From Minisyncoccota bacterium (GTDB taxonomy: Bacteria > Patescibacteriota > Minisyncoccia > JAHIHE01 > JAGLIN01), in the NCBI GenBank assembly GCA_041661265.1, contig JBAZUT010000008.1, forward strand, positions 1,134 through 65,133: a stretch of DNA of 64,000 nucleotides. Direction: 5' to 3'. Numbering within the stretch: the first letter of the stretch is position 1; each line of letters starts with the position of its first letter. A program made the position numbers and the translations under genes. Shown piece by piece: positions 1 through 64,000 of the stretch. The notes below the pieces were generated by a model. The model ran no database searches and had not been told where the DNA came from. It was given only the letters and a program-made list of their open reading frames with translations.

Positions 1-270
1 TTCTATCCTGCGCCGGAAGTCGATTCCGCGATAATCAGGATCAAAAATATCAGAAAAGATAAGGGCGATGAATATTACAGGAAGATGTTCAGGATGATAA
101 AGATCGGATTTTCTTCAAAAAGAAAGAAGCTATCGAGCAATCTTTCCGGCGGACTCCATCTTGAAAAGAGCGAAGTCGAAAAGAAACTCTCGGCTATCGG
201 CATTGGTCCGAATGCCCGCGCGCAGGAACTTTCGCTTCAGGACTGGGAAAGAGTTATGGAAATGTTTTGA
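1..270 (+). CDS. rsmA: 16S rRNA dimethyltransferase RsmA/KsgA, C-terminal fragment (5' end lies before the window)
   Basis: Frame 1 is open from nt 1: FYPAPEVDSAIIRIKNIRKDKG...FRMIKIGFSSKRKKLSSNL...ARAQELSLQDWERVMEMF. This resembles the KsgA C-terminal helical domain. Confidence 0.55.
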   Translation, partial: FYPAPEVDSAIIRIKNIRKDKGDEYYRKMFRMIKIGFSSKRKKLSSNLSGGLHLEKSEVEKKLSAIGIGPNARAQELSLQDWERVMEMF

Positions 271-605
271 CGGCAACTCAATATTCCCCTCTTGAGAGGG
301 GTTAGGGGTGTGTCTTTTCTATCGGTTGTTCTATTGCCAAACGGCCCGTGTCGGCTGTTTTTCTATTTGCGTCCTGGTGTATTGTGAGGAACTCAGTAGA
401 GTGACGTGGCAATCCCGTTTTCAATCAACAGTTTTTGTATTGTTTTGTATCCCTAAGAAACATAATTTCAGTTAGATTATAGCGACAAACATCGTTCATA
501 ACGACAAGTCGCAACTTGTCGTTACGGGAAAAATACACAGAAACTGTGCAAATCTTGATGGAATCGATTCTGTTCCAGGTCTAATCTTTTCGTTTCCGAA
601 AGTGC

Positions 606-634
606 TTGACAAAAGCATTTTTTCAGTTTATAAT
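606..634 (+). promoter_or_regulatory. Sigma-70 consensus promoter TTGACA-N17-TATAAT upstream of the SPFH gene
   Basis: Read directly: ttgaca aaagcattttttcagtt tataat, about 210 nt upstream of the start at 853. Confidence 0.45.
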
Positions 635-852
635 ACTTTGTTCGGATAATGGAAGAATAGTACCAAAACAGGTATTTCAGCCATCATTCCGAAGAAATGA
701 ATGCATAAGACATGGTTTTTTTCATGTCATGCAAAAAAAGAATGGTCATTGAAAACTTAATAATGAAGGTGAAATGATGAAGATAGCGGATAATAGTTTG
801 AAAAAACACGCGGAATCGATTATGAACAGAAAAAACACTAGAGGTGATTGAT

Positions 853-2310
853 ATGGCATTACCAGAGGAAAACCCGGGGCGTATAGCGCTTTCATCGGGA
901 AAAATAAATGAAGATACTGAAGAAAAAAAGGTTAGTGACAGAGAAGAAGCGAAGCTGCGATGGTATGAATATCTGGTTATATATGTTGTGGAAGTATTTC
1001 TTTGTCTTACGATTGGCGCGGGAATCGCACTCATAACCATATATGGCATATTCAGCGGAATGAACAGCCAGAATATCGGGCTAGGAATAATTCTTCTTCT
1101 TCCATTCGCTTATGCGATATATATGAAAATGATCATAGTTATGGTTCCGGAAAAAAAGAGATATTTGCTTCTTGCTTTTAAGAGGTACTACAAGTCTCTT
1201 GGTCCGGGCCTGCATTTGATCGTTCCATATATTATGGAAGTCGGACGGGAACTGACGCTTGCCGCCACAAAAATGTTTGATATCTATATGAAAACAGATT
1301 CAGCTCGGTTGGAGTTCAAGGGCGGAACTATAGGTGTGAACATCAAGTTGATATGCAGAGCATATGATTCCTATGAATTGGGTTTCGGAATATATATCAC
1401 CGATGAAGAAATAGCCGCAATTGAAAAGACAGAAAGGGATATGGGATTTGACAAGCTTCCCGAGAACTGGATGTATTTTGCGGCGATAAAGGCTGAAGCT
1501 GCTATTCGAGGCGTATGCGGCAGATATACGATCGACGAAGCCATAGAAGCAAGGTCGGTTGGGAAACAAGAAGTCGGTGAATTCAGAGCAGGGATCATTT
1601 CCAAGGCATTAGATGAATGCAATAAAAGCGTTGAGAAATATGGCATAATCTTTGAGCAGGTCGCTTTTTCTTCAATTGAACTGCCCAAGAAACTTGAAGA
1701 AGCACGAAACAAGATCCAGATAGCAGTTGAGACCAAGAAAGAAAAAGATAAATTGCTCGAAGTGGCAATAGTTGATGCAAAAATAGGCGAGCAAGAAGGC
1801 TTAAAAACAAGGAACAGGCTGGATGCTATTGCGTCTGACGAGGAAATCAAGGAAGAATATACGGACCATGCGGATGGCAACAAGAAAAAGTCAAGAGTTG
1901 TCGGGAAAAAGTCTTCCGGCTTGTCACGCGCGGATGTCATGAAATGGGAGGCATCAATGGAAGTGGCAAAATCGGTTGACAATATTTCGGTTTTGTCCGG
2001 CGGGAAAGATGAATCTATTCCGCTTGAGATCGCGGCCAGAATGGGAGCGGCTTTCAGAACCGGATCGGATTCCGCTGCAAGAAAAGAAAAGCAGAAGCCT
2101 GAGAAAAAAGAGAAGAAGGAAGAGGGATCTGAGGAGGAAGGCGAGGATAGCGAACAAGAAAAAGAAGAAACCGATACGAAAGCGGTTGAAAAAAAGGAGA
2201 ATAAAGAAAAAAATAAGAGAAATGGGTATAAGAAAAAGAATAAAGCCAAGAAGGAAGAGGAAGTTTCCGAAACCGATAAAAACGTGATTGAGACGGAGAA
2301 AAAACAATAG
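853..2310 (+). CDS. SPFH/band-7 (stomatin/prohibitin-like) membrane protein with a long Lys/Glu-rich C-terminal tail
   Basis: N-terminal TM helices, then an SPFH-like core (LHLIVPYIMEVGRELTLAATKMFDIYMKTDSARLEF...). The tail is KEKQKPEKKEKKEEGSEEEGE... ORF 844..2310 starts at GTG; the ATG at 853 has a GAGGTGA RBS 5 nt upstream. Confidence 0.55.
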   Translation: MALPEENPGRIALSSGKINEDTEEKKVSDREEAKLRWYEYLVIYVVEVFLCLTIGAGIALITIYGIFSGMNSQNIGLGIILLLPFAYAIYMKMIIVMVPEKKRYLLLAFKRYYKSLGPGLHLIVPYIMEVGRELTLAATKMFDIYMKTDSARLEFKGGTIGVNIKLICRAYDSYELGFGIYITDEEIAAIEKTERDMGFDKLPENWMYFAAIKAEAAIRGVCGRYTIDEAIEARSVGKQEVGEFRAGIISKALDECNKSVEKYGIIFEQVAFSSIELPKKLEEARNKIQIAVETKKEKDKLLEVAIVDAKIGEQEGLKTRNRLDAIASDEEIKEEYTDHADGNKKKSRVVGKKSSGLSRADVMKWEASMEVAKSVDNISVLSGGKDESIPLEIAARMGAAFRTGSDSAARKEKQKPEKKEKKEEGSEEEGEDSEQEKEETDTKAVEKKENKEKNKRNGYKKKNKAKKEEEVSETDKNVIETEKKQ

Positions 2311-2348
2311 AAAAGGATCTTTGATACAAAAGATCAGGAGGTGATGGA

Positions 2349-3122
2349 ATGTCAGACAATGATCCGGAAAGGTCAAAAAAAGCCAAAAAAATGGTTCTCT
2401 TCTACCTTTTGTTCGCGGTGCTGGTCTATCTTCTTGGAATAGTTAATGCAATTGTACTGATGGCTATTCTGGTGATCGGCCCGAAGATTGTCCGATACAT
2501 AAACGCAAAAAGAGGAACACCCGCGGGTGAAGGGATAGCGGCTAAGCTGAATTTTGGCAAGATCTTCAAAACTTTGTTATTTGTTGCACTTGTTGCCGTG
2601 ATCCTGTATTTTCTCATTTCATATCTTATGAGTATGGATACGTCGGAAAATAAAGGTCCATTGAATAGCGTGATCTATGTTGAAAGCCAGGAAGGCGCTG
2701 GAATAGTGAATAACAACGGCACCTATGGGATCCAGCTTGCAACCGGAGGCGCGACAACCGGAACGACTTTCATCATCAGAACAAAGGAAACTGTGACAGG
2801 CTGGCCTGCATTCGGGGCCGATGTATATTCTCCAAAAGGAGGTTCGACGTTGAAGGTGTCATATATTGATGCGGACAATTTGAAGAATAGCATTCGTTTT
2901 CAAGAGGTTTCAATTCCGGCCAACTATAGCTTCGGGTATTCGAATAAATACAAGCTAAGCGATTATCGCGGTTGGATCAAGAACGGGACGAGTGAGGAAG
3001 TCGTGAGCAAGGGAAATCTTCCTCGCAAAGATCCGATAAGGCATGACATAGAGCTTGAGGTATATGTGGCTCCAAACAGCTACGTTGAACTCAGCAATAT
3101 GATTTTGCGCAGAAACTGGTAG
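2349..3122 (+). CDS. Hypothetical membrane protein (two N-terminal TM helices, Gly/Thr-rich extracytoplasmic domain)
   Basis: ORF with hydrophobic segments FYLLFAVLVYLLGIVNAIVLMAILVIG and LLFVALVAVILYFLISYL. No recognisable motif. Confidence 0.4.
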   Translation: MSDNDPERSKKAKKMVLFYLLFAVLVYLLGIVNAIVLMAILVIGPKIVRYINAKRGTPAGEGIAAKLNFGKIFKTLLFVALVAVILYFLISYLMSMDTSENKGPLNSVIYVESQEGAGIVNNNGTYGIQLATGGATTGTTFIIRTKETVTGWPAFGADVYSPKGGSTLKVSYIDADNLKNSIRFQEVSIPANYSFGYSNKYKLSDYRGWIKNGTSEEVVSKGNLPRKDPIRHDIELEVYVAPNSYVELSNMILRRNW

Positions 3123-3148
3123 GAATAACAATTCCTACTTTTTTTATT
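3121..3148 (+). terminator. Rho-independent terminator (AGGAAT-aaca-ATTCCT plus T-run)
   Basis: Hairpin overlapping the stop codon of 2349..3122, followed by ACTTTTTTTATT. Confidence 0.45.
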
Positions 3149-3787
3149 GGGGAAAAAAGCCTTGGTATCAGCCGGTGTGTGCGCCTGCCTGCTCGCCTCG
3201 CTGTCAGCATCCGGCGAAGCGGGCCGGAGGGTAGCCGTTATGGTTCGACCTGCCTTCGCCAATACTTCGACAAGGCAAGCAGGTTCACCATGACAAATAC
3301 TCACAGCGCTAATTAGTTTCCGTTGAAATAGCGGTAATTTCAGGTGTCTTTGCGAGGCTCATCAGAGCCGTGGCAATCCCTATTCTATGCAAATTATGCT
3401 TTATTATAAGAGTTTTATCGGCTTAGTTTTGGGATTGCTTCGTTGTTGTTACTCCTCGCAATGACGAAATTTATGGCTATTTCATCAGGAATTAATTAGG
3501 TTACTTCGGTACTATGCGAGAGCTTCGTCTTGTCTTTAATGACAAATTTAAACCTTGAAATTAAAGCCGGAATTTGTCCAATCTATCATAAATAACCGAG
3601 AAGCAGTTCTGACGGATCAGTGTGGACTATTCAGCATATAAGCCTGTTTCTTTCTTTTTGATTTTGTGTTATAATGAAGCCAGTTACGATGCGAGCGCGA
3701 AGGTGCGAAATTTTTTGAAGTGGAAGTTTTCAAAGACAAAAATAAAACCGTAATGTTCATTTCCGACCTAATTTATTTTATAATACT

Positions 3788-6100
3788 ATGAACATAAATT
3801 TAAAAGAAAAAATAAAAAATATGATGCATTCTTTCAACTTTGGAAAAATCAAAGAAAGCGAAGTAACCGGAAAAAAGGGAAAGCATATTTCAGTTTTGAA
3901 GATGCTTTTTGTTTTTGTGTCCATGCTGGCCTTGCCTGTTCATATGGCAAATGCGGTATGGTACAAACCATGGACATGGACACTGAGGGGCGTTGGAGAA
4001 GAAATACTGGAGGCAATTTTATTCGGTTTTAACTTGATCGTCTATAATCTCGGCAACTTTGCCCTGAATATAGCCGGACAGCTGGTCCATTTTGGAGCGT
4101 GGCTCGTCGATCTCATGATGGACCAGGGAATATACAAGGCGGTTTTGGTTGATTCCACAGCCATCAAGATCGGATGGGAAACTATCAGGGATTTTTGCAA
4201 CATGTTTTTCATTTTTTTCCTGCTCATCGTAGCATTCGCAACAGTACTTCGGATCAGCGAATATAGCGCGAAAGTCATACTTCCGAAGTTTCTGATCGCG
4301 ATCTTTATGATCAATTTCAGCATGGAGATCACGAAGCTCGTGATCGATTTCGGACAGGTTTTTATGTATGAGATCAGGGGCTGGATGGGTGATTTTTCCG
4401 GAACGACGGGAGGAGGAAGCAGCCTCACTTCGATCGTGGATTATTTCAATGAATATTTCAATGCAAGTGCAACGAACATTACGGCAGATTCGGCCATAGC
4501 TATTCTTTTTGCGGCCGCCTATTCTTTCATGCTCGGATTCACCTATATCATGATGGCGGGATTCCTTCTTATCCGACTGCTGATGTTCGCTGTTCTGATG
4601 ATCCTCTCTCCTTTTGCCTTTTTCGCGAATATTTTTCCGGGGACAAGGCACTATTCCAGCGATTGGTGGAGATCCATAATGAAATATTCTCTTTTCGGTC
4701 CGATATTCATTTTCTTCGTTTTCATATCCGCGACCATGGCCTTTGAACTTACAAACAATTACAATCCTGCGGCAGTCGTTCCTGCCGGATATGCGCAGAT
4801 CGAAGCCGTGAAAGGACTCATCCCGAAGCTTATTCCGAATGTTATCGCGCTGATGATGCTTTGGATGGCAATTCCGATCACTCAGAAACTGGGAATTGCC
4901 GGTTCGAGCAGACTGATCGGCGGAACGCTCGGTCTTGGCACTGTGGCCATGGCAAGCTATGGCGCGACGAAGCTTGCAGGAGGATGGGGAAAGAAAGCGG
5001 TTGAAGCACCGGCGAGCAGGTTACATGCTTACGGTATGGGCCAGAACGGAAGATACAAAGCAGCGGTGGATAAATTAAGCGGCGGATTGAAAAAACTGCC
5101 CCTTGGCACAGGAAGAATATTCATTCAATACGAAGCTGACAAGGCCGTACAGAAAAAGGAAGATGTTGCAAAGCATCAGAAGATCATGGAAAATCTTTCC
5201 GACAAAGATAAGAAATCATATGTCGATAGCTTCTCGATCGATCGAAAAGCAAAAGCAGATGCTCAGCAGGCTATGTTTAATTTGCTTGCAAAGGATTCCG
5301 GCAAGGGTTTGACGGATGCAAGATTGCAGAAGATGGGTTATGAGAAAGAAGTGAACGGACAGCAGGTGTTTGATAAGAAGAAATTTGAAAGCGATTATAA
5401 TCGGGCAAAGGCTTATGGACATGACACGGGCACTTTGGAGACCTACAGGCCTGATATGTTGACGAAAGATGATGACATAAGGGAAAAAGTCAAAAAAGTT
5501 GTCCAGGATGGAAACTATAAGAACATAAAGAGCGATGCTCTCGCAAATGAGACCGTTGCTAAGGAATTGGAAGGATTGATTGGCAAGAAAAAATATGATG
5601 AATTTATAAACAACAAGTCACAAGAAGAAAAATCAAGCCTTTCAAAGCATAAAGAGAAAAAATTAGCAGTGGAATATGCAACGCTATCTCCTGCTGATTT
5701 ACAAAAAAAACAGGTTGAGATTGCAAGCCTTGCAAGTCCAGATGATAAAGTGGAAGCCATGAAACAGATGACGGGAGTTGTAAATGGTCAAATTCAATAT
5801 GCGCCAAACATCAACAACAGGCCGGTTGTTAATTTGGACGTTGTAAATGAAGTCATGGATAGCATGTCCAAGGATCAATTCCTTGATTTGAATAAAGATT
5901 TCTTTGAGGAATATGGGCACATGGTTTCAGATGCTAATATTGACCATATTGCCAAATTTGGCGATACGGAACAGCTTAAATCAATGAAAGAAGCGATTGT
6001 AAGGGCACAAGCAGGAACTAATAATTTTTATCGCGGAAATCAGCTGGTGGATGCTCAAAAATTAACAGATAGACTGAATAAAATAAATAGTAAAATATAA
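3788..6100 (+). CDS. VirB6/TrbL-like type IV secretion polytopic membrane protein with a long charged C-terminal extension
   Basis: About 8 predicted TM helices in residues 30-400, then a ~370-aa K/D/E-rich hydrophilic tail. Sits in an operon with PrgI-like and VirB4 genes. An extended -10 (tgttataat) lies at ~3674-3682. Confidence 0.45.
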   Translation: MNINLKEKIKNMMHSFNFGKIKESEVTGKKGKHISVLKMLFVFVSMLALPVHMANAVWYKPWTWTLRGVGEEILEAILFGFNLIVYNLGNFALNIAGQLVHFGAWLVDLMMDQGIYKAVLVDSTAIKIGWETIRDFCNMFFIFFLLIVAFATVLRISEYSAKVILPKFLIAIFMINFSMEITKLVIDFGQVFMYEIRGWMGDFSGTTGGGSSLTSIVDYFNEYFNASATNITADSAIAILFAAAYSFMLGFTYIMMAGFLLIRLLMFAVLMILSPFAFFANIFPGTRHYSSDWWRSIMKYSLFGPIFIFFVFISATMAFELTNNYNPAAVVPAGYAQIEAVKGLIPKLIPNVIALMMLWMAIPITQKLGIAGSSRLIGGTLGLGTVAMASYGATKLAGGWGKKAVEAPASRLHAYGMGQNGRYKAAVDKLSGGLKKLPLGTGRIFIQYEADKAVQKKEDVAKHQKIMENLSDKDKKSYVDSFSIDRKAKADAQQAMFNLLAKDSGKGLTDARLQKMGYEKEVNGQQVFDKKKFESDYNRAKAYGHDTGTLETYRPDMLTKDDDIREKVKKVVQDGNYKNIKSDALANETVAKELEGLIGKKKYDEFINNKSQEEKSSLSKHKEKKLAVEYATLSPADLQKKQVEIASLASPDDKVEAMKQMTGVVNGQIQYAPNINNRPVVNLDVVNEVMDSMSKDQFLDLNKDFFEEYGHMVSDANIDHIAKFGDTEQLKSMKEAIVRAQAGTNNFYRGNQLVDAQKLTDRLNKINSKI

Positions 6101-6882
6101 TGAAAAAAGAAATTAAAGATAAAATCAAAAACACCCTTCCGGCTTTCGTGTTGGATAGTCTTTATAGTGATTATAGTTCTGAGGCTATCGAAAAAATAAT
6201 TGATGACTATATCCAGAATGAAGAAACAATGGATAATTTGAAAGATATAATCGGTCTTATAGTTTTGAAAGAAATAAGAATAGAAGAAGTTTTTGATTTC
6301 ATAAAAAAACTTGGGATTGATGATAAAAAGGCGAAAGACGTCACATTGATCGTTCTTTGCGAGATATTATTCCCGATGAAAGATTTTTTCCCTGGCATTG
6401 AAGATGTGATCGTCAAACTTGGCGGGGAGATCCCCAAAACGAATCCGATTAGCATTGATCAGCAGATGCTCAAAAGAGAGAAGGAAATGGAAGAAATGGA
6501 AGAGGCTGAAGAAAGAGAGCAAGAAGAAGCGGAAAAAGACATGATGGTGAGTCTTCCGATAGCTGAACTTGTAAAAGAATATCCTCAGGTTCAATCCCAG
6601 CGGATCGGATCGCAGGAGTCGATCATCGTTCAGGGAAGCGATGTGCCTATGAAACCGGAAATAAAATACTGGATGAAAGATTATATGGAAAAGGCGGGAT
6701 ATCGCATGCACTCGAATCTTGATCGGGTCAGTTATGTCTATCACGACAAGAACACAAAGAATATGAATGAGGAAGAAAGAAGGCAATTGGGTTTGGTTTT
6801 GAAATCCTTTGATGAAGAAATACCCCTCCCCTATTCCACCAAGCATGTCAAGATCGACTTTTCGAAAATTGCTGAAGAGTAA
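6100..6882 (+). CDS. Hypothetical cytoplasmic acidic protein, translationally coupled to the VirB6-like gene (taATGa overlap)
   Basis: ORF without TM segments. Contains an E-rich stretch REKEMEEMEEAEEREQEEAEKD. Confidence 0.4.
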   Translation: MKKEIKDKIKNTLPAFVLDSLYSDYSSEAIEKIIDDYIQNEETMDNLKDIIGLIVLKEIRIEEVFDFIKKLGIDDKKAKDVTLIVLCEILFPMKDFFPGIEDVIVKLGGEIPKTNPISIDQQMLKREKEMEEMEEAEEREQEEAEKDMMVSLPIAELVKEYPQVQSQRIGSQESIIVQGSDVPMKPEIKYWMKDYMEKAGYRMHSNLDRVSYVYHDKNTKNMNEEERRQLGLVLKSFDEEIPLPYSTKHVKIDFSKIAEE

Positions 6883-6958
6883 AATATATTTATAAGATAC
6901 AAGGACACAAGATACAATAACCAGACAATAATCAACAACCAAATTTCAATAATCAATT

Positions 6959-7324
6959 ATGCACGATTTTGATTTAGAAAGAAGAACAACTGAATTCGCG
7001 AAAAGAGTAGTTCGTTTATGCAGATCATTACCGAAAGATTCAATTAACAATAGATTAAGCGGACAGGTTGTCGGTTCGGCTGGTTCCGTCGGCGCAAATT
7101 ATCGTGAAGCAAATGATGCTTTGGGGAAAAAGGACTTTATTCTCAGGCTTAAAATAGCCAGAAAAGAAGCAAAGGAAACGATGCATTGGCTGGAACTGGT
7201 TGAAGAAGCGAATCCTGAGCTGAAACCAAGAATGGCAGAATTAAAACAAGAAGCAACTGAATTGAAGAATATTCTATCAGCAATAATCGGCAAAACGGTA
7301 AAAAATAACAATCCTGTTCGATAA
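6959..7324 (+). CDS. Four-helix-bundle protein (23S rRNA intervening-sequence protein / DGR Avd-like family)
   Basis: Family motif GSAGSVGANYREA. Flanked by short inverted repeats (6890-6935 vs 7340-7375). Confidence 0.6.
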   Translation: MHDFDLERRTTEFAKRVVRLCRSLPKDSINNRLSGQVVGSAGSVGANYREANDALGKKDFILRLKIARKEAKETMHWLELVEEANPELKPRMAELKQEATELKNILSAIIGKTVKNNNPVR

Positions 7325-7430
7325 TTGATCATTGAGATTTGTTTGTATCCTTGTAGCTTGGTTATTGTATCTTTACTTTTGAAGACATAAGCAATGAATT
7401 TAACGATATAACAATTTAACAATAGAATTT

Positions 7431-7883
7431 ATGCAGTACGGCGTACCGCAATTTATCGACGTTGAAGACAAGATAGTAGGTCCTTTTACCGGCAAACAAA
7501 CTCTGTATATGATGATCGGAGGAGGATTTTTGATCCTGATCTTCTCGTTCTTCACTCTGGGATTTTTTCTCGTCGCCGTTGTCATCATTCTTCCGCTTAC
7601 GCTGGTTTTCGCTTTCTATAAGCCGAAAGGCATCACCGTTGCCCAATATCTCTCGAATTTCATGAAGTTTTTCTCATCGAATCGTCTTTATGTCTGGAGG
7701 AGGGAGAATGAAGGAAGCTTTTTCAAAACAGTACAGAAGAAGAAAAAGGCTACCGTGGAAGTCGAGGCTAAGACTGTCACAAGAAGCAAGATCCGCGAAC
7801 TTGCCTGGGTTCTCGACACCAGCACTGCGGTGAGCGTTCCCTATGAGGCAAAAGAGAGGCCGGACGAAGCGGTGAGAAGATGA
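7431..7883 (+). CDS. PrgI family (VirB3-like) type IV secretion protein
   Basis: MQYGVPQFIDVEDKIVGPFTGKQTLYMM followed by two TM helices. This is the characteristic PrgI N-terminus and topology. Confidence 0.55.
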   Translation: MQYGVPQFIDVEDKIVGPFTGKQTLYMMIGGGFLILIFSFFTLGFFLVAVVIILPLTLVFAFYKPKGITVAQYLSNFMKFFSSNRLYVWRRENEGSFFKTVQKKKKATVEVEAKTVTRSKIRELAWVLDTSTAVSVPYEAKERPDEAVRR

Positions 7884-7892
7884 TTTTTGGCA

Positions 7893-8344
7893 ACTGAAAA
7901 ATGAAAAGCTAAAAATGAAAAACGACAGAGAAAAATTTAAAAATGAATTTAAGGCGCGAATCTACAACTTCATATTGAATCTGATAAAATTTATCGACCA
8001 CTTACCTTCCGACAGAGCTACGGATATAATCGCCAAACAGCTCCTCAGAAGCGGCACAAGCATCGGCGCAAACTATATCGAAGCGCAAGCGGCAAGCTCA
8101 AAGAAGGACTTTACTAACTTTTTCCACTATTCCTTAAAATCGGCCAATGAAAGCAAGTTCTGGATCGCGATCTTAAGAGATAGCAAAAAGGCTGGAAAAG
8201 AAGAGGCTGAAGCTTTATTGAAAGAGCTTATAGAAATTTCAAACATACTGGGCTCAAGCATTATCACGCTGAAGAACAAAAGATAGTCCATCTTATATAT
8301 AATATTTTTTCGTTTTTCATTTTAAATTTTAAATTTGAAATATG
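7893..8344. repeat. Direct repeat copy 1 (~450 bp) carrying a four-helix-bundle gene, bounded by 17-bp terminal inverted repeats TAAAAATGAAAAACGA
   Basis: Near-identical to 9019..9480. TIRs at 7909-7925 and 8310-8326. The copy ends in the ATG (atgtcaa) of the downstream gene. Confidence 0.8.
7915..8286 (+). CDS. Four-helix-bundle protein (23S rRNA IVS protein / Avd-like family), copy A
   Basis: LLRSGTSIGANYIEAQAASSKKDF...SKFWIAILRD. 99% identical to 9047..9418. Confidence 0.7.
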   Translation: MKNDREKFKNEFKARIYNFILNLIKFIDHLPSDRATDIIAKQLLRSGTSIGANYIEAQAASSKKDFTNFFHYSLKSANESKFWIAILRDSKKAGKEEAEALLKELIEISNILGSSIITLKNKR

Positions 8345-9016
8345 TCAACTCCTGAAAAAAAACCGGTTAAGGGTCTCAGCACCCAAAGATATCTTGAAAT
8401 AGCCGAGATAAAGGATAGCGTTGTCGTGATGAAAAACGGAAACTTGAGGGCTGTTCTCATGGTGTCCTCGATAAATTTCGCCTTGAAATCCATCGATGAG
8501 CAGGATGCGATCATCTATCATTTCCAAAGTTTTCTGAATTCTTTGGATTTTTCCATCCAGATCCTCATCAACTCAAGGAAGCTCAATATTGAGAATTATC
8601 TGGACGTTCTGAGAGAAACGGAGAAAAGGCAGACGAATGAGCTCCTGCGAATGCAGACCGCAAGCTATATCGAATACATCCAGGGGCTGGTCAAAATGGC
8701 GAACATTGTCAGCAAGACTTTTTATATCGTTGTTCCCTTCTCCGCCGCTGAAACGAAAGAAGGCGGGCTTTCAAAACTGAAAGCGTCTTCAACCGCGACA
8801 CAGATCATTTCCAGCAGGGAAGTTTTTGAAAAATATAGAGATCAGCTTTTTCAGAGGGTCGATCATATAATCGAGAATCTGAGCGGAACTGGGCTTCGAA
8901 TGACAATGCTTAACACGCAGGAACTTATTGAATTGTATTATAATCTCTATAACCCCGATCTCGCGGACAAGAAAGGGCTGGCCGACATCGAAGAACTTGA
9001 CCTTGCGGTGGAGTAA
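8342..9016 (+). CDS. VirB4 N-terminal-domain-like protein (CagE/TrbE/VirB4 N-domain-like), encoded separately from the ATPase
   Basis: Segment EIKDSVVVMKNGNLRAVLMVSSINFALKSIDEQDAIIYHFQSFLNSL resembles VirB4/TrbE N-domains. No Walker motifs. Assignment is tentative. Confidence 0.35.
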   Translation: MSTPEKKPVKGLSTQRYLEIAEIKDSVVVMKNGNLRAVLMVSSINFALKSIDEQDAIIYHFQSFLNSLDFSIQILINSRKLNIENYLDVLRETEKRQTNELLRMQTASYIEYIQGLVKMANIVSKTFYIVVPFSAAETKEGGLSKLKASSTATQIISSREVFEKYRDQLFQRVDHIIENLSGTGLRMTMLNTQELIELYYNLYNPDLADKKGLADIEELDLAVE

Positions 9017-9018
9017 AC

Positions 9019-9480
9019 TTACGTATTGAAAAATGAAAAGCTAAAAATGAAAAACGACAGAGAAAAATTTAAAAATGAATTTAAGGCGCGAATCTACAAC
9101 TTCATATTGAATCTGATAAAATTCATAGATAACCTGCCCTCCGACAGAGCTACGGATATAATCGCCAAACAGCTCCTCAGAAGCGGCACAAGCATCGGCG
9201 CAAACTATATCGAAGCACAAGCGGCAAGCTCAAAGAAGGACTTTACTAACTTTTTCCACTATTCCTTAAAATCGGCCAATGAAAGCAAGTTCTGGATCGC
9301 GATCTTAAGAGATAGCAAAAAGGCTGGAAAAGAAGAGGCTGAAGCTTTATTGAAAGAGCTTATAGAAATTTCAAACATACTGGGCTCAAGCATTATCACG
9401 CTGAAGAACAAAAGATAGTCCATCTTATATATAATATTTTTTCGTTTTTCATTTTAAATTTTAAATTTGAAATATGTCAA
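9019..9480. repeat. Direct repeat copy 2 (~450 bp) carrying a four-helix-bundle gene, TIR-bounded
   Basis: Near-identical to 7893..8344. TIRs at 9041-9057 and 9442-9458. Confidence 0.8.
9047..9418 (+). CDS. Four-helix-bundle protein (23S rRNA IVS protein / Avd-like family), copy B
   Basis: ORF 9026 uses a TTG start; the ATG at 9047 gives the same 123-aa protein as copy A (one H to N difference). Confidence 0.7.
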   Translation: MKNDREKFKNEFKARIYNFILNLIKFIDNLPSDRATDIIAKQLLRSGTSIGANYIEAQAASSKKDFTNFFHYSLKSANESKFWIAILRDSKKAGKEEAEALLKELIEISNILGSSIITLKNKR

Positions 9481-11333
9481 TTTTCAGCAGTTTGCTGCCA
9501 TCCGGAAATAAGGCAAAAGAAAATAATTCCGCTTCGCCGAAGAAAGGAACCGCAACAGGCGAATCGAGCGCTGTGATCGCTTCGGAGAGGATATACAAGC
9601 AGGGACTTACGACCGTAAAGGACATCATCGCTCCCGCCGCTTTCAGGATCGAAGCGGATTATGTGATGATAAACCGGAAAATGGCGGCGACGTTCTTCGT
9701 TTATGCCTATCCGAGATATTTGCAGACGAATTGGTTCTCCCCGATCGTCAATCTTGACGCGACATTCGACATTGCGATGTTCATCCATCCGCAGAGCAGC
9801 GCGGAGATATTGAGGCATCTTCTCAAGGTTGTAACGCAGATCCAGTCGCAGATCTCCATGAACGAGGAAAGAGGAATGGTCAGGGATCCGATCCTCGAGA
9901 CCGCATATCAGGACGTTGAGAATCTCCGAGATGACCTCCAGCAGGGTATCGAGCATTTTTTCCAGTTCGGGCTCTATATGACAATCTATGGCGATACGAA
10001 AGACGAACTGATGAAGGTTGAGACGCAGATAGAGGCGATCCTTGAGGCAAAGCTCATCTATGTGAAGCCGGCGATAATGCAAATGGAGGAGGCTTTCAAT
10101 TCGACGCTTCCGCTGGCGAGCGACAAGCTCATGATCGTGAACAATATGAACACTTCTCCCCTTTCCACGACTTTCCCGTTCGTTTCGAGCGATCTCACTT
10201 CGAATCAGGGCATTCTCTATGGGATAAACAGGCACAACAACAGTCTGGTGCTTTTTGACAGGTTTTCGATGGAAAATGCGAACATGGTCATTTTCGCAAA
10301 GTCCGGCGCAGGAAAAAGCTATACGGTCAAATTGGAAATACTGCGAAGTTTGATGGTTGAAACGGATGTCATTGTCATAGACCCTGAAGATGAATATAAG
10401 CATCTTTGCGAGACCGTCGGCGGCACTTTCATGAGGATCTCTCTTTCGGCGAAGCATCACATTAATCCTTTTGATCTTCCGACTGCGCTTGAGGATGAAG
10501 CTCCCGCGGACGTGCTTCGTACGGCGATCGCCAATGTCTCCGGACTTCTCAAGGTTATGCTCGGAAAGCTTTCCGCAGAGGAAGACTCGATCTTGGACAA
10601 GGCCATTGCGGAAACCTATGCCATAAAAGACATCACTCCGGAAGCGGAATTCGCGAAGCTTGAACCTCCGACAATGACAGATCTGCAGATGGTGCTTGAG
10701 AATATGAGCGGCGCAGAAAGCCTCTCGACCAGGATCAAGAAATACACTGAAGGAACTTTTGCAGGATTTTTGAACCACAGGACGAATGTCAGCGTGGACA
10801 AAGGCCTCGTCGTTTTCAACATCAGGGACATGGAAGAAGAGCTCCGTCCGGTCGCCATGTATCTCATTCTGCACTATATCTGGACGCTGATCAGGTCCGA
10901 AAGGAAAAGAAGGATGCTTGTGGTCGATGAGGCGTGGTGGATGATGCAGCACGAAGACGCGGCCTCATTTCTCTTTTCGATCGCAAAACGATGCAGGAAA
11001 TATTTCTTGGGCCTCACGACGATCACCCAGGACGTCACCGACTTCATGGGTTCGAGATATGGAAAGCCGATCGTCACCAATTCCTCGATCCAGCTTCTCC
11101 TGAAGCAGTCCCCTGCCGCCATCAAGGTCATCGTGGACACATTCTATCTTACGGATGAGGAGAAGTTCTTGCTATTGGAAAGCAATGTCGGAGAAGGGAT
11201 ATTCTTTGCAGGGGCAAAGCGCGCCGCGATCAAAGTGGTCGCTTCATATTCCGAGGATCAGATCATAACTTCCGATCCCGCCCAGCTCCTTGAGATCGAA
11301 AAGGCAAAGAAAGAACTGGAAGATGTGGCGTAA
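9474..11333 (+). CDS. virB4: VirB4/TraE/PrgJ-type type IV secretion ATPase
   Basis: Gram-positive-type N-terminus KDIIAPAAFRIEADYV...YPRYLQTNWFSPIVNLD. Walker A is FAKSGAGKSY, Walker B is MLVVDEAWWMM. Confidence 0.85.
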   Translation: MSIFSSLLPSGNKAKENNSASPKKGTATGESSAVIASERIYKQGLTTVKDIIAPAAFRIEADYVMINRKMAATFFVYAYPRYLQTNWFSPIVNLDATFDIAMFIHPQSSAEILRHLLKVVTQIQSQISMNEERGMVRDPILETAYQDVENLRDDLQQGIEHFFQFGLYMTIYGDTKDELMKVETQIEAILEAKLIYVKPAIMQMEEAFNSTLPLASDKLMIVNNMNTSPLSTTFPFVSSDLTSNQGILYGINRHNNSLVLFDRFSMENANMVIFAKSGAGKSYTVKLEILRSLMVETDVIVIDPEDEYKHLCETVGGTFMRISLSAKHHINPFDLPTALEDEAPADVLRTAIANVSGLLKVMLGKLSAEEDSILDKAIAETYAIKDITPEAEFAKLEPPTMTDLQMVLENMSGAESLSTRIKKYTEGTFAGFLNHRTNVSVDKGLVVFNIRDMEEELRPVAMYLILHYIWTLIRSERKRRMLVVDEAWWMMQHEDAASFLFSIAKRCRKYFLGLTTITQDVTDFMGSRYGKPIVTNSSIQLLLKQSPAAIKVIVDTFYLTDEEKFLLLESNVGEGIFFAGAKRAAIKVVASYSEDQIITSDPAQLLEIEKAKKELEDVA

Positions 11334-11396
11334 AAAAACTCAAAAGTAAAAACTCAAAAGTTAAAATTGCAATTGAAAATTAAAAAGTGATAATTT

Positions 11397-11437
11397 GTTG
11401 TCATCCTGATCCGCCGATTGGCGGAGAAGGATCCCGT
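11397..11437 (+). repeat. Box A repeat (gttgtcatcctgaTCCGCCgattGGCGGAgaaggatcccgt), upstream flank of a GIY-YIG mini-element
   Basis: Identical copy at 13184-13224. Contains a perfect 6-bp stem hairpin. Confidence 0.7.
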
Positions 11438-11503
11438 CAATTATTTCGTATCGCTATAAATTTCACAATTCATTGTTAATATAGGATTTCAAGATGATAC
11501 AAT

Positions 11504-11782
11504 ATGAATAGATATTTTGTATATATAGCTTCAAACAGCAGAAATACAGTTCTATATACCGGTATCACAAATGACATAAATCGAAGAATGTTTCAGCACA
11601 AAAACAAGCTGGTAAAAGGTTTCACAGAAAAATATAATGTTGACAAGTTAGTATATTGCGAAGAGTTTAATTCGCCAGGAGAAGCAATCTCCGCCGAAAA
11701 GAAAATTAAAGGATGGACAAGAAAGAAAAAGATAGATTTGATCAAAAGCATTAATCCCGAATTCGCAGACTTGTTGATATAA
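11504..11782 (+). CDS. GIY-YIG nuclease family protein (small UPF0213/YhbQ-like)
   Basis: YFVYIASNSRNTVLYTGITNDINRRMFQHKN...EEFNSPGEAISAEKKIKGWTRKKK is a canonical GIY...YTG motif. Confidence 0.8.
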   Translation: MNRYFVYIASNSRNTVLYTGITNDINRRMFQHKNKLVKGFTEKYNVDKLVYCEEFNSPGEAISAEKKIKGWTRKKKIDLIKSINPEFADLLI

Positions 11783-11784
11783 AA

Positions 11785-11825
11785 CCGGGATTCTTCACTC
11801 CGCTCCGCTGCATTCAGAATGACAT
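11785..11825 (+). repeat. Box B repeat (ccgggattcttcac.ccgctccgct.cattcagaatgacat), downstream flank of a GIY-YIG mini-element
   Basis: Copies at 13724-13764 (direct) and 13259-13303 (inverted). Confidence 0.7.
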
Positions 11826-12059
11826 CATTATTTAAGCAAAAATCAGACTTCTAGACTTGATTGAGACTTGAGAATTGGTAATTGAAAATTAATAAAATAT
11901 AAAGTCTAAAATCTCGAAATTCGAATTATGGATAAGACAAGAAAATAACTCAATATATTTTCGTCTTCCATCAGATCATCAAGGTTCATTGATGATTCGA
12001 TGAAAGCCGGCAATTGCAGCTAAGCTCTGTTTTGGGAGTAATATTATTATCTATAAAAA

Positions 12060-13031
12060 ATGGAAAGTGGAAGAATAAAAAGTGGTGTATCCAGAATTGC
12101 CAAAAATGAAAGTGCTAATCGAGTAGCGAATGCAACTCCTTTTGTTGGTGGAGCTAAAAGAATGGCAGAGAGTGCAGCGGGAAAAACATTGGCCGGAGAG
12201 AAATTATCAGGCAGGGATAGGTGGAAACATGGCGCTGGAGGAGCAGCTGATCTGGCTTTGGATTTTACCGGAATTGGAGAGGTTGAGAAAGGCGCAAAAA
12301 TGGCATATATTGGAAAAAAGATAGCAAGCGGTCTGGAAGAAAATACAAAAAAGGAAGCCACAAGAGAAATTAAAGACCAAGTCATTAAAAGAGGCATTGC
12401 GGCTGATAATTATCGTATCAAAAGCCAAGCCGGCAGAAATGAGGAAGCGCAAAGGATAAAAAGCGAAGCTCAAAGAGAAGCCGAGAGGCATATGAATCAT
12501 GAATTCCAAAAATCGGCAAGAATGAGCGGAGTGAAAGGGAGAGTGGCGTCAAAAATCGCCAGCCGGGGCGTATCGGAAGCAGCCTATCAAATTGCCTCCA
12601 GGTTGAGCGAAAAGGCGAAACAAGGGGGGCATTGGGCGGTGATCGTTTTTATTGTAACTTTACTGATAGCTATAATAGTTGACGCGTTAGATATTGTAGG
12701 CACTCTTCTTATTGAAACGATCCTAGGCTGGCTTATTATTTTTCTGATTAACACACTTCTTTCATTGATCATAAATATTTTTTGGATGTTGCTTGCAGGT
12801 GGCGGACATAGCAAGTTTTTTTGGAAGATTCTTGTCAGGTATATCATATTTGGATTGATACTTGATTCCATCCCAATTATAGAATTATTTCCATTTACGG
12901 TTTTTATGGTATGCTGGAACTGGTATGATTATAGCAAAGAAAGAAGTGAAGCGAAGCAAGAATTGAAAAGATTTTCAAAAGTTTATGCAAAAACGGGAGA
13001 AATAAAAGGACAATCCATGAAATATGCTTAG
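12060..13031 (+). CDS. Hypothetical membrane protein (charged N-terminal half, 4 TM helices in C-terminal half) bracketed by the two GIY-YIG elements
   Basis: ORF with GHWAVIVFIVTLLIAIIVDALDIVGTLLIETILGWLIIFLINTLLSLIINIFWMLLAGG. No recognisable family. Confidence 0.4.
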   Translation: MESGRIKSGVSRIAKNESANRVANATPFVGGAKRMAESAAGKTLAGEKLSGRDRWKHGAGGAADLALDFTGIGEVEKGAKMAYIGKKIASGLEENTKKEATREIKDQVIKRGIAADNYRIKSQAGRNEEAQRIKSEAQREAERHMNHEFQKSARMSGVKGRVASKIASRGVSEAAYQIASRLSEKAKQGGHWAVIVFIVTLLIAIIVDALDIVGTLLIETILGWLIIFLINTLLSLIINIFWMLLAGGGHSKFFWKILVRYIIFGLILDSIPIIELFPFTVFMVCWNWYDYSKERSEAKQELKRFSKVYAKTGEIKGQSMKYA

Positions 13032-13183
13032 AGAATATCGCAAAAAGATCCTGATATTATTTTTTGATAATACCTAGTCAATGTTGACTAAAGAGCAGGG
13101 CAGAAGGAAGCGGATGAGTTAAAATTTCCAATTTTGAATTGAGCTAAGCATCGTACTTAACTTCAAGACTCAAATTAATAACC

Positions 13184-13379
13184 GTTGTCATCCTGATCCG
13201 CCGATTGGCGGAGAAGGATCCCGTATTTAAATATGGATATCACGTTCAAAAAAAATGGACTCATTGTCATTCTGAACAGAGCGGAGCGAAGTGAAGAATC
13301 CCAGTAGAAAAAAATAGCGCCTTATGTAACGGGACTCTTCGACCCGCTTCGCCGAAGGTTGACAGCGAGGCGAGCGGGC
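13184..13379. repeat. Composite repeat block: box A (13184-13224), inverted box B (13259-13303), inverted box C (13341-13379)
   Basis: All three dispersed-repeat families co-occur here, upstream of the second GIY-YIG gene. Confidence 0.65.
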
Positions 13380-13442
13380 TCAGAGTGACAAGTATTGCAT
13401 AGAAGGGATATTTGCTTTTACAATACCTCAAGACAATATAGT

Positions 13443-13721
13443 ATGAATAAATACTATGTTTATATAGCTTCGAACAGCAGAAATACAGTTTTATATACCG
13501 GCATTACACATAACATAAATCGAAGAATGTTCGAACATAAAAACAAATTAGTTAAAGGTTTTACAGAAAAATATAATGTTGATAAATTAGTGTATTGTGA
13601 AGAATTTAATTCTCCGGGAGAAGCAATTGCCGCCGAAAAGAAAATTAAAGGATGGACAAGAAAGAAAAAGATAGATTTGATCGAAGGGATTAATCCCGAA
13701 TTTGCAGACTTGTTGATATAA
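13443..13721 (+). CDS. GIY-YIG nuclease family protein, second copy (~92% aa identity to 11504..11782)
   Basis: MNKYYVYIASNSRNTVLYTGITHNINRRMFEHKN... ORF 13395 has an upstream extension; the likely start is the ATG at 13443. Confidence 0.8.
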   Translation: MNKYYVYIASNSRNTVLYTGITHNINRRMFEHKNKLVKGFTEKYNVDKLVYCEEFNSPGEAIAAEKKIKGWTRKKKIDLIEGINPEFADLLI

Positions 13722-13852
13722 AACCGGGATTCTTCATTTCGCTTTGCTTCATTCAGAATGACATTATTGTTTAAGCAAATGAAAATTAGGGTTTCATTCA
13801 AAATCCAAAATTGGAAATTAAAAATTAACTTATAATATTAACATCTAAAACT

Positions 13853-14851
13853 ATGTTTATCAGAAAACGCACCTTGCTCCTGCTTCTCCTTGTTGCATCT
13901 GCCACATTTGCTTACCCTGCTTTTGCCCAATATACCCCAATGGTCAGGATTCCCGGGCTCACCGCCGCGGGAAGCATAAATCTTTCAATGTATCTGGTGG
14001 GATTATATAATTTTATGGTCAGTATTGTGGGAATAGTTGCTGTCATGATGATGATCGTGGGAGGCATGAGATATATAACTGCTGCGGGAAGTTCAACGGC
14101 GATTAGCGATGCAAAAGATATTATCTCAAATGCCGTAGCCGGTCTCGTTATTGCCATTTTTGCCTGGATCATTGTTGCCGCAATAAATCCCGACGTCTTG
14201 TTCATAAAGAAACCCGGATCGGGATTCAAAAATGCTTCATATTTATCTTGTACGAAGCAATATACGGCCGCGATATGCAAGTGCAATGATGACGTGGGTT
14301 TGGGAGTTTTTGCATCTCCGACCGCCTGCAATGATGCATGCAAAGCCGGAAATCATTGCGGCGGTTTGGTGAATAGTTGTATCAGGGATGGAGTGAATGA
14401 AACGACCAGTCCGAAATTTAATACAGCTCCGAATAACGGAAAATGTTTATGTGCTAATGGAGTGGATGTTGTGCCTATACCGCCAGCTACATGTCAAGCG
14501 ACTTGCGCTATAGCAAATTGTATAAAGGCTGATGCAAGAATTGGAAATACAGGAATTACAGGTTTTGTCTCAGGAGTGGTAGATCAAAAAAGGACAACTA
14601 TATACATAAAAAATCCTTGCACGGATTCTTTGGCATTTGATGCTTACAAAACATTTGCTGTAAATCCCTATACGTGCAGTTGGGATTTTGAAAGCGACGG
14701 CACACCTGACAATCCCTCGTGTTTTACAGGATTTTGTCCGGTAAGTGGCGTCTTTATCGCTGGAACTTATACAGCAACGCTTACAGTGACTGACTCTGTT
14801 ACTGGAGCAAGTTCTGCGGACACTGTTATTTATGAAGCAATATATCCATAA
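13853..14851 (+). CDS. VirB2/TrbC-like pilin core with a ~210-aa Cys-rich C-terminal extension (PKD-like tail)
   Basis: Signal peptide, then a pilin-like core (INLSMYLVGLYNFMVSIVGIVAVMMMIVGGMRYITAAGSS...AGLVIAIFAWIIVAAI). Downstream are at least 14 Cys residues and a TGFCPVSGVFIAGTYTATLTVTDSVTG segment. Confidence 0.5.
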   Translation: MFIRKRTLLLLLLVASATFAYPAFAQYTPMVRIPGLTAAGSINLSMYLVGLYNFMVSIVGIVAVMMMIVGGMRYITAAGSSTAISDAKDIISNAVAGLVIAIFAWIIVAAINPDVLFIKKPGSGFKNASYLSCTKQYTAAICKCNDDVGLGVFASPTACNDACKAGNHCGGLVNSCIRDGVNETTSPKFNTAPNNGKCLCANGVDVVPIPPATCQATCAIANCIKADARIGNTGITGFVSGVVDQKRTTIYIKNPCTDSLAFDAYKTFAVNPYTCSWDFESDGTPDNPSCFTGFCPVSGVFIAGTYTATLTVTDSVTGASSADTVIYEAIYP

Positions 14852-14985
14852 GAATGGGCTTAACGACGAATTCTTGTGGCTATGGCGTAAAGGATTTGCT
14901 GATTATGATTCTGGCAGTGCGCGAAATATAATTTTAGCACCACATATTTACTAATAACCCTATCTTCACAAAAAAAATTGGGAAT

Positions 14986-15501
14986 TTATTCCCAATTTAT
15001 TATTACGTGGTCGAATTTCAGCTCATTGCCGTCAGTGTTGTCAGTTTTTTCGTAGATTGCTACGATAGACGTTGTTTCGCCGGATGCGAATGCATATTCA
15101 ACTGGAGAGAACCCAGTTGTCTTTGTTGGGTTCTGGATATCATCCTTTGACTCAACTCCGTCAAAATTCCATCCAAGGAATTTGTATCCTGCAATGTCTG
15201 TTGCCGATACTTTGACAAGAGGCCTGCGATGTGCATCTATTGATACGGTCTTATCTTTCGTATCGATACCGTTTATAAATGCTTTTATTGCGTCCAAGCT
15301 GTTCAGGTCCTGTTTCTCATACGAGAAACCGACAAATGCGCCTTCGGCTGCTGTTTTGCTGTTTAATACAGTGGGCATGGATGTGGGATTTGTAAACGTC
15401 CCCAGCGCCGTTAGTACGGCCGCTGCTATGAGCGCTACGGCCACGGTGCCAATCATCCATGTCGGAATCACTATTCCTCTCTTACGTATTGTTTCGTTCA
15501 T
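14986..15501 (-). CDS. Hypothetical signal-anchored secreted protein
   Basis: N-terminal TM helix VIPTWMIGTVAVALIAAAVLTAL. RBS AAGGAGCGTGAAAAAAAATG resembles those of the neighbouring lipoprotein genes. Confidence 0.4.
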   Translation of the reverse strand: MNETIRKRGIVIPTWMIGTVAVALIAAAVLTALGTFTNPTSMPTVLNSKTAAEGAFVGFSYEKQDLNSLDAIKAFINGIDTKDKTVSIDAHRRPLVKVSATDIAGYKFLGWNFDGVESKDDIQNPTKTTGFSPVEYAFASGETTSIVAIYEKTDNTDGNELKFDHVIINWE

Positions 15502-15771
15502 TTTTTTTCACGCTCCTTGTGTTTTCTTTCTTTATCACCTCCTGTTTCCAGCAAGGTTTTTTAGCGGGTATGTAACAGTCTAAAGTCCTTAAAGTCTAAA
15601 GTTTCTAAAGCAAAGCTTTCGGCTTTATGGATATTTTGACTTTCGACTATTTTTATACCCTTCAAAAAACCATGCTGGATTTACTTGTTGTCGGATTTGT
15701 TCTGTGAACTGTAAATGAGCTAACTGGATATAATAGCATAAATATGACATTTGTCAATCCCCTTTATCCAC

Positions 15772-15890
15772 AGCGCAAGAGGTCTGCACCTCGTCTATGA
15801 GGTCAGTCCTCTGAAGCGCCCAGCATCGGATCTTTTTGATCCTTTGCAATCGGAGGACCGATTTCCTGCTTGGAGGTGCGGATTGCTTTG
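15772..15890. repeat. Degenerate copy of the ~270-nt structured dispersed repeat (compensatory stem changes versus the full copies)
   Basis: GAGGTCTGCACCTC here vs CAAGGTCTGCACCTTG, and GAGGTCAGTCCTC vs CAAGATCAGATCCTTG. Both stems are preserved. Confidence 0.5.
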
Positions 15891-16059
15891 TAATATTCCC
15901 AGATCGCACTTCTTTTGTATATAAAATTGTTAACGAACGACATTTTTCAGCAAAAGCTGAAACTCTCTTCTCTACCATCAAAATAGCAAGAAATCCACGT
16001 TGAGTCAATTTTTGCAGAGTTCGTATTGTGGACTTCCTGTGGAGAAGATGGGGAATAAA

Positions 16060-16095
16060 GATAAAAAAAGAGTATATGTTATACTCTTCAATTGC
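16060..16095 (-). terminator. Rho-independent terminator (GAAGAGTATA-aca-TATACTCTT plus T7) downstream of 16100..16594
   Basis: Read on the minus strand. Confidence 0.45.
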
Positions 16096-16099
16096 AATG

Positions 16100-16594
16100 C
16101 TATTTATATATCGTTGTTGAACTAAAAACAAATTCTGCCCTGTTTCCCGCGCTATCGATCGCACTTATTTTTGATATGCAGGATTCCCCGTTTGAAACCT
16201 TTTTGCAAACTTCATAAAGCGGATCTGTTTTTATCATCGTAAAGAGGGCCCAATCACCGTTTTTGAAAGGTGTTTCCGTCACTCCATCTCCATTATTGTC
16301 GTACAGATAAGTTGCAGGCGGATTTGGCACGATAGAGTCACTGAAGTCCAAGACGAAGGATTTATCTTCTTCCAGAACGATAGCATTTCCGAAATAATCT
16401 CTAGTCGCTAAGGTTCTCGGATTGCTCGTATTTATATTTACCTCTCCTATTTTTGGCTGGATGACAAATGTTTTAGCCGTCATGTCGGATGTTTTATTTG
16501 CCTCTTCTGCCGGGATGGCGCTTGATGCGTATCCTGAAAATGATGCAAATATAGCAATTAGAACTGCCATAATTACAATTGCTTTAAATCTCAT
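16100..16594 (-). CDS. Hypothetical secreted protein (signal peptide)
   Basis: MRFKAIVIMAVLIAIFASFSGYASSA. Shares a conserved promoter/leader (TTGACA-N17-TATGCT ... aaaaaggacgtgaaagaATG) with the lipoprotein paralogs. Confidence 0.45.
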   Translation of the reverse strand: MRFKAIVIMAVLIAIFASFSGYASSAIPAEEANKTSDMTAKTFVIQPKIGEVNINTSNPRTLATRDYFGNAIVLEEDKSFVLDFSDSIVPNPPATYLYDNNGDGVTETPFKNGDWALFTMIKTDPLYEVCKKVSNGESCISKISAIDSAGNRAEFVFSSTTIYK

Positions 16595-16758
16595 TCTTTC
16601 ACGTCCTTTTTGTTTTATATTTTAAGGATTGATTATTCTTTCCTTAATGTCATCAGCATAAATTGTTTTTCTAAATTTGTCAAAGGTTGATGATACGGGA
16701 TTTGTTAATAATGTTTAAAAATGTCCTAAAGTTAAAAAAATAGGGATTTATTATCCCT

Positions 16759-17397
16759 TTATTGATAGAACCTTATATTGATATTTACTCTATAGAGTTC
16801 ATCATTAGCGCTTTTGTCTGCCATCCAGACGGTGGATTTTCTCTGTGGGCCCTTCACTCCTTCTACAGAACCGCCTCTATTCCATTTGCCGCCATTTCCA
16901 GACTCAACTGTGAGTTTGACCACACCTTGCAGATCACGGAGATATGAATTAACTGTCAGTATCTTATTGTCTCCGGAAATTTCCGCTTTGAAATTATCCA
17001 GGACTAGATTGTCATCAACTGCAATTGCGATGTTTTGCAGTTTATTTTTTGGGACAGTAAAATAAACCTCCACTACACCATTGCTTCTGAAACTGGCATA
17101 TTTTTGAACATACGCTACATTATTTTCGTAGCTTCTATTGTTGTATGCACCGACCAGGGGCTCTTTTACGGGGAGGCCTTTGACAGTAATTCCGTTGAGA
17201 GTATTTCCTTCAATTTTTTTCGAATCATCTAAACTGTTGGAATCTGTGATTCCAGTATTTTCGGAAATTGGCTGTTTGATGGCCGTTTCTGCTACTTTCG
17301 GCGCTATTGTCTCCGGACCTTTGTCCGACACGCATCCCGAGATCAACAAAGCTCCCGCAAGCAGAAATACTGCCAATATTTTCAATTTTATTCTCAT
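16759..17397 (-). CDS. Lipoprotein, paralog 1 (variable surface lipoprotein)
   Basis: MRIKLKILAVFLLAGALLISGC has a lipobox. ORF 16759..17442 starts at an upstream TTG/ATG; the likely start is at 17397. Confidence 0.5.
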   Translation of the reverse strand: MRIKLKILAVFLLAGALLISGCVSDKGPETIAPKVAETAIKQPISENTGITDSNSLDDSKKIEGNTLNGITVKGLPVKEPLVGAYNNRSYENNVAYVQKYASFRSNGVVEVYFTVPKNKLQNIAIAVDDNLVLDNFKAEISGDNKILTVNSYLRDLQGVVKLTVESGNGGKWNRGGSVEGVKGPQRKSTVWMADKSANDELYRVNINIRFYQ

Positions 17398-17523
17398 TCT
17401 TTCACGTCCTTTTTGTTTTGTTTTCCATATTTCAAGGATCAATTTGTCTTATCCTCAATGCCACCAGCATAAAGTTTTTTTTGAGATTTGTCAAGAATTG
17501 AGGCATCTATTGTCCCATTACTA

Positions 17524-17797
17524 AAAAGTCCCCTCTCGAGAGGGGCAGGGGTGTGTGAGTTGGGAAGCGCGGCTAGGTCGCTTTGAGTTAATTTGATAAA
17601 CAAAAAAACACAAATCTCTCTGAGGTTCAAGGTCTGCACCTTGTCCACAAGGTCAGATCCTTGAAGAACCGGCGAAGACATCGAACAACTTCATTTATTA
17701 TCGGAGGATCCGACTTCTTTGAGGGGGTGCGGACCTCTTTTGTTCTCGGACTTCCCTGTTCCTTCCACACAAGAGGAAGAGGCCAGGTGGATTTGGA
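17524..17797. repeat. Structured dispersed repeat, copy 1 (~270 nt; begins with the perfect palindrome CCCCTCTCGAGAGGGG)
   Basis: Near-identical core to 20218-20490 and 21054-21262. Confidence 0.75.
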
Positions 17798-17818
17798 ATC
17801 AGGGCCCTCGGATCTCGA

Positions 17819-18661
17819 TCAGACCAGATATTTTTTCATTATTTCTTTGTAATTTTTGCAGAAATCAGTCACGAAAGATTGGTCGGGAAAGAAATTCTGA
17901 AGATCATATGCGAGCTTTCTTTCATCGACCTCCTTTTCGATTTTGTTTTTCAGGACTTGTTTCAGTTCATTCTCGTCTTTGATGGAGAAAGCCTTTTCAA
18001 GGACAGCAAAGTCAGGACTGATGCCTTTGCTGAGATACCAGAATAGGTCATAGAAGTCGCGTCCCTTTATGTCGATAACATTGTTTTTTCCCTTGAACCA
18101 TTTTCGTCCCAGTATCGCCATGATCTTTCCGGTCATCAGAAATTTTAGGGTGTAATTTTTGGCAAGAAAATTGAAGCCGAATGAAGAGACTGGGGAAAGC
18201 TCGGTTTCAAATACTTCGAATTGGCTGATCTCCGGCTCGATTTTGACATAGAGAAAATCGCTTTTTTCTCCATAAATAAGACCAAGATCTTTCAGGATCG
18301 GGAATTTGAGATAGAGCCTGTTTTTTCCCTGGACCCGGAAGGAAGGAACTATAAGGAAATTGTTTTCAAAATATGCAGAAAGTGCCGTGCCCATTTTTTC
18401 CAGATCCAATGTCCGGAAATCAGATTCTTCGAGGTCAAAGTCCAGGTCTTCGGAAAGTCGCGACAAGCCATAGCAAATGCGAAGGCACGATCCGCCGGTG
18501 AAGATGAAGTTTTTATATTCTTTGCTGTTATATATATAGCTCAGAACTGGAAATTGCAGGACCTCTTTAAGGAAGTTTGCGATCACAAAATCAGGAAGCC
18601 CGGCTCTCTTTTTCTCCTGCACCAGGGTTTTCATGGTCTCTTTAAGCATAATATTGTTCAT
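17819..18661 (-). CDS. abiEii: AbiEii/AbiGii family nucleotidyltransferase toxin (type IV toxin-antitoxin / abortive infection)
   Basis: FIFTGGSCLRICYGLSRLSEDLDFDL matches the DUF1814 GGtaL...R.SeDlDf motif. Confidence 0.7.
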   Translation of the reverse strand: MNNIMLKETMKTLVQEKKRAGLPDFVIANFLKEVLQFPVLSYIYNSKEYKNFIFTGGSCLRICYGLSRLSEDLDFDLEESDFRTLDLEKMGTALSAYFENNFLIVPSFRVQGKNRLYLKFPILKDLGLIYGEKSDFLYVKIEPEISQFEVFETELSPVSSFGFNFLAKNYTLKFLMTGKIMAILGRKWFKGKNNVIDIKGRDFYDLFWYLSKGISPDFAVLEKAFSIKDENELKQVLKNKIEKEVDERKLAYDLQNFFPDQSFVTDFCKNYKEIMKKYLV

Positions 18662-19280
18662 TAATGAGTTTAAATAGTGTATTCATGCGTTTGTTGTTGC
18701 ATATTTTTATGTATTCTTCCATTTTTTTGATGTCGGAAGCGGAAATATTTTCCCAGTTGAGGCGCAGATCTTCCAGCGCTTCTCGGTTTATTTCACGCTT
18801 GCTCAAAAAGCGAAGATAGAGAAAATCAAACAGAGCTTTTGCTTTTTCGGCTTCAAGAACGGGCGCGCCTTGAAAATATTTGACGGAATATCCGCAAAAA
18901 AGCTTCGGGCTTATTGAGTAATAGCGGAAGCTTCCGAGCTTGTTCACAATTTCCCTTCCTGTTTTTACGGTCATTGAAGTCAGGGCGTTGGCCGGTTCGC
19001 TCAGGATCTGATATTTGGAAAGCGTATATTCCATTGAGAGATAGGATGGCATCACCATTTGATTGGCGATGTATTCGAGATAGGAGTTCTTGTCTCCTTC
19101 CATGCGGAATCGGTCGCTTAGCACGTATAGGCCGTTTTTCAGGCCAATGAGTTTCCCGTTTTTAAGCCAATATTTGATGTTGGCATTCAGCGATTCAGGG
19201 TCGCTTTCAAGCGATCGAAGCGTATTTTTGCTGAAAACAAGGAACTTTTGGCTTATTTTCTCAAAATCATTATAGTTCAT
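18642..19280 (-). CDS. abiEi: Putative AbiEi-like antitoxin / transcriptional regulator
   Basis: Lies immediately upstream of and overlaps the AbiEii gene by 20 nt. Size is about 210 aa. Assigned mainly by operon context. Confidence 0.45.
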   Translation of the reverse strand: MNYNDFEKISQKFLVFSKNTLRSLESDPESLNANIKYWLKNGKLIGLKNGLYVLSDRFRMEGDKNSYLEYIANQMVMPSYLSMEYTLSKYQILSEPANALTSMTVKTGREIVNKLGSFRYYSISPKLFCGYSVKYFQGAPVLEAEKAKALFDFLYLRFLSKREINREALEDLRLNWENISASDIKKMEEYIKICNNKRMNTLFKLINEQYYA

Positions 19281-19442
19281 TATATATGTTTATGATATAG
19301 TATAATAATTATACCAAAACGTGAACGAATGTCAAGAGCTTGGAATTCTGTTAAGTTGAAATTTTGGTGAGTGCACTCACCTAATTCTTGCGAAGTGGCT
19401 GGAGTCGTAAAGATTAAAACTGTCATAAAAAAGAGACGGCAT

Positions 19443-20012
19443 TTAAGTCGTCTTTATTAGTTTTTCCGGATGTCTTGCAGTTGGATTTGGTTGAGCGGGC
19501 GGAGCATTAACTTTTGTAATTTCAACGCTCCATTCCCATTCTTTTATGGCATCGATCCCTGGGCAATTCCCTCCGCCTGCTTCTGTTATACATTTTTCCA
19601 TCATAACTGTTTTAGAACTCTTTTTGTTTCTTAGTTTAAACTGATATTCCAGATAGAACCTGGCATTATCTGGTTTCAACTCAGAAACAACAGTAATAGC
19701 TTTGCCAGCGTATACTTTGATTTTAAGATCTCCGAGATCTAATGTTTGTGGTTGCGTCGAGTCTTCAAAGAAATCATACCAGTTATCTGACTTAAAAACT
19801 TCTATTTTTGATTGCGCATCGCTGTTCTTTGGCGTTTCAGTAACTCCCGGACCGACGTTTCCGGAGTTGCCCGAACTTCCCGAACTGCCAGGACTTGCCT
19901 CACTAATTGCTACTTCTGTTACTTTTGGCGATATTGTTCCCGGGTCTTTATCCGACACGCATCCCGAGATCAACAAAGCTCCCGCAAGCAGAAATATTGC
20001 CAATATTTTCAT
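19443..20012 (-). CDS. Lipoprotein, paralog 2 (Gly/Ser-rich linker, divergent mature domain)
   Basis: MKILAIFLLAGALLISGC has a lipobox. Same upstream leader as 16759 paralog. Contains a GSSGSSGNSGN linker. Confidence 0.5.
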   Translation of the reverse strand: MKILAIFLLAGALLISGCVSDKDPGTISPKVTEVAISEASPGSSGSSGNSGNVGPGVTETPKNSDAQSKIEVFKSDNWYDFFEDSTQPQTLDLGDLKIKVYAGKAITVVSELKPDNARFYLEYQFKLRNKKSSKTVMMEKCITEAGGGNCPGIDAIKEWEWSVEITKVNAPPAQPNPTARHPEKLIKTT

Positions 20013-20217
20013 TCTTATTTTCACTTTTTCACATCCTTTTTGTTTTGTTTTCCATATTTTAAGGATCAATTTGTCTTATCCTCAATGCGAACATCATAAA
20101 GTGTTTTCTGGGTTTTGCAAACACTATCGGCTGGAAAGTGGAGGGTAGAATGTGGAAAGTGGCAAATTGTTGAAGAATCTTTTGATATTGCTCCATGACC
20201 ATATTGTTCTATTATTA

Positions 20218-20490
20218 ATAATCCCCTCTTGAGAGGGGCAGGGGTGTGTGAGTTGGGAAGCGCGGCTAGGTCGCTTTGAGTTAATTTGATAAACAAAAGA
20301 ACGCAAATCTCTCTCAGGTTCAAGGTCTGCACCTTGTCCACAAGATCAGATCCTTGAAGAACCGGCGAAGACATCGAACAACTTCATTAATTATCGGAGG
20401 ATCCGACCTCCTGCTGGAGGTGCGGACCTCCTTCGTCCCCGGATCTCCCCGCTCTTTCTGCACAAGATGAGGAGACCTGGTGGATTTGAG
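20218..20490. repeat. Structured dispersed repeat, copy 2
   Basis: Sequence identity to copy 1 and copy 3. Confidence 0.75.
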
Positions 20491-20513
20491 AATAAACTGT
20501 ATTGCAATAACTT

Positions 20514-20984
20514 TTGAGTTGTATTAGAATGAAGATAATAAATGAAATATTCTTACTTTCAAAACAGGCCATGAATATCGATGAAAACAAATTAAAAGAA
20601 ATACTAAAGGAGCAAAGTGATGATTTCAAGCGGCATGTGAGCGTGATTTCGGAAGATTTTCATTCGAGCGTGAAGCTGATCTCTGAACAATATAGTTCAA
20701 TCAAAGAAACGCTGGATCGTCATACTGAGATACTAGATTCTCACTCCGAAACACTTGAATCGCATGGTAGAATACTTGAATCGCATACCAAAACACTCGA
20801 ATCTCACACAAGAACTCTTGATTTTCACACTGAGATGATAGGCTCACTGAAGGAAGATGTGGAAATCATCAAAACTGATGTGGAGTTTGTGAAAAACTCT
20901 CTCAAGAAAAAGGTTGATGCTGAAGAGTTTTCGGTTTTGGAAAGAAGAGTCGCTGCACTGGAGTCAAAGGTCAGGGCGAGATAG
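20514..20984 (+). CDS. Coiled-coil protein with tandem heptad repeats (TEILDSH/SETLESH/GRILESH/TKTLESH/TRTLDFH)
   Basis: ORF with degenerate 7-aa repeats. The likely true start is at 20571 (MNIDENK). Confidence 0.4.
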   Translation: MSCIRMKIINEIFLLSKQAMNIDENKLKEILKEQSDDFKRHVSVISEDFHSSVKLISEQYSSIKETLDRHTEILDSHSETLESHGRILESHTKTLESHTRTLDFHTEMIGSLKEDVEIIKTDVEFVKNSLKKKVDAEEFSVLERRVAALESKVRAR

Positions 20985-21053
20985 AGTTTATCGTTTTAGA
21001 AATATGCCACACTTCCGGTTGAGGGGTGGTTTTTTGTTTTGTTGTGACATCTC

Positions 21054-21262
21054 ATCCCTCCTTTATGAAAAGGAGGGTTAGGGTGGATTTGAATTAATCC
21101 GGTAAGCAAAAGAACGCAAATCTCTCTCAGGTTCAAGGTCTGCACCTTGTCCACAAGATCAGATCCTTGAAGAACCGGCGAAGACATCGAACAACTTCAT
21201 TAATTATCGGAGGATCCGATCTCCTGCTGGAGGTGCGGACCTCCTTCGTCCTCGGACCCCTC
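21054..21262. repeat. Structured dispersed repeat, copy 3 (alternative head hairpin CCCTCCTTT-atgaaa-AGGAGGG)
   Basis: Core identical to copies 1 and 2. The head hairpin differs in sequence but keeps its structure. Confidence 0.7.
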
Positions 21263-21380
21263 CATCCACTTTGTCCAAGACAGACAGACTATGTGGGCTT
21301 GGATCGATCTGAAGATAAGGGAAATTGACACTCGTTTTTTGTGGAGTATAATAGAAATATAATTTGAATAGGTTATTGCA

Positions 21381-21626
21381 ATGCTTTCGGACAAAGATGT
21401 TCAAAAACTGGTAAAAGTTTTCGCGACTCGCGATGAGGTGATTTCAAAGAGCGAATTGGGTGAATTAAAACGCGATTTCGGCAATCTTCAATTGTCTATT
21501 GACTCTTATGCCAAGAGGGCTGATGCTTATTTTCAGGAAATGGCGATGTTTTCACATAAGATCGATCGTCAGGAAAGATGGATCCAGGAAATTGCGAAAA
21601 AAATCGGAATGAAATTAGATTATTGA
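21381..21626 (+). CDS. Small hypothetical coiled-coil protein downstream of repeat copy 3
   Basis: 81-aa ORF, no recognisable motif. Confidence 0.3.
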   Translation: MLSDKDVQKLVKVFATRDEVISKSELGELKRDFGNLQLSIDSYAKRADAYFQEMAMFSHKIDRQERWIQEIAKKIGMKLDY

Positions 21627-21726
21627 TCAAAAAATATTTTTTGATTTTACTTCCTACTTCCTTTTTATAAGTGAAGTTTTTTCATTTTGACCGGGAATAT
21701 CGCACGAAATAAAAAAAGAAACAAGT

Positions 21727-22029
21727 TTATTGTTTCTTGTAAGCTCTTTCTATTTCGCTTTCCCTTATCAATTGAAATCCCAGATTCATGAGCCTGGTTC
21801 CGACCGAGAGCATCAAAATGCCATAAACGAGCAAGCCGTTCAGGTTGAGCAGTTCGGGAGGGATTTGCATTCCTTGGGCGACCTGGGCGCCATTTTTAAA
21901 CAGTGGCGCGAGGTTTTGCTTCCCGCTATACACGTCATTTACGTATAATCCCATCATTATCACGATCACAAGACCTATGCCGATGAATGTCCATCCGGTT
22001 TTTTTCTTCAGGGAAACTGTGTTAACCAT
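21727..22029 (-). CDS. Small hypothetical membrane protein (2 TM)
   Basis: GWTFIGIGLVIVIMMGLYV and LLVYGILMLSVG. Confidence 0.3.
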   Translation of the reverse strand: MVNTVSLKKKTGWTFIGIGLVIVIMMGLYVNDVYSGKQNLAPLFKNGAQVAQGMQIPPELLNLNGLLVYGILMLSVGTRLMNLGFQLIRESEIERAYKKQ

Positions 22030-22319
22030 TTCTATACCTCCGATCTGAAAATCCTGAATAAAGAATAGTATATTATGGGATAAAAGTAAATGAGCCGGGA
22101 TATTGACAAAAACTATATTATATGCTATGCTTTTATGTTTGCTGTGCTAATTAAACAGCAAATATTCAGGTTCGTTGAAAAATAATCTTTCGGTTAAAAT
22201 AGCGCTAAATGGTTTTTGGCGTTGTTTCAACCGAAGGATTCACAAGAATTCCATCGGTCCGATAGTATACGAACAAGAATAAAAGTAATGAATAGTTAAG
22301 GAGAAAAAGAAGAAAACAG

Positions 22320-22943
22320 GTGATTAACATGGTAGATGCAAAAACAATAGGTATCGGAGCGGTAATAGTGCTGGTTATACTGGCATTCAGCGGATGGAGC
22401 ATGTATATCGGACTGAACAATGCAAGACTCGACGCGGACAAGGCAAGAAGTGATGTCGCTGTCAAAATGAAAGACAGGCATGATGTCATACCTGCATTTA
22501 TAAATGCTGCCGAAGCCAGTTTCAAGGCTCAGGATAAGATTCTTACAAACTATGCGAAGAACAGAGAAGGTTTGGATCGGGCAGAGAAACTATATAACGA
22601 AGCTCGTAACAATTCAGATGATCCTGACGCGCCTGTAAAGATGGCTGAGGCTATCAGAGAGGCACAGAATAGTTTTGAAGGCATAATCATAAATGCCCGC
22701 CAGGAATCGGTACCTGATGTAGATATTGAGGCGCTTATTCGGCTACAGAATGAAATTTCTGTGAGGCAGAATGTGATCTCGGGTTTCTGGCTCGACTACA
22801 ATGCGGTTGTAAACGAATATAACAAAAAGGTTACAAACCCGCCTTCATCGATCGTGGCATCTTTCTTTGGCTTCAAGACAAGAAAGACATTTGAAGCCAC
22901 TGCCGAAGAAGAGGCAATGCCAGACACAAAGATAAACGTTTAA
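22320..22943 (+). CDS. lemA: LemA family protein
   Basis: N-terminal TM helix, then YIGLNNARLDADKARSDVAVKMKDRHDVIPAFINAAE, a LemA-like pattern. Confidence 0.65.
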   Translation: MINMVDAKTIGIGAVIVLVILAFSGWSMYIGLNNARLDADKARSDVAVKMKDRHDVIPAFINAAEASFKAQDKILTNYAKNREGLDRAEKLYNEARNNSDDPDAPVKMAEAIREAQNSFEGIIINARQESVPDVDIEALIRLQNEISVRQNVISGFWLDYNAVVNEYNKKVTNPPSSIVASFFGFKTRKTFEATAEEEAMPDTKINV

Positions 22944-22987
22944 TCGGATTGGAGAACCCAATCCCTTTATTTTAAAGAGGTGAAGTT

Positions 22988-23839
22988 ATGAATTTTGACA
23001 GAGATTACGGAAATGAAAGAAAGGGAAAACCTTCGAAAATAGTGATTTCGGCTATAATAGCAATGATCTTGGTCGGGCTGTATTTATTAGTGCCTGCGAC
23101 AAGCAAAGCAATATATGCACCCCCCAGAGAGAACATCACAGTCGTAACCAATCTGCCATATCCTCCTTTTGAGGACTTGGCAGGCGGTGAATTCACCGGT
23201 TTGGATATCGATATTGCATATAAATTCGGGGACAAATACAACACAAGAGTGATTGTGACGGACGTTCCTGAATTTGATGACATATTCCTGGCATTGAAAG
23301 ACGGAAAGGCGGATATGGCTATTTCGGCCATTACGATCAGTTCCGGCAATTCCAGCAGAAGCAATTTATCCGATTTTTCAATTGGATATTACAATGCTTC
23401 ACAGGCAGTGCTAGCTATGGAAAATGGAAAGTTCAAGATCGCAAACGAATTATTCGCGGGCGATTTCAAGGGCATGAGGGTGGGATATCAGGGATCCACC
23501 ACAAATGAAGGCTGGGCAGCGGCAAATCTGTTCGGAAAAGTAGATCTTGCCGGCAATGTATCCTTCGGCGATGTCGACAGCGGATTACAGATATTGAGAT
23601 CCGGCGATATTGACGGGATCATTTTGGATGAACCGGCCGCACGCGCTCTTGAAAAGAAAAATCCCGGAATGGTGGTTGCTGGAGTTATCAACAACACTCA
23701 AGAGGAATATGGGATAGCCGTGAAGAAAGGCGATCCGAAAAAACTGCTCCCGAAGATCAACGAGCTCATCAAAGAGCTGAAAGGGAACGGGGAGTATGAG
23801 AAATTGATCAAGAAGCACTTCGGAGGCGGTCAGAAATGA
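22988..23839 (+). CDS. ABC transporter substrate-binding protein, family 3 (polar amino-acid type)
   Basis: Signal anchor, then DIDIAYKFGDKYNTRVIVTDVPEFDDIFLALKDGKADMAISAITIS...ILDEPAA. Confidence 0.65.
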   Translation: MNFDRDYGNERKGKPSKIVISAIIAMILVGLYLLVPATSKAIYAPPRENITVVTNLPYPPFEDLAGGEFTGLDIDIAYKFGDKYNTRVIVTDVPEFDDIFLALKDGKADMAISAITISSGNSSRSNLSDFSIGYYNASQAVLAMENGKFKIANELFAGDFKGMRVGYQGSTTNEGWAAANLFGKVDLAGNVSFGDVDSGLQILRSGDIDGIILDEPAARALEKKNPGMVVAGVINNTQEEYGIAVKKGDPKKLLPKINELIKELKGNGEYEKLIKKHFGGGQK

Positions 23840-24867
23840 AAACGATAACCGCATATCTGATGCTGTTCCTTGTCGTTTCTTTGTCGATTCCTATGGTGTT
23901 GGCACAAGAAAATACGGTCCCGAGGGGAAAGTATATATACGATGAAAGAGGAACCTTGAGCATTCAAGATACTCTCTTTCTGAGTTCTTCCTTATGGAAG
24001 CTGGATGCGAAAACGGGATATCAAACCGTGTATGTGTTTCCAAAGGACAATCTTACCGAAAGGGAAATGGCGAAGTGGTTCAATGATCACGGAGTGGGAA
24101 ATGCCAAAACCGAAACCGGTTTAGCTTTCTTCATATTTCCGGACAATTCCGTTTTCGGAATGATCGGAAGAAAACATGATCGGATCGGAACACCATATCT
24201 GTCGTATTTTTCGGCAAGATCTCTTGCTGGCATAGAGAATGACAGAACAAGGGCTCTGAACAATCTGACGTTTGATCTGAAGAAAGAATTGGGAGTTTCA
24301 GCGACATACGAGAGAGCATATAATACCGGAAAGGCGGTGGCGGATAACTTTCACATAATCATGGGCTGGGCATTTATGATCTCTTTGTTTGTGTTGCTAT
24401 ACAAACAGAAAGATGGCTACCAGTCGAGTGATCTTGTTTTGCCAGCGATCATTTTGGTCCTCACACTTTTCGCGGTGGGCATAATGTCGCTTGGCTCAAA
24501 TGACAGTTTGCCGTCATACACAAAAGAATTCGGCATAACAACTTCCACGAAGCTGAAAGACCACGAATATACAGAACGTCATTGCAGCGGATCTGGTGAT
24601 GACGAGATTTGCTGGTGGGACCGTCATACGGAATACTTCAATTATGTGACCATAACATCATATGATTTTAAGGTCTATAATTACCGGTTCTACAGCAAAG
24701 ACAATAAATGGGCATGGGAACGGAAGGAAGGAGAACTACTTGGATTGGATGTGTACATTCAAGGAAATTCAGTCTCATCGGTAGAATTACCGGTCAGAGA
24801 TAATTCGGGCGGTCGCACGGAGTATATGGGAACCTGGATTAAGACGACGAACGTAACAAAAAAATAA
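23836..24867 (+). CDS. TPM-domain (YgcG/TLP18.3-like) membrane protein
   Basis: Signal peptide, then YIYDERGTLSIQDTLFLSSSLWKLDAKTGYQTVYVF...GMIGRKHDRIG and a later TM helix. Confidence 0.45.
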   Translation: MKTITAYLMLFLVVSLSIPMVLAQENTVPRGKYIYDERGTLSIQDTLFLSSSLWKLDAKTGYQTVYVFPKDNLTEREMAKWFNDHGVGNAKTETGLAFFIFPDNSVFGMIGRKHDRIGTPYLSYFSARSLAGIENDRTRALNNLTFDLKKELGVSATYERAYNTGKAVADNFHIIMGWAFMISLFVLLYKQKDGYQSSDLVLPAIILVLTLFAVGIMSLGSNDSLPSYTKEFGITTSTKLKDHEYTERHCSGSGDDEICWWDRHTEYFNYVTITSYDFKVYNYRFYSKDNKWAWERKEGELLGLDVYIQGNSVSSVELPVRDNSGGRTEYMGTWIKTTNVTKK

Positions 24868-24986
24868 AGGCAGTGAACGCACTGTCCTTTTTTTATGGAT
24901 AAAAAGTCCCCTCTCGAGAGGGGCAGGGGTGTGTGGGTTGGGAAGCGAGGCCAGACCTTGGAAATAACGGAAAATCATTGGCAGAG

Positions 24987-25073
24987 CGGAGAGGGTGGGA
25001 TTTGAACCCACGGTCCCGATGAAGAGACGCTGGTTTTCGAAACCAGTACGTTAAACCGCTCTGTCACCTCTCC
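24987..25073 (-). tRNA. tRNA-Ser (anticodon CGA), class II with long variable arm, no encoded CCA
   Basis: Hand-folded: acceptor stem GGAGAGG/CCTCTCC, anticodon stem-loop CTGGT-TTCGAAA-ACCAG, T-arm GTGGG-TTCAAAT-CCCAC. Confidence 0.75.
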
Positions 25074-25176
25074 GCTCTGTCAATGATTGTTGAGAATTTT
25101 ATATAAACAAGCAACTAGGTTTGCAGATTACCATATTGGAGGATTTTCCGCCTTCGGCGGACCAGTCGCAGGCCGG

Positions 25177-25266
25177 CGAAACCAGTACGTTAAACCCTGT
25201 CTTCCGGCCCGCTTCGCCGAAGGCTGACAGCGAGGCGAGCATGCAGGCGCTCTGTCACCTCTCCGG
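25177..25266 (-). pseudogene. Disrupted duplicate of the tRNA-Ser 5' half with a ~50-nt box C repeat inserted in the D-loop region
   Basis: GGAGAGGTGACAGAGC [insert] GGTTTAACGTACTGGTTTCG, then divergence. A box-A-like hairpin TCCGCCGAAGGCGGA lies adjacent at 25141-25172. Confidence 0.55.
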
Positions 25267-25595
25267 AATTGGGATGTAGAAAGTCGAAAGTGGCAGGTAG
25301 AAAGAACAATATCAAACTACTTACTACTAATCCACTTTATCACATAATGAAAAAAAGAAAAGAGTATTTACTCTTTATCTTATCGGTGAAAGCCTTTCTC
25401 TGAATACTTTTAAATTGTGGATAAAAGTATCATATATTCTTTTTAGGCGGGGCCTTTTGTCCCCGGCTTTCGCGGATCTTATCAAAATATCATTTATTTC
25501 GAATTCTTTTTCCGCTGGCATTCTATCATCCTCTTTCTGAGCTCTAGTCTATAGGGAAAAATGAACTAAGTCAATAATGTGGTGGCAAAAAAAAC

Positions 25596-25632
25596 GCCCC
25601 ATGGCGAGCCAGGCGTTTCTGTCATATGTCGG
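25596..25632 (-). terminator. Rho-independent terminator (AAACGCC...GGCGTTT plus T8) downstream of the 805-aa protein gene
   Basis: Read on the minus strand. Confidence 0.45.
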
Positions 25633-25753
25633 ACTATTTTGAAGCCAGTTTATAGGCGATTGCCATAATGATCGCCCCAAGGAGCAATATCGAGGAAATT
25701 ATGGGAAGTATCTTGTATTTACTCATATGGGGTAATGTAAGTTATGGTGTTGG

Positions 25754-28171
25754 TCATTGAACAGACGTTAGGATGTCTATAAATTTGAATGTATCGTCTT
25801 TTGTCGTTGCGATAACGAGAATGTTTTTGTGGATGAAATAGTCTATTGCAGAGTCCTTGTCCGGGAGGGAAACATATCTTATGCTGATATTCTTATAGCT
25901 TCCGGCCTGGAAATAGCTGTTTTGTATATCAGAGGTTCTGTCCGAGATGAACAGCGGATTCAATCCGTCTTTCATCTTTATCCTGTCTTTTTCCCAACTG
26001 TTCATTGTGGTTTGCATGGATTCCGGAGATTTCAATCTGATCGCTATTGCGAATCTCATTGTCAGCTTGGATGTTTTGGAAATTATTAAGCTATAGTCGT
26101 TTTCAGTCGCGCCCATGAAGTTCTGGGGCAAGGCTGGTACATTGAAACCGATCCCCCCAAGAGCGTTTTTCAGGTCGACGATATCCCCCTTATCATTTTT
26201 AATAATAAGCCTGAATAATTTTAAGTTCGGATCCGATGCGAATTTCTTGCCGGCCTCATCCCTGAGGGCAGTGGGGTTTTTCAGTTTCTCTGCGGTTATT
26301 TCAAGAGAATCCTTTATCTGGGAAAGTTCTTTGAGTTCGTTCCCTGTGATCACAGGCACTATAATATCGGGCGGTTTGACCTCGATCTTTGAAAGATAGC
26401 CATAGAGGGCCGCTCCTCCGATCACAATGACCAGAACGGCAAGGATCAGGATATTTCTCAGGAATGGAGAGGACCTGATGTGATATTTGCTCATTATCCT
26501 TTCTCTTAACCTCTTCTTCTCTTCCTTCTCGGAAATGACAATATTCTTCGCGACCGCTACCCTGCTTTCAAGGTCCTTAAGGTTTGCGTCCAGGTGGCGC
26601 TCTTCTATGTGTTTTCTGATCGAGCTGTAGTGTTCTTGTTTTCCGAAAACCAGCCTGCTTGTCGGAGAAACATACTGGGAGTCCAGATAGTTCCTGCGAG
26701 CTTTTGTAAGCTCATCTTCTTTTTTCAAGTCCGATTTCGAGCTGCTTTTTATGACTCCTGAGGTATTTTCAAATTCATTTATTTTTTCCGGTTTAATGAT
26801 GGATGACTGTTTTTCCTGAGGGAGATTCGAGAATTTTTCCTCTACGCTTTCTATTTTTGCGGCGGAAAGAGTTTTATCCTCGGAGATCTTTTTGAAATAA
26901 TCTTTGGCATCCGTTTTTTTTGCCGGGGTTGCCGCCGAGGTATTCTTTTCTTCAGTTTTCCGGTTTTCGGCAGGGACCTGCATGGCCTCCTTGTCGTTTT
27001 TGGCTGTTTGAACGGGCGCGGTTTCTGTCACGGGCTTGGCTTGCGAGATCTCTTTTTCCAAGCCGAACAAGCGTTCTCTTATTTTCTTCATTATGGGTTT
27101 TTCTTCTCCCGACCCCGTATTTTTTATAGGAACGGTTTTCTGTTCCGGAGAAGTTACCAGTGTTTCTTTGATCCCGAGAGACTTTAGAGAAGGTTTTTCG
27201 GCGGGTTTGATGAGCTTGTCCAGGTATGTTGTTGCGGCCGGTGCTGCTGTTTTTTTGGCTTGCATACTCGGGACAGCGGACGTCCTGGCGGGCGCTTGGG
27301 GTATCGCTTTCACTTCGGAATCGGTTATGACAGTGTCAGATCTTTTGTTCCTTGACATTTTTTCGAGAAGCTCTTTCAATTCATTCTCTTTTTTCGTAAT
27401 ACTTTCCAAAACTTCCTTTGTCTCTGTGATTTTTTCTTCCAAGGCGCGGCCATTTGCCTGCGGTGCGGGCTGTTCGGCTGGAATGGCCTTTTCCATAATG
27501 TTTTTTGCGCTTATCATCTTTTCCGGCGCGGTTTCCGGCTTTTTTTCTTCAGATGCCGGCGTTGGTCTTGAAACCGGCTTTATCAGTGTATTCAAGTCGG
27601 GTTTTTCAAACGGTGTTTTATCTGCAATCGGAGTTTTCAAAGGCTCTATGATCTTTTCCGGCTCCTGTTTGGGTATTACGGAAGGTTTCACGGCAGGCAG
27701 CGCTATCTTGGCGGCAATTGCCGGTTCTTTTTGCGGTTCTGTATCCGGCACTATCTCTTTTTCTTTGTCCTCAGACGCTGTCAGCGGTTTTTCGCGTTCG
27801 CCCTCTCTTTTCGATATCCTGTCGATAAGAGCTTTGAGCTCGGTTGCTTCTGAGGTTGAGGTTTTTATATCTGGAATGTATGATGGTGCAGCTGTTTTTT
27901 GGCTTGAGGGTGGAACAACTCCTGATTTGTTCTTTGAAAGCCTGTCAACGATATTGCGGAGTTCCTTGGTTTTCAGGTCATGGCCTTCGGAATCGTTTTT
28001 TGGCAATGGAAAACCGGCACTCGGTTTTTGGCCGGGCAGCACGCTCGAAGTTCCGGATGAAAGCGTTGCAGACTTCTGCTGCTTTTCGGGAATTTTCATG
28101 GATTGGGACACCTTGTTCTCTATTTCGAGAAGGTCGTCTTTCATTGTTTTTATTTTTGTACCGTTCGACAT
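25754..28171 (-). CDS. Large single-pass membrane protein: ~570-aa low-complexity K/E/P/S/T-rich N-terminal region, one TM helix, ~230-aa C-terminal extracytoplasmic domain
   Basis: ORF with TM helix ILILAVLVIVIGGAALYGYL. No recognisable catalytic motif. Confidence 0.45.
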   Translation of the reverse strand: MSNGTKIKTMKDDLLEIENKVSQSMKIPEKQQKSATLSSGTSSVLPGQKPSAGFPLPKNDSEGHDLKTKELRNIVDRLSKNKSGVVPPSSQKTAAPSYIPDIKTSTSEATELKALIDRISKREGEREKPLTASEDKEKEIVPDTEPQKEPAIAAKIALPAVKPSVIPKQEPEKIIEPLKTPIADKTPFEKPDLNTLIKPVSRPTPASEEKKPETAPEKMISAKNIMEKAIPAEQPAPQANGRALEEKITETKEVLESITKKENELKELLEKMSRNKRSDTVITDSEVKAIPQAPARTSAVPSMQAKKTAAPAATTYLDKLIKPAEKPSLKSLGIKETLVTSPEQKTVPIKNTGSGEEKPIMKKIRERLFGLEKEISQAKPVTETAPVQTAKNDKEAMQVPAENRKTEEKNTSAATPAKKTDAKDYFKKISEDKTLSAAKIESVEEKFSNLPQEKQSSIIKPEKINEFENTSGVIKSSSKSDLKKEDELTKARRNYLDSQYVSPTSRLVFGKQEHYSSIRKHIEERHLDANLKDLESRVAVAKNIVISEKEEKKRLRERIMSKYHIRSSPFLRNILILAVLVIVIGGAALYGYLSKIEVKPPDIIVPVITGNELKELSQIKDSLEITAEKLKNPTALRDEAGKKFASDPNLKLFRLIIKNDKGDIVDLKNALGGIGFNVPALPQNFMGATENDYSLIISKTSKLTMRFAIAIRLKSPESMQTTMNSWEKDRIKMKDGLNPLFISDRTSDIQNSYFQAGSYKNISIRYVSLPDKDSAIDYFIHKNILVIATTKDDTFKFIDILTSVQ

Positions 28172-28266
28172 GTATGTTTATTTTATCTCATCGATCAACT
28201 CATAAAACATGCGATAGTATGATCTACCGAATTCGCATGCTATATGACAGCAATCTTATAAATAAG

Positions 28267-30348
28267 CTATATGCCTTTGTGTGTAAGGTTTATCCTGCCC
28301 TGAGAATCGATCTCTTTCACTTTGACCGCAATGACATCGCCAATCTTTACGACATCTTCAACCCTGTTCACTCTGGTCGGGGCAAGTTCGGAAATATGCA
28401 CGAGGCCTTCTTGGCCGGGGAGTATCTCAACGAAAGCTCCGAAGTTCATTATTCTGGTGACCTTTCCCTGGAAAAGTTCTCCGGGAGCGACTTCGCGCAC
28501 TATATTTTTGATCCAGGCGGCGGCTTTTATTGCAGCTTCGGCATTTTTTGAGGTTATCATAACGAGTCCGTCATCTTCAATATCGATGGTCACTCCGGTG
28601 TCGGCAATTATTTCGTTTATAACTTTTCCGCCAGGCCCGATGACATCGCGGATCTTGTCAGTGTTGATCCTGAAGGAGGTTATTCTGGGAGCATAAACAG
28701 AGAGGTCTTTTCTGGATTCCGGTATGGCCTTTTTCATTATCTCCATTATCTTGAGCCTTGCGTCTTTAGCTTTTGCAAGGGTTTTTTCGATTATTTCAAC
28801 GGTTATTCCTTCGATCTTTACATCAAGTTGGATGGCGGTCACTCCATTTTCTGTTCCCGCTATCTTGAAATCCATGTCTCCATGATGATCTTCCGGTCCC
28901 TGAATATCGGTTAGTATGGTATAATCTTTTTCATCTTTCATGATGAGCCCCATGGCAATTCCGGCGGCGGCTCTTGGGATCGGTACGCCGGCATCCATGA
29001 GCGCGAGAGAGCTTCCGCAAACGCTTGCCATCGAGCTTGATCCGTTCGATGAAAGGGTTTCAGAAACGAGCCTGATCGTATATGGGAAACTTTCCTTGTC
29101 CGGTATCAGGGGTTCGATAGCTTTTTCAGCCAATGCTCCGTGTCCGATCTCGCGGCGTCCGGGTCCTCGCATCGGAGCGACTTCTCCCACTGAGAATGCC
29201 GGGAAAGAATAGTGATGCATGAATCTTTTTGTCCCTTCTTCTTCCATGCCGTCGAGGGTCTGTTCGTCTCCCGGAGCTCCGAGAGTGGCGATTGTGAGGG
29301 CCTGCGTCGCTCCCCTGTTGAAAAGTCCCGTTCCGTGAGTCCTTGGAAGTATTCCGACACTTGCGCTGATCGGCCTCAGTTCGTCCATTTTTCTTCCGTC
29401 AGGCCTCTTCTTTTCATCGAGTACATATTTCCGAAGCAGAGAGTCCATTTCTTCTTCAACAATGAGATCCGCTATTTTCATGATGTCTTCGCCGAATTTT
29501 TCTACGGCAAAAGTCTTAAGCTCTTCGTTAAGTTTCGTCTTGATCTCGGCTTGCTTGTCCTTATCTTTCTCGGTCATCAGCGCGTTGAGCTTTCCATGGA
29601 GGAATTTCTTGATCTCGTCTTCCGTTTTCTCATCGGCCTGAAGAACCTTGACCGCCTTTTTCTTTTTGCCTATTTTTGAAATTATTTCATTTTGAAAATC
29701 GATCACGTCCTTAATCGTGTCTTCGATGGCTTTCACCGCTTCGACGATATCGGATTCCGGAACTTCTTTTCCTTCCGCTTCGATCATATTCACCCTGCCG
29801 ATCTTTCCGGTCACTATTATGTTGTACTGGCTTTTCTTGCGCTGTTCGTAGCTGGGATTTATGACGATCTTTTCGTCAACCTTTGCTGCTCGAACCGCTC
29901 CGACCGGTCCGTCCCACGGTATGTCGGAAATTGCCAGAGCCGCAGAAGCTCCGATCACCGCCAAATAATCCGGATCGGTCTCCTGGTCGACAGAAAGAAC
30001 TGTGAGAACGACTTGGATGTCGTTCCTGGTTCTTCCATTGAAAAGCGGTCTGATGGTTCTGTCCACAATACGTCCGGAAAGTATCGCTTCGTCGGATGGG
30101 CGCCCTTCTCTTTTGATGAATCTGCTTCCTTTTATCTTTCCCGCAGCGTACAGTCTTTCTTCATAGTCGCACATGAGGGGGAAATAATTCATCCCCTCTC
30201 GGACGTGTCCGCTCATTGTCGCCGTTGCCAGGATTACAGTGTCGCCATACTGGATGGTTACCGATCCATTGGCTTGTCCGGCCAGCTTGCCGGCTTCGAT
30301 CGTCATAGTTCGTCCCGCGATCTCCCTTTTAAATGTCTTGATGTCCAT
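28267..30348 (-). CDS. pnp: Polyribonucleotide nucleotidyltransferase (PNPase)
   Basis: Two RNase PH domains plus KH and S1. C-terminal S1 segment is GELFQGKVTRIMNFGAFVEILPGQEGLVHISELA. Confidence 0.95.
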   Translation of the reverse strand: MDIKTFKREIAGRTMTIEAGKLAGQANGSVTIQYGDTVILATATMSGHVREGMNYFPLMCDYEERLYAAGKIKGSRFIKREGRPSDEAILSGRIVDRTIRPLFNGRTRNDIQVVLTVLSVDQETDPDYLAVIGASAALAISDIPWDGPVGAVRAAKVDEKIVINPSYEQRKKSQYNIIVTGKIGRVNMIEAEGKEVPESDIVEAVKAIEDTIKDVIDFQNEIISKIGKKKKAVKVLQADEKTEDEIKKFLHGKLNALMTEKDKDKQAEIKTKLNEELKTFAVEKFGEDIMKIADLIVEEEMDSLLRKYVLDEKKRPDGRKMDELRPISASVGILPRTHGTGLFNRGATQALTIATLGAPGDEQTLDGMEEEGTKRFMHHYSFPAFSVGEVAPMRGPGRREIGHGALAEKAIEPLIPDKESFPYTIRLVSETLSSNGSSSMASVCGSSLALMDAGVPIPRAAAGIAMGLIMKDEKDYTILTDIQGPEDHHGDMDFKIAGTENGVTAIQLDVKIEGITVEIIEKTLAKAKDARLKIMEIMKKAIPESRKDLSVYAPRITSFRINTDKIRDVIGPGGKVINEIIADTGVTIDIEDDGLVMITSKNAEAAIKAAAWIKNIVREVAPGELFQGKVTRIMNFGAFVEILPGQEGLVHISELAPTRVNRVEDVVKIGDVIAVKVKEIDSQGRINLTHKGI

Positions 30349-30745
30349 TTTTTTGTTCCCTTATGCCGCTTTGTTTTGCAAACTCTAGACTAATATCGTT
30401 TGTGCGATATTCCTCTAACTGTTTGCAAACCAGCGCGACTGATTAGTTGTTAATTGCTTTTTATGAAAAGTTATAAAAAGTTCAAAAGACGTTTATGCTC
30501 CGCTATTTTTGTCTTTAACTTCATATTCGACATTTTCAACGAATTTATCGTCTTGTTTCTTCTTCTTCATCGCATTTGCGATGATGTCGTATAAATATGA
30601 AACCAAAGCCAAAAAAGCAGCCTTTTTCAGCACTTTCATTTTTTCGGATGCTTTTGCTTTTAATTTTGAAAACATAAGACTTGAATTGTTATGTTGCTCT
30701 ATCATTGTATCGTCCCATTGTTTCTGGCAATACAACAATACGTGA

Positions 30746-31285
30746 TTACTTTATCAAAAATCTTCTTTTATCTTTGCTCAGGTCGATGAAATCGTCAGCA
30801 ACATTGATGAGCTTGCTGGAAGAGCTTTCCGAAAAAGCTATGATCTCAACGCGGCAGCCTTTGTTGACTTTGAGGTACTCAACCAATGGCTCATAGTCCC
30901 CGTCTCCGGAGACAATTACAACCACATCGAGCTTGTCTGCGAGTTTGATCGTGTCAACCGCAAGTCCGACATCCCAGTCGGCTTTTTTCGCCCCGCCGGC
31001 GAAGATCTGCAAGTCTTTCTCTTTTATTTCAAAACCGAGCTTTCCCATCGCCTCAAAAAATGTTTTTTCTTCCCCGGTTTCAGTTCTTATTACGTAGGTT
31101 ATGGCTCTTATCAGGTTTCTTCCCGCAACCGCCACCTGAAGCACTTCTTTGAAATTAACTCTCGCTTTATACAGATTCTTCGAGCTGTGATACATATTTT
31201 GAGCATCGACAAAAACACCGACCCTCTGATCTTTATGCTTTATGGTCGTATATTTTGAGAATTCCTCGCTAAGCTTTTTCTTCAT
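30746..31285 (-). CDS. NYN domain (LabA-like/PIN-like) protein
   Basis: VGVFVDAQN...DVGLAVD...VVIVSGDGDY are conserved acidic NYN motifs. Confidence 0.7.
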   Translation of the reverse strand: MKKKLSEEFSKYTTIKHKDQRVGVFVDAQNMYHSSKNLYKARVNFKEVLQVAVAGRNLIRAITYVIRTETGEEKTFFEAMGKLGFEIKEKDLQIFAGGAKKADWDVGLAVDTIKLADKLDVVVIVSGDGDYEPLVEYLKVNKGCRVEIIAFSESSSSKLINVADDFIDLSKDKRRFLIK

Positions 31286-31574
31286 CAGCGCTTTCGTTAG
31301 TTTGCTTAACTTCCTTCAGTTTCAGGGCTTTTGTCAGTTTCGCATATCTCGCCTCATCATTATTCTTGATGTCCTTGAGCAGTTTTTTTCTTTTCGAGAC
31401 CATTTGCAAAAGACCTCTTCTCGAATGATTATCTTTCTTGTTCTTTTTTAGGTGGTCCGTAAGCTCCTTGATCCTCTCCGTCAGGACGGCAACTTGGATA
31501 TCCGATGATCCGGTATCGCTTTTATGAATCGCAAACTTGGTGATTATTTTCTTTTTCTTCTCTTTTTTGATCAT
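31269..31574 (-). CDS. rpsO: 30S ribosomal protein S15
   Basis: TGSSDIQVAVLTERIKELTDHLKKNKKDNHSRRGLLQMVSKRKKLL. Confidence 0.85.
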   Translation of the reverse strand: MIKKEKKKKIITKFAIHKSDTGSSDIQVAVLTERIKELTDHLKKNKKDNHSRRGLLQMVSKRKKLLKDIKNNDEARYAKLTKALKLKEVKQTNESADEEKA

Positions 31575-31924
31575 TTTATAATCTGATTATTAATTAAACT
31601 CTAACTTGATTTATTCCATGCTCGTACAGCGGAATGGATGCGACAAGTCCTCGGGCCATTCTTTGTGTTTCAGCCGTATCAAACAAGACGGCACAAACAA
31701 TAAATAGACTCATGTCTTGCAATTAAAGTATAACATATTTTTTGAAGTTAGACAAATCCCGGAGTATGTCGTAAAATGTGACTAGAAATATGTTATTTAC
31801 CGCCATCTTAACAAAAATCAAACCAAAGCTATTGCTTTAGCCGCTTGATGCTATTTATGGATTCTTACTGATCGGCGTTGTTCCCGATCTTGCAGTGGCT
31901 TAATATTAATAATAAAATGCAAAA

Positions 31925-32860
31925 ATGTCAATAGATATCATAAGAAAGCTGAAAACCGAATTTCTTGAATATCTGGAAATTGAAAAGAACAGATCTCAGC
32001 TCACCATCAGGAACTATGATCACTATCTTGAGTATTTCTTGGATTGGGCCGAAGTGAAGCGCGCGGAGGAAATAAATGCTGATCTGGTGAGAAAATTCAG
32101 GCTTTTTTTGAATCGCAGGAAGGAAAATAACCAGAAGGAGCTGAAAAAGGTGACGCAGGATTATTATATAATAGCCATCAGAGGCTTTTTGAACTATCTT
32201 GCAAAGCGCGACATTAAGACGCTTCCGAGCGAAAAGATCGAACTTGGAAAAACACAAGACAGGGAGGTTGAGTTCCTTGAGCCTTTGGAGGTCGAGAAGC
32301 TTCTTTCCGTTGTTGCTGGCGAGGATCTTTCGAGTGCGCGGGACCGGGCCATACTGTCGCTTCTTTTCTCAACCGGGCTTCGAGTTTCCGAGCTTACTGG
32401 GCTGAATCGGGACAGTATGAATTTCGAAAGCGGAGAGTTTCCGGTCAGGGGAAAAGGCGGGAAGATCAGGCTGGTTTTCATCTCAGATAGCGCAAAAAAA
32501 ATAATCCGAGATTACCTGGAAAAGAGAAAGGACGTCGAGCCCGCTCTTTTTGTGAGGATCAGGGATAGAAAGTCCAAGGAGAAGGATAACGAAGCAAAAG
32601 GCGCGGGTTTGAGACTGACCCCGAGAAGCGTGCAGAGGATCGTCAGGAAATATGCCATAAGGGCGGGAATAGTGAAGAAAGTGACTCCGCATACTCTGAG
32701 GCACAGCTTTGCAACGGATCTTCTTTTCAACGGCGCGGATATCCGGAGCGTGCAGACCATGCTCGGACATTCAAGCATAACGACGACCCAGATATATACG
32801 CATATAACGAACAAGCAACTCAAGGATGTGTATAGAAAATATCACTCCAAAGGCGGATGA
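31925..32860 (+). CDS. xerC: Site-specific tyrosine recombinase, XerC/XerD family
   Basis: C-terminal catalytic region HTLRHSFATDLLFNGADIRSVQTMLGHSSITTTQIYTHI, of R...HxxR...Y type. Confidence 0.85.
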   Translation: MSIDIIRKLKTEFLEYLEIEKNRSQLTIRNYDHYLEYFLDWAEVKRAEEINADLVRKFRLFLNRRKENNQKELKKVTQDYYIIAIRGFLNYLAKRDIKTLPSEKIELGKTQDREVEFLEPLEVEKLLSVVAGEDLSSARDRAILSLLFSTGLRVSELTGLNRDSMNFESGEFPVRGKGGKIRLVFISDSAKKIIRDYLEKRKDVEPALFVRIRDRKSKEKDNEAKGAGLRLTPRSVQRIVRKYAIRAGIVKKVTPHTLRHSFATDLLFNGADIRSVQTMLGHSSITTTQIYTHITNKQLKDVYRKYHSKGG

Positions 32861-33041
32861 GCAGATCAGTCCAAAAGACTTGATTATTAACGAAAACTGG
32901 TGTATTGTTTTAAGGTGATAGAAATTTAAAATTTAAAAATAAAAGTGAAAAATGACAGTTTAAAATGTAAAAATATCAACATTTTTATTTTTTTTGCATT
33001 GTCATTTTGATCTTTGAATTTTGATCTTTGAATTTTCATAT

Positions 33042-33124
33042 GCAGGCGTGGCGGAATTGGCATACGCGCATGGCTTAGGACCATGTTCTTCGGAGTGTGG
33101 GTTCGACTCCCACCGCCTGCACCA
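33042..33124 (+). tRNA. tRNA-Leu (anticodon TAG), class II, CCA encoded
   Basis: Hand-folded: acceptor stem GCAGGCG/CGCCTGC, anticodon stem-loop CATGG-CTTAGGA-CCATG, T-arm GTGGG-TTCGACT-CCCAC, then ACCA. Confidence 0.85.
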
Positions 33125-33162
33125 ATCGTGAAGCATGAAACATAAAACATAAGGCATGGAGC

Positions 33163-34572
33163 ATGAAACAGGAGGCCTGGGGCCAAACAGAATCTCAGTT
33201 ACGTTTTAGCGAAGTCTCCAAGCATAAAATATACTCGTACAACATGAATTTACCCAATTATAAAAAATGCGAGGAATTTGCCGGCGTATTATTTATCATA
33301 TTTTCGGGATTGGTCATAACGGCGCTCTATAAGATCAGCAACTATATGACCTTTCCGAATCTTGATGAGCTTTTGTGGCAGACAAGATCAAGAGTATTTT
33401 GGGATAAGATCACAACATTCGATTTTTCGGGGCTCATACAATCGGCACAACCGGGGATAATGGTATATTGGTTCACGGGGTTCATGATGAAATTCGTAGA
33501 TTTCGATTTTTCATACATGAATTATCTTGTTGAAAAGGAGGAGGCTGCCGGCGGTAACTTCAATGACGTAATGAACACCAACGATCAAGCTGTATATGCA
33601 ATATATGAAAGAGTGAGCTTTCTCTTCAACTTTCCGCTGATCATGCTGATGGTTGTTTTTTTTATCCTTTTTTATTATCTTATAAGAAAAATCGGATTTA
33701 ACCGGGTCATCGCTTCTTTCTCATTGTTTTTTCTTGTTTCGAACATTTTCTTTATCTATTGGACGACTCCCAGCGACAAGATGCTGAATATTTTTATGAC
33801 TCTCAGCACGCTGACCTTTCTTGTCTATATGAGAAACAGGGCATCGAAAAAATATCTGGTTTATTCCGCAATATTCGGTTCCTGGGCGGTGCTTTCCAAG
33901 ATATCGGCGCTGTTCATTATTCCGTTCTTTTTTATGGTTTACGCGTATTATCTTTGTCCGATCGATAGAAAAAAGATCATTATTGTCTTTAAAGATGCGG
34001 CAGTCTGGGCAATTGTCTTTTGTCTGGTATCGATAATTTTTCTTCCGACAATAGTAACAAATCCTGTCGAGATCTATAATCTTATTTTTACAACCAGCGG
34101 GAATGTCTATGAAACGACCTATGGGGCCAAAAGTTTTGTATTCAAGCTGCCGGATTATCTCGGGCCGATGTTTATGATCCTCGGAAGCAGCATGTCTCCC
34201 GGCATAATCATATATCTGGTCGTTTTTGCATATCTTGCGTCGAAAAAAAAATACAGGAGCTTGTTCGATTATGGTCCCAGAAAGGAAGTTAATATTATCG
34301 GAGCATATATTATCCTTTTCATGATCGAGGTGGCGGTGCTTAGTATAAATCATGATATACGATTCATGTCCCCCGCTTTTGTCATGCTTAATATTATAGC
34401 GGGCGTGGCTTTTTATAACGTGATGGAGATCATCAGGAAAAAGCTGAATTTCGGCCTGATATATTATTATCAAATGGCAATGATCGTCATTATTCTGTCA
34501 CAGATCCTGACCATATTTTCAACCGGACTTATGATGCAAGAATTCATAAAAAAAATATTCAATAGGTCGTAA
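33163..34572 (+). CDS. GT-C fold membrane glycosyltransferase (PMT/ArnT-like; DE motif in first extracytoplasmic loop), paralog 1
   Basis: Polytopic protein with NLDELLWQTRSR...QPGIMVYWF. Paralogous to 34616..35938. True start may be downstream at MNLPNYKK. Confidence 0.5.
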   Translation: MKQEAWGQTESQLRFSEVSKHKIYSYNMNLPNYKKCEEFAGVLFIIFSGLVITALYKISNYMTFPNLDELLWQTRSRVFWDKITTFDFSGLIQSAQPGIMVYWFTGFMMKFVDFDFSYMNYLVEKEEAAGGNFNDVMNTNDQAVYAIYERVSFLFNFPLIMLMVVFFILFYYLIRKIGFNRVIASFSLFFLVSNIFFIYWTTPSDKMLNIFMTLSTLTFLVYMRNRASKKYLVYSAIFGSWAVLSKISALFIIPFFFMVYAYYLCPIDRKKIIIVFKDAAVWAIVFCLVSIIFLPTIVTNPVEIYNLIFTTSGNVYETTYGAKSFVFKLPDYLGPMFMILGSSMSPGIIIYLVVFAYLASKKKYRSLFDYGPRKEVNIIGAYIILFMIEVAVLSINHDIRFMSPAFVMLNIIAGVAFYNVMEIIRKKLNFGLIYYYQMAMIVIILSQILTIFSTGLMMQEFIKKIFNRS

Positions 34573-34615
34573 GGTCTGCGGACAATCATTGTTGGGACAC
34601 ATAAACTGATCTTAT

Positions 34616-35938
34616 ATGGCAAAATTATTTTCAAAAATAAACAAAGATGCCGCATGCCTTTTTTTTGTGGCGGCTGCGGGTTTTTTCTTTATGCTTTTTT
34701 TTAAAGAGAAACATTCCATCAGTTTTATGAACCTTGATGAATTCTTGTGGATGTACAGGTCCAGGTTTTTCATTGACAGGATCATGGGTCTGGATTTCGG
34801 TAATCTGATACAGTCTTCGCAGCCCGGGATAATGGTTATGTGGTTTGCCGGTCCATTTATGAAACTCATTGACTTTGATTTTACGAAGATCCAGCTGCTG
34901 ATCCAAAACCTGAACGAGGCCGGAGGATATAATGTCATCAATGATACCGGCAGGAACTATTATGTAGGATATGAATTTATAAGCTTCATGTTCAATATTC
35001 CGGTGATCCTTCTGATGCTGGTATTTTTTCCGGCGTCATATTCGCTTATGCGGAGGCTCGGGATCGGAAGAAGGGCGATATTTCTGTCGCTTCTCCTTAT
35101 TGCCACGACGCCCTATTATGTTTTTTTTACGACGCCCACCGATAAGCTTGTCGGAATATTTTCAACCTTAAGCATTCTTTCGTTTCTGGTGTTCCTTGCA
35201 AAAAAAGGCGGCAAAGGGTTCATCTATCTTTCCGGTTTTGTCGGTTCCTGGGCGGCGCTTACGAAGATGTCGGCTTTATTCCTTATTCCGTTCTTTCTGT
35301 TCGCGCTGCTGGTTTATGTGTTCAAGAAAAGCGATCTTGCGGACTTGAAAGTGTTTCAAAAAAAGGCGGGAGTTTGCGCGAAAGTTTTCTCGGGATGGCT
35401 TTTGGCGTTCATCGTCACGAGTATAATATTTCTTCCGACGATTATCACAGATCCGAGGCAGGTTGCCGGATTATTCATTAGGGAAAGTGATTCAAGATAC
35501 TTGATCCAGAATGCCGAGGCGCAAGATCCGGGAAGCCTTTCCCTGTTCGATTCGGTGAGGAACTATCTTGAGGACCCATTCCTCCCCTCTTTCAATTTTT
35601 TCGTTATCATGGCTTTTCTTGCGTTCCTATTCTTGATTATTCGGAGGATTGAGTATAAAATAAATGTACGAAAAGAGATCTTGCTGTTGTATATTTTTGT
35701 ATTCTCATTTCTGATCTTTTCGGCGACGTTCAGCAGAACATACTCTTTCAGATACATAATGCCGGCCCTGGTTGTTTTTCAGATAATTTCGGGATGGGCG
35801 GTTTATGAGTTTTTCGAGATATTCAGGCGAAAGAACAGTGTTTATTCCAGAAATGAGATCTTTGCCTGGGCGGTTGTTGTCATTCTCATTTCACAGGCGC
35901 TTCTTATCCACTATTCTGAAATTGCGCCGATAGAATGA
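34616..35938 (+). CDS. GT-C fold membrane glycosyltransferase, paralog 2
   Basis: NLDEFLWMYRSR...QPGIMVMWF. Polytopic. Confidence 0.5.
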   Translation: MAKLFSKINKDAACLFFVAAAGFFFMLFFKEKHSISFMNLDEFLWMYRSRFFIDRIMGLDFGNLIQSSQPGIMVMWFAGPFMKLIDFDFTKIQLLIQNLNEAGGYNVINDTGRNYYVGYEFISFMFNIPVILLMLVFFPASYSLMRRLGIGRRAIFLSLLLIATTPYYVFFTTPTDKLVGIFSTLSILSFLVFLAKKGGKGFIYLSGFVGSWAALTKMSALFLIPFFLFALLVYVFKKSDLADLKVFQKKAGVCAKVFSGWLLAFIVTSIIFLPTIITDPRQVAGLFIRESDSRYLIQNAEAQDPGSLSLFDSVRNYLEDPFLPSFNFFVIMAFLAFLFLIIRRIEYKINVRKEILLLYIFVFSFLIFSATFSRTYSFRYIMPALVVFQIISGWAVYEFFEIFRRKNSVYSRNEIFAWAVVVILISQALLIHYSEIAPIE

Positions 35939-35981
35939 TTTATTTTAGCAGATATACAAACCGGATAAATTAAGCAAACAT

Positions 35982-37280
35982 ATGAGAATTTCTATCTTTG
36001 GAACAGGTTATGTCGGATTGGTCACGGGTGCATGCCTGGCAGAGCTCGGGAACGATGTTGTCTGTTATGATATAAACGAAAAAAAGATCGGATTGCTGAA
36101 AAGCGGCAAGATCCCCATTCATGAACCGGAGCTCGAAAGTCTTGTAGCGAGAAATATCGGCGAAGGAAGGCTAAGCTTTACGCTGGATCCGAAGGAAGCC
36201 GTACGGAAAAGAGGAGCTATTTTCATCGCGGTCGGAACTCCCCAGAAAAAAAATGGAGGAGCGGATCTTTCTTATGTGGAGAATGCGGCGAGAACTATCG
36301 GCAAGAATCTTTCCGGATATGCCGTTATAGTCACGAAGAGCACTGTTCCTGTCGGCACGGGCCAAGGGATCAGAAAATTTATCAGAGAGCATTATGAAGA
36401 GGATTTTGACATTGTGTCCAATCCGGAATTTTTGAGGCAAGGAAGTGCGGTTTTCGATTTCATGAATCCGGAAAGGATCATTGTCGGAGCGAGTTCTGAC
36501 AGGTCCCAGAAAATAATAAACAGCCTCTATGATTCCTTTACATGCCCCATTTTGAACACGAATCTTGAAACTGCGGAAATGATAAAATATGCGAGTAATG
36601 CATTCCTTGCCACGAAGATATCGTTTGTGAATGAGATAGCAAATATCTGTGAAAGGGTCGGAGCGGACATCGAGGATGTTTCATATGCCATGGGTCTGGA
36701 TTCCCGGATCGGAAATAAATTCCTGAAGGCCGGGATCGGATATGGAGGAAGCTGTTTTCCAAAAGACGTGAAGGCCCTGCATAATATGGCCATGACGAAT
36801 AACTATGATTTCAAGCTTTTGAAATCCGTGATAAAGGTGAATAACGATCAGCGTCTTTTTGTTATGAGAAAAACGGAAAAACTTCTTGGAGATCTGGAAG
36901 GAAGAAGGATCTGTATCTGGGGGCTCACTTTCAAGCCGGATACCGATGATATCAGAGAATCGGCCGGAGTGGATCTTGTAAGGCTTTTTCATAAAAAGAA
37001 GACGATAATAAATGTATATGATCCAAAGGCCGACTATGACGTTGTGAGGGAAGTTTTGGGCGGAAAGATAAATATCGCATTCCATCGGGATAAATATGAA
37101 GCGGCAAGAGGATGCCATGCCCTTATCATCACAACGGAATGGGAGGAGTTCAAGTCTGCCGATCTCGAAAGAATTTCAGGATTGCTTTTTGAAGCGAATA
37201 TAATCGACGGGAGGAATATTTTCAAGGTTGATGACATGAAAAAAAGAGGATTTAATTATATTAGCGTAGGAAGATCGTGA
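35982..37280 (+). CDS. ugd: UDP-glucose 6-dehydrogenase
   Basis: MRISIFGTGYVGLVTGACLA Rossmann fold, and catalytic GGSCFPKDVKAL. Confidence 0.9.
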   Translation: MRISIFGTGYVGLVTGACLAELGNDVVCYDINEKKIGLLKSGKIPIHEPELESLVARNIGEGRLSFTLDPKEAVRKRGAIFIAVGTPQKKNGGADLSYVENAARTIGKNLSGYAVIVTKSTVPVGTGQGIRKFIREHYEEDFDIVSNPEFLRQGSAVFDFMNPERIIVGASSDRSQKIINSLYDSFTCPILNTNLETAEMIKYASNAFLATKISFVNEIANICERVGADIEDVSYAMGLDSRIGNKFLKAGIGYGGSCFPKDVKALHNMAMTNNYDFKLLKSVIKVNNDQRLFVMRKTEKLLGDLEGRRICIWGLTFKPDTDDIRESAGVDLVRLFHKKKTIINVYDPKADYDVVREVLGGKINIAFHRDKYEAARGCHALIITTEWEEFKSADLERISGLLFEANIIDGRNIFKVDDMKKRGFNYISVGRS

Positions 37281-38011
37281 AAAAAGAGAATTATGACCAA
37301 ATGAACAGATTCGAGCATCAATACTGGTGGCATGTCGGAAGAAGATTTATTTTTACAAGGCTGATAAGAAGATATGCAGCTTGTTTTAAAAATGATCTGT
37401 CGATCGTTGATGTCGGATGCGGAACGGGCGGAAATTTCGAGTTTCTGGAGAATTTCGGCCGCGTCCTTGGCGCCGACAACTCGACGTTTGCCGTTGAATA
37501 TTGCCGAAAAAAGGGCAAAACGGTCAAGCTTGTCAGTAAAGACGTGCTTCCGTTTCCGGACGGATCATGCGATCTCGTAACCGTTTTTGACGTCTTGGAG
37601 CATATCGAAAATGACGGAAGAATGATCGAGGAGTGCCGGCGCATACTCAAAAAGGGCGGAAAGATCGTGGCCGCCGTCCCCGCATATATGTCCATATGGT
37701 CCAGCCATGATGAGATCCTCGGGCATCGCCGAAGGTATTCAAAAAAGGAACTGTTAGGCAAGGTTGAGGAAAGGGGTTTCAGGACAATAAAAATAACACA
37801 CTGCATAACCTTTATGTTTCCGATCATTTTTGTTTTCAGGCTGATCAGCAAGAAATTTTCCAAGAGTAGTCGGACCAATAGCGCATATTTTATGCTTCCC
37901 GGCATTATCAACAGTTTGCTTGCTGCAATATTACGCGTTGAGTCCTGTCTTATTGATAAGATAGAAATGCCATTTGGCTGTTCGGTAGTTATCGTTGCTG
38001 AAAAGATCTGA
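37277..38011 (+). CDS. Class I SAM-dependent methyltransferase
   Basis: VDVGCGTGGN motif I; DLVTVFDVLEHI. Confidence 0.7.
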   Translation: MKKENYDQMNRFEHQYWWHVGRRFIFTRLIRRYAACFKNDLSIVDVGCGTGGNFEFLENFGRVLGADNSTFAVEYCRKKGKTVKLVSKDVLPFPDGSCDLVTVFDVLEHIENDGRMIEECRRILKKGGKIVAAVPAYMSIWSSHDEILGHRRRYSKKELLGKVEERGFRTIKITHCITFMFPIIFVFRLISKKFSKSSRTNSAYFMLPGIINSLLAAILRVESCLIDKIEMPFGCSVVIVAEKI

Positions 38012-38084
38012 TCTGTCAAAATAAGATAAAAGGATTCTGTGGTCGCGTCCGGCGTTGTGTTTCTCATAATTTCTTTTTCGTTTT

Positions 38085-39782
38085 ATGATGAATTATACCA
38101 AGGAACGGAAAGCAAGGGCATTGCTGGTCTCGATATTATTTGTCGCGATCTTCGCAAGATTTTTGTTCCTTTATGCCAGAGATGTTCCTGTTATTGCGGA
38201 TGCAGTCCTCTATGCCCAGTCCGGGAAAAACTTTATAGAGACCGGGCGGTATGCAACTTCAGGAGGCGATCTGGTGGATATTGTTTTTCCTCCCGGCTAT
38301 CCGATCGCCGTAGGATTAGCCGATCATTTTTTCAATAATCCCCTCTTTTCCCTCAGATTCGTATCTTTTGTCTTCGGGTCTTTGCTTGTGCATCTGTTCT
38401 ATCTTACCGGAAGGGAAATGAGCGGCGAGAAGGCCGGACTGTTCGCATCTTTTTTTGCCGCTACGAACTCCACTTTGATATTGTTTTCTCAGGAAGTTTA
38501 TTCCGAGTCCATGTTTTTTTTCTTCACTCTGCTTTCTTTTTATCTGTTTCTCAGGCTAAGTAAGGAACCCAAGAACAAAAATGCGGTTTTTTTCGGCTTC
38601 TCCATAGGCATGTCCTATCTTATCCGTCCAGAGGGACTGCTTTTAATGGTCCTGCCCTTTATTTTCTTATTGCGGATAATAAAGAAGTTTCAGTATGAAA
38701 TTTTATTACGCTTTCTTTTGGTCTTATTTGTCACATTTTTCGTGATGTTTCCGTATGTCTATTTTCTTTCGCAAAAGACCGGAAAGCCTGCCATTACCGC
38801 CAAAATGAGCACGAATCTGGCTGCCGGAATAAATTTCGACGGTGCGGATATGTCCCGTTTGAGCAGAGATCATTTTTTGCGGTATGAGGAAAATGAGGCG
38901 AATTATAATGAACAGACGAATGAATTGGATTATCCAAAAGAAGAGTTCAAAAATACCAGCATTCTGACCGTTCTTTTGGATAATAATTTCTCCGGAAGAT
39001 ATATTGCCGGATTCAGATCAGAGGCATATGCCTTGTCAGCCGATCATTGGGCGGGCATTCTCTTGCTGCCGATATTATTGGCTATCATTTATGCGGTCAG
39101 GGATCAGAAAAACAGAAAAAACATCCTTGTGCTTTCCATCCTGTCGGCCGAACTGCTCATAATGTTTCCGATATTCCACATTGAAAGCAGGTATCTCGCG
39201 CAGGTGCTGATATTTCTGATCCTGTTTGCTTCTTTGGGGTATGCCGGATATAAAGGTCCCGGAACCGAGTTGTTGCCAAGGAAATTCACCGTTTTCATAA
39301 AAAATTTGGTGATAGTCCTGATATCGTCAAGTTTTATATTATTTTTATATCTATCGTTCGTTACCAATGAGTTCGGGGGTTTCTGCAATTATGCTTTTTG
39401 CATCAATACCAATGTCCGTGACAGGTCATTTCCTCCCACTGAAAACAGCCTGGCATATGAATATAAAATTGCGGGAGAATATATTAAAAATAATTCAGAT
39501 AGCGGCGAGGGCGGCGGTCTTATCATGTCCAGACGGCCCGTCGAAGTTTCTTTTTACGCGGGTATGGACAGTTTGGGAATAACATTTCCCGATACCAGTG
39601 CGGAAAATGTGATAAAATTCGCTAAAGCCAACAATGTTAAATATATCATAGTGGACAAAAGATATCTTGGCGTAAGGAAAAACTATAAAGATTTGGCCAG
39701 TCTGCAAGATTTTTCGAACGACGTTTATCTTGTTTTTGAAGACAGCTCGGTATCTGACATTAAATTGTTCCAAGTCAAGTGA
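38085..39782 (+). CDS. ArnT/PMT-like (GT39/GT83-type) GT-C glycosyltransferase, paralog A
   Basis: PPGYPIAVGLADHFFNNPLFSLRFVSFVFGSLLVHLFYLTGREMSGEKAGLFASFFAATNS. Polytopic with a C-terminal soluble domain. Confidence 0.6.
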   Translation: MMNYTKERKARALLVSILFVAIFARFLFLYARDVPVIADAVLYAQSGKNFIETGRYATSGGDLVDIVFPPGYPIAVGLADHFFNNPLFSLRFVSFVFGSLLVHLFYLTGREMSGEKAGLFASFFAATNSTLILFSQEVYSESMFFFFTLLSFYLFLRLSKEPKNKNAVFFGFSIGMSYLIRPEGLLLMVLPFIFLLRIIKKFQYEILLRFLLVLFVTFFVMFPYVYFLSQKTGKPAITAKMSTNLAAGINFDGADMSRLSRDHFLRYEENEANYNEQTNELDYPKEEFKNTSILTVLLDNNFSGRYIAGFRSEAYALSADHWAGILLLPILLAIIYAVRDQKNRKNILVLSILSAELLIMFPIFHIESRYLAQVLIFLILFASLGYAGYKGPGTELLPRKFTVFIKNLVIVLISSSFILFLYLSFVTNEFGGFCNYAFCINTNVRDRSFPPTENSLAYEYKIAGEYIKNNSDSGEGGGLIMSRRPVEVSFYAGMDSLGITFPDTSAENVIKFAKANNVKYIIVDKRYLGVRKNYKDLASLQDFSNDVYLVFEDSSVSDIKLFQVK

Positions 39783-39797
39783 CGCAGGGCCTGCGTT

Positions 39798-41504
39798 GTG
39801 CTTGTGAGCTCGTTATCCGGGATGTTTTGTTTATTTAAGATCCGACAGATGCTGAAAAATATCAATAAAATCTGCAGAGGGAGCATTCCAGTGCTCCTGA
39901 TCCTGGCAATAGCTCTTTTTGCGAGGCTGGTTTTGTTCTTTCATGACGTAACCATAGATAATGACGGGATCGCATATGGACTTGCCGGAAAGAATCTGGT
40001 CGAAAGCGGAAAATATGAAGTTTACGGCGATCCATTGCTGATATATCCTCCCGTGTATCCCATAGCCATAGGGATAGTCGATCATTTTTCCGGTAACCTG
40101 CTTTTTTCCGGAAGGTTTGTTTCGCTGCTATTCGGGATGCTGCTGGTCTATGCATTTTATGCGTTTGGCAAGAAGCTTTATGGAAAGGAGGCGGGACTCT
40201 TTGCGTCTTTTTTCGCTGCAACGAATTATTCGCTGGTCGCATATTCGTCAGTGACCAGATCGGAAATGATATATTTATTCATCCTGGCACTTATTTTGTA
40301 TGTATATATTCTGCTGATCGAAAAATGCGAAGATGCCAAGGCGGCAGTTCTGGGATCGTTGATGGCAGCATTATATCTTACGAGGCCGGAAGGACTACTG
40401 ATGTGGATCTTGCCGATATTATTGTTTTATAAGCTTCTGAAAAAGACAAATATCTATGCGGCCCTGCGTTCTCTGGCTATTATTTTCTTATCGTTTATGA
40501 TAATTTCCGCCCCTTATATTTATTTTTTATATGAAAATACGGGAAGGGTGGAATTGACCGAGAAGACGAATTCCAATGTAATCCCGGCAGTGATCTTCGG
40601 AGGCAGTGCGATCGAGGATTTGAGCGGAGAGAAATGGCTGAAATATGAAAAAAGCAGAGATTATTATGACGAAGATACTAATACGATCATCGATTATAAG
40701 GAGTATTCCAATGGCGATGCGGTAAGTTATGTTTTAAAAAAACCGGACATTATTTTGAATAATTATGTACGGGGTATAAAGTCGGAAATCTCAATTTTAT
40801 TCATTGAACACGGGATCAGTCTCATACTCTTGCCGCTGCTGTTGTCTTTTTTGTTTCTGTTTAAAAAAACCAAGGAGAGGGAGAGTGTTGCTGTGTTGTT
40901 GTTAGTCGCAATCCTGTATCTGATGATAATACCGGTCTTCCATATTGAAAGCAGGTATATGCTGCAGGTACTTGTTTTTTTGATACTTATTTCTTCGCTG
41001 GGATATTCTTTCCGCACTGAGCGCGGAATTAAGGTCCTGGGTATAGAATTCAATGGCGGGGATTTTTTCCGTATTTTCAGAACGATAACATTGTTTCTTG
41101 TCATGATCCAATTTGCGTTTTCAATTGTTAATATTTATAAACAAGATGACGGCAAATTCTATCCATGGGAGTATAGGCTGGCCGGAGAATTCATTGGAAA
41201 ATATGATACTAAGGAAAACGGAGTTTTGATAATGTCCAGAAATAGTTACATAATCTCATACTATGCAAATGCCGGAAATAGCGGCATCAGAATGCCTTAT
41301 GCCGATGTCCCAAGTATCATCAGGTTTGCCAGGGAAAACAAAGCAAATTACATTGTAATTGATGAAAGGTTCCTTTCGGTGAGAGAGAATTACGACGAAC
41401 TTTGGAAATTAGATCGATTTTCAAATGATGCCGAACTTATTTTTGAAGACAGTTCCGTAATGCCGATCCGAATATTCAGATTTCGCGATGCAAATGAAAA
41501 TTAA
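39798..41504 (+). CDS. ArnT/PMT-like GT-C glycosyltransferase, paralog B (first ~400 nt identical to paralog C)
   Basis: Same family as paralog A. Likely start is the ATG at 39849 (MLKNINK). Confidence 0.6.
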   Translation: MLVSSLSGMFCLFKIRQMLKNINKICRGSIPVLLILAIALFARLVLFFHDVTIDNDGIAYGLAGKNLVESGKYEVYGDPLLIYPPVYPIAIGIVDHFSGNLLFSGRFVSLLFGMLLVYAFYAFGKKLYGKEAGLFASFFAATNYSLVAYSSVTRSEMIYLFILALILYVYILLIEKCEDAKAAVLGSLMAALYLTRPEGLLMWILPILLFYKLLKKTNIYAALRSLAIIFLSFMIISAPYIYFLYENTGRVELTEKTNSNVIPAVIFGGSAIEDLSGEKWLKYEKSRDYYDEDTNTIIDYKEYSNGDAVSYVLKKPDIILNNYVRGIKSEISILFIEHGISLILLPLLLSFLFLFKKTKERESVAVLLLVAILYLMIIPVFHIESRYMLQVLVFLILISSLGYSFRTERGIKVLGIEFNGGDFFRIFRTITLFLVMIQFAFSIVNIYKQDDGKFYPWEYRLAGEFIGKYDTKENGVLIMSRNSYIISYYANAGNSGIRMPYADVPSIIRFARENKANYIVIDERFLSVRENYDELWKLDRFSNDAELIFEDSSVMPIRIFRFRDANEN

Positions 41505-41566
41505 TTGTGATCGGAAGCGCTGCTTTTTGGGTAAATAACGATCCTTAATATATTTTTGTCCGACAG

Positions 41567-43210
41567 ATGCTGAAAAATATCAATAAAATCTGCAGAGGGA
41601 GCATTCCAGTGCTCCTGATCCTGGCAATAGCTCTTTTTGCGAGGCTGGTTTTGTTCTTTCATGACGTAACCATAGATAATGACGGGATCGCATATGGACT
41701 TGCCGGAAAGAATCTGGTCGAAAGCGGAAAATATGAAGTTTACGGCGATCCATTGCTGATATATCCTCCCGTGTATCCCATAGCCATAGGGATAGTCGAT
41801 CATTTTTCCGGTAACCTGCTTTTTTCCGGAAGGTTTGTTTCGCTGCTATTCGGGATGCTGCTGGTCTATGCATTTTATGCGTTTGGCAAGAAGCTTTATG
41901 GAAAGGAGGCGGGACTCTTTGCGTCTTTTTTCGCTGCAACGAATTATTCGCTGATTATATATTCTCAAGAAACACAGGCCGAGTCCATGTATTTGTTCTT
42001 TATACTGCTGACTTTCTACTTCTATCTGAAAATCACTGAGAAATACAAAAATAATTTTGCAATAGCCATGGGGTCGTCGACGGCTATTGCCTATCTGATC
42101 AGGCCGGAAGCGTTGCTTTTTTTAATTTTATCTTTGGTGTTTTTTATACAAAGAATGAGAGGCTTTGAACCCAAGAAAGCCGTTCTCGGATTTTTCCTTA
42201 TGCTCTTTTCTTTTCTTGCGGTTTCAACTCCCTATATTTATTTTCTTTATAAATATACCGGGAAAATATCCCTGACTGAAAAAGCAAGTTCAAATATTAT
42301 TCACGGAGTGATTTTCGATGGCATAGACAAGGAAAGATTGGGCGACGAAGAAGCTCGTTATTATGAAAGAAGCATAGCCTATTATGACGAAAGCACGAAT
42401 ATGATAAAGGATCCGTCGGAATTCAGAGAAATAAGCCTCGATAAGTCAATCTTGAATGATTCTGATAAGTTTATTCTTAAATATATAAGAAGTGTCAAAT
42501 CAGAGATCATGGTTTTGCTGGCTGATCATAGCGTAAATCTGATTCTGCTTCCTCTTCTTGTTACGTATATATATTTTATCAGGTCAAAAAAGGACAAAAA
42601 CAACATCGGAGTCATGTCCCTGATTTCCTTTTTATATTTTCTTATTTTGCCCTTTTTTCACATAGAGAGCAGATATTTGCTTCAAGTGCTGGTGTTTCTG
42701 ATCCTTCTTTCCTCTTTCGGATATGCCATGCGGAAAGACTTCAAGCTAAGTATATTGAGGCTGGAGCTGCCCAGTAAAATATTTTTTAGCTATATGAGGA
42801 TAATGATCCTATTCCTGGTTTCCCTGCAATTTGTTTTCTCTATTGTCTTGTTTTCCCTTTTTTCCAGAACCGAAGACTATCCATGGGAGTATAAGCTGGC
42901 CGGAGAATTTATAAAAAATGATCATCTGCAGGAGAAAGATGTTGTAATAATGTCAAGAAACAGGAGCATCGTTTCATATTATGCCAATACTGAGCATGGG
43001 GGGGTCAATATTCCATATACAGATGCTCTTAATGTCATTAAATTTGCCAAAGCAAACAAAGTAAATTATATTGTAATTGACAAAAGATTTTTGCAAATAA
43101 GAGAGAATTATGACGAACTGGCCGATCTCGACAGATATGCCGTAGGTATTAAATTGGTTTACGAAGATGATTCCGTTTATCCGGTGAGGGTTTTCAAGCT
43201 TTCTTATTAA
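41567..43210 (+). CDS. ArnT/PMT-like GT-C glycosyltransferase, paralog C
   Basis: N-terminal 133 aa identical to paralog B, remainder about 50% identical. Confidence 0.6.
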   Translation: MLKNINKICRGSIPVLLILAIALFARLVLFFHDVTIDNDGIAYGLAGKNLVESGKYEVYGDPLLIYPPVYPIAIGIVDHFSGNLLFSGRFVSLLFGMLLVYAFYAFGKKLYGKEAGLFASFFAATNYSLIIYSQETQAESMYLFFILLTFYFYLKITEKYKNNFAIAMGSSTAIAYLIRPEALLFLILSLVFFIQRMRGFEPKKAVLGFFLMLFSFLAVSTPYIYFLYKYTGKISLTEKASSNIIHGVIFDGIDKERLGDEEARYYERSIAYYDESTNMIKDPSEFREISLDKSILNDSDKFILKYIRSVKSEIMVLLADHSVNLILLPLLVTYIYFIRSKKDKNNIGVMSLISFLYFLILPFFHIESRYLLQVLVFLILLSSFGYAMRKDFKLSILRLELPSKIFFSYMRIMILFLVSLQFVFSIVLFSLFSRTEDYPWEYKLAGEFIKNDHLQEKDVVIMSRNRSIVSYYANTEHGGVNIPYTDALNVIKFAKANKVNYIVIDKRFLQIRENYDELADLDRYAVGIKLVYEDDSVYPVRVFKLSY

Positions 43211-43228
43211 GTGGTATAAATTAAAATA

Positions 43229-44179
43229 ATGAACGATATTGAGAAGGAAATATCCATAGTGATTCCCGCATATAATGAAGAGGAAAACATACCCTGTTTG
43301 ATCGGAGAAATATCACGTGTCATGAAGAGAATCACGAATAATTACGAAGTCATAGTGGTTGATGATGGGAGTTCGGACAGGACAACCGATGCCATCGAGA
43401 AACTGTTCAGGGGGGATCCCGAGCATGTCTCGGGAATACAATTCAGGTCCAATTTCGGCAAAGCTGAGGCCTTGAAAGCGGGATTTACCGCGGCACGGGG
43501 AGAAATAATAATTACGATGGATGCGGACCTTCAGGATGATCCGGCGGAAATACCGAATTTTATCGCGAAGATCAAAGGGGGTTATGATCTTGTTTCGGGA
43601 TGGAAGCAGAACAGAAAGGACACGTTTATAAAGAACAACAGTTCAAAATTTTTCAATTACATCACTTCTAAGTTCTCGAGGGTGAAGTTGCATGACTTCA
43701 ACTGCGGCTTTAAGGCATACAGAAAAGAAGTGGCCAAGGGGTTGGACCTTTATGGCCAGATGCATAGATATATTCCGGTCATGGCCAGGAATCAGGGTTA
43801 TGTCATCGGAGAGATCCCGGTTCATCACAGAAAGAGAAAATTCGGAAGATCGAAATATGGTCCGATCAGATTCATAAACGGCTACCTGGACCTTCTGACG
43901 GTTATGATGCTCACGAAATATTTCAAAAGGCCGGCACATTTCTTTGGCGGAATAGGATCTCTGGCTCTTGCAGCCGGAATTGCAATAGGTTTGTATATCA
44001 CCTATCTAAGGCTTGCCTATGGGAGCATACAATCGAGGCTTCCCCTTTTTATCGCGGGAATTCTGCTTATTATGGTAGGTTTTCAGTTCATTTCGCTCGG
44101 ATTGATCGGTGAAATGTTCGTGAAAAATTATGGAAGAGAGGATGATTCCTCCAAGATAAAAAAAATTATTAAAAAATGA
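43229..44179 (+). CDS. GT2 polyprenyl-phosphate glycosyltransferase (ArnC/DPM1-like) with C-terminal TM helices
   Basis: ISIVIPAYNEEENI...VVDDGSSDRT...DADLQDDP. Has a C-terminal membrane anchor. Confidence 0.8.
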   Translation: MNDIEKEISIVIPAYNEEENIPCLIGEISRVMKRITNNYEVIVVDDGSSDRTTDAIEKLFRGDPEHVSGIQFRSNFGKAEALKAGFTAARGEIIITMDADLQDDPAEIPNFIAKIKGGYDLVSGWKQNRKDTFIKNNSSKFFNYITSKFSRVKLHDFNCGFKAYRKEVAKGLDLYGQMHRYIPVMARNQGYVIGEIPVHHRKRKFGRSKYGPIRFINGYLDLLTVMMLTKYFKRPAHFFGGIGSLALAAGIAIGLYITYLRLAYGSIQSRLPLFIAGILLIMVGFQFISLGLIGEMFVKNYGREDDSSKIKKIIKK

Positions 44180-45318
44180 CAATGGAAGTTTGTTTTTTCG
44201 GGACATATGAAAAAGATTATCCCATGAACAGGGTTATCATAAAAGGCTTGAAGAAAAATGGCATTGCCGTGAAGGAATGCCATGTTTCTTTATGGGAGAA
44301 GCATAGAGATAAACATGGAAAATTCCTGACTATTGCATCGCTTGCAAGGTTTGCGATAGATATGCTTTTGGCCTATTTTAAGCTCGGAGCGAGATACTTT
44401 TCGACACACAGAAACTCGGATGCCGTTATTGTCGGATATATCGGCCAATTAGACATTATTTTTCTCAGATTTCTGACAATTTTCACCCGGAAAAAACCGA
44501 AAATAATATTCGTACCGCTTGTTTCGCTTTATGATACGGCGATCGTGGACAGGAATCTCTCGAAAGAAAAAGGATTTTTTGCCAAAGTCCTGTTTTTTAT
44601 CGACAAGCTGTCTTTCAGATCGGCGGACGTGATGATTATGGATACCGATGAGCATGTGAAATACATTTCTAGTCTTTTCAGTCTGGATGAAAATAAGCTG
44701 AAAAGAGTGTGGGTCGGAGCGGACGAGGATGTTTTTTATCCGATAGACGCGAAGGTCAATTCGGATAAATTCACAGCGCTGTTCTTTGGAAAATATATTC
44801 CGCTTCATGGGATTGAATATATCATAAAAGCGGCCAAGATGCTGGAAAATGACGGCGTGCGGATAAGAATGGTTGGAAACGGCCAATTATATGAAAAAAT
44901 GCTTGATTTAAGCAAAAAGTTGGGCGTAGTAAACGTTGATTTTGTCAAATGGATAGAGTATAATGAGTTATTGAATGAGATTGCGAAAGCGGACGTCGTT
45001 TTAGGTGTCTTCGGAGGTTCCAAAAAGGCTTCCAGGGTTATTCCGAACAAGGTTTTTCAGGCAATTGCATGCAGGAAGGCGGTAATTACGGGTGAGACGC
45101 CAGCTATAAGGGAGTTTTTTAAGGATAGGGAGGACATATTATTTTGTTTGAATAAAGATCCCAGATCGTTGGCGGAAAGCATATTGCTTCTTAGAAATAG
45201 CCCGGAATTGAAAAAAACTATCGAAGAGAATGCTTATTTGCTTTTTAAGGCAAATGCCGATTTGGAAAAAATAGGAATAGGTGTAAAAGAGACAATAATG
45301 TCCGTTTTGAATAAATAA
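44176..45318 (+). CDS. Glycosyltransferase, GT1/GT4-like
   Basis: The C-terminal half shows a GT-B nucleotide-sugar-binding pattern. Divergent. Confidence 0.5.
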   Translation: MTMEVCFFGTYEKDYPMNRVIIKGLKKNGIAVKECHVSLWEKHRDKHGKFLTIASLARFAIDMLLAYFKLGARYFSTHRNSDAVIVGYIGQLDIIFLRFLTIFTRKKPKIIFVPLVSLYDTAIVDRNLSKEKGFFAKVLFFIDKLSFRSADVMIMDTDEHVKYISSLFSLDENKLKRVWVGADEDVFYPIDAKVNSDKFTALFFGKYIPLHGIEYIIKAAKMLENDGVRIRMVGNGQLYEKMLDLSKKLGVVNVDFVKWIEYNELLNEIAKADVVLGVFGGSKKASRVIPNKVFQAIACRKAVITGETPAIREFFKDREDILFCLNKDPRSLAESILLLRNSPELKKTIEENAYLLFKANADLEKIGIGVKETIMSVLNK

Positions 45319-45333
45319 TATTTTTTCAACAGA

Positions 45334-46449
45334 ATGAAGATAGGAATTAATGTTGATAAACTTTCAAGGACGAATAAACGGGGCGTAAGCGTTTATATTT
45401 ATCAGATCTTGAAGGAATTGTCCGAGATTGATAATAAGAATGATTATATTTTATACTCAAGGCGTGATATCGGCGATAAGCCTTTTTTGAGCAATCCGAG
45501 ATTTTCATTAAGCCTGGTAAAATCAAATTTCGGCCTTCTTTATTGGACTTATTTTAAACTTCCAAAACAGGCTATTGAAGATAAGGTAGATATTTTTTTT
45601 TCACCTGCGCAAAACTATCCGTTTATTTTCATGAAACCGTATGGAATAAAGACCGTAACCAGCGTTCTTGATATTGCCTTCAGGATCTTTCCGAAGCACT
45701 TCAGGGCCGGGGATAAGATTGGTTTGGATATAAATACAAAAATTGCGGTCCGACGATCCGATAAGATAATTGCAATTTCGGAATCGACGAAAAGGGATAT
45801 TATCAAATATTACAAAACGGATGATGGAAAAATAGATGTAGTATATCTTGCGAGCAGAATGGGCGAGAAATGCCCGAAGTTGTGCGAAATTGATGTTCAT
45901 AATGCACTTAACATCAAAAAGTCTTACATCCTTTTTGTGGGAGCGATACAACCCAGGAAAAACATAATAAAACTCGTTGATGCTTTTGAAATCTGCAAGG
46001 ATAGAAATAGCGATATCGGCCTTGTCATTTGCGGAGAGAGAGGGTGGTTGTACCAGGAAATATTGGCGAGAATAAGCCGAAGCAGATATTCCAAAGACAT
46101 ATTTGTAACAGGCGGAGTAAGCGAGAAGGAGCTAAAAAGTATTTATTGCAAGGCATTAATGTTCGCACTCCCCTCTCTTTACGAAGGATTCGGAATTCCG
46201 GTTTTGGAGGCTATGAGTCTTGGGGTTCCGGTTATCGTACCCAATAACTCTTCTTTTCCCGAGCTCGTCGGTGATGCAGGGCTTTATGTGGACGAATATA
46301 ATGCGGAAGATATTGCAGACAAGATCAGCATGATAATGAGTGATCCCGGTCTCGGAACAGAATTAGCCAAAAAAGGAAAACTGAAAGCGAGAGAATTCAG
46401 CTGGAAAATAACCGCAAAAAAACATTTGGAGATATTTGAAAGTATTTAA
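45334..46449 (+). CDS. Glycosyltransferase family 4
   Basis: LFVGAIQPRKN...YEGFGIPVLEAMSLGVPVIV, with the E-X7-E motif region. Confidence 0.75.
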   Translation: MKIGINVDKLSRTNKRGVSVYIYQILKELSEIDNKNDYILYSRRDIGDKPFLSNPRFSLSLVKSNFGLLYWTYFKLPKQAIEDKVDIFFSPAQNYPFIFMKPYGIKTVTSVLDIAFRIFPKHFRAGDKIGLDINTKIAVRRSDKIIAISESTKRDIIKYYKTDDGKIDVVYLASRMGEKCPKLCEIDVHNALNIKKSYILFVGAIQPRKNIIKLVDAFEICKDRNSDIGLVICGERGWLYQEILARISRSRYSKDIFVTGGVSEKELKSIYCKALMFALPSLYEGFGIPVLEAMSLGVPVIVPNNSSFPELVGDAGLYVDEYNAEDIADKISMIMSDPGLGTELAKKGKLKAREFSWKITAKKHLEIFESI

Positions 46450-46481
46450 CGGCAGTTGTTAATAAGTAAAGATCCAAAACC

Positions 46482-47525
46482 ATGAATAAGCCGAAAATAG
46501 CGGTCGTTATCATAAATTGGAATGGTATTGTCCTATTGGAAGAATGTTTATGTTCGGTTGAGAACCAGATCTATGGCAATAGCAAGATAATATTTGTCGA
46601 CAATGGATCTTCGGATGGATCAGCGGGATTTGTGAGGGGAAGATTTCCAAAGGTGGATATTATTCAGTTAGACAAGAATACCGGTTTTGCAAAGGCGAAT
46701 AATGTCGGTATCCATAGGGCCCTTGAGGACAAAGAAGTGGAGTATGTGGCATTGTTAAATAACGATGCCGTTGCGGAAAAGTCCTGGTTGGGCAAAATGC
46801 TGGAAGTCGCTGAACAAAATGATAGAATAGGTTCAGTTGCTCCCAAAATACTCAAATATTACCATAAAAATGAATTTGACTGTTTTGGCATAAAAATACG
46901 CATTATTGGAAGCGGTATGAATAACCTGTTGAATATGAAGGATGATGGAAGCTATGATAGGTCATATGAGGTATTCGGGACAAGCGGCTGTTCTTGCTTA
47001 TATAAAAGGAAGATGCTTGAAGATATCGTGATCGAAGATGAGTATTTTGATAATGATTTTTTTGCCTATTGTGAAGACATAGATCTGGATTGGAGGATGA
47101 GGCTTAGGGGATGGAAAAGCTTCACGGCTCCCGGATCGGTCGTGTTTCATAAGGGCTCGGCGACGTGCCAAACTTATTCCTATTTCAAGGCATTTCATTC
47201 GCATCGAAATCGTTTGTTCGTGATGTTGAAAAACTATCCCCTATTCTTTTTGGCGAGAGGGATGGCTGTATTTATATTCAGTTATCTGCATTATTTTAAA
47301 AGCATATTCAGAAACAAGGGTTATTCCGCCAGAACGAAGGAAAAAATAGGATATTTAAATACGGCAAAGTTCATAATCTTGGGATGGTCCAGCTATTTCT
47401 CACATTTCTTTAAGATGTTAAAGAAGAGGAGAATAATACAGAAGATGAGGATAGCGAGTGATCGGGATGTGTCGGAATGGTTTACATTGCTTGGTGAGGC
47501 CGATAATGTATCGGAGGCTGAATAA
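46482..47525 (+). CDS. Glycosyltransferase family 2
   Basis: IAVVIINWNG...FVDNGSSDGS...LLNNDAV. Confidence 0.75.
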   Translation: MNKPKIAVVIINWNGIVLLEECLCSVENQIYGNSKIIFVDNGSSDGSAGFVRGRFPKVDIIQLDKNTGFAKANNVGIHRALEDKEVEYVALLNNDAVAEKSWLGKMLEVAEQNDRIGSVAPKILKYYHKNEFDCFGIKIRIIGSGMNNLLNMKDDGSYDRSYEVFGTSGCSCLYKRKMLEDIVIEDEYFDNDFFAYCEDIDLDWRMRLRGWKSFTAPGSVVFHKGSATCQTYSYFKAFHSHRNRLFVMLKNYPLFFLARGMAVFIFSYLHYFKSIFRNKGYSARTKEKIGYLNTAKFIILGWSSYFSHFFKMLKKRRIIQKMRIASDRDVSEWFTLLGEADNVSEAE

Positions 47526-48579
47526 GCCTGCGACAGAATGGCAATGGGATGATCTTCGGCATAATATGGATTTTATTATAAGCAAATATATAACACAAAT
47601 GCTCAATAATCTTATCAATAAATATGATGCCGTGTTGCTGTGCAACGCAGTAAGGGAGGGAAAATTAGGGAGAGTTTTATCCAAATTGACAGGCAGCAAG
47701 CAGACAAAGATAGCCGATTCCTGGAGGCATATAAAGAAACCGCCTACTAATTGGTATGACATACCGGCGGTGAATGAGCATTGGAATCTTCTGATCTCCG
47801 GAAGAGCAGATATTGATTATAATGAATATATCTCGCGAAAGTATTTTTCGGACCGTAAAGACATGAAAGCGTTATCTCTTGGTTGCGGAACCGGACATAG
47901 AGAGCTAAGGTGGGCAGGGTTGGGTAATTTTGAAAAGATAGATGCATACGATCTCTCAATAAATAGGATAGAATATGCGAAAAAAAAAGCCGAGGAGGCG
48001 GGATACGAAAATATTATTAATTATCAGGTCGGAGATATCTATGGACTGGAAAAATTAGATAATCAGTACGATGTCATCTTGATGGAACAGTCATTACATC
48101 ACTTTTCTCCGCTAAGAAATATATTGCTTAAAATGGATAATTTTCTCAAGCCACACGGATTTGCTGTCATCAATGAATTTGTTGGTCCGACGAGATTTCA
48201 ATGGACAGATAGGCAGCTGGATATAATAAATGGTTTACTGTCGGTTCTGCCCGTCAAATACAAGAAAAAACTAAGTGGTGGCATAAAGAATAGGGTTTAC
48301 AGGCCGAGCAAGTTAAATTTGATCTTAAGTGATCCGTCAGAGGCTGTTGAATCATCGAATATAATTCCTTTGTTGAAAGATGTTTTTAACGTCATGGAGA
48401 TTAAAGAATATGGCGGGACTATCCTGATGATGCTACTTAGTGAAATCGGCCATAATTTTCTGTCGGGTGACAAGGAAACAAGGGATTTATTGGATCTCTG
48501 CTTCAATGTTGAAGATGTTTTAATCAAACACAAGGAGATTCAAAGTGATTTTGTCGTTGCTGTGTGCAGAAAAGAATGA
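47458..48579 (+). CDS. Class I SAM-dependent methyltransferase
   Basis: LSLGCGTGHRE motif I. Its 5' end overlaps the preceding GT2 gene, so the true start may be downstream. Confidence 0.6.
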   Translation: MIGMCRNGLHCLVRPIMYRRLNKPATEWQWDDLRHNMDFIISKYITQMLNNLINKYDAVLLCNAVREGKLGRVLSKLTGSKQTKIADSWRHIKKPPTNWYDIPAVNEHWNLLISGRADIDYNEYISRKYFSDRKDMKALSLGCGTGHRELRWAGLGNFEKIDAYDLSINRIEYAKKKAEEAGYENIINYQVGDIYGLEKLDNQYDVILMEQSLHHFSPLRNILLKMDNFLKPHGFAVINEFVGPTRFQWTDRQLDIINGLLSVLPVKYKKKLSGGIKNRVYRPSKLNLILSDPSEAVESSNIIPLLKDVFNVMEIKEYGGTILMMLLSEIGHNFLSGDKETRDLLDLCFNVEDVLIKHKEIQSDFVVAVCRKE

Positions 48580-48896
48580 CTATTTCGGGATAATATAAGC
48601 GGGAAGGTTTCCGGGAGGAGGTTTGGTTTATTGTATGGAAAAACAGGATTATTGCTTAGTTCTGACGAATCAGATAGTATGCTGCCAATATGATGTCGAT
48701 TTGATAACTATATTCCGTTGTTTCGGTCTATGAGGACTCGCAGGTTAACCGCAAGGATGGCCTGAATTTTTTACATTAGGTATTGTATTTGACAATAGAT
48801 GTTGTATTATCTTTATGCTATAATGGAATATGTGGATTTGGGTAAACTGAATAGTCAAGGGATTTGAGCGATAAAATGCTATAATAGTAAGATATA

Positions 48897-49823
48897 ATGA
48901 TACACGAAAACAGAATTACGGTAAGTGTAATAATACCTACATATAACAGGGCTAGTTTGCTGAAAAGATCGATCGATAGCGTTCTAAGCCAGACATTCGG
49001 AGATTTTGAAGTGATCATTGTTGATGATGGATCTACGGACGATACGGAAGAGGTGGTGTGCGGGGTCAGGGATCCGAGGATTAAATATATAAAGTATAAT
49101 GAAAATAGGGGTGCTACGGCTGCCAGAAATGTCGGGATTAGGGCAGCCAGAGGTGAATTTATTGCTTTTCAGGACAGTGATGACGAGTGGCTCCCTGAAA
49201 AGTTGGAAAAACAAATGAATGTCTTCAAAAAAGCCGCTCGGGATGTGGGCGTGGTTTATGTAGGTTTCTGGAAGTTAAAAAATGGCAGAAAAATATACAT
49301 TCCGGCTAAGGCCGTAAAGAAGAGACAAGGCGCCATATACGAAGAGCTGATCAAAAGAAACTTCGTTTCGACTCAGACGATCCTGGTGAGAAGCGAATGT
49401 TTCGCAAAAACCGGGTTGTTTGATGAAAAATTGTCCAGGCTTCAGGACTGGGACATTGTACTAAGGCTTTCAAGGTATTATAAGTTTTGTTTTATCGAAG
49501 AACCTTTAGTGTTGCAACACTATACTCCCGGAAGCATATCGGACAATTCCGGTGCGCTTATGGAGTCAATTGAACTGATAATAGATAAAAATAGGGAATA
49601 TTTATATAAACACAAAAAAATACTGTCGAGGCATTATTTCCGGATGGGTAGTGAATTGTGTTCGGATGGAAGGATCAAGGATGGAAGGAGCTATCTTATC
49701 AAGTCGATCAGGCATAACATTTTAAATATTCCAGCACTGTTATTTTTCACATTGTCCGGGGCAGGATTCGGTAAAAACAATTTCAAAAGACTGGATGAAT
49801 TGATAACGTATTTGACGAATTAA
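48897..49823 (+). CDS. Glycosyltransferase family 2
   Basis: VSVIIPTYNRASLL...IIVDDGSTDDT...FQDSDDEW. Confidence 0.8.
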   Translation: MIHENRITVSVIIPTYNRASLLKRSIDSVLSQTFGDFEVIIVDDGSTDDTEEVVCGVRDPRIKYIKYNENRGATAARNVGIRAARGEFIAFQDSDDEWLPEKLEKQMNVFKKAARDVGVVYVGFWKLKNGRKIYIPAKAVKKRQGAIYEELIKRNFVSTQTILVRSECFAKTGLFDEKLSRLQDWDIVLRLSRYYKFCFIEEPLVLQHYTPGSISDNSGALMESIELIIDKNREYLYKHKKILSRHYFRMGSELCSDGRIKDGRSYLIKSIRHNILNIPALLFFTLSGAGFGKNNFKRLDELITYLTN

Positions 49824-49919
49824 GCTTAGTTTGATGAGAGTTTTACTGAATATCTAAAAATGCCGTTGGAAATATATATAGTCAGCCGAAAGGTTTAGAC
49901 TGGACCGGTCATCAGCAGG

Positions 49920-51110
49920 TTGGAAGAAGTAAGTATTCCGGTAATTAGTATTATATTTGTAAATATGAGAAAAAACTTCTTGGTATTTGGAAATCCGATA
50001 ATTGAGGAGGGGGAAATAAGCGAAGTAGTTGATTCCCTCAGGGCCGGCTGGCCTGGTACTGGACCGAAAGTGAAGAAGTTCGAAGATATGTTCAAAGACT
50101 ACAAAGGAAGAAAATTCGCACTGGCTCTAAATTCCTGCACGGCATCTCTGCATTTATCTCTTTTGGCCATCGGAATACGTTCCGGAGACGAGGTAATTGT
50201 TCCTGCCATGACATTTACGGCAACGGCCAGCACTGTAATTCATGCGGGCGGGAAGCCGGTTTTTGCAGATTGCGAGAAGGATACGATGAATATCGATCCT
50301 TTGGACATAGAAAAAAAAATAACTGCAAGAACGAAAGCGATAGTTCCTGTTCATTTTGCCGGGCGTGCATGTAATATGGACGCTATAATGGATATTGCAC
50401 AGCGTCATGGGTTGAAAGTGATAGAAGATTGCGCACATGCGATCGAAACCGAATATAAAGGCCGAAAAGCCGGAACTTTCGGGGATTTGGGATGTTTCAG
50501 CTTCTATGTGACCAAGAATATAATTACCGGTGAAGGGGGGATGGCGATCACTGATAACGAAGAATATGGGGATAAGATAAAAATGCTCGGACTTCATGGA
50601 ATGAGCAAGGATGCATGGAAGAGATTCGGCAGTTCCGGATATAAGCACTATGAAGTATTGTATCCGGGGTATAAATATAATATGATGGATATTCAGGCAG
50701 CACTGGGGATCCATCAATTGCCCAGGGTGGATAGATATTGGCTCCGTCGCCAAGAGATTTGGAATCAGTACAATGAGGCACTTAAAGATCTGCCCGTTTT
50801 CATCCCTGCTCCCATTGAAGAAAATACAAGGCATGCATATCATCTATATACATTGCTGATAGATATTGATAAGATCAAAATCAGCAGAGATGAATTATTA
50901 GACAAAATGACAGCAAGGAACATCGGCGTAGGGGTTCATTATATTGCCTTGCACCTGCATCCGTATTATAAGGAAGAGTTCGGATATGAAAAGGGAGATT
51001 TTCCAAATGCAGAATGGATCTCTGAAAGAACGGTTTCATTGCCGTTATCTGCGAAGCTGACGGATAAAGATGTGAAGGATGTAATCGAGGCAGTTAGAGA
51101 TATTTTGTAA
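49920..51110 (+). CDS. DegT/DnrJ/EryC1/StrS (ArnB/VioA-like) sugar aminotransferase
   Basis: The PLP-lysine region is FSFYVTKNIITGEGG. Likely start is at 49965 (MRKNFLVFG). Confidence 0.85.
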   Translation: MEEVSIPVISIIFVNMRKNFLVFGNPIIEEGEISEVVDSLRAGWPGTGPKVKKFEDMFKDYKGRKFALALNSCTASLHLSLLAIGIRSGDEVIVPAMTFTATASTVIHAGGKPVFADCEKDTMNIDPLDIEKKITARTKAIVPVHFAGRACNMDAIMDIAQRHGLKVIEDCAHAIETEYKGRKAGTFGDLGCFSFYVTKNIITGEGGMAITDNEEYGDKIKMLGLHGMSKDAWKRFGSSGYKHYEVLYPGYKYNMMDIQAALGIHQLPRVDRYWLRRQEIWNQYNEALKDLPVFIPAPIEENTRHAYHLYTLLIDIDKIKISRDELLDKMTARNIGVGVHYIALHLHPYYKEEFGYEKGDFPNAEWISERTVSLPLSAKLTDKDVKDVIEAVRDIL

Positions 51111-51116
51111 CAAAAT

Positions 51117-51908
51117 ATGAATAAAATAAAGAAATTTTGGGATAATAGGGTTGACAAGTATGGGCACACCGGCTGGAGCGATAGCTCTATCTATGCATAC
51201 GATCAACAGGCTCGTCTTATGGCTGTCGAAAAGATATTACAGCTTATGGCGCTAAACGGATCAATTGCTTTGGACTTTGGAACTGGTGTGGGAGATTTTG
51301 CTGATCTGTTGTCAAGATATTTCAACAAAGTAGTTGCTTTTGATGTTTCCGAAAGTGTAATTGTCAAAGCGAAGAAAAGATACGGCAGAGTTAAGAATAT
51401 TCAATTTTTTTCCGGCGGTTCCATTGAGAATGTGCCAGTGTCAAACAAGGCGTTGGATCTTGTTTTATCCGTAACGGTGCTTGATCATATTATCGATGAT
51501 TCCGAGCTGGCAAGAACAATAAAGCATTTCCAGGGTATATTAAAAGACAACGGCACTCTTATTATATTCGAATATGCGCTGGACCATAAGAAGCAGAAGA
51601 CGCAATATCAAAGATTTATGGAACTGGAAGAATGGCGCTCGATGTTTTTGGAAAGTGGATTCAGCTTAAATAAATATTATAACTTTTATCATCCGATAGA
51701 GCATCCCTGTGACAGTTATCTGTCCTATAGAAACAGCTTTTTGGTAAAAGCACTGAACATGTTCTCGAAATATACCGCTTCTCATTTGGCAAGCGGATAT
51801 CTAAATGAATTAGCGCGTAGATACTTGAAAGGAAAGCGAGACTTTTTGATAGAGGATAATAAAGAGAGTTCTCCGATTAAAATAATGATATTTAAAAGAA
51901 ATTGCTGA
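51117..51908 (+). CDS. Class I SAM-dependent methyltransferase
   Basis: ALDFGTGVGDFADLL motif I. Confidence 0.6.
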   Translation: MNKIKKFWDNRVDKYGHTGWSDSSIYAYDQQARLMAVEKILQLMALNGSIALDFGTGVGDFADLLSRYFNKVVAFDVSESVIVKAKKRYGRVKNIQFFSGGSIENVPVSNKALDLVLSVTVLDHIIDDSELARTIKHFQGILKDNGTLIIFEYALDHKKQKTQYQRFMELEEWRSMFLESGFSLNKYYNFYHPIEHPCDSYLSYRNSFLVKALNMFSKYTASHLASGYLNELARRYLKGKRDFLIEDNKESSPIKIMIFKRNC

Positions 51909-52020
51909 TTTTTACCGCGCAGTGTAAATTTCGGGGGTTTGCCCGGGGCAGTTAATTTGAATTCCGATGATGCATTCATAATGAGCGGCAAAGTGATTAC
52001 TAACTTGATAAATTGTTTAT

Positions 52021-52674
52021 ATGATAGGAGATAATGTGCCAGAAAAAGATTATTTCATTAAATGGTATGGAGGAAGGAATTGGGATCGATATCGCGATCT
52101 GGTGGCAGGATGCATAAAATATGGCGCTCCCGGGAAGTGGCTTGATGTAGGGTGCGGCACAGGTTATTTTGTCGAATGTGCCGGAAAATTTGGGATCGAT
52201 TGTGTCGGGATAGATGGATCGGCCGATGCTGTAAATATTGCTAAAGCGCGGTGTTCCAGTCTGGACATCAGACAGCATTTTTTGGAAAACAAATTACCTT
52301 TCGAAGATGATTCTATGTCGACTATAATGTGTAATCAAGTAATAGAACATCTTTCGCTCGAAGCTGCAGATCATATGCTTTCGGAATGTCATAGAATTCT
52401 GAAGCCTCATGGGGTGATATTTATCAATTCTCCCTGTAAATATAATACAAGAGAAAGATATTCTGATGAAACTCATATAAATCTGTACACTCCCGGTTCG
52501 CTGAAGATGAAGCTTGAAAAAGCGGGTTTTAGGACAGTCGCATCGCTCAATAGTCCCATGAAGATTCTTGGTACAAACAGAATATCAAAAAATATAATTT
52601 ATCTGTTATTTAAACTGTTTCCGATCGATCACTTGTCGGCTTCGGCAAATTGTATCGCTGTTAAAGATAAGTGA
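52021..52674 (+). CDS. Class I SAM-dependent methyltransferase
   Basis: WLDVGCGTGYF motif I; ILKPHGVIFI. Confidence 0.7.
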   Translation: MIGDNVPEKDYFIKWYGGRNWDRYRDLVAGCIKYGAPGKWLDVGCGTGYFVECAGKFGIDCVGIDGSADAVNIAKARCSSLDIRQHFLENKLPFEDDSMSTIMCNQVIEHLSLEAADHMLSECHRILKPHGVIFINSPCKYNTRERYSDETHINLYTPGSLKMKLEKAGFRTVASLNSPMKILGTNRISKNIIYLLFKLFPIDHLSASANCIAVKDK

Positions 52675-53051
52675 GGACATCAGATGGGGCTGGTTGGTGT
52701 GCGGCCGGCAGGCAAGAAGCGTTATTGTTTACTGTGTCTTTCGCGCAATTAATGGATCTTCTCGTTTACAAAACATTTGTTCCCGGTTTAGAAGGTGCCA
52801 TATCGAAATATTCAATTGGCAAGTTTTCAGATATCGGGTGCGGCGATAAACTGCATGAAAGCATCGTTATATCCTGTGTCGATGAATATCGGCTTTTATC
52901 ACAAAGATATGTTTCGCAACAAGTCAAAAATTGATTTGATTGGGGATGACTATTCTTTTCCTGCAGATGATAGTTGTTTCGATACTATTCTTTGTACTGC
53001 ATAGACCATTCAGAAAGCTTTACGCGGTTGGTATTAATTAGTTGAGAATAT

Positions 53052-54518
53052 ATGAATCTAGAAAAAAGGACCATTAGGGGTCTTGGTTGGTCCGGCATTT
53101 CACTGTTTATCCGTTTGTTGTTTAATTTTGTCATAACGGCGATCCTGGCCAGAGTGCTGGTGCCGGGAGATTTTGGAATGTTTGCGATGGTTGTTTCTTT
53201 CACAAATTTCTTTGCAATCTTTTATGACCTTGGATTAACTGCAGCGTTAGTACAATATAAAGAACCCATGGAAGAGCATTTTTCCTCAGTGTTCTGGTTA
53301 AATATTTTGGCCGGTTTTATTTTAATGCTGGTGGTAATGTTGTTGGCCTCGACAATTGCCGGTTTCTATGGGGAGAGCAGGGTCATATCCGTTGTTCTGG
53401 TGTTGGCCTCGATATTCTTCATCTCTTCTTTTGGCATGGTTCAATCCGCCATATTCACAAGGCAGCTTGATTTCAAGTCTCTGGCCATAATTGAAATACT
53501 GGCAGTTTTTATTTCCGGTGTAATCGCCATAGCATTAGCTTTTTATGGGTTTGGGGTTTGGAGCCTTGTCTGGCAGCAAGTCATTCTTAGTTTCATTGCA
53601 ACGGTCTTTCTTTGGGTGTTTTCAAAATGGAGGCCTAAACTATTGTTCGAATGGCAGCGGATAAAGGAGTTGTTAGGTTTCGGTCTAAACCTCACCGGTT
53701 TCAGTTTGCTGAATTATTTTAACCGTAATTTTGATAATATTTTTATTGGAAAAACATTAGGACCCGTATCATTGGGATTCTATAATTTGTCTTATAGGCT
53801 GATGCTTTTTCCCTTAAATAACATCTCCCAGGTTATTGGCAGGGTCATGTTCCCCAGTCTTGCATTGATCCAGGGCAATAAAGATAAAATCAGTCTTATG
53901 TATATTAAGGCGACTCGACATATTGCCGCAATAACGTTCCCTTTGATGACGGGCCTTTTTTTGGTGGCGCCTCAGTTTATAAGGATAGTTTTCGGAGATA
54001 AGTGGGAAAGATCTGTTTTGATTCTTCAAATTCTTGCCTTTATCGGATTGATACAGTCAATTGGAACAACTGTGGGGTGGATCTATCAATCACAAGGAAG
54101 GATGGATATTATGTTTCGCTGGGGAAGATATGCTTCGATCATAATCGTAGCTTCTTTTATTGTGGGGGCGCAGTGGGATATAGAGGGAGTGGCTGCTGCC
54201 TATGCAATAGTTTCATTATCTCTGGCACTTCCTAATTTTATTATTCCTTTTAGGTTAATAGATCTAAAATTGTCTTATTTTATCAAGCAATTCAGATCGA
54301 TTTTTCTTTCAGCGATGGGAATGGGATTAATGGTAATATTTTCGAATGTTATAATGATAAAGTTGTCAGTAGAAAATGATATGATCATTTTTCTTACAGA
54401 AGTATTTATTGGCGCTATAAGTTATGCTATCTTCATGTCGATATTTGATAAGCCTTTGTGCAGAGACAGTATTATTTTAATCAGGCAATTGTTATATTTT
54501 ACAGATGCCGGAAAGTAA
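53052..54518 (+). CDS. wzx: Wzx-like polysaccharide/oligosaccharide flippase (MOP superfamily)
   Basis: About 12-14 TM helices; N-terminal RGLGWSGISLFIRLLFNFVITAILARVL. Confidence 0.7.
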   Translation: MNLEKRTIRGLGWSGISLFIRLLFNFVITAILARVLVPGDFGMFAMVVSFTNFFAIFYDLGLTAALVQYKEPMEEHFSSVFWLNILAGFILMLVVMLLASTIAGFYGESRVISVVLVLASIFFISSFGMVQSAIFTRQLDFKSLAIIEILAVFISGVIAIALAFYGFGVWSLVWQQVILSFIATVFLWVFSKWRPKLLFEWQRIKELLGFGLNLTGFSLLNYFNRNFDNIFIGKTLGPVSLGFYNLSYRLMLFPLNNISQVIGRVMFPSLALIQGNKDKISLMYIKATRHIAAITFPLMTGLFLVAPQFIRIVFGDKWERSVLILQILAFIGLIQSIGTTVGWIYQSQGRMDIMFRWGRYASIIIVASFIVGAQWDIEGVAAAYAIVSLSLALPNFIIPFRLIDLKLSYFIKQFRSIFLSAMGMGLMVIFSNVIMIKLSVENDMIIFLTEVFIGAISYAIFMSIFDKPLCRDSIILIRQLLYFTDAGK

Positions 54519-54530
54519 ATCTTAAAAATT

Positions 54531-55724
54531 ATGAAAGTAGTTATTCACTACAAGAACGGTTCTTATCTTGGTATTACTGAAAATTGGATATATAGCCAGA
54601 CAAAGAACCTGAAAAGATATAGGCCAATCGTTTACGCATTATGTTCGGAGAATCTGAATGTCTATCCGACCGAATGCATAAGATCATTTGGGCCTTGCAG
54701 AAAAGGATCTTCAGAGCGCAGAACGCCCCTGATGTTTCTTAACAGAATATTCAATAAAATATTTAGTTTTTATCCGATGTTCTGCTACTATTTAAGAAAA
54801 GATAAGCCCGATCTGATACATGCCCATTTCGGTCCTTCCGGGTATAGTTTTTTAAAACTAAAGGATTATTATCATGTGCCCATGATAACGACTTTTTATG
54901 GCTATGACCTTAGCATGCTCCCCCTGGAGCAGCCCAAGTGGAGAAAGAGATATAAAAAATTATTCGCAGAAGGAGAAAGATTTCTTGTTGAAGGAAGCCA
55001 TATGAGGAATTGTTTGGTGAAGTTGGGCTGTCCCGAAGAAAAAATACGCATCTTCCATCTTGGCGTGGATCTCAAAAAAATTAAATTTGTTGCGAGAGAC
55101 AAATACGCAGAAAACGGGGATATCAAAATTCTTATAGCTGCCAGTTTCAGAGAAAAAAAGGGCATACCTTTCGCAATTGAGGCGGTGGGGAGGGTGGCTA
55201 GGAAGCGGTCCGGGTTAACACTTACTATAATCGGAGATTCGAATGGAAACGACGAGGGAGAGAGGGAAAAGAAGAAGATCATTGAATTGATAGAAAAGTA
55301 TGACCTAAAGAGCAAAGTCAGGATGCTGGGCTATCAGCCGCATGATATTTTTGTGAAGGAGCTTTATGAAAATCATATTTTTATACATCCAAGCGTTCAT
55401 GCTTCTAATGGTGACACCGAAGGAGGATCTCCCGTGTCCATAATAGAAGCTTCTGCTTCCGGGATTCCAATTTTGTCGACTTTTCATTGTGATATACCGG
55501 AAGTAGTCATTGATAATAAGAGCGGTTTTTTGGTTCCGGAAAGAAATGTCGAGGCTTTGGAGGAAAGGTTGGAATTCATGTTGACTAATTGTGATTTATG
55601 GAAGAAAATGGGTTTATGTGGAAGACGGCGTATTGAGGACGAATATGATATGATAAAACAAGCCATAAAATTGGAGGACATATATGACGAATGTGTTAGT
55701 ATGAGATCAAGTTTAAAACAATAA
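54531..55724 (+). CDS. Glycosyltransferase family 4
   Basis: GGSPVSIIEASASGIPILST...FLVPE. Confidence 0.7.
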   Translation: MKVVIHYKNGSYLGITENWIYSQTKNLKRYRPIVYALCSENLNVYPTECIRSFGPCRKGSSERRTPLMFLNRIFNKIFSFYPMFCYYLRKDKPDLIHAHFGPSGYSFLKLKDYYHVPMITTFYGYDLSMLPLEQPKWRKRYKKLFAEGERFLVEGSHMRNCLVKLGCPEEKIRIFHLGVDLKKIKFVARDKYAENGDIKILIAASFREKKGIPFAIEAVGRVARKRSGLTLTIIGDSNGNDEGEREKKKIIELIEKYDLKSKVRMLGYQPHDIFVKELYENHIFIHPSVHASNGDTEGGSPVSIIEASASGIPILSTFHCDIPEVVIDNKSGFLVPERNVEALEERLEFMLTNCDLWKKMGLCGRRRIEDEYDMIKQAIKLEDIYDECVSMRSSLKQ

Positions 55725-55795
55725 TGCAGTTTTAGGGATAATACCGGAATTGACAGTCAAGGAAATTGCGCAAGGCTATGTGAAAATGATTTAAA

Positions 55796-56848
55796 ATGAG
55801 AATACCGGCGAATTTTATCAATATAAGAAGCATCATGACTAAAATACTTATAACTGGCGGAGCGGGATTTATTGCAAGCAATTTCATTCGTTATATTTTG
55901 GAAAAATATGACGATTATTCTGTTATAAACATAGACAAGTTAACTTATGCAGGAAATCTGTATAATCTGAGAGATGTTGAAAGAGATCCTCGCTATAAGT
56001 TCATAAGGGGAAATATCTGCAATAAAAAAGCGATAGAAGGGATTTTTAAGAGAGAAATGCCGGAACTTGTTGTTAACTTCGCTGCTGCGACTAATGTCGA
56101 CCAATCGATCATTGAACCTGAAGTGTTCACGGAAACGAATGTTTTAGGCGTTCATATTTTACTTGAAGCGGCGAGAAAATTCGGCATAAAGAAATTTTTA
56201 CAAATATCTACCGATGAGGTCTATGGCAGTGCAGACGAACATAAATTCAAAGAAACCGATAACATATCTCCAAATAATCCATACTCATCATCCAAGGCCG
56301 GAGCCGATCTGTTGGCGAGGTCTTATTATAATACCTTTGGATTGCCGGTGGTTGTTACGCGTTCATCCAATAATTTCGGATCATTTCAGTTTCCGGAGAA
56401 ACTAATTCCTTTTTTTATTACAAATCTTCTGGAAAATAAAAAAGTTACATTATACGGAGATGGTTCCAATATACGCGATTGGATCTATGTTTTAGACAAT
56501 TGTATCGGAATAGACATTGTTTTGCACAAAGGAAATGTCGGGGAAGCTTATAATATAGGGGGCGGGAATGAAAAGAGCAATCTGGAGGTTACAAAACTTA
56601 TTTTGCAGGAAACCGGAAAAGACGAATCTTTTATAGAATATGTCAAAGACAGGCCGGGACATGATTTTCGTTACGCCTTGGATACTACAAAGACAAGAAA
56701 ATTAGGATGGGAGCCGAAACATGATTTTGAGGAGGCAATAATTCAAACTGTTAGTTGGTATAGAAATAATGGATCTTGGTGGAAACGGATAAAATCCAAA
56801 AAGCAGTTTAAGAACTATAAGAAACAGCTCAAGGGAATATTGAAATAA
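55796..56848 (+). CDS. rfbB: dTDP-glucose 4,6-dehydratase
   Basis: ILITGGAGFIASNF, ISTDEVYGS and YSSSKAGADLL (the YxxxK motif). Likely start is at 55835 (MTKIL). Confidence 0.85.
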   Translation: MRIPANFINIRSIMTKILITGGAGFIASNFIRYILEKYDDYSVINIDKLTYAGNLYNLRDVERDPRYKFIRGNICNKKAIEGIFKREMPELVVNFAAATNVDQSIIEPEVFTETNVLGVHILLEAARKFGIKKFLQISTDEVYGSADEHKFKETDNISPNNPYSSSKAGADLLARSYYNTFGLPVVVTRSSNNFGSFQFPEKLIPFFITNLLENKKVTLYGDGSNIRDWIYVLDNCIGIDIVLHKGNVGEAYNIGGGNEKSNLEVTKLILQETGKDESFIEYVKDRPGHDFRYALDTTKTRKLGWEPKHDFEEAIIQTVSWYRNNGSWWKRIKSKKQFKNYKKQLKGILK

Positions 56849-56885
56849 GCCACAAGAAAGGCTAAACAAACTAATATAAAAGTTC

Positions 56886-57614
56886 ATGAACGTCAGTAAT
56901 GTTTGTGGTCTTATTAAAAACGAGATTCTCAGTGTCTGGTATCGAGGCGCTAACTATGAGTGTCCGTTCTGCAATAAAAAATGCCGTAAATTTTCAGTTG
57001 CCGGAATAGACAAAAGAGCGAATGCGAAATGTCCACTTTGCCAATCGTTGGAGAGGCACAGATTCCTGTGGTTATATTTGAGAAACAAAACGCCTTTTTT
57101 TGAAGAAAGGATAAAAGTGCTCGATGTAGCGCCAACTCCCTTTTTTCAGAAGATGTGCAAAAAACTTCCCAATATGGAATATGTCAGTGCGGATATATCC
57201 TCTCCGATTGCAATGGTAAAAATGGATATAACCGATATCAAATTACCTGACGAGCAATTCGATTGTATTATTTGCTATCATGTCCTGGAGCACATCACTG
57301 AAGACAGCAAGGCCATTGGCGAACTGTTCAGAATTTTGAAACGTGGAGGGTGGGCAATTATACAATCGCCGATTGATCCAAATAGAGAAAAAACATTCGA
57401 AGATCATGCGATAACTGGCTTCAACGATAGGATAAAAAATTTCGGACAGGGAGATCATGTCCGAATCTACGGGTTGGATTATATAAAGAGATTAGAAGAA
57501 GCCGGATTTATCGTAAGGATCGATGATTATTATTGTGAACTACCATCTGACATTTCACAAAAATACGGTCTGCTAAAAGATGAAAAGATATATTTTTGCA
57601 TGAAGAAAAGATAG
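56886..57614 (+). CDS. SAM-dependent methyltransferase with N-terminal Cys4 zinc-ribbon
   Basis: CPFCNKKC...CPLCQS, then a methyltransferase core (FDCIICYHVLEHI). Confidence 0.55.
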   Translation: MNVSNVCGLIKNEILSVWYRGANYECPFCNKKCRKFSVAGIDKRANAKCPLCQSLERHRFLWLYLRNKTPFFEERIKVLDVAPTPFFQKMCKKLPNMEYVSADISSPIAMVKMDITDIKLPDEQFDCIICYHVLEHITEDSKAIGELFRILKRGGWAIIQSPIDPNREKTFEDHAITGFNDRIKNFGQGDHVRIYGLDYIKRLEEAGFIVRIDDYYCELPSDISQKYGLLKDEKIYFCMKKR

Positions 57615-57645
57615 CTCTCGGCAATTAAACATTTAAGCAATAAAT

Positions 57646-58371
57646 ATGAAAGGGATAATCTTGGCCGGAGGAAATGGCACTAGGCTTTTGCCTTGTACCA
57701 TGGTGATCAATAAACATCTCTTGCCTGTCTATGATAAACCGATGATCTATTACCCATTGCGGACTTTGGCTTATGCCGGAATAAAAGAAGTTTTAATAGT
57801 CATAGGAGGTAATAATCCGGGTGATTTCGTAAAACTTCTGAAGAATGGCAAAAGTTTCGGCTTAAAGGGAATCAATTATGAGTATCAGGAGGGGTCTGGC
57901 GGAATTGCCCAGGCGCTTAGCTTGGCAGAAGATTTTGCGAATAAAGAAAAGATCGCTGTACTGCTCGGAGACAATATCATTGAGGATAATATAAAAAAAA
58001 GTGTTGAAGATTTTAAAACTCAAAAAAAAGGCGCTAAGTTGTTTTTAAAAGAGGTGTCTGATCCTGAGAGATTCGGCGTTGCGGAGATAAAAGGAAATAA
58101 AATTATTGCGATTGAAGAGAAACCCAAAAAGCCTAAGACCAAATTAGCCGTTACCGGATTATACATGTACGATAGCCATGTTTTTGATGTCATAAGGACT
58201 TTGAAGCCTTCTGATCGCGGAGAACTGGAAATTACCGATGTCAACAACTATTATATTAAAAACAGTAATGTGACTTTTGAGATATTGAGTGGATATTGGG
58301 GTGATGTCGGGAAATTCGATTCGTTGCATGAAGCGGCGGATTATGTCAAAAGCAAGCACTTTAGATATTAG
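57646..58371 (+). CDS. rfbA: Glucose-1-phosphate thymidylyltransferase-like sugar nucleotidyltransferase (short RmlA-type)
   Basis: MKGIILAGGNGTRLLP...LGDNI. Confidence 0.75.
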   Translation: MKGIILAGGNGTRLLPCTMVINKHLLPVYDKPMIYYPLRTLAYAGIKEVLIVIGGNNPGDFVKLLKNGKSFGLKGINYEYQEGSGGIAQALSLAEDFANKEKIAVLLGDNIIEDNIKKSVEDFKTQKKGAKLFLKEVSDPERFGVAEIKGNKIIAIEEKPKKPKTKLAVTGLYMYDSHVFDVIRTLKPSDRGELEITDVNNYYIKNSNVTFEILSGYWGDVGKFDSLHEAADYVKSKHFRY

Positions 58372-58442
58372 ATCACAGTCCTTGTATAAAGATCATTGTT
58401 TTTTTCGGATGGTATTGTCAGATCGAATGAAGTTAACTGTCC

Positions 58443-58475
58443 AAAAAAAGAAAGGCCGTCGCCTTTCTTTTTAAA
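58443..58475. terminator. Bidirectional rho-independent terminator (GAAAGGC-cgtc-GCCTTTC flanked by A-run and T-run)
   Basis: Lies between the convergent genes 57646..58371 (+) and 58498..58878 (-). Confidence 0.6.
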
Positions 58476-58497
58476 ATTGATATCTTTTGCAATGTTT

Positions 58498-58878
58498 TTA
58501 GGAAACGCCCTTTGTCAGGACAACAGTAGAAACGACGATGACCATAGCATATGCGAGACCGCAGATGACCATGCCGATAACTCCGTAGGAGATAGTTTTC
58601 TTTGCAGTAGCAACTGAATCTTCATTTCCAGCAGCGGTTAGATATTGAAAACCGCCCATAATGATGACCAATGTAGCGATCATAGCGATGAAACCGAGAA
58701 TGAAGTTGGTAACATTCATAATCGATTGTATGATGTCGGTCTGTACGTTCTTTGGTGATCTTTTGGTTCCCCAAGTAGGGATAGTAGTAGCGAAAGCGAC
58801 TCCTGTCGTATATGCCAATGCGTATGCGATCGATAGAGAAGCAAATACGCTTTTTACCGTTTTTGTCATTTTGTTCAC
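58498..58878 (-). CDS. VirB2/TrbC-like pilin, paralog 1
   Basis: Signal peptide, then MNVTNFILGFIAMIATLVIIMGGFQYLTAAGNED...GVIGMVICGLAYAMVIVV. Confidence 0.6.
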   Translation of the reverse strand: MNKMTKTVKSVFASLSIAYALAYTTGVAFATTIPTWGTKRSPKNVQTDIIQSIMNVTNFILGFIAMIATLVIIMGGFQYLTAAGNEDSVATAKKTISYGVIGMVICGLAYAMVIVVSTVVLTKGVS

Positions 58879-58918
58879 CTCCTTTCAAATATAATAAAAA
58901 TAATTTCTGTAATAATTT

Positions 58919-59293
58919 TTATGTTGGCTTTAATACGGTTTCAACCAGTACGACTACGATAGCGTAGGCGAGGCCGCAGATTATAAGTCCCAGAAGTCCG
59001 TTTTTGATGGTCTTTTTTCCGGTTTCGGCTTGTGATTCGTCTCCGGCAGAGGTTAGATACAAGATACCGCCCCAGATTATGGCAAGCACTGCGATCGAAC
59101 CGACAAATCCCAGGATCCAGTTCGTCATGTTCAGTATCGCTTTGTCAAAACTTGTCGGAACGCTGTTCGGCTTCGAAGGCGCTGACCACTTGCTCGCTGC
59201 GCTCGCGACTTCTGTCGCGAATAACATTATATTAACAAAAAAGAATGAAAAAATGTGCTTTAAATTCATTCTTTTGCAGTGATTTTCGGTCAT
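58919..59293 (-). CDS. VirB2/TrbC-like pilin, paralog 2
   Basis: LNMTNWILGFVGSIAVLAIIWGGILYLTSAGDE. Confidence 0.6.
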   Translation of the reverse strand: MTENHCKRMNLKHIFSFFFVNIMLFATEVASAASKWSAPSKPNSVPTSFDKAILNMTNWILGFVGSIAVLAIIWGGILYLTSAGDESQAETGKKTIKNGLLGLIICGLAYAIVVVLVETVLKPT

Positions 59294-59325
59294 TTTTTTA
59301 TTTTATTTTTTAAAATATTTGAGAA

Positions 59326-59658
59326 CTATTTCAGTATCGTATTTACGAAGACTACGACCAATGCATAGGATATGCCCGAGATCACAAGTCCCATCAAAGC
59401 ATACTTGATCACTTTTTTGGCTTCGCTTGCAGTGTTCTGATCTCCCAGGGAATATGTGTATTTTATTCCGCCCCAGATAATCGCGAGCACTGCCATGGAA
59501 GCGACAAATCCCAGGATCCAGTTCGTCATATTCAGTACGGCTCTGTCAAAGTTACTAGGAAGGCCAAAATCATTTACGGGAAGGGCCCATTGCGCAGAGG
59601 CGATTTGGATCGGTGCAAGACAGACAGCTATATATAAAACAGGTTTTAATAAATTCAT
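59326..59658 (-). CDS. VirB2/TrbC-like pilin, paralog 3
   Basis: LNMTNWILGFVASMAVLAIIWGGIKYTYSLGDQ. Confidence 0.6.
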   Translation of the reverse strand: MNLLKPVLYIAVCLAPIQIASAQWALPVNDFGLPSNFDRAVLNMTNWILGFVASMAVLAIIWGGIKYTYSLGDQNTASEAKKVIKYALMGLVISGISYALVVVFVNTILK

Positions 59659-59716
59659 GAGTTCTATTGCTTATCTTGTGTTAATTATTGCACAATAAGT
59701 CTTGAAGGTCAAATGG

Positions 59717-60112
59717 CTATGTAAGTATGGTGCTGACTACAACGATCAGGGCATAGGATATGCCTACAACTACAAGTCCCATGAGGGAATATTGGACTAT
59801 TTTTTTGCCCGTTTGAGCTTGTTCCTGGTTTCCTGTGGACATAATATAATATAAACCTCCAATAATGATCATTATAACACAAATCGCCGTTGCAAAACCC
59901 AGGATCCATCCTGTCAGGTCGTGCAGGGCTGCAGTGAAGGCTTTTGATGGAATTCCCGCTCCGCAATCCGCCTTACAATTGAAGATGTCTTCGCCTGCTT
60001 TCCAGTCGCACGTGCCGTCGGGGCAAGCGGCAGCGATCACCCTATTGGCAGAGAATGGCAGAAATGTAAAAAACAAAACTAACAATAATTGTGCGAAAAA
60101 ACGCTTTTTCAT
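59717..60112 (-). CDS. VirB2/TrbC-like pilin, paralog 4, with a Cys-rich insert (CPDGTCDWKAGEDIFNCKADC)
   Basis: LHDLTGWILGFATAICVIMIIIGGLYYIMSTGNQE. Confidence 0.6.
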   Translation of the reverse strand: MKKRFFAQLLLVLFFTFLPFSANRVIAAACPDGTCDWKAGEDIFNCKADCGAGIPSKAFTAALHDLTGWILGFATAICVIMIIIGGLYYIMSTGNQEQAQTGKKIVQYSLMGLVVVGISYALIVVVSTILT

Positions 60113-60127
60113 TCGTTTTGAATATTT

Positions 60128-60556
60128 TTATTTATGAGCGCGATAGTTTTCAATTGCCTTATGGAGCGCCGTTGCGGCGAGGTTTGAACAATGCATTTTG
60201 ACCGGAGGAAGCCCCTCGAGGCTGTCCGCTACATTCTTGTTGGAAATTTTTAATGCCTCGTCCAGCGTTTTTCCTTTGGCAAGGTCCGTTACCATCGATG
60301 AGGTGGCGATCGCAGCTGCGCAGCCCAGGGTTTCGAATTTAATATCCTCTATCGAATCATTTCTTTTGTCTACTTTTATATAAATTTTCATCAGATCTCC
60401 GCAGACCGGATTGCCTGCTTCGCCTATTGCGTCCGCTATTTCGATTTTACCATAATTGTGCGGCTTTGTAAAATGCTCTATGACCTTTTTTGAATACATA
60501 TATGTAAATTTATAGTCTCGCGGTGCTTGATTAATGCTCTTATTGTATAATATCAT
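60128..60556 (-). CDS. iscU: Fe-S cluster assembly scaffold protein, IscU/NifU-like
   Basis: Three conserved Cys: NPVCGD, LGCAAAIAT, MHCSNLA. Likely start is at the internal MYSKKVIEHF. Confidence 0.8.
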   Translation of the reverse strand: MILYNKSINQAPRDYKFTYMYSKKVIEHFTKPHNYGKIEIADAIGEAGNPVCGDLMKIYIKVDKRNDSIEDIKFETLGCAAAIATSSMVTDLAKGKTLDEALKISNKNVADSLEGLPPVKMHCSNLAATALHKAIENYRAHK

Positions 60557-60917
60557 AGATTTGTGTCAAACGGGACTTTTGCGGGATGTTGAGGCGAAAC
60601 GCAAAAATGCGGTAAAGCTTCGAATTTGAATGTGTTTCTCCTACATTGCTCAGCCTACGTCCGGCTTTCCGTTCGTCGTAAAAATTTGACATTTATCCAA
60701 TGTTTGCTATTATTATATTACAGGAGATGATCATTGTGAAATCAAATAAAATAATTCCAGGCGAGGAAGAAAAGAAATTCATGGGAGAGCCTCTCCCAAT
60801 AAGATTTATGAACAGAATGTTCAATTTCTTCGGTTCTCTGGGACCGCCAAATAATGGTAAGGGCAGTTTTATGTAACTTCCCTTTTATTTTATCAAGATC
60901 GCGCGTTGCGCGTTTTT

Positions 60918-63269
60918 TTATTCATTGTCAAAATTTCGTGTAAAAACAGTTCCAAATATTTTGTCCGATGCAAGGTCTGTGCTGGCCTTCATTTCATTCA
61001 CAGCCGCAATTTGCATATTATTGGAAGTCCATGCGATCTTCCAGTTTATGGGAATTGTGATCAATGAATTGAATTTGCTTCCCCTGCTTCCCAATTGTTT
61101 CTGGACCAAAATGCTATATTTTTCGGCAGGTTTCGTGTAGTCGTCGAAATTTATCTTATATGGAAGCTTGTACTTGTATGTAACTTCAACTTTTTCTTTG
61201 GGGCTGACAAAGACCCAGTTTCCGAATACGGTCTTTCCCGATTCTTCGAATATCTGCGTTTTGGAATCAACGTCGATCCTAATGGTCTTTTCTATTTTTT
61301 CAACATCCTCATCGGTCTTGAATCCGCTGTAGTCCATCGGAGGGGCATATTCTTCAATGGTATGGCCTTTTGCTTCAAGGAGCGTGCTTCCGAGCGGAAC
61401 ATACACTCTCATATAATCCGCGTTTACGCGATTATACCAGTCATAGTCGCTGTCTCCTCCATTGTGGATCCTGGTTATTTTTACGGTATCAATGATCGAA
61501 CCATCGGCCATTATTTCGGTCCGGAGATCTATTGTTTCGTCGACGACAGCATCCGTTTTAAATCCGTTAATGTTACTGTTCACGACGCTGAGATAGTCCC
61601 CGCTTGAGTTCTGGATCTGTCCTCCCCATCCTCGTTTCAGGATCATGTTCTCTATTTCAGCCTCTCTGTGAAAAAGGACGATATGTTTTTCTTTCAGGCT
61701 TTTTTCGAATGCCTCGAATGTTCTCAGGTATTTTGATATTTTTTCTTGGGTTGAAAGATTCTCGGTATCCAGAAGTTTTTCTATGATCCTCGGAGCAAGA
61801 TCAGCCAAGAACTTTTTGGGATTGTTCTCTTTCTTGTCATACAGTTCCTCGACTTGAAGCTGGGTCATCCTTAAAAAATTATCCTTGTCTACGATCGTAT
61901 TGTATTCGGGCATTGCGATCGGTCCGGTGATCCCTAAAATATTTTCTATCACATTCGGAGTGATGGCTATGACGCCGTCAACCGTCGGTCCGCCTGTTTT
62001 CTCATAGAATGAGGCAACCTTTTTCGCGCTGAGCGGAAAATCCGCAAACCAGTTCGCATCGTGCATGCTCCAGGCGGCGCTGATCTTCTGGATCGGCATC
62101 GGAGGAACTATCTTTTCTTTGAGCTGGCCATCCGGATTGAATATTCCATCCACGAAGAAGTTCTCCAATTTGCCGTTTTCGATGTCGGCGATGGCATAGC
62201 TTCCGATAAAACCTCCGCCTGCCCTGATCTCGGTATTGTTCTCAAATATGAAAAGATATTTTTGCAGGCGGTTTTCGCTGCCCAGCATTTTGAGCAGTAT
62301 CGGAATGTCCTGGTCCAGATTTTTCATGTTATTTGCGACATAAGGAACCTTGTCTTTCAGTGTGGCCAGTTTTTCGCGATAATCTTCCGGAACGAAAGCA
62401 TCATCGATATTCTGCATGTTGTCACTTGCAGTTTCCAGGTGTGTTGAAATTTTCCTGATGTGTCCCTGAAGAGGATATATCTGGTCGATGGAGAAATTGT
62501 TCTTGTCCAGAAAGGAAATATCTTCGAAAAGGCCGGCAGCTTCTTTTCCGGCAAGGGAGACATTTTCTCCCGCTGATGCGATGTTCTTTGCTGTGGAAAG
62601 AGGCGTGTTGATGGGGAGGCTGTTCAGGATTCCGGAGATCCCCATTCCGAGGTCATCGATAGTGTTTTTGGTATTTGAAAAATAGAGATTTGCATTGGAA
62701 AGATTATTTTGAGTATTTACCAGATCGGAATTCGAGATGGAAATGCCGGCATCTTTCAGGTATCCCAACGCCTTTGTTCCTTCGGCGAGAACCTGATCTT
62801 TTCTCTCCAGCTCTTTTTCGAGGGAAGCCAGGCCAAAGACCATGGATGTTACGACCAAGGCGGATGACAAGAAGAAAACGAAATTCTTCGCAAAAGAGAA
62901 TGACGGGCGGGACAGCAGCAGCTTTTTTTCAGGCCTATCCGCCGCACTCGACTCCTTCATCTCGTTGCGGGTGTTTTTTGTCTCGATCTTTTTTTGGGCG
63001 GATCCTTTTTCCGGCCTGATGTCTTGTGGGCCATCGTTCTTGAAAGCGGCCTGTTCTACCCAATCCTTTCTTTTTTGGAAGACACGTTCCGTGCCGATCT
63101 TCGCGCTTTCCGTCCTGATTATTCCGGAAACGGACTTTTTGTTATTTTTTGTCGGAGCATCGGCGTTCTTTCTGGAAACAGAAAAATTGCGGAGATCAAC
63201 TACGCCTTTTGTCCTCAAGTCCCCCCTCTGATAGAGAAGGTTGGATTTTCTAACGGGAATGATGTCCAC
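60918..63269 (-). CDS. DUF4012-like large membrane-anchored extracytoplasmic protein
   Basis: N-terminal TM helix FFLSSALVVTSMVFGLASL. Central RAGGGFIGSYAIADIENGKL resembles the DUF4012 signature. Confidence 0.55.
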   Translation of the reverse strand: MDIIPVRKSNLLYQRGDLRTKGVVDLRNFSVSRKNADAPTKNNKKSVSGIIRTESAKIGTERVFQKRKDWVEQAAFKNDGPQDIRPEKGSAQKKIETKNTRNEMKESSAADRPEKKLLLSRPSFSFAKNFVFFLSSALVVTSMVFGLASLEKELERKDQVLAEGTKALGYLKDAGISISNSDLVNTQNNLSNANLYFSNTKNTIDDLGMGISGILNSLPINTPLSTAKNIASAGENVSLAGKEAAGLFEDISFLDKNNFSIDQIYPLQGHIRKISTHLETASDNMQNIDDAFVPEDYREKLATLKDKVPYVANNMKNLDQDIPILLKMLGSENRLQKYLFIFENNTEIRAGGGFIGSYAIADIENGKLENFFVDGIFNPDGQLKEKIVPPMPIQKISAAWSMHDANWFADFPLSAKKVASFYEKTGGPTVDGVIAITPNVIENILGITGPIAMPEYNTIVDKDNFLRMTQLQVEELYDKKENNPKKFLADLAPRIIEKLLDTENLSTQEKISKYLRTFEAFEKSLKEKHIVLFHREAEIENMILKRGWGGQIQNSSGDYLSVVNSNINGFKTDAVVDETIDLRTEIMADGSIIDTVKITRIHNGGDSDYDWYNRVNADYMRVYVPLGSTLLEAKGHTIEEYAPPMDYSGFKTDEDVEKIEKTIRIDVDSKTQIFEESGKTVFGNWVFVSPKEKVEVTYKYKLPYKINFDDYTKPAEKYSILVQKQLGSRGSKFNSLITIPINWKIAWTSNNMQIAAVNEMKASTDLASDKIFGTVFTRNFDNE

Positions 63270-63424
63270 AATAGAAAAATCAAAATTTAAAAATCAAAAT
63301 GCAAAATGAATGTGTTTTAAAAAATTTATAATTTTTAAAACTCCTAAATTTTGATCTTTGATTTTTGCACTTTGAATTATATCGGGATTTATTGAGTAAA
63401 GTATTATCTGTCGACAAAATGTTT

Positions 63425-64000
63425 TTACTTCAGCATCCTTTCGTATATTTTCAATGTTTCTCTTCCCATTTTTTCCCAGCTGTATTTTTTTACCTGCTCG
63501 AAACCTTTTTGTATGAGTTCATTATACAACTTTTTGTCCGTCAGAACCAGCCTCATTTTTTCCGCCATCTCCCTGTGGTTGTTCGGATCGAAATAGATCG
63601 CGGCGTCCCCAAGGATCTCTGGGAGGCTGGTTCTGTTTGACGAGATCACGGGCGTTCCCGAGGCGAATGACTCAAGGCCTATGAGGCCGAATCCTTCATA
63701 GAAAGAAGGTATAACAAATAAGCTCGCGGCATTGTAGAAGGCGGGAAGCTCTTCCTGGGCGATAAAGCCGATCCGCCTTATATCTTTTTCAAGGCCTAGT
63801 TTTTGCCAAGTTTTCCTGACTTCCGGATAATATGGATCTTCATTTCCGCCGAGAACCAGATCGAAATCCATTTTGTATTCTTTTTTCAGGACACCGAAAG
63901 CTTCTATGAGGCCTACGAGGTTCTTGTGATTCCTCCACACGCCCGTGTAAAAAATGAAAGGTTTATGAAGCGCGTATTTGCTTTTCAGCGCACTTATTTT
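63425..64000 (-). CDS. Glycosyltransferase family 4, C-terminal part (gene continues past the window end)
   Basis: YEGFGLIGLESFASGTPVISSN...EILGDAAIYFDP. The reading frame is open to nt 64000. Confidence 0.6.
   Translation of the reverse strand, partial: KISALKSKYALHKPFIFYTGVWRNHKNLVGLIEAFGVLKKEYKMDFDLVLGGNEDPYYPEVRKTWQKLGLEKDIRRIGFIAQEELPAFYNAASLFVIPSFYEGFGLIGLESFASGTPVISSNRTSLPEILGDAAIYFDPNNHREMAEKMRLVLTDKKLYNELIQKGFEQVKKYSWEKMGRETLKIYERMLK

Follow-up and report, generated by a model that had tools for sequence, protein, structure and literature searches.

T4SS operon and its terminal gene

The window (the whole analysed stretch of 64,000 nucleotides from an ultrasmall Minisyncoccota bacterium of the Patescibacteria/Paceibacteria) contains a T4SS operon on the forward strand. 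Its last gene, the ORF at 13853–14851 (+), runs from ATG to stop, exactly as delimited in the first-pass annotation, and encodes a protein of 332 aa in which a pilin-like core is joined to a long C-terminal extension (hereafter, the fused pilin). The other genes considered are the following.

3788–6100, +, VirB6-like polytopic membrane protein (weak Pfam TrbL/VirB6 match, E 8e-4, below the cut-off)
7431–7883, +, PrgI, VirB3-like (PF12666, 39.2 bits, cut-off 27)
8342–9016, +, TrsD/TraC-like protein, resembling the N-terminal part of VirB4 (NCBIfam matches below the cut-off)
9474–11333, +, VirB4-type ATPase (Pfam P-loop_TraG, 93.2 bits, plus DUF87 and AAA_10)
12060–13031, +, conserved membrane protein of 323 aa between VirB4 and the pilin (sub-threshold PT-TG match)
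14986–15501, −, convergent downstream gene, 171 aa (N-terminal membrane anchor and a beta-rich domain)
16100–16594, −, free-standing secreted protein, 164 aa (domain of the same type as the tails of close relatives' pilins)
58498–58878, 58919–59293, 59326–59658, and 59717–60112, −, four small T4SS_pilin genes (all above the PF18895 cut-off)

The gene order VirB6-like, p260, PrgI, TrsD, VirB4, (p323), fused pilin is common to the window and four related loci (L001, L003, L004, and L007), and the VirB6-like gene has a conserved position in 12 related loci. The VirB4-type ATPase is 77–88% identical to its orthologues in related loci. The product of 8342–9016 has sub-cut-off NCBIfam matches to TrsD (E 6.6e-8) and VirB4_plasma (E 1e-11), and its orthologues in L001, L003, L004, and L007 carry the PF26593 TraC-like domain. 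The 323-aa membrane protein consists of a soluble N-terminal half and a hydrophobic C-terminal half; its orthologues (28–38% identity) occupy the same position in seven loci (L013, L015, L018, L020, L025, L027, and L031), and the same position in L001, L003, L004, and L007 is taken by a gene of 199–343 aa with no assigned family.

The fused-pilin gene lies 2.5 kb 3' of the VirB4 gene on the same strand, that is, in a VirB4-centred T4SS cluster, as is characteristic of T4SS_pilin genes. It is the terminal gene of this operon, with the gene order given above, in 16 of 20 related loci (species-representative, each with at least 2 kb of upstream sequence). Three of the exceptions (L019, L024, and L030) are without a nearby VirB4, and in the fourth (L026) the pilin is truncated and the operon, upstream of it, runs on the other strand. 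In related genomes the fused gene is the only pilin ORF within 10 kb of the operon. The window has no pilin-like ORFs besides it and the four small pilin genes, and among the window ORFs scanned there was neither a relaxase nor a coupling protein. The small-pilin array is 44 kb away from the fused gene, which closes the T4SS operon, and we found no link to substantiate the proposal that the fused pilin and the four small pilins share a filament. Rfam and tRNA scans gave no match near the fused-pilin gene, and the promoter/terminator scan around it stayed at the background level, except for a hairpin at 14975–14998, between the convergent genes, which stands above the background.

Three-part build of the fused pilin

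The protein is divided into the following segments.

13853–13927, +, signal peptide, residues 1–25 (hydropathy and sequence pattern; AF2 helix 2–19)
13928–13981, +, conserved N-terminal segment of the mature protein, residues 26–43 (motif Y-T-P-L-V-R-I-P-G-L-P..G)
13982–14206, +, VirB2-like pilin hairpin, residues 44–118 (PF18895, hhalign, AF2)
14195–14242, +, linker, residues 115–130, KKPGSGFKNASYL (AF2 pLDDT <50; predicted to be flexible)
14243–14377, +, Cys-rich repeat 1, residues 131–175 (C133, C142, C144, C159, C163, C169)
14378–14530, +, Cys-rich repeat 2, residues 176–226 (invariant C176, C198, C200, C214, C218, C223)
14531–14851, +, variable tail, residues 227–332, followed by the stop (predicted Ig/PKD-like beta-sandwich, 4 Cys)

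The hydropathy profile shows a signal-peptide-like segment at residues 1–25, ending in AFA↓QY, and hydrophobic helices at approximately residues 45–72 and 90–118. The signal peptide is made up of MFIRKR, a Leu-rich core, and the AFA↓QY cleavage-type site, where cleavage is predicted from the A-x-A pattern. In type IV pilins (T4P), a short leader ending in Gly precedes an N-terminal hydrophobic helix that has Glu at position 5. Their hallmark G↓FxxxE is absent from the fused-pilin sequence, read directly, and a type IV pilin with a class III signal peptide is ruled out by the classical type I signal peptide and the two helices. The segment at residues 26–43 is predicted to lie outside the cell; P29, V31, P34, G35, P37, and G40 are kept in at least 90% of 74 homologues, and the motif is missing from all four small pilins.

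The N-terminal part forms a hairpin of the VirB2-like/T4SS_pilin kind that is homologous with the four small pilins, and the two-helix pilin pattern described in the first-pass annotation for residues ~40–120 holds. Pfam T4SS_pilin (PF18895), a family of VirB2-like pilins mostly from Patescibacteria, matches residues 51–110 (E 2.8e-8, 34.2 bits, with the gathering cut-off at 26.6 bits) and covers profile positions 12–70 of 71. When the profile of the 74-member family is aligned with that of the four small pilins, the hhalign probability is 98.5% (E 1.8e-15, 79 columns, residues 26–108), with pairwise identity between the fused-pilin core and the small pilins of merely 17–28%. The motif I..GG..Y....G.......K........G is common to the fused pilin and the four small pilins, and G71, G79, K88, and G97 of the former are also present in the latter. 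The possibility, raised at the outset, that no helical hairpin would be predicted here did not materialize: the AF2 model has two long helices (H44–76 and H81–110) with a 4-residue turn between them (pLDDT 82–87). In the resulting anatomy, helix 1 (residues 44–76) is followed by a short loop with G79 and K88 and by helix 2 (residues 81–118), which ends in the invariant motif I-N-P-D-x-L. The protein has the signal peptide and the two hydrophobic helices with a short polar loop that are typical of T4SS_pilin proteins (hydropathy, AF2), but not their size (~100–160 aa with little beyond the hairpin), as it is 332 aa long and continues for 210 residues past the hairpin. TrbC/VirB2 (PF04956), the family of the classical Gram-negative T4SS pilins, does not match the fused protein at E ≤ 1, and its gathering cut-off of 27.9 bits is reached neither by the fused protein nor by the small pilins (16.9–25.1 bits).

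All 16 cysteines of the protein are C-terminal to the second helix, within residues 133–295, and none occurs among the first 132 residues; the initial description of the extension as about 210 residues with at least 14 cysteines is thus borne out. The extension is composed of two modules, a conserved, duplicated 12-Cys stalk and an exchangeable tail, a division that the first-pass annotation had missed. The linker preceding them varies in sequence past a conserved K-x-P-G.

The 12-Cys module (residues 131–226) is an internal duplication, with repeat 1 aligning to repeat 2 at the hhalign probability of 94% (E 1.3e-7). The cysteines of repeat 1 are kept in 67–71 of the 74 homologues; of the 12 cysteines of the module, 11 reach at least 90% conservation among the homologues, the exception being C223 (46 of 74). 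The AF2 confidence is high here (pLDDT 85–94), and the model together with the cysteine pattern suggests that the stalk probably contains six disulfides; their formation is assumed, and the habitat of the source organism may be anoxic. No match was obtained in the Pfam scan of the module. The profile search of PDB sequences yielded nothing below E 0.04 (weak matches: glucosidase II beta at E 0.045, theromacin at E 4), and the Foldseek comparison of the C-terminal-only model with PDB yielded nothing below E 0.28. Phmmer against 1.84 billion representatives retrieved the module only in the fused-pilin family. Candidates for a wider Cys-module family were judged spurious on reading and in the Pfam scan, P0077, P0079, and P0082 being repetitive junk ORFs, and P0078 and P0081, SWM_repeat/Big_5 giants. 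Among the searched databases, the conserved 12-Cys module thus appears to occur only in the fused-pilin family.

The first-pass annotation had also reported a PKD-like beta segment, which is tentatively supported at the level of the fold, but not at that of Pfam membership. Pfam PKD (PF00801) and PKD_4 (PF18911) match residues 261–322 with 15.3 and 15.1 bits, respectively (E ~0.02), below their gathering cut-offs of 23.5 and 27 bits. In the Foldseek search of PDB with the full-length model, the best matches are PKD domains (AAVR PKD, 6ihb_R, E 4e-4, TM-score on the target 0.61), with the archaeal S-layer PKD 1l0q as a further match; BFVD matches include phage PKD/Ig-like proteins. The confidence of the tail region in this model is moderate (pLDDT 54–87); in the C-terminal-only model (tail pLDDT 44–80) the PKD match is lost and no Foldseek match is significant. 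The tail is described as having a predicted PKD/Ig-like fold, and this terminal head probably has two further disulfides. The word-index search with the tail alone gave no match, although the query protein itself was also missed; sequence relatives of the tail are confined to the fused-pilin family and neighbouring small genes.

Conservation of the core and replacement of the tail

The three-part build (core, Cys module, and tail) recurs in at least 74 database proteins (E 1e-35 to 1e-128; homologue lengths 340–563 aa), far beyond chance. When the core alone was searched for unfused versions, every match was a fragment of this family, either truncated or frameshifted. The mean pairwise identity within the 74-member family is 74% for the core and 31% for the Cys module, while the tails fall into six BLAST clusters and represent several unrelated types. 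In the closest relative, L008, the DNA is 85% identical to the window at 13847–14505, and a different tail lies beyond. The homology stops at 14505, the end of the Cys module, and resumes at 16100, leaving a differing segment of 1.6 kb. This pattern, in which the core is preserved and close relatives differ in the tail, is consistent with a conserved anchor bearing a receptor-binding head.

The convergent gene 14986–15501 is inside the segment that differs from L008. Its product and the fused-pilin tail match weakly in pairwise BLAST (E 4e-5 to 1e-4), but the type-B profile (3 tails) gives E 0.38, and the paralogy of the two is not established. The product of 16100–16594 shares 40–42% identity with the P0004 and P0002 tails (database search, E 8e-28 to 3e-29; single pairwise comparison with the P0002 tail, E 1e-29), and the gene is an orthologue of the one 3' of the pilin in L006 and L008. 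In L005, L006, and L008, the product of the downstream gene is 37–46% identical to the tail of the adjacent pilin; such paralogy is limited to three of 22 loci. Each of the downstream genes has a start and a signal or anchor sequence of its own.

Possible role of the fused pilin

A large part of bacterial diversity consists of Patescibacteria, whose cells live attached to other microbes. One cultured Saccharibacterium, the only species tested, requires T4SS genes and VirB2-like pilins for its epibiotic growth (PMC10633639), and VirB2-like pilins are widespread near virB4 in Patescibacteria (PMC12102498). Patescibacteria lack known T4SS adhesins such as PrgB, and none has been identified for the system (PMC12102498); no Patescibacterial T4SS is known to form a pilus, and other monoderm T4SSs are usually without one (PMC12857230).

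We favour, with moderate confidence, the reading of this three-part protein as a surface-displayed adhesin-type pilin of the Patescibacterial T4SS. Following this reading, the Sec signal peptide would insert the protein into the membrane and then be removed. The two-helix hairpin would span the membrane, exposing both ends to the exterior and keeping the short basic loop on the inner side, as suggested by the topology of VirB2-family pilins and the hydropathy profile. The C-terminal 210 residues would fold outside the cell into a flexible linker, a rigid stalk of two six-Cys repeats, and an Ig/PKD-like head, as the AF2 model and the cysteine pattern indicate. The hairpin may be handled by the VirB4/VirB3/VirB6 machine encoded just upstream, and could either remain at this machine or be drawn out into a pilus-like polymer. 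Since the C-termini of a VirB2-type polymer face outward, the stalk and the head would then be displayed outside. The head, exchanged between close relatives, might bind a structure of the host cell and thereby provide attachment and host specificity. With its disulfide-rich stalk and fast-evolving head, the fused pilin is a good candidate for the host-cell-recognising part. The adhesin-type build originally suggested agrees with the extracellular extension in the predicted topology, the Ig/PKD-like end, and the pattern of conservation of the core versus the tail.

Speaking against the adhesin-type pilin, an ectodomain of 22 kDa on each subunit would, from published F- and T-pilus geometry, be expected to crowd a VirB2-type filament, and an Ig-like fold says little about the putative ligand. 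The usual lack of pili in monoderm T4SSs, the moderate confidence of the head model, the assumed nature of the disulfides, and the four loci that depart from the operon arrangement count against it as well. The broader proposal that the fused pilin is the missing adhesin and host-range determinant of the essential Patescibacterial T4SS is tentative and rather doubtful; according to it, the head is swapped between lineages at the end of the 12-Cys stalk, sometimes with the free membrane-anchored copy encoded downstream, retargeting the episymbiont to new hosts, and the stalk fold has no solved relative. If the adhesin role holds, an operon-terminal pilin whose stalk is rigid and whose Ig-like head is rapidly exchanged would be a concrete, testable adhesin candidate in Paceibacteria. 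It would also be the first VirB2-family pilin described, in the literature searched, that naturally bears a large displayed domain, with a bearing on VirB2-type pilus assembly and on engineered display on conjugative pili.

As to where such a protein would reside, a decorated homopolymer or a membrane-retained protein fits the data equally well as a tip or minor pilin. Retention in the membrane, with the hairpin as a two-helix anchor or a fixed channel part and the ectodomain as a short-range adhesin or receptor at the host contact site, seems to us unlikely. It agrees with the general operation of monoderm T4SSs without pili, using surface adhesins (PMC12102498, PMC12857230), and the extreme conservation of the hairpin and its flanks (YTPLVRIPGLP and INPDVLYIKKPG) would fit fixed contacts with VirB6/VirB3. 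Moreover, the downstream genes of L005, L006, and L008 encode this tail domain with just a simple membrane anchor, and hence the head can work near the cell surface. However, the core is homologous to a filament-forming family, and a plain anchor would not need G71, G79, K88, and G97 to be conserved as in the small pilins. It is quite improbable that the fused pilin is the main subunit of the operon's own filament, a bottlebrush-like pilus with a stalk and a head on every subunit, and that the four small pilins form other filaments or are variants. A 22-kDa domain has a larger cross-section than the surface area available per subunit in VirB2-type pili (F/T-pilus geometry), although the disordered linker at residues 115–130 could let the ectodomains splay outward. 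Throughout the clade, no other pilin gene lies in the T4SS operon or close to it, and the core of the fused pilin is far more conserved (74%) than the array pilins, which are 27–43% identical to one another here and ~25% on average (PMC12102498); still, the four ordinary small pilins of the window are a more natural filament material.

The arrangement of a constant 5' part, a variable 3' part, and then opposite-strand genes for the same kind of domain resembles a switchable adhesin, in which DNA inversion would swap tails between the pilin and the convergent downstream genes, as happens in the G segment of phage Mu or the R64 shufflon (PilV). The tail is replaced exactly where the Cys module ends, the identity between tails and downstream products reaches 37–46% in L005, L006, and L008, and 16100–16594 encodes the tail type of close relatives. 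Nevertheless, we consider this highly improbable. No inverted repeats of high identity join the pilin gene with the downstream genes: the best pairs in window positions 13800–17600 and in six related loci are 15–48 nt long and 73–93% identical, which, judged from sequence, is the level of chance or of old paralogy. The scanned neighbours of the fused-pilin gene include no site-specific recombinase, the nearest tyrosine recombinase being at 31925–32860, beside housekeeping genes; furthermore, the downstream genes are equipped with starts and signal or anchor sequences of their own, and the paralogy is found in just three of 22 loci. With imperfect inverted repeats and no adjacent recombinase, an active switch of the shufflon type is largely refuted, and the tail exchange is evolutionary and not demonstrably a programmed one. 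Scarcely credible, too, is a secreted toxin or antimicrobial peptide-like effector, formed by the Cys-rich part and released from a pilin-like carrier. The cysteine density is like that of defensin-type peptides, and there are weak matches to Cys-rich proteins among PDB sequences; but these matches are non-significant, and neither a protease site nor a toxin domain was found in the Pfam and NCBIfam scans. The module lies between the anchor and the variable Ig-like domain, a position appropriate for a stalk rather than a warhead, and it is conserved, unlike the variable tail.

The hairpin core is the same as in the VirB2-like pilins of Patescibacterial T4SSs (PF18895), e.g., those of the Southlakia epibionticum and Nanosynbacter lyticus arrays (PMC10633639, PMC12102498). 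Common to these pilins and the fused pilin are the signal peptide, two hydrophobic helices, the GG..Y..(A/S)G loop, and the conserved Lys, as well as the phylum and the link to a monoderm (MPF-FATA-like) virB4 without a relaxase. The described pilins are ~100–160 aa long and form arrays of 2–11 with ~25% identity; the fused pilin, by contrast, has 332 aa, is single-copy and operon-terminal, and combines a core conserved at 74% with the 12-Cys stalk and the variable head. The literature searched contains no mention of a pilin/stalk/head fusion of this kind. In the proposed role, the fused pilin is similar to VirB5/TraC, the minor tip pilin of Gram-negative T4SSs and an adhesive pilus component aiding contact with the target cell. 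The likeness is in the proposed role only, with no kinship of sequence or fold; VirB5 is a soluble helical protein and the fused pilin is a VirB2-type hairpin with an ectodomain; Pfam (E ≤ 1) and NCBIfam scans of the fused pilin gave no VirB5/TraC family match. Patescibacteria have no recognisable VirB5 (PMC12102498), and hence the VirB5 role is vacant.

PilV of the R64 (IncI1) thin pilus and the invertons of phage tail fibres have, as here, a constant N-terminal part and an exchangeable C-terminal part that is thought to set partner specificity, with alternative C-terminal domains encoded downstream on the opposite strand. However, PilV is a type IV pilin (T4P), from a pilin superfamily other than that of the fused pilin, and it is switched by a dedicated recombinase that inverts DNA site-specifically at 19-bp repeats; neither such repeats nor such a recombinase was found at the fused-pilin locus. 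The pilin-like protein of Mycoplasma ICEs (NCBIfam NF045849, Mbov_0395 family) is a small two-helix protein, unlike the fused pilin in being without an ectodomain, and its gene is beside the VirB4 gene of a monoderm conjugation system. The small pilin of the window and the fused pilin match NF045849 with E 1e-8 and E 0.004, respectively, both below the 40-bit cut-off. Finally, the PKD/Ig-like domains of surface, S-layer, and phage decoration or fibre proteins have, by Foldseek, the same fold as that predicted for the tail, which is below the Pfam cut-offs for PKD domains and differs from them in having four extra cysteines.

Pilin core and two-module extension

The fused pilin belongs to a conserved family in which a VirB2-like pilin is decorated and closes a Paceibacterial T4SS operon; its duplicated 12-Cys stalk is family-specific, and its head is swappable. 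The ORFs of the fused pilin and of the small pilins are:

13853-14851 (+), fused pilin, ATG to stop codon, 332 residues
58498-60112 (-), four small T4SS pilin ORFs (small pilins)

The identical public database entry, 'MAG: pilin [Candidatus Paceibacterota bacterium]', is annotated just as a pilin and places the window in a Patescibacteria (CPR) genome. By hydropathy, residues 1-25 resemble a signal peptide, with a putative cleavage site between AFA and QY, followed by two strong hydrophobic stretches (~45-72 and 90-118). All 16 cysteines lie within residues 133-295, with none in residues 1-132. The Pfam model T4SS_pilin (PF18895) matches residues 51-110 with 34.2 bits, above the curated cut-off of 26.6, and each of the four small ORFs also exceeds the cut-off; searching the window with an HMM of all five sequences adds no further pilin-like ORF. 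The fused core shares only 17-28% pairwise identity with the small pilins, and hhalign of the family profile (74 database homologues) against the four-small-pilin profile yields a probability of 98.5% (E 1.8e-15, 79 columns). With the family alignment as input, AlphaFold2 predicts long helices at 44-76 and 81-110 separated by a four-residue turn (pLDDT 82-87). Given the Pfam match, the profile alignment, and the predicted hairpin, the evidence does not point to a signal peptide followed by an unrelated transmembrane segment, and the pilin-like core proposed by the first-pass annotation from the sequence alone is upheld, as is its long Cys-rich extension (~210 residues with at least 14 cysteines; we count 210 and 16).

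The alignment of the 74 homologues (340-563 aa) has four segments, i.e., core, linker, Cys-rich module, and tail, so that the extension comprises two modules rather than one. The core (residues 27-122) is nearly invariant, with mean pairwise identity of 74% (minimum 56%), and carries motifs without counterpart in the small pilins, Y-T-P-L-V-R-I-P-G-L-P before helix 1 and I-N-P-D-V-L-Y-I-K-K-P-G after helix 2. The linker (residues 115-130) is left disordered by AlphaFold2 (pLDDT below 50). In the Cys module (residues 131-226; mean pairwise identity 31%), eleven cysteines are kept in at least 90% of the homologues, and the twelfth, C223, in 46 of 74; the tail (residues 227-332) is unalignable across the family. 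The module is an internal duplication of the unit C..CxCxDG..(about 13)..CxxxC..(4-5)..C, the halves aligning in hhalign with a probability of 94% (E 1.3e-7), and is modeled with pLDDT 85-94 in both full-length and C-terminal-only models. It matches nothing in Pfam, its best hit among PDB sequences is not significant (E 0.045), and Foldseek gives no PDB fold below E 0.28. A phmmer search of 1.84 billion cluster representatives gives true matches only within the fused-pilin family; the other matches are repetitive sequences, read and judged spurious.

The tail of this fused pilin is predicted to form an Ig-like beta-sandwich with moderate confidence (pLDDT 54-87). Best Foldseek PDB matches of the full-length model are PKD domains (AAVR PKD, E 4e-4, TM 0.61; archaeal S-layer PKD), and the best viral structural matches include phage PKD/Ig-like proteins. 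Since Pfam PKD models reach only 15 bits, below the cut-off, the pLDDT is moderate, and the PKD match is lost in the C-terminal-only model, we call the predicted fold PKD-like, yet no PKD family member; the PKD-like beta segment noticed earlier is a predicted resemblance of fold.

The T4SS operon

The fused pilin is the terminal gene of a plus-strand T4SS operon:

844-2310 (+), SPFH protein
2349-3122 (+), 257-aa protein
3788-6100 (+), VirB6-like protein
6100-6882 (+), 260-aa protein
7431-7883 (+), PrgI/VirB3-like protein
8342-9016 (+), TrsD/TraC-like protein, 224 aa
9474-11333 (+), VirB4
12060-13031 (+), 323-aa membrane protein, between VirB4 and the fused pilin
13853-14851 (+), fused pilin, final gene

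This order is kept in the related contigs L001, L003, L004, and L007, whose homologues are only 40-53% identical, and in 16 of the 20 GTDB species-representative loci whose upstream sequence is long enough; four deviate, namely L019, L024 (truncated remnant), L026 (operon in the opposite orientation to a truncated pilin), and L030 (no VirB4 in the 8 kb upstream of the fused pilin). In these related loci the fused pilin is the sole pilin ORF within 10 kb, while in Saccharimonadia and other classes the loci have four to eight small pilins in an array instead. In the window, 44 kb separate it from the small pilins, which adjoin a large glycosylation cluster. With this distance and the terminal position in the T4SS operon, the proposal of a minor pilin sharing a filament with the four small pilins is not borne out.

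Patescibacterial T4SSs resemble monoderm conjugation systems, usually lack relaxases, and have VirB2-like pilins, unusual for monoderms; such pilins are encoded close to virB4 in 1135 assemblies, and 383 assemblies have them in arrays of 2-11 divergent copies (PMC12102498). Southlakia epibionticum cannot grow on its host without its T4SS genes and pilin array (PMC10633639; review, PMC12857230). None of these three papers, and nothing retrieved from full texts by the Pfam name or accession, mentions a fusion of a pilin with a Cys-rich ectodomain.

Orthologs of the 323-aa protein (28-38% identity) occupy the same position in seven related loci; its N-terminal half is charged and soluble with a sub-threshold Pre-toxin-TG match, its C-terminal half is very hydrophobic, and it could be a pilin-specific partner. 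The operon gaps also hold small genes:

6959-7324, 7915-8286, 9026-9418, 13395-13721 (all +), three paralogous PF05635 genes ('S23 ribosomal/23S rRNA-intervening-sequence' four-helix-bundle) and one GIY-YIG nuclease gene, each in an intergenic gap

In relatives L003 and L007, PrgI and TrsD flank one PF05635 gene; in L007, VirB4 is followed by a Y1 transposase, and in L006 a GIY-YIG gene precedes the pilin; small selfish or defense-like genes seem to colonize T4SS operon gaps repeatedly.

Tail exchange and downstream genes

The family tails fall into six BLAST clusters of sizes 26, 25, 15, 2, 1, and 1. The closest relative of the fused pilin is P0002 from contig L008. DNA identity between L008 and the window is 85% from the gene start to 14505, i.e., the end of the Cys module, where homology ends, to restart at 16100-16329; the second breakpoint coincides with the stop codon of 16100-16594. 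The intervening ~1.6 kb of the window (14505-16100) comprises the PKD-like tail, the convergent gene 14986-15501, and 0.6 kb of non-coding DNA, whereas its counterpart in L008 (843-1389, 0.55 kb) encodes a different tail. Therefore, as judged from these sequences, the head has been swapped at the module boundary between close relatives. The tail and gene 14986-15501 may have arrived jointly.

Gene 16100-16594 (-) encodes a free-standing secreted protein with the L008-type tail domain: it resembles not the window's own pilin tail but the tails of relatives P0002 and P0004 (40-42% identity, E 8e-28 to 3e-29 in the database search; E 1e-29 in a single pairwise comparison with P0002). Sequence comparison indicates that the same domain types circulate among the pilin and small neighboring genes. 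Convergent genes for small secreted or membrane-anchored proteins with a pilin-tail domain type also lie just 3' of the pilin in L005 (1454-1933), L006 (2884-3384), and L008 (1389-1736), with 37-46% identity to the adjacent pilin's tail; they could be a short-range adhesin copy or a recombination reservoir. As only 3 of 22 loci have such paralogy, it is specific to one clade. Programmed inversion of the tail with the downstream genes is not supported, given this low count, no good inverted repeats, and no recombinase nearby.

Minus-strand genes 14986-15501, 16100-16594, and 16759-17442 are consecutive and have repeated sequence across their start regions, which may serve all three as a regulatory element or be a trace left by cassette duplication:

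15492-15530, 16583-16621, 17386-17424, direct repeats, 64-90% identity
16641-16690, 17452-17501, direct repeats, 78% identity
15547-15679, hairpin, 25-nt inverted repeat upstream of 14986-15501, kept in L006 (3423-3493)

Possible role and other decorated pilins

VirB2-family pilins have both ends outside and the loop inside; once they are assembled into a pilus, its lumen is lined by the loops, with both ends pointing out. By analogy, after signal peptide cleavage the hairpin of the fused pilin would reside in the membrane and the 210-residue extension outside the cell, where the even number of cysteines (12 + 4) might form disulfides, stiffening a stalk that holds out the variable Ig-like head. 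Phage fibers and PilV, which are receptor-binding proteins, have the same pattern of a strongly conserved anchor and an exchangeable distal domain, hence, with moderate confidence, we take the fused pilin to be this T4SS's pilin of adhesin type and a candidate determinant of host specificity. Homology, anatomy, and operon linkage are much more certain. Of the earlier adhesin proposal, the pilin part is retained, the adhesin part is plausible, and the filament common with the small pilins finds no support. At a tip or nucleating position the protein would take the role of the missing VirB5, which would avoid crowding and account for the precise fit of the core to the conserved machine; it may instead build a fully decorated homopolymer or reside permanently in the membrane. 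No PrgB-like adhesin was found in the Patescibacteria phylum (PMC12102498).

Decorated VirB2-like pilins seem to be common across the phylum. Different decorations are seen in T4SS pilins of other Patescibacteria (L035 9779-12139, L051 10251-11153, L039 9284-10207, L046 8985-9884, L019 5789-7363, L034, L044), the ORFs being taken from stop to stop, so that starts are uncertain. In a Falkowbacteria ORF (787 codons) the core is followed by 70 cysteines, a Doudnabacteria pilin has an N-terminal extension with 14 cysteines, Saccharimonadia have double-core pilins heading arrays, and the fused-pilin family member in L019 has an additional beta-rich N-terminal region. Taxa of MAG contigs are as deposited (one 'Omnitrophota', one 'Methanosarcinaceae', several 'Saccharibacteria'), with possible binning errors. 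A clear family member at L030 (JAUWBW010000041.1) 8288-9235 is on a contig deposited as 'Methanosarcinaceae archaeon', probably a binning error; some Patescibacteria parasitize methanogens (PMC10936435).

Small pilin 59717-60112 (-) has a four-Cys insert (AACPDGTCDWKAGEDIFNCKADCGAG) between signal peptide and helix 1, whose C.DG..C / CxxxC spacing recalls the Cys module unit, but with N-terminal placement. For small pilin 58919-59293 (-), the nearest NCBIfam model is the Mycoplasma ICE 'Mbov_0395 pilin-like conjugal transfer protein' (E 1e-8, 34.7 bits, below the cut-off of 40), and for the 224-aa protein 8342-9016 (+), TrsD and the N-terminal part of Mycoplasma ICE VirB4; therefore, monoderm T4SSs outside the Patescibacteria may also have pilin-like proteins. 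The ~25-kb glycosylation/polysaccharide cluster (about 33100-58400, +) abutting the small-pilin array includes genes for five paralogous GT-C (PMT_2/Glyco_transf_22-like) membrane glycosyltransferases, GT2 and GT4 enzymes, several methyltransferases, a DegT aminotransferase, a flippase, UDP-glucose dehydrogenase, and sugar-nucleotide enzymes; the fused pilin ectodomain is rich in Thr and Ser. An AbiEii-type nucleotidyltransferase toxin gene (17819-18661, -; Pfam E 2e-19) overlaps an upstream 212-aa gene (18642-19280, -), probably its antitoxin partner.

Follow-up and report, generated by a model that had tools for sequence, protein, structure and literature searches.

Genes A, B and C of the locus considered here code for small, putatively exported proteins whose mature parts show no significant pairwise similarity (against shuffles and by BLAST), and all three are preceded by a 5′ region of one kind. 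How do genes of unrelated content come to be headed by a common 5′ end, and what might this end do for them? The locus is chromosomal and belongs to an uncultivated ultrasmall bacterium of Candidatus Paceibacterota (CPR/Patescibacteria). The window, that is, the whole stretch of DNA analysed, is 64,000 nucleotides long, and all positions are counted from its first letter. The explanation that we consider probable is a portable 5′ module for expression and export, which recombination has spread and made uniform within a strain-variable island next to a T4SS pilin gene.

The locus and its genes

Three genes for small, putative exported proteins and a gene D, in the order D, A, B, C and all on the minus strand, lie in one island; they are given below together with their neighbours.

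3788-6100: TrbL/VirB6-like gene, T4SS-like cluster
9474-11333: VirB4/TraG-type ATPase gene, T4SS-like cluster
13853..14851, plus strand: T4SS pilin-like protein (PF18895) with PKD-like C-terminus, one edge of the island
14986..15501, minus strand: gene D, 171-aa protein with an N-terminal membrane anchor
16100..16594, minus strand: gene A, predicted 164-aa secreted protein; signal peptide MRFKAIVIMAVLIAIFASFSGYA, then SS
16759..17397, minus strand: gene B, predicted 212-aa lipoprotein precursor; signal peptide MRIKLKILAVFLLAGALLISG, then C; linker VSDKGPETIAPKVAETAIK
17819-18661, minus strand: AbiEii
18642-19280, minus strand: AbiEi
19443..20024, minus strand: gene C, predicted lipoprotein precursor, ~193 aa
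21727..22029, minus strand: conserved 100-aa membrane-protein gene, upstream edge of the island

The reading frames of the original prediction are all present. For gene C, the starts of B and of the genes in the related loci L002, L003 and L020 are homologous to the GTG at 20024, which is a likelier start than the ATG at 20012; from the annotated TTG at 20069 the frame would cross the leader. AbiEi and AbiEii form a toxin-antitoxin/abortive-infection pair (17819..19280) with its own consensus promoter (19335-19308), placed between C and B within the segment flanked by two copies of repeat plus module. The pilin-like gene is the final one of the T4SS-like cluster and is convergent with D, A, B and C. 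Three independent assemblies (NCBI MAG; ENA ERZ27249449, L001/L018; JGI Ga0172379, L010/L011) agree on the arrangement at 99.9-100% identity, so an assembly artefact is ruled out. A comparison between strains, proposed with the original prediction, was made with about five related strain-level loci, mostly contigs of 1-3 kb. Gene content at the locus varies among these close strains, and a module-bearing lipoprotein gene directly follows the 100-aa membrane-protein gene in L003, L020/L021 and L002. The locus is best read as a strain-variable island between the 100-aa membrane-protein gene and the T4SS-like pilin gene.

A common 5′ module

A, B and C have in common an upstream block of ~100 nt, reaching from about the −35 element through the start codon (nhmmer E 1e-21 to 5e-31); in it, a promoter of sigma-70 type is followed by a small hairpin, an A-rich spacer and a strong Shine-Dalgarno sequence (SD), ACAAAAAGGAYGTGAAARARTG.

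16595..16689, minus strand: module copy A; −35 TTGACA 16683-16678, 17-nt spacer, −10 TATGCT 16660-16655; leader with hairpin UUAAGGA...UCCUUAA (~16620-16646), A-rich spacer and SD AAAGGA within 16598-16610
17398..17500, minus strand: module copy B; −35 TTGACA 17494-17489, −10 TATGCT 17471-17466; leader with hairpin UUGAGGAU...AUCCUUGA (~17430-17458), A-rich spacer and SD
20025..20126, minus strand: module copy C; −35 TTTGCA 20121-20116, −10 TATGAT 20098-20093; hairpin ~20057-20085; SD AAAGGAUGUGAAAAAGUG

The promoter TTGACA-N17-TATGCT had been claimed for all three genes; it is exact at A and at B, but at C it reads TTTGCA-N17-TATGAT, with 9/12 consensus positions and a degenerate −35. As to the claim of a common RBS, AAAAGGACGTGAAAGAATG stands ahead of A, B and C within three mismatches, all three of which are used by copy C, where GTG (20024), not the ATG at 20012, occupies the homologous start position. 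At ≤3 mismatches this string occurs three times in 64 kb (0.06 expected), and the hairpin motif AGGA-N8-16-ATCCTTRAAA also three times (0.03 expected), always ahead of A, B and C. Copies A and B are identical over 28 nt spanning RBS and start. Gene D, which had been regarded as related, was rejected as a member: its resemblance is limited to an SD-like 12-mer, the RBS string has no match there at ≤3 mismatches, and the motif is not significantly enriched. The module copies are genuine, do not arise by chance and can be separated from the dispersed repeat described below. From the identity of promoter and leader sequences, A, B and C may be co-regulated.

The signal peptide, also proposed to be common, is so in B and C, which share a lipobox signal peptide (in B the lipobox was read by inspection) and about 18 linker residues; the signal peptidase II pattern …LLAGA[LI]L[IL]SGC is found in the lipoprotein genes only. 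Gene A has a signal peptide of its own type, without the lipobox Cys and resembling the signal peptidase I type, and beyond the non-coding module its likeness to B and C ends after two or three codons. The two lipoproteins had been described as alike and then completely divergent. Their mature parts are indeed unrelated, but the similarity extends ~15-18 codons past ...GCVSDK and fades gradually with no sharp breakpoint, nucleotide identity being 98% in signal-peptide codons 6-24, 73% in codons 25-40 and ~45-49%, the random level, beyond. The mature domains gave no family matches and no confident structure, and their sequences hold no long tandem repeats. That of B is an orphan, beta-rich in a low-confidence model, and gene C has no homologues among 5.8e9 proteins beyond its own entry and a signal-peptide match to B. 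The mature A domain is kept in related strains and recurs in a more distant relative, beside a T4SS pilin gene; this homologue, P0007, is 55% identical from FVIQPKIGE onward, with an unrelated N-terminus and 5′ UTR. From the lipobox or signal peptide, the proteins may be located at the surface, and a role in host, episymbiont or phage interaction would be speculation.

The leader hairpin

The leader hairpin of the original prediction is also predicted here for every copy, with an energy of −5.7 to −6.6 kcal/mol, a stem of 7-8 bp and a loop of variable length (11-13 nt), and it leaves the SD 89-96% unpaired in the predicted ensemble. In an alignment of 8 instances, 95% of the cells are paired. 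Covariation is weak, with one compensatory change that is equalled by 111/500 shuffles, and the energy of the copy B hairpin is unexceptional (z = −0.6). Because the loop length varies and G-U pairs occur, the hairpin is read more readily as RNA than as a protein operator. Extended upstream, the frames of gene A and of L003 meet stop codons; the leader is therefore non-coding.

The dispersed structured repeat

Structured repeats had been noted immediately upstream of two of the genes, and a full copy does lie directly 5′ of B and of C. The copies and the duplicated block that they open are as follows.

15780..15908, minus strand: diverged partial copy, between A and D
17525..17798, minus strand: copy 1, ~95-nt imperfect hairpin core, upstream of B
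17250..17798, minus strand: B side of a large B/C duplicated block (repeat, terminator, module, signal peptide, linker); partner 19877-20491
20218..20491, minus strand: copy 2, upstream of C; terminator-like hairpin 20238-20223
21033..21304, minus strand: copy 3, different tail; neither module nor minus-strand gene after it

The tail of copy 1 forms an intrinsic-terminator-like hairpin (17545-17530) ~30 nt ahead of the −35 of B, and compared with copy B, module copy C has ~70 nt extra between repeat terminator and −35. Identity within the duplicated block is 83-100% (30-nt windows) and random after ~codon 40. The partial copy is followed by a promoter-like TTGACA-N16-TATTAT (15757-15730) and a ~230-nt leader to D. 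Among nine distinct module instances (L020 and L021, being identical, were counted once), the repeat is directly upstream in 4/9, from three strains, and from this adjacency it may have a part in spreading the module. The upstream similarity does not stem solely from the dispersed repeat, since gene A (in the window and in L017), L003-B and L017-gene4 have the module but lack the repeat, and the repeat at 21033-21304 occurs without the module; the 100-aa gene of L002 has the promoter-hairpin part only, also without the repeat.

Module and gene bodies in related strains

In five other strain-level loci (two of them identical in sequence) the module stands ahead of other coding sequences. B-type bodies are present in the window, L003 and L017 and, diverged, in L020/L021; beside C-type and A-type bodies there are a P0004-type (L002), L017 gene4 (MKIKSIMAM...) and the 100-aa membrane-protein gene, which has the module in L002 alone. 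The proposal of a cassette-like 5′ part thus stands: one unit of promoter, hairpin and RBS, in part with signal peptide, precedes unrelated coding sequences here and in related strains. Moreover, orthologous mature domains bear differing 5′ ends, e.g., L003-B carries the RBS, GTG start and linker start of the C type.

Module copies within one genome are closer to each other than orthologues across strains. Against its paralogue C, gene B is 98% identical in signal-peptide codons, 88% in the RBS, 91% in the hairpin and ~49% in the mature part, whereas against its L003 orthologue the mature part is 91% identical, the signal peptide 79% and the RBS 69%. Over 21 signal-peptide codons, synonymous differences number 0 for B vs C and 4-6 for B or C vs other strains; the longest identical run is 46 nt. 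"Diversifying", if taken as fast sequence evolution, is not an apt description, as mature A and B evolve between strains under purifying selection (dN/dS 0.12-0.21, dS 0.3-0.5), with 0.13-0.15 for A vs L017 and 0.12-0.13 for B vs L003 and L017, comparable to a neighbouring housekeeping-type membrane protein. Since the mature bodies evolve slowly, B and C have not diverged from one gene since their 5′ ends were last identical. The variation of the locus is gene turnover plus exchange of the 5′ module, not hypermutation.

How the module might work and spread

The mosaic patterns of identity indicate recombination or exchange of the module. It is proposed that the module is nested, with (1) promoter and hairpin, (2) A-rich spacer and SD and (3), in lipoprotein genes only, signal peptide and linker, and that each exported-protein gene is driven by its own copy, the common promoter resulting in similar transcription of all module genes. 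With the transcription start where the promoter suggests it, the hairpin would be at the extreme 5′ end of the transcript and, by analogy with the ompA leader, might serve as an mRNA-stabilising cap, while the open A-rich leader and strong SD would allow efficient translation and the signal peptide would direct the products to the outer membrane face of a monoderm cell. Homologous recombination or gene conversion between module copies would homogenise them, move the whole or part of the module ahead of different coding sequences and insert or delete the genes in between.

Alternative explanations

It is conceivable, but unlikely, that the common 5′ end is a by-product of a mobile MITE- or Correia-like repeat (~190-275 nt, structured) with an outward-facing promoter, which inserts upstream of unrelated genes and carries along promoter and leader, in B/C also the first ~40 codons. 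The B/C duplicated block begins at the 5′ edge of the repeat and continues to ~codon 40, the repeat is again directly 5′ of the module in L020/L021 and L002, and even the diverged partial copy precedes a promoter-like TTGACA site. However, this explanation must account for the instances, listed above, of module without repeat and of repeat without module, and for junctions that differ from case to case: a terminator tail with 30 nt after it, such a tail and 30 nt with ~70 nt inserted, ~60 nt of different sequence, or a repeat cut off inside its core. Neither terminal inverted repeats nor target duplications nor a transposase could be identified for the repeat, a search of the viral-contig collection gave zero copies, and a spurious repeat-encoded ORF searched against 1.84 billion protein representatives matched only itself. 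Still less probable is tandem duplication of one gene, after which the 5′ part remained constrained and the mature parts of A, B and C drifted, with no recombination. The genes lie side by side in one orientation and are similar in size, B/C identity fades gradually across the linker, constraint is common in signal peptides and regulatory regions, and the beta-rich fold of the B model (low confidence) might also be that of A and C. Such drift agrees poorly with the synonymous differences, none for B vs C and several vs other strains, and with orthologues whose 5′ modules have diverged further than their mature parts; at the mature dN/dS observed, total loss of similarity needs far longer than the 5′ identity permits. 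The C-type 5′ end on L003-B and the unrelated 5′ end on the A-type body of P0007 also speak against it.

Phase or antigenic variation of the Mycoplasma vsp/vpma type, in which the 5′ regions would be sites for a site-specific recombinase switching the expressed lipoprotein gene, we regard as very improbable. As in vpma/vsp (PMC2268961), a conserved 5′ UTR and signal peptide precede unrelated mature lipoproteins, the window includes a gene for a tyrosine recombinase (31925-32860), and short-read contigs break at module copies. But the three copies are all in direct orientation, each with its own promoter and none silent or inverted; the recombinase gene is ~12 kb off, next to a tRNA, and its product resembles an ordinary XerC/D-type enzyme. 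The arrangement is the same in the three assemblies, long tandem repeats are missing from the mature regions, and the spacer of copy B has only a short A8 tract, unchanged in JGI contig L011. A separate alternative concerns the hairpin, which, with a rather low probability, is a regulatory switch or operator and not a passive 5′ stabiliser, i.e., a DNA palindrome bound by a repressor or an RNA switch in which the 3′ arm (UCCUU) sequesters the SD once a factor has bound the 5′ arm (AGGA). Every copy has an inverted repeat AGGA(U)...(A)UCCU just after its −10 hexamer, and in A, B and C, forcing the 5′ arm open lets the 3′ arm pair with the SD (−3.4 to −4.6 kcal/mol). The covariation of the hairpin is not strong enough to establish a role that is structural only. 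On the other hand, half-site spacing differs by 1 nt and G-U replaces A-U, both unusual in a protein operator. A candidate regulator was not identified, and the alternative pairing is weak and may be a trivial outcome of SD-like and anti-SD-like sequence.

Comparison with known systems

The portable 5′ module has partial counterparts in several bacteria. The Correia elements of Neisseria are small dispersed repeats bearing promoters; here, too, a structured intergenic repeat recurs immediately 5′ of envelope-protein gene promoters, but the promoter is outside the repeat, junctions are variable, the module also exists without it, and neither terminal inverted repeats nor target duplications were identified. 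In the E. coli ompA leader, a 5′-terminal stem-loop stabilises the mRNA. The present leader resembles it in a short hairpin predicted a few nt from the probable 5′ end, with an unstructured leader and a strong SD after it, and, as the analogy is drawn, in a place ahead of what would be abundant envelope-protein genes; it differs in a weak hairpin of about −6 kcal/mol, with SD-like and anti-SD-like arms, and in a start that is an inferred one.

The tandem lipoprotein-like cluster lpl in the Staphylococcus aureus genomic island nuSa-alpha is likewise a cluster of lipoprotein genes within an island, in which recombination at a conserved segment shuffles the variable parts, so that evolutionary unit and ORF do not coincide (PMC2568036). 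However, the lpl recombination site is central in homologous ORFs, and here it would be the 5′ non-coding module and signal peptide, with non-homologous bodies. The vpma genes of Mycoplasma agalactiae and vsp genes of M. bovis have conserved 5′ UTR and signal-peptide regions with no significant homology beyond (PMC2268961), a design shared by the genes described here. Their system needs the adjacent recombinase Xer1, a single active promoter, DNA inversion and repeat-built mature proteins, whereas here there is a promoter per gene, direct orientation, no adjacent recombinase and mature regions without tandem repeats.

In the erp (ospE/ospF/elp) genes of Borrelia burgdorferi, the upstream homology box (UHB) comprises conserved promoter, operator, leader peptide and first mature residues, and the remainders of the ORFs have independent origins, with frequent recombination (PMC10016077). 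The likeness is in the common promoter, leader, signal peptide and ~18 residues, in the unrelated bodies and in the mosaic identity. The present genes have no sequence homology to erp and are tandem chromosomal copies next to a T4SS-like cluster, whereas the erp copies occupy allelic sites on several cp32 prophage plasmids. The promoter-hairpin part is also found ahead of a secreted gene that is not for a lipoprotein and, in a single strain, ahead of a membrane-protein gene. Erp proteins have been demonstrated to be co-expressed and exposed at the surface; here both are predicted from the sequence. The locus is best read as a new instance of the kind known from Borrelia erp/UHB and Mycoplasma vsp/vpma lipoproteins.

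Locus and genomic setting

The window derives from an 83.6-kb contig of a Candidatus Paceibacterota (CPR/Patescibacteria) MAG. After the pilin gene of a T4SS-like cluster, and convergent with it, the minus strand holds gene D, gene A, gene B, an AbiEi/AbiEii pair and gene C, in this order; past C come two small plus-strand coiled-coil genes and then a conserved gene for a 100-aa membrane protein (the 100-aa gene).

3788-6100, plus strand, TrbL/VirB6-like protein of the T4SS-like cluster
9474-11333, plus strand, VirB4/TraG-type ATPase of the T4SS-like cluster
13853-14851, plus strand, T4SS-pilin-like protein of the T4SS-like cluster
14986-15501, minus strand, gene D
16100-16594, minus strand, gene A
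16759-17397, minus strand, gene B (locus tag WC788_06270)
17819-19280, minus strand, AbiEi/AbiEii pair
19443-20024, minus strand, gene C (locus tag WC788_06285)
20514-20984, plus strand, small coiled-coil gene
21381-21626, plus strand, small coiled-coil gene
21727-22029, 100-aa membrane-protein gene

The open reading frames of A, B and C, coding for small exported proteins, are present as originally predicted. The pair placed between C and B consists of an AbiEi antitoxin and an AbiEii nucleotidyltransferase (abortive-infection toxin–antitoxin; PADLOC E-values 1.1e-42 and 5.2e-35, respectively; Pfam AbiEii 2.3e-19), with a 20-nt gene overlap and a perfect consensus promoter (19335-19308). The same arrangement occurs at 99.9-100% identity in ENA ERZ27249449 (contigs L001, L018) and JGI Ga0172379 (contigs L010, L011).

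The promoter–leader module

Alignment of the regions upstream of A, B and C reveals a single conserved block of ~100 nt, which opens slightly ahead of the -35 hexamer and runs up to the start codon. Its ribosome-binding site (RBS) string is found at 3 sites in 64 kb (up to 3 mismatches allowed; 0.06 expected), all three preceding A, B and C, and its hairpin motif occurs 3 times in the window (0.03 expected). An HMM built from the three copies recovers them with E-values of 1e-21 to 5e-31; scanning the window with it gave no further convincing copy, and a weak match at 50259-50322 (E = 0.003), which sits within a coding region, was dismissed. When copies from related strains are included, the 8 instances have a mean column identity of 81% (nhmmer E 1e-16 to 5e-31). 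The promoter TTGACA-N17-TATGCT had been proposed for all three genes; it is exact for A and B, but C carries TTTGCA-N17-TATGAT. The RBS copy of C has 3 mismatches, and C has GTG (20024), its likely start, where A and B have ATG, GTG being also found in the relatives on contigs L003 and L020. Gene D, originally counted as a fourth member, has only a Shine–Dalgarno (SD)-like 12-mer in common with the others, which is not significant, and falls outside the set. In databases, the start is placed at an upstream TTG for C (20069, NCBI) and for B (17442, JGI), so that the proteins begin MILEIWKTKQKG... and MILKIWKTKQKG... and include the leader as coding sequence. Both starts are probably erroneous, because the same frame is closed by stops in gene A and in L003.

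The small hairpin is the minimum-free-energy feature in every leader (-5.7 to -6.6 kcal/mol), the SD is predicted to be 89-96% unpaired, and the remaining leader is A-rich. Over the 8 instances, pairing holds in 95% of cells; a single compensatory change is seen, G-U alternates with A-U, and the loop length varies. Covariation over these 8 instances was not significant against a shuffle control, and the alignment lends modest support to an RNA structure. No Rfam 15 family was found for the leader hairpin or for the dispersed repeat described below: at the gathering threshold the matches are two tRNAs only, and at E <= 5 nothing relevant to either was found within 15400-21500. In contigs of species-representative genomes, among which this lineage was not found, the hairpin-plus-RBS pattern gave 0 matches and the RBS pattern gave chance matches in Firmicutes only. 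Scanning of metagenome contigs returned the same-strain contigs L010 and L011 and chance matches, and scans of viral contigs gave 0 matches for the hairpin and 0 for the repeat core.

The hexamers and their 17-nt spacing match a sigma-70-type promoter. If transcription starts 6-8 nt past the -10 hexamer, the 7-8-bp hairpin would lie within a few nt of the 5' end of the transcript. Stem-loops at the 5' end of mRNA, e.g., in the ompA leader, protect it from 5'-end-dependent decay. By this analogy, the hairpin probably protects the mRNA from decay at its 5' end. It may, alternatively, be a regulatory switch or an operator. This reading is retained because the 3' arm (UCCUU) is able to pair with the SD, a latent alternative predicted to form when the 5' arm is blocked.

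Signal peptides and mature domains

Lipoboxes were called by inspecting translations for a positively charged n-region, a hydrophobic h-region and [LVI][ASTVI][GAS]C with Cys at residues ~15-35. Gene B reads MRIKLKILAVFLLAGALLISG-C22 and gene C reads (V)KIRMKILAIFLLAGALLISG-C22, and the same motif is carried by the related proteins P0002 and P0004 and by the lipoprotein of L020. In line with the prediction that B and C are lipoproteins, both have a common classical lipobox signal peptide (…LLAGALLISG-C), followed by ~18 further shared residues. At the nucleotide level, B and C agree to 98% over codons 6-24 of the signal peptide and to 73% over codons 25-40; further on, identity drops to the random level. 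Gene A was placed in the same set, and this is correct for the non-coding module and the first 2-3 codons, but A has its own signal peptide without a lipobox Cys; it reads MRFKAIVIMAVLIAIFASFSGYASSAIP..., has no Cys in the first 129 residues, and its product resembles a secreted protein of the signal peptidase I type.

Smith-Waterman alignments were made for all pairs of mature parts (A, B, C, D and P0004) and judged against 300 shuffles. Mature B and C are unrelated, as proposed, their comparison being no better than shuffles; the sole pair above shuffles among the ten is A with C, which match over a short low-complexity stretch (z = 3.7, 3/300 shuffles). Pfam, NCBIfam and PADLOC contain no family for A, B, C or D, the InlB B-repeat match of D (E = 0.037) being sub-threshold. 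In a collection of 5.8 billion proteins, B has one orthologue (P0002, 89%) and two matches restricted to the signal peptide (C and P0004), C retrieves nothing besides itself and, through the signal peptide, B, and A matches P0006 (87%) and P0007 (55%). The AlphaFold2 models are poor: that of A is unusable (pLDDT 39), and that of B (pLDDT 55) is beta-rich, with nothing below E = 1e-3 in a Foldseek search of the PDB (best TM-score 0.33-0.35). Between strains, mature A and B have a dN/dS of 0.12-0.21 at dS 0.3-0.5, similar to the neighbouring 100-aa gene (dN/dS 0.05-0.14). The low dN/dS indicates that these bodies are real, constrained and slowly evolving proteins.

The dispersed repeat

A separate structured intergenic element, the dispersed repeat, lies upstream of B and C, and the similarity of the leaders could have been caused by it alone.

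17525-17798, minus-strand sense, full copy
20218-20491, minus-strand sense, full copy
21033-21304, minus-strand sense, full copy
15780-15908, minus-strand sense, diverged partial copy
L020 1178-1365, L021 1144-1331 and L002 1143-1249, copies in other strains, adjoining the promoter module on its 5' side

Gene A has the module in the absence of the repeat, and the third full copy of the repeat (21033-21304) has no module downstream. The similarity of the modules is thus not reducible to the repeat, as the original prediction required. The two copies that precede B and C end in a terminator-like hairpin, whose distance to the -35 hexamer is ~30 nt for B and, because of an insert, ~130 nt for C. 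B and C belong to a larger duplicated block of ~550-610 bp, which extends from the repeat to about codon 40. The terminator-bearing tail of these two copies (…CTTCCCAACTCACACACCCCTGCCCCTCTCGAGAGGGGACTTTTT; 17525-17585 and 20218-20278) is a 93-95% copy of 24904-24962, a segment directly 3' of tRNA-Ser(CGA), which suggests that the genome reuses a terminator segment besides the promoter module.

The core of the repeat is an imperfect hairpin of ~95 nt with compensatory changes in 6/37 predicted pairs. The repeat also carries spurious ORFs (MSSPVLQGSDLVDKVQTLNLREICV...), annotated by gene callers; one of them, of 80 aa, matched itself only, plus low-complexity noise, among 1.84 billion protein representatives. 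The repeat may be an RNA gene, a regulatory platform or a mobile element. A copy also lies directly upstream of each of the two small coiled-coil genes, in plus-strand sense. The gene for the 156-aa coiled-coil protein contains a tandem repeat of 21 nt x 3.5 (20749-20821), giving heptad-like HSETLES repeats.

Related strains and probable recombination

Six short contigs with related loci were recovered, representing about five related strains. In L003 (Logan SRR29366193), the module and a B orthologue come straight after the 100-aa gene, and repeat, gene C and AbiE are all absent. L017 (Logan SRR22315506) has the order B, A with its module, and a fourth gene, which agrees with B/C at 92% in promoter and hairpin and differs in RBS and protein (MKIKSIMAM...). 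In L002 (Minisyncoccia MAG GCA_049304815.1), the 100-aa gene, a partial repeat, the module and the lipoprotein P0004 follow each other; P0004 has the B/C signal peptide on an unrelated body, and the module contains a ~150-nt insertion between hairpin and RBS, which includes a small GC-rich palindromic element. The 100-aa gene of L002 has itself a variant of the promoter and hairpin (657-735; TTGACA-N17-TATCTT, hairpin CAAGGA...UCCUUG), whereas a different upstream region is common to its orthologues in the window (where it lies at 22030-22230), L019 and L020. L020 and L021 (ENA ERZ27228609; JGI 3300009091) have the order 100-aa gene, repeat, module and a lipoprotein with the same signal peptide, a different post-cysteine sequence and a distantly B-like body (z = 5.4). 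In the more distant relative L015/L016, an A homologue is convergent with the T4SS pilin gene of a syntenic T4SS cluster, and its N-terminus and 5' UTR are unrelated, with no module. Taken together, one module precedes at least 5 different bodies, and homologous bodies have different 5' ends.

The segments of these genes differ in their relationships. B and its paralogue C are identical at 98% in signal-peptide codons, 88% around the RBS, 91% in the hairpin and ~49% in the mature part, whereas B and its L003 orthologue reach 91% in the mature part, 79% in the signal peptide and 69% around the RBS. Within 21 signal-peptide codons, there are 0 synonymous differences between B and C and 4-6 between either of them and other strains; the longest identical run of B and C is 46 nt. 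B is a mosaic, with 28 nt around the RBS identical to A and a hairpin of C-type, and in the B orthologue of L003 the RBS, GTG start and linker start are all of C-type. The incongruent segment identities and the synonymous identity, in a small number of sequences, indicate recombination between members. As the bodies of B and C evolve slowly, they could not have diverged beyond recognition since their 5' ends were last identical. The simplest account would be that module copies recombine with one another, by gene conversion or homologous recombination, the breakpoints lying at differing places. Such variable breakpoints would explain the nested sharing, in which promoter and hairpin are shared most widely, the RBS less and the signal peptide least. 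Two repeat-plus-module copies bracket mature C and AbiE, and recombination between them would produce single-gene arrangements as in L003 and L020. The original observation largely holds, but the proposed cassette-like, diversifying nature of the set has to be divided: the 5' end is cassette-like, but there is no fast sequence evolution (dN/dS 0.12-0.21), and the diversity consists of gene turnover and module exchange.

Other repeats and paralogues in the window

The GC-rich palindromic mini-element (…TGTCACCCTGAGCCTGCTCGCC…GGCGAAGCAGGTCGAAGGGTAG…) located at 1335-1480 of L002, within the lipoprotein leader insertion, is also found in the window at 13334-13390, 3187-3234 and 25205-25244, and at 11397-11437, which equals 13184-13224. 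One of the window copies precedes a GIY-YIG gene. Two small GIY-YIG-type genes (11489-11788 and 13428-13727), 88% identical, flank a 323-aa membrane/PT-TG-like gene of the T4SS region, and L015 has an IS200-type Y1 transposase at the syntenic position instead. Inside the T4SS-like cluster, a 300-nt repeat of 97% identity (7895-8194 and 9027-9326) covers the starts of two small paralogues (123 and 130 aa) flanking a TraC-like gene. Three tandem paralogous GT-C/PMT_2-type glycosyltransferase genes occupy 38085-43210 (plus strand); 300 nt are 100% identical between two of them (39841-40140 and 41559-41858), which suggests recent gene conversion. Another tandem paralogue cluster (58919-60112, minus strand) consists of 3-4 small membrane-protein genes (110-131 aa) with nucleotide repeats of 62-83%.

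Significance

Patescibacteria live attached to other microbes, and to our knowledge almost nothing is known about the expression or variation of their surface proteins. The locus is an example of recombination reshuffling 5' regulatory and export modules among orphan exported proteins beside a T4SS-like cluster, with strain-level gene turnover, the AbiE defence pair included, within a few kb. The T4SS-like system is essential for epibiotic growth in Saccharibacteria (PMC12857230). A far-reaching proposal, which we consider improbable, is that the structured ~190-nt repeat and the module form a dedicated recombination platform by which an obligate episymbiont swaps, gains and loses ectodomains of small surface lipoproteins beside its essential T4SS/pilus locus, the hairpin doubling as a translational switch. 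If so, it would mean population-level variation of the surface (host range or phage receptor) in Patescibacteria. The native, putatively strong promoter with its leader and lipoprotein export signal could also serve as an expression/secretion cassette for emerging CPR genetics.

Comparison with known systems

The alternation of structured repeats with small orphan genes and a toxin–antitoxin pair led to an integron array being considered. Such an array has an adjacent IntI integrase with attI, and attC sites (RYYYAAC/GTTRRRY cores) at the 3' ends of its cassettes. This explanation was rejected by inspection, since no integrase adjoins the array; no attC core (GTTRRRY/RYYYAAC) was seen when the repeat core was inspected, the genes have promoters of their own, and one gene in between lies on the opposite strand. 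The only tyrosine recombinase in the window (31925-32860, plus strand) is XerC/D-like and probably a housekeeping enzyme; its gene adjoins tRNA-Leu(TAG) (33042-33124), ~12 kb from the lipoprotein locus. In the Mycoplasma vpma/vsp loci, 5' UTRs and signal peptides are likewise conserved and the bodies unrelated (PMC2268961), but these loci need an adjacent recombinase, inversions and a single promoter, which were looked for and not found at the A–C locus. Inversion of the Vsp/Vpma type was rejected because the module copies all lie on the minus strand, each has its own promoter, the recombinase is distant and independent assemblies are identical. Nor do the coding regions of A, B and C contain a Vsp-like tandem array, a 2-copy 15-mer being all that was found by TRF. 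The A8 tract in the copy B spacer is identical in JGI contig L011, and phase variation through it received no support.

A full-text literature search found no CPR precedent for such a module, and among publications on the T4SS loci of Patescibacteria, a recent study and a review describe none (PMC12102498, PMC12857230). The lpl cluster of S. aureus consists of tandem lipoprotein paralogues, which are shuffled by recombination at a conserved segment (PMC2568036). Of the known kinds, the closest is Borrelia erp/UHB, in which promoter/operator DNA, leader peptide and first mature residues are conserved, and the remainder of the ORF is of independent origin, with frequent recombination (PMC10016077). 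As in erp, a promoter-containing upstream non-coding box is conserved in all members, and residues 1 to ~41, i.e., the leader and first mature residues, are common to B, C, P0004 and L003. The likeness is one of architecture, not of homology. The principle is not new, being already known from Borrelia erp/UHB and Mycoplasma vsp/vpma; the locus is a further instance of this evolutionary pattern, new in phylum and in genomic context.

Follow-up and report, generated by a model that had tools for sequence, protein, structure and literature searches.

The BOX elements of Streptococcus pneumoniae, ERIC elements, and Correia elements are small intergenic repeats; in the Correia and ERIC types, the terminal inverted repeats and target duplications are well defined. 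The csRNAs of Streptococcus and LhrC1-5 of Listeria are multicopy families of small RNAs with C-rich, anti-Shine-Dalgarno motifs; they are ~90 to 150 nt long and conserved across species, each having a clear regulated promoter and a terminator. The genomes of CPR/Patescibacteria are small and contain few repeats, and to our knowledge their non-coding elements are almost entirely uncharacterized. The REP doublets (REPINs) and BIMEs of Proteobacteria are inverted imperfect palindromes that are intergenic and species-specific (Bertels & Rainey 2011, PMC3116915; PMC3337134). We analyzed a 64-kb stretch of DNA (the window) from an 84-kb contig of a Candidatus Paceibacterota MAG. It carries a repeat family that we tentatively read as a lineage-restricted, modular intergenic repeat built of palindromes, of the same kind as REP doublets, BIMEs, and BOX elements, possibly with a minus-strand transcript-end or insulator role.

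A direct-repeat search identified a 272-nt family at 17524-17795, 20217-20488 (89% identical), and 21030-21301 (69% ungapped), and by BLAST the second and third copies (c2 and c3) were 95% identical over 175 nt. A three-block pattern, CCGCACC..CCTCCGA..GGTGCAGACC, matched all four copies, including the degenerate c0 at 15781-15881, and matched none of 100 shuffles. The repeat family is real and non-random, and these searches bore out the three full copies and one degenerate copy of the preliminary description. On the minus strand, c1 spans 17524..17797, beginning 22 nt past the stop codon of abiEii (covariance model, 163 bits), and c2, the best-formed copy, spans 20217..20490 (166 bits). The third full copy, c3, spans ~21050..21305 (minus strand; 168 bits); it had been thought to end at 21262 and actually reaches ~21300. 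The degenerate c0 (15765..15900, minus strand; 101 bits) is a core only, ~62% identical to the other copies. All four lie within 5.5 kb; the remainder of the window, 10 kb of extra flank, and the sample's other contigs yielded no further copies. The repeat is non-coding, the sole shared open reading frame having no ribosome-binding site and being broken in c0.

The core of ~110 nt is a dyad-symmetric doublet of imperfect ~36-nt palindromes, H2 and H3, in inverted orientation, with H3 similar to the reverse complement of H2. Each palindrome comprises two hairpin units of 16 nt (GGAGG-N6-CCTCC or CAAGG-N6-CCTTG), giving four units in the core, and paired units stand 20 bp apart center to center. 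A spacer of ~37 nt between H2 and H3 holds a small hairpin. In c1, H2, this middle hairpin, and H3 lie at 17703-17738, 17674-17692, and 17626-17665; in c2, they lie at 20396-20431 (two perfect GGAGG-N6-CCTCC units), 20367-20385, and 20319-20358, all on the minus strand. The GGAGG-N6-CCTCC units were confined to the repeats, and none of 100 shuffles attained the observed count. Because the core is dyad symmetric, covariance model R1, which was built from the minus strand, also matched the plus strand of every copy (44-51 bits).

Separable modules are joined to this core, again on the minus strand: a variable 5' hairpin (17741-17797 in c1 and 20446-20490 in c2), an A/T-rich linker (17587-17625 and 20270-20318), and a G+C hairpin "head" of ~55 to 65 nt (17522-17586 and 20215-20269). 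The head hairpin of c1 (17530-17545) is followed by ACTTTTTA and that of c2 (20223-20238) by a weak tail, ATTATTAA; the hairpin-only head listed earlier at 20223 is c2's own head. In c3, core and linker (21082-21256) are 95% identical to those of c2, the 5' part is its own, and the head hairpin at 21057-21078 (CCCTCCTTTATGAAAAGGAGGG, without a T-run) is of its own type. This different head had been recognized before and is present as CCCTCCTTT..AAAGGAGGG, related to the others. The degenerate c0 lacks linker and head, and the promoter of the next gene (TTGACA-16-TATTAT, 15730-15757) comes directly after it. Heads outside full copies, also reported earlier, do occur on the minus strand. One (24900..24954) is 95% identical to the c1 head, with a hairpin at 24908-24923 and then ACTTTTTA, and lies between convergent genes, 31 nt downstream of tRNA-Ser(CGA) (24986-25073, minus strand). 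A short form (286..313; CCCCTCTTGAGAGGGG TTAGGGGTGTGT) lies ~15 nt past the end of a plus-strand rsmA/ksgA-like open reading frame.

As in REPINs and BIMEs, two inverted imperfect palindromes of ~36 nt surround a short spacer and can fold locally or as one long hairpin. The palindromes are related, the opposite-strand match has the 44 to 51 bits given above, and the long dyad hairpin was the minimum-free-energy fold of c1 and c3 (minus strand) and of c0 (plus strand). The element is likewise intergenic and species-specific and is present or absent between relatives, and such repeats, if transcribed, can serve as transcript-end or stability elements. However, only four clustered copies were seen here rather than tens to hundreds of dispersed ones, no copy contains GTAG, and the window has no RAYT gene. 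Each palindrome moreover consists of two 16-nt hairpin units, the doublet carries a 5' hairpin, a linker, and a head as extra modules fused to it, and the host is a CPR bacterium. With BOX, ERIC, and Correia elements, the family shares modules in varied combinations, stable predicted structure, and an intergenic position beside surface- or virulence-type genes with likely cotranscription with neighbors, but its sequence is unrelated, its copy number is far lower, and terminal inverted repeats and target duplications like those of Correia and ERIC are not consistent.

The copies share no common termini, c0 and the others stopping at different points. An imperfect 14-nt inverted repeat (AGGTCCGCACCT / AGGTGCAGACCT) bounds the core and not the ends of the ~215-nt segment that a relative lacks at the c3 site; those ends showed no clear terminal repeats. 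A MITE was rejected, as the inverted repeat bounds only the core and the termini differ between copies, with a ~12-nt imperfect direct repeat flanking c3 (ATCCAAGCCCAC at ~21291-21302 and TTCAAATCCACC at ~21083-21094).

The copies lie between surface-protein and toxin-antitoxin genes, in three unrelated flanking contexts. Copy c1 follows abiEii, c0 follows a lipoprotein gene, and c2 lies between divergent genes, with geneA flanked by c2 and c3. Genes for secreted proteins or lipoproteins adjoin three of the four copies, and the neighboring proteins are only 13 to 23% identical. The repeat had been proposed to be either a small RNA gene or a cis-regulatory leader of the surface-protein genes. 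The leader is unlikely, since canonical TTGACA-17-TATGCT promoters (17466-17494 and 16655-16683) lie downstream of the repeat and ahead of each lipoprotein gene, and on the minus strand no gene follows c3. The same promoter drives a paralogue with no repeat upstream. A 5' leader of the riboswitch or attenuator type was rejected, with the repeat lying outside the 5'UTR (the promoter-to-start-codon interval).

We favor the minus strand because of the T-run hairpins in c1 and after tRNA-Ser, the promoter-like site of c2, and U-G pairs in H3 whose plus-strand counterparts would be C-A mismatches (alignment columns 101/114). Judged by its sequence, the c1 head hairpin with its ACTTTTTA looks like an intrinsic terminator on this strand. 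Copy c2 has a weaker tail and c3 has none; the minus-strand hairpin with a T-run noted earlier holds for c1 and the head after tRNA-Ser and not throughout. The promoter-like site, TTGAAA-16-TATTAT (20535..20562, minus strand), lies 38 nt upstream of c2 and is a consensus match only (10/12 positions); it diverges from a promoter-like site of geneA at 20502-20530 (plus strand). We found no canonical promoter for c1 or c3 on the minus strand, and none convincing for c3, although the genome uses such promoters, with 12/12 matches at 19308-19335 and 21325-21352.

These features bear on a live rival explanation, that the copies are paralogous, trans-acting small RNA genes of ~250 to 300 nt on the minus strand, ending at the head terminator. 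Their CCUCC blocks (CACCUCC and GAUCCUCCGAU) would mimic the 3' end of 16S rRNA and pair, in the manner of csRNAs and LhrC, with Shine-Dalgarno sequences of, e.g., the neighboring lipoprotein mRNAs. We consider this rather unlikely. Only c2 combines a promoter-like site with a terminator-like hairpin; c1 has the terminator-like hairpin and no promoter, and c3 has neither promoter nor T-run. The minus strand of c2 is strongly foldable (-99.6 kcal/mol, z -3.3), but across copies the plus and minus strands fold about equally well, neither being consistently more stable. Paralogous copies lying close together, CCUCC-type motifs as the best-conserved blocks, lipoprotein or surface-protein gene neighbors, and a terminator-like 3' hairpin are shared with csRNAs and LhrC. 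Unlike those RNAs, the copies other than c2 have no promoter-like site, their CCUCC motifs are for the most part paired to GGAGG arms, and no homologues were found outside this organism. A 10-nt complement (UUCAAGGAUC versus GAUCCUUGAA) is present in the 5'UTR of the lipoprotein gene beside c1, yet duplex energies with lipoprotein 5'UTRs were no better than those with shuffled UTRs (best z, -1.65). An Rfam 15 search of the whole window at the gathering threshold returned two tRNAs only, and at an E value of ≤10 no copy was matched in region 15400-25400, in line with the earlier statement that the repeat resembles no known RNA family.

The blocks retained in c0 are TCCGCACCTCC, TCCTCCGAT, and GGTGCAGACCT, and the two best conserved with c0 both contain CCTCC. 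A hairpin is also kept at the H3 position; it has one clean compensatory pair, and a shift of 1 nt gives two further ones. The two CCTCC arms kept 10/10 bases, whereas their GGAGG partner arms kept 2/10. From sequence comparison, this asymmetry points to a sequence-specific single-strand function and not a pure hairpin function. The preliminary description held that covariation implied a structured RNA under selection. The stem changes that it named (CAAGG/CCTTG to GAGG/CCTC in c0) are present, but they amount to only two double-sided columns, a count that 83 of 500 shuffles reached; with four sequences, three of them near-identical, there was little power. The RNAalifold covariation term was +0.36 kcal/mol for the same four copies, and in c1 and c3 uncompensated changes disrupt the apical part of H2. 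Covariation is not statistically significant and does not support selection on an RNA. The coordinated arm changes sit inside palindromes, where symmetric changes are equally expected for single-stranded DNA hairpins or for the half-sites of a dimeric DNA-binding protein. The covariation claim should not be carried forward. Taken further, the small-RNA explanation would mean that no multicopy small-RNA family had been described in a Patescibacteria/CPR bacterium before this one. Its members would be minus-strand RNAs of ~250 to 300 nt in which conserved blocks, CACCUCC and GAUCCUCC, imitate the 3' end of 16S rRNA, titrating Shine-Dalgarno sites in the mRNAs for surface lipoproteins or masking them, with nested GGAGG/CCUCC hairpins as a built-in switch hiding or exposing the anti-SD blocks. 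We regard this full version as quite improbable.

The element could instead work at the level of DNA, the four 16-bp palindromes being operators of a dimeric protein, paired 20 bp apart, or the whole element being a recombination site that exchanges cassettes (geneA; a lipoprotein gene plus AbiE; lipoprotein genes). Full dyad symmetry, the absence of strand preference, the regular 20-bp pairing, the position at cassette boundaries with promoters on both sides, and the symmetric arm changes in c0 would all suit such a role, as would the presence/absence difference at a short direct repeat (the c3 site). GeneA is bracketed by c2 and c3, and its homologue in another Paceibacterota-like genome (L042) is likewise bracketed, by a different direct repeat of ~215 nt. 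However, homology of that repeat to ours was not detectable and it folds poorly, and a third homologue of geneA (L049) is not flanked by repeats. In the vicinity there is no candidate regulator or recombinase; the sole tyrosine recombinase (31925-32860) is XerC/D-like, 10 kb away, and syntenic in relatives. In c0, each H2 unit retains just one of its arms, unlike what a palindromic operator would show. The repeats recall integron attC sites and CALINs as structured, array-specific repeats at the boundaries of small cassettes, including a toxin-antitoxin pair, with structure seemingly preserved more than sequence. They differ in length (270 nt versus 57 to 141 nt), in the absence of an integron integrase, in mixed gene orientation, and in genes having their own promoters. 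An attC identity was rejected, since R'' (RYYYAAC) and R' (GTTRRRY) boxes are absent from either strand of all copies. Taken together, we find a DNA-level element unlikely.

The distribution of the family is narrow. No homologues were found outside this organism's contigs in GTDB genomes, JGI metagenomes, IMG/VR, plasmids, or phages, and searches of 5.8 billion proteins and 1.84 billion representatives with the spurious open reading frame as the query gave same-organism contigs only. The closest relative that could be compared (L039; PNPase 94% identical) aligns with both flanks of c3 and lacks ~205 to 215 nt between them, retaining a single CCAAATCCATCC motif beside the head hairpin. This empty site could be a deletion rather than an unoccupied target. 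Both the narrow distribution and the absence of c3 from a close relative speak against conserved small RNA genes. No transposase, RAYT (REP-associated transposase), or reverse transcriptase was found in the window, and no Y1 transposase was found among the scanned window proteins or in the L033/L038 gene tables.

Copies c1 and c2 belong to a larger duplicated 5' module (direct-repeat family D5) that has been shuffled onto unrelated lipoprotein bodies. Their identity is patchy, running in succession through 75%, 97%, a gapped stretch, and 93 to 100%, which is why we propose gene conversion. The family might then be a neutral side effect of segmental duplication within a hypervariable island, without a function and with its identity owed only to recent duplication and gene conversion. 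The confinement to 5.5 kb would fit, as would the unstructured linker and head of c1 and c2, which at 97 to 100% identity are as conserved as the hairpins. Yet c0 and c3 share the core in contexts without flanking homology, c0 keeps its blocks and hairpin at ~62% identity beside proteins of 13 to 23%, and the nested palindromes are unlikely to be accidental. We therefore think a purely neutral origin very improbable.

Our best reading is that the repeat is not a conserved free-standing RNA gene family. We prefer a palindromic repeat because of the dyad symmetry, the modularity (the head occurs alone, c0 is a core alone, and the c3 head differs), the presence/absence difference at c3, the patchy identity, and the narrow distribution. 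Such an element would spread locally through duplication and gene conversion, and through insertion or deletion at a short repeat, much like REP doublets (REPINs/BIMEs) or BOX elements. It would act once transcribed on the minus strand, either as the tail of an upstream cassette (c1 after abiEii, c0 after the lipoprotein gene) or as its own short transcript (c2). The RNA may fold into stacked hairpins and terminate at the head terminator, marking or stabilizing transcript 3' ends and insulating separately promoted surface-protein cassettes against read-through. Counting against the palindromic-repeat reading are the low copy number, with all copies so close together, the lack of a RAYT or transposase gene in the window and of common termini, the possible deletion in L039, and the unequal retention of CCTCC and GGAGG arms in c0. 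The transcript-end role has against it that c2 is not positioned at a 3' end and that c3 lacks both a T-run and a convincing minus-strand promoter.

As the evidence stands, the family is a single-lineage curiosity. Should the repeats be transcribed and their anti-SD-like blocks work, they would offer an uncommon case of RNA-based regulation in CPR/Patescibacteria. The family also illustrates how a CPR organism assembles and reshuffles a hypervariable island of surface genes: the nested-palindrome repeats border surface-protein and toxin-antitoxin cassettes, beside a tRNA-Ser rearrangement hotspot.

An unbiased repeat search of the window returned a 272-nt family at 17524-17795, 20217-20488 and 21030-21301, together with a 55-nt subfamily made up of the heads (separable G+C hairpin modules) of the first two copies and a third site at 24900-24954. 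Used together as a search pattern, three conserved blocks (CCGCACC, CCTCCGA and GGTGCAGACC) had exactly four matches in the window, all on the minus strand and one of them, at 15781-15881, in a degenerate copy; none of 100 shuffles matched. Thus, the repeat family reported in the preliminary description is real. Its intergenic copies, all on the minus strand, are the degenerate c0 (15765-15900) and the full copies c1 (17524-17797), c2 (20217-20490) and c3 (about 21050-21305). We corrected the end of c3, which reaches about 21300, and reassigned the supposed hairpin-only head at 20223 to c2. Heads without a core lie at 24900-24954, where the same module stands 3' of tRNA-Ser, and, in a short form, at 286-313.

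Read 5' to 3' on the minus strand, a full copy consists of a variable hairpin region of ~50 nt, the palindrome H2 (GGAGGUCCGCACCUCC-AGCA-GGAGGUCGGAUCCUCC), a ~37-nt spacer containing a small hairpin, the palindrome H3 (CAAGGAUCUGAUCUUG-UGGA-CAAGGUGCAGACCUUG), and an A/T-rich linker followed by the head module with CCCCUCUCGAGAGGGG at its end. H2 and H3 each comprise two 16-nt units (a 5-nt arm, N6 and the complementary arm), and units of this type were found nowhere else in the window. Since H3 is approximately the reverse complement of H2, R1, a covariance model of the repeat built on the minus strand, also matches the plus strand of every copy (44-51 bits). This perfect strand symmetry would fit a role at the DNA level, with the repeat serving as an operator cluster or a cassette recombination site. 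Two folds are possible, local hairpins or a single long dyad hairpin, and the minimum-free-energy choice varies by copy. Folding energies for the minus and plus strands, respectively, were -83 and -96 kcal/mol for c1, -99 and -97 for c2, -91 and -87 for c3, and -54 and -55 for c0; neither these energies nor G-U counts gave a consistent strand preference across c0-c3. A peptide-coding reading is unlikely, as the shared ORF MSSPVLQGSDLVDKVQTLNLREICV lacks a ribosome-binding site and has a stop in c0.

Covariation among the copies had been taken to imply an RNA under selection. The local-hairpin structure, applied to a core alignment of the four copies, contained only 2 pairs with double-sided changes, a number reached by 83 of 500 shuffles. 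For c1-c3, RNAalifold returned a covariation term of +0.36 kcal/mol and hence no support. Because three of the copies are nearly identical, the test can hardly decide in either direction. Moreover, the changes sit in palindromes, where symmetric changes are equally expected for DNA hairpins or for the half-sites of a dimeric protein. Therefore, the step from covariation to selection on RNA fails as stated. The hairpin at the H3 position is kept in c0: one pair is cleanly compensatory (U-A to C-G), another goes from U-G to C-G, and a one-base shift of its 5' strand yields two more compensatory pairs. The small hairpin of c0 is GGAUC/GAUCC versus GAAG/CUUC in the other copies, and uncompensated changes disrupt H2 in its apical half, at three pairs in c1 and one pair in c3.

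The two CCUCC arms are kept 10/10 in c0 and the GGAGG partner arms 2/10. Such asymmetric conservation would suit the main rival to our explanation, namely that the copies are true small RNAs forming one family, in which the CCUCC blocks would be anti-Shine-Dalgarno sequences. However, promoters are missing from c1 and c3, duplex energies with the lipoprotein 5'UTRs were no better than those of shuffled controls, and no homologues were found. We consider true small RNAs unlikely.

We then placed the copies in their gene neighborhood. The window derives from a Candidatus Paceibacterota (CPR/Patescibacteria) MAG, its PNPase being 100% identical to a protein that NCBI lists under this name. The 15-20.1 kb interval carries minus-strand genes, namely one for a membrane protein (14986-15501), three for secreted proteins or lipoproteins (16100-16594, 16759-17397 and 19443-20033) and an AbiEi/AbiEii toxin-antitoxin pair (17819-19280). 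On the plus strand are geneA (20572-20984), encoding a 137-aa coiled-coil protein, and an 81-aa gene with a perfect promoter (21381-21626). A T4SS-like cluster lies upstream of this island, and tRNA-Ser(CGA) and PNPase lie downstream. c0 is located 210 nt past a lipoprotein gene and immediately before the next promoter, c1 begins 22 nt past the abiEii stop, c2 separates a divergent lipoprotein gene from geneA, and c3 is situated between the geneA end and the perfect promoter preceding the 81-aa gene. Every lipoprotein gene is preceded by a canonical promoter (TTGACA-17-TATGCT) and by a ribosome-binding site, AAGGA, both situated on the gene side of the repeat, and the paralogue at 16594 has the same promoter with no repeat upstream. 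This argues against a 5' leader and makes the cis-regulatory leader first suggested for the adjacent surface-protein genes unlikely.

GeneA and its homologues, noted also at L049 3981-4169, encode a coiled-coil protein with 21-nt (7-aa, HT.ILDS-type) tandem repeats that vary in number between homologues (102-151 aa). In PADLOC, this protein weakly matched the C-terminal region of ZorA (E 1.6e-5).

The repeat does not belong to any Rfam family: in line with the preliminary description, nothing matched at the gathering threshold or at E<=10. Scans of 185,579 GTDB species genomes, JGI metagenomes and IMG/VR with the three-block pattern, which require 24 exact bases and could let diverged relatives escape, found it only in this organism; the returns were chance matches in G+C-rich DNA and contigs of the same sample. 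The window's contig, 83.6 kb long, comes from JGI sample 3300014208, and the same strain is also present in ENA and Logan assemblies; the organism occurs in ERZ27249449, SRR6484324 and SRR18595301 as well. Blastn of the repeat against plasmids and phages returned nothing. The spurious ORF that gene callers put on the repeat retrieved only itself from 5.8 billion proteins and 1.84 billion representatives. BLAST and R1 detected no copy in the relatives found via PNPase or geneA homologues (L038, L039 and L042-L050).

A pair of elements around the geneA homologue of L042 (e1/e2) was rejected as a diverged homologue, its alignment scores equaling those of shuffles. The metagenome assembly GCA_040961635.1 has its own unrelated intergenic repeat of ~100-215 nt, 74-86% identical between copies (L042 2030-2260 and 3660-3900; L045 6520-6619, 8666-8765 and 10612-10711), that ends in 16-nt inverted repeats (GTTCAATTTCCGTCAG / CCAGACGGAAATCAAAC) and in which a short motif, ACCAGACGAAWTTCRAAC, recurs. 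This repeat flanks the geneA homologue of L042 and also stands upstream of a lipoprotein gene, paralleling the order c3-geneA-c2-lipoprotein. A resemblance to the repeat-geneA-repeat layout was seen in L042 only and is absent in L049. A parallel layout built with an unrelated repeat, like the position of our copies at cassette borders, would again fit a DNA-level role. However, a third genome is without such a layout and a candidate protein is lacking; an operator cluster or recombination site seems rather doubtful to us.

The copies are mosaics. c1 and c2 sit within a longer duplicated module; they are 75% identical in the 5' hairpin part and 97% identical from the 3' half of H2 across the linker and head, after which a gapped stretch follows. 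Their modules are 93-100% identical over the promoter, 5'UTR and lipobox signal peptide of the lipoprotein genes at 16759-17397 and 19443-20033 (both minus strand), while the mature proteins are unrelated, which suggests that a 5' module was shuffled or converted onto differing surface-protein bodies. c3 has only a 175-nt tract in common with c2 (95%), and its 5' part and head are its own. This mosaic identity fits gene conversion and the shuffling of modules. That the core is so similar among copies is therefore not in itself evidence of purifying selection. The flanks of c0 and c3 have no homology to those of the other copies, and thus the core spread independently of the lipoprotein genes. 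Purely neutral duplication is hard to reconcile with c0 and c3, and we think it improbable.

The c3 site could be compared with a relative, L039 (PNPase 94% identical, DNA about 81%). There, CCAAATCCATCCTCA and the c3-type head hairpin come directly after the 81-aa gene's orthologue with its promoter, and L039 lacks about 205-215 nt of c3. For this nearest relative, the absence at the c3 site was observed directly. In the window, the segment missing from L039 is bracketed by ATCCAAGCCCAC and TTCAAATCCACC, and the CAAATCCACC motif also occurs at the 5' borders of c1 and c2. The difference arose either by insertion at a short site that is preferred or by deletion of the segment between short repeats. 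The boundary direct repeat was not supported as a tRNA-Ser 3'-end (att) remnant (best score 12 versus a background of 11).

Taken together, the best-supported description is that of a modular intergenic repeat, palindromic and restricted to one lineage, which belongs to the REP-doublet/BIME/BOX kind and multiplied locally. Unlike integron attC sites, it has no R boxes; unlike canonical REP/REPIN elements, it has no GTAG motif, no RAYT was seen and its copy number is low; and unlike classical MITEs, its copies have no common termini. Protein scans and gene tables gave no transposase, RAYT, reverse transcriptase or integron integrase in the window. REP-doublet or BOX-type repeats are the closest in working, and we class the repeat with that general kind rather than as a new type of system. 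The head hairpin resembles a terminator and, after c1, has a T-run; the module is found again behind tRNA-Ser, and c2 carries a promoter-like site. Because of these features, we tentatively propose that the palindromic repeat has a role in minus-strand transcripts, where it might cap or stabilize transcript ends and insulate the separately promoted cassettes.

Just upstream of the intact tRNA-Ser(CGA) is a tRNA-Ser 5'-half remnant (25130-25265, minus; GGAGAGGTGACAGAGCG ... GGTTTAACGTACTGGTTTCG) whose D-loop is split by a ~50-nt G+C-rich insertion. The same remnant and insertion occur in L039 (7703-7785, 88% identical), followed by a different tRNA-Ser(CGA) and a decayed 3' half; L039 also lacks the LemA, SBP_bac_3 and 343-aa genes of window positions 22320-24867. 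The tRNA-Ser locus is a rearrangement hotspot. The insertion (25203-25250), which had no match in Rfam, has an inverted second copy at 3181-3228 (94% over 48 nt) within the 660-nt intergenic region 3123-3787 and may be a small mobile element.

Among the T4SS-like genes are three paralogous small ORFs of about 120-130 aa (6959-7324, 7915-8286 and 9026-9418), two of them 97% identical in DNA; they may be similar to the "23S rRNA intervening sequence protein" type, a four-helix bundle. In the same cluster, a 41-nt sequence with a hairpin (GTTGTCATCCTGATCCGCCGATTGGCGGAGAAGGATCCCGT) occurs at 11397-11437 and 13184-13224 with 100% identity, each time upstream of a paralogous small ORF (11504-11782 and 13395-13721). 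Finally, 38085-43210 holds three tandem paralogous membrane-protein genes (about 550-570 aa, PMT_2-like according to the L038 gene table), in which a 300-nt stretch is 100% identical between 39841-40140 and 41559-41858, suggesting a very recent gene conversion.
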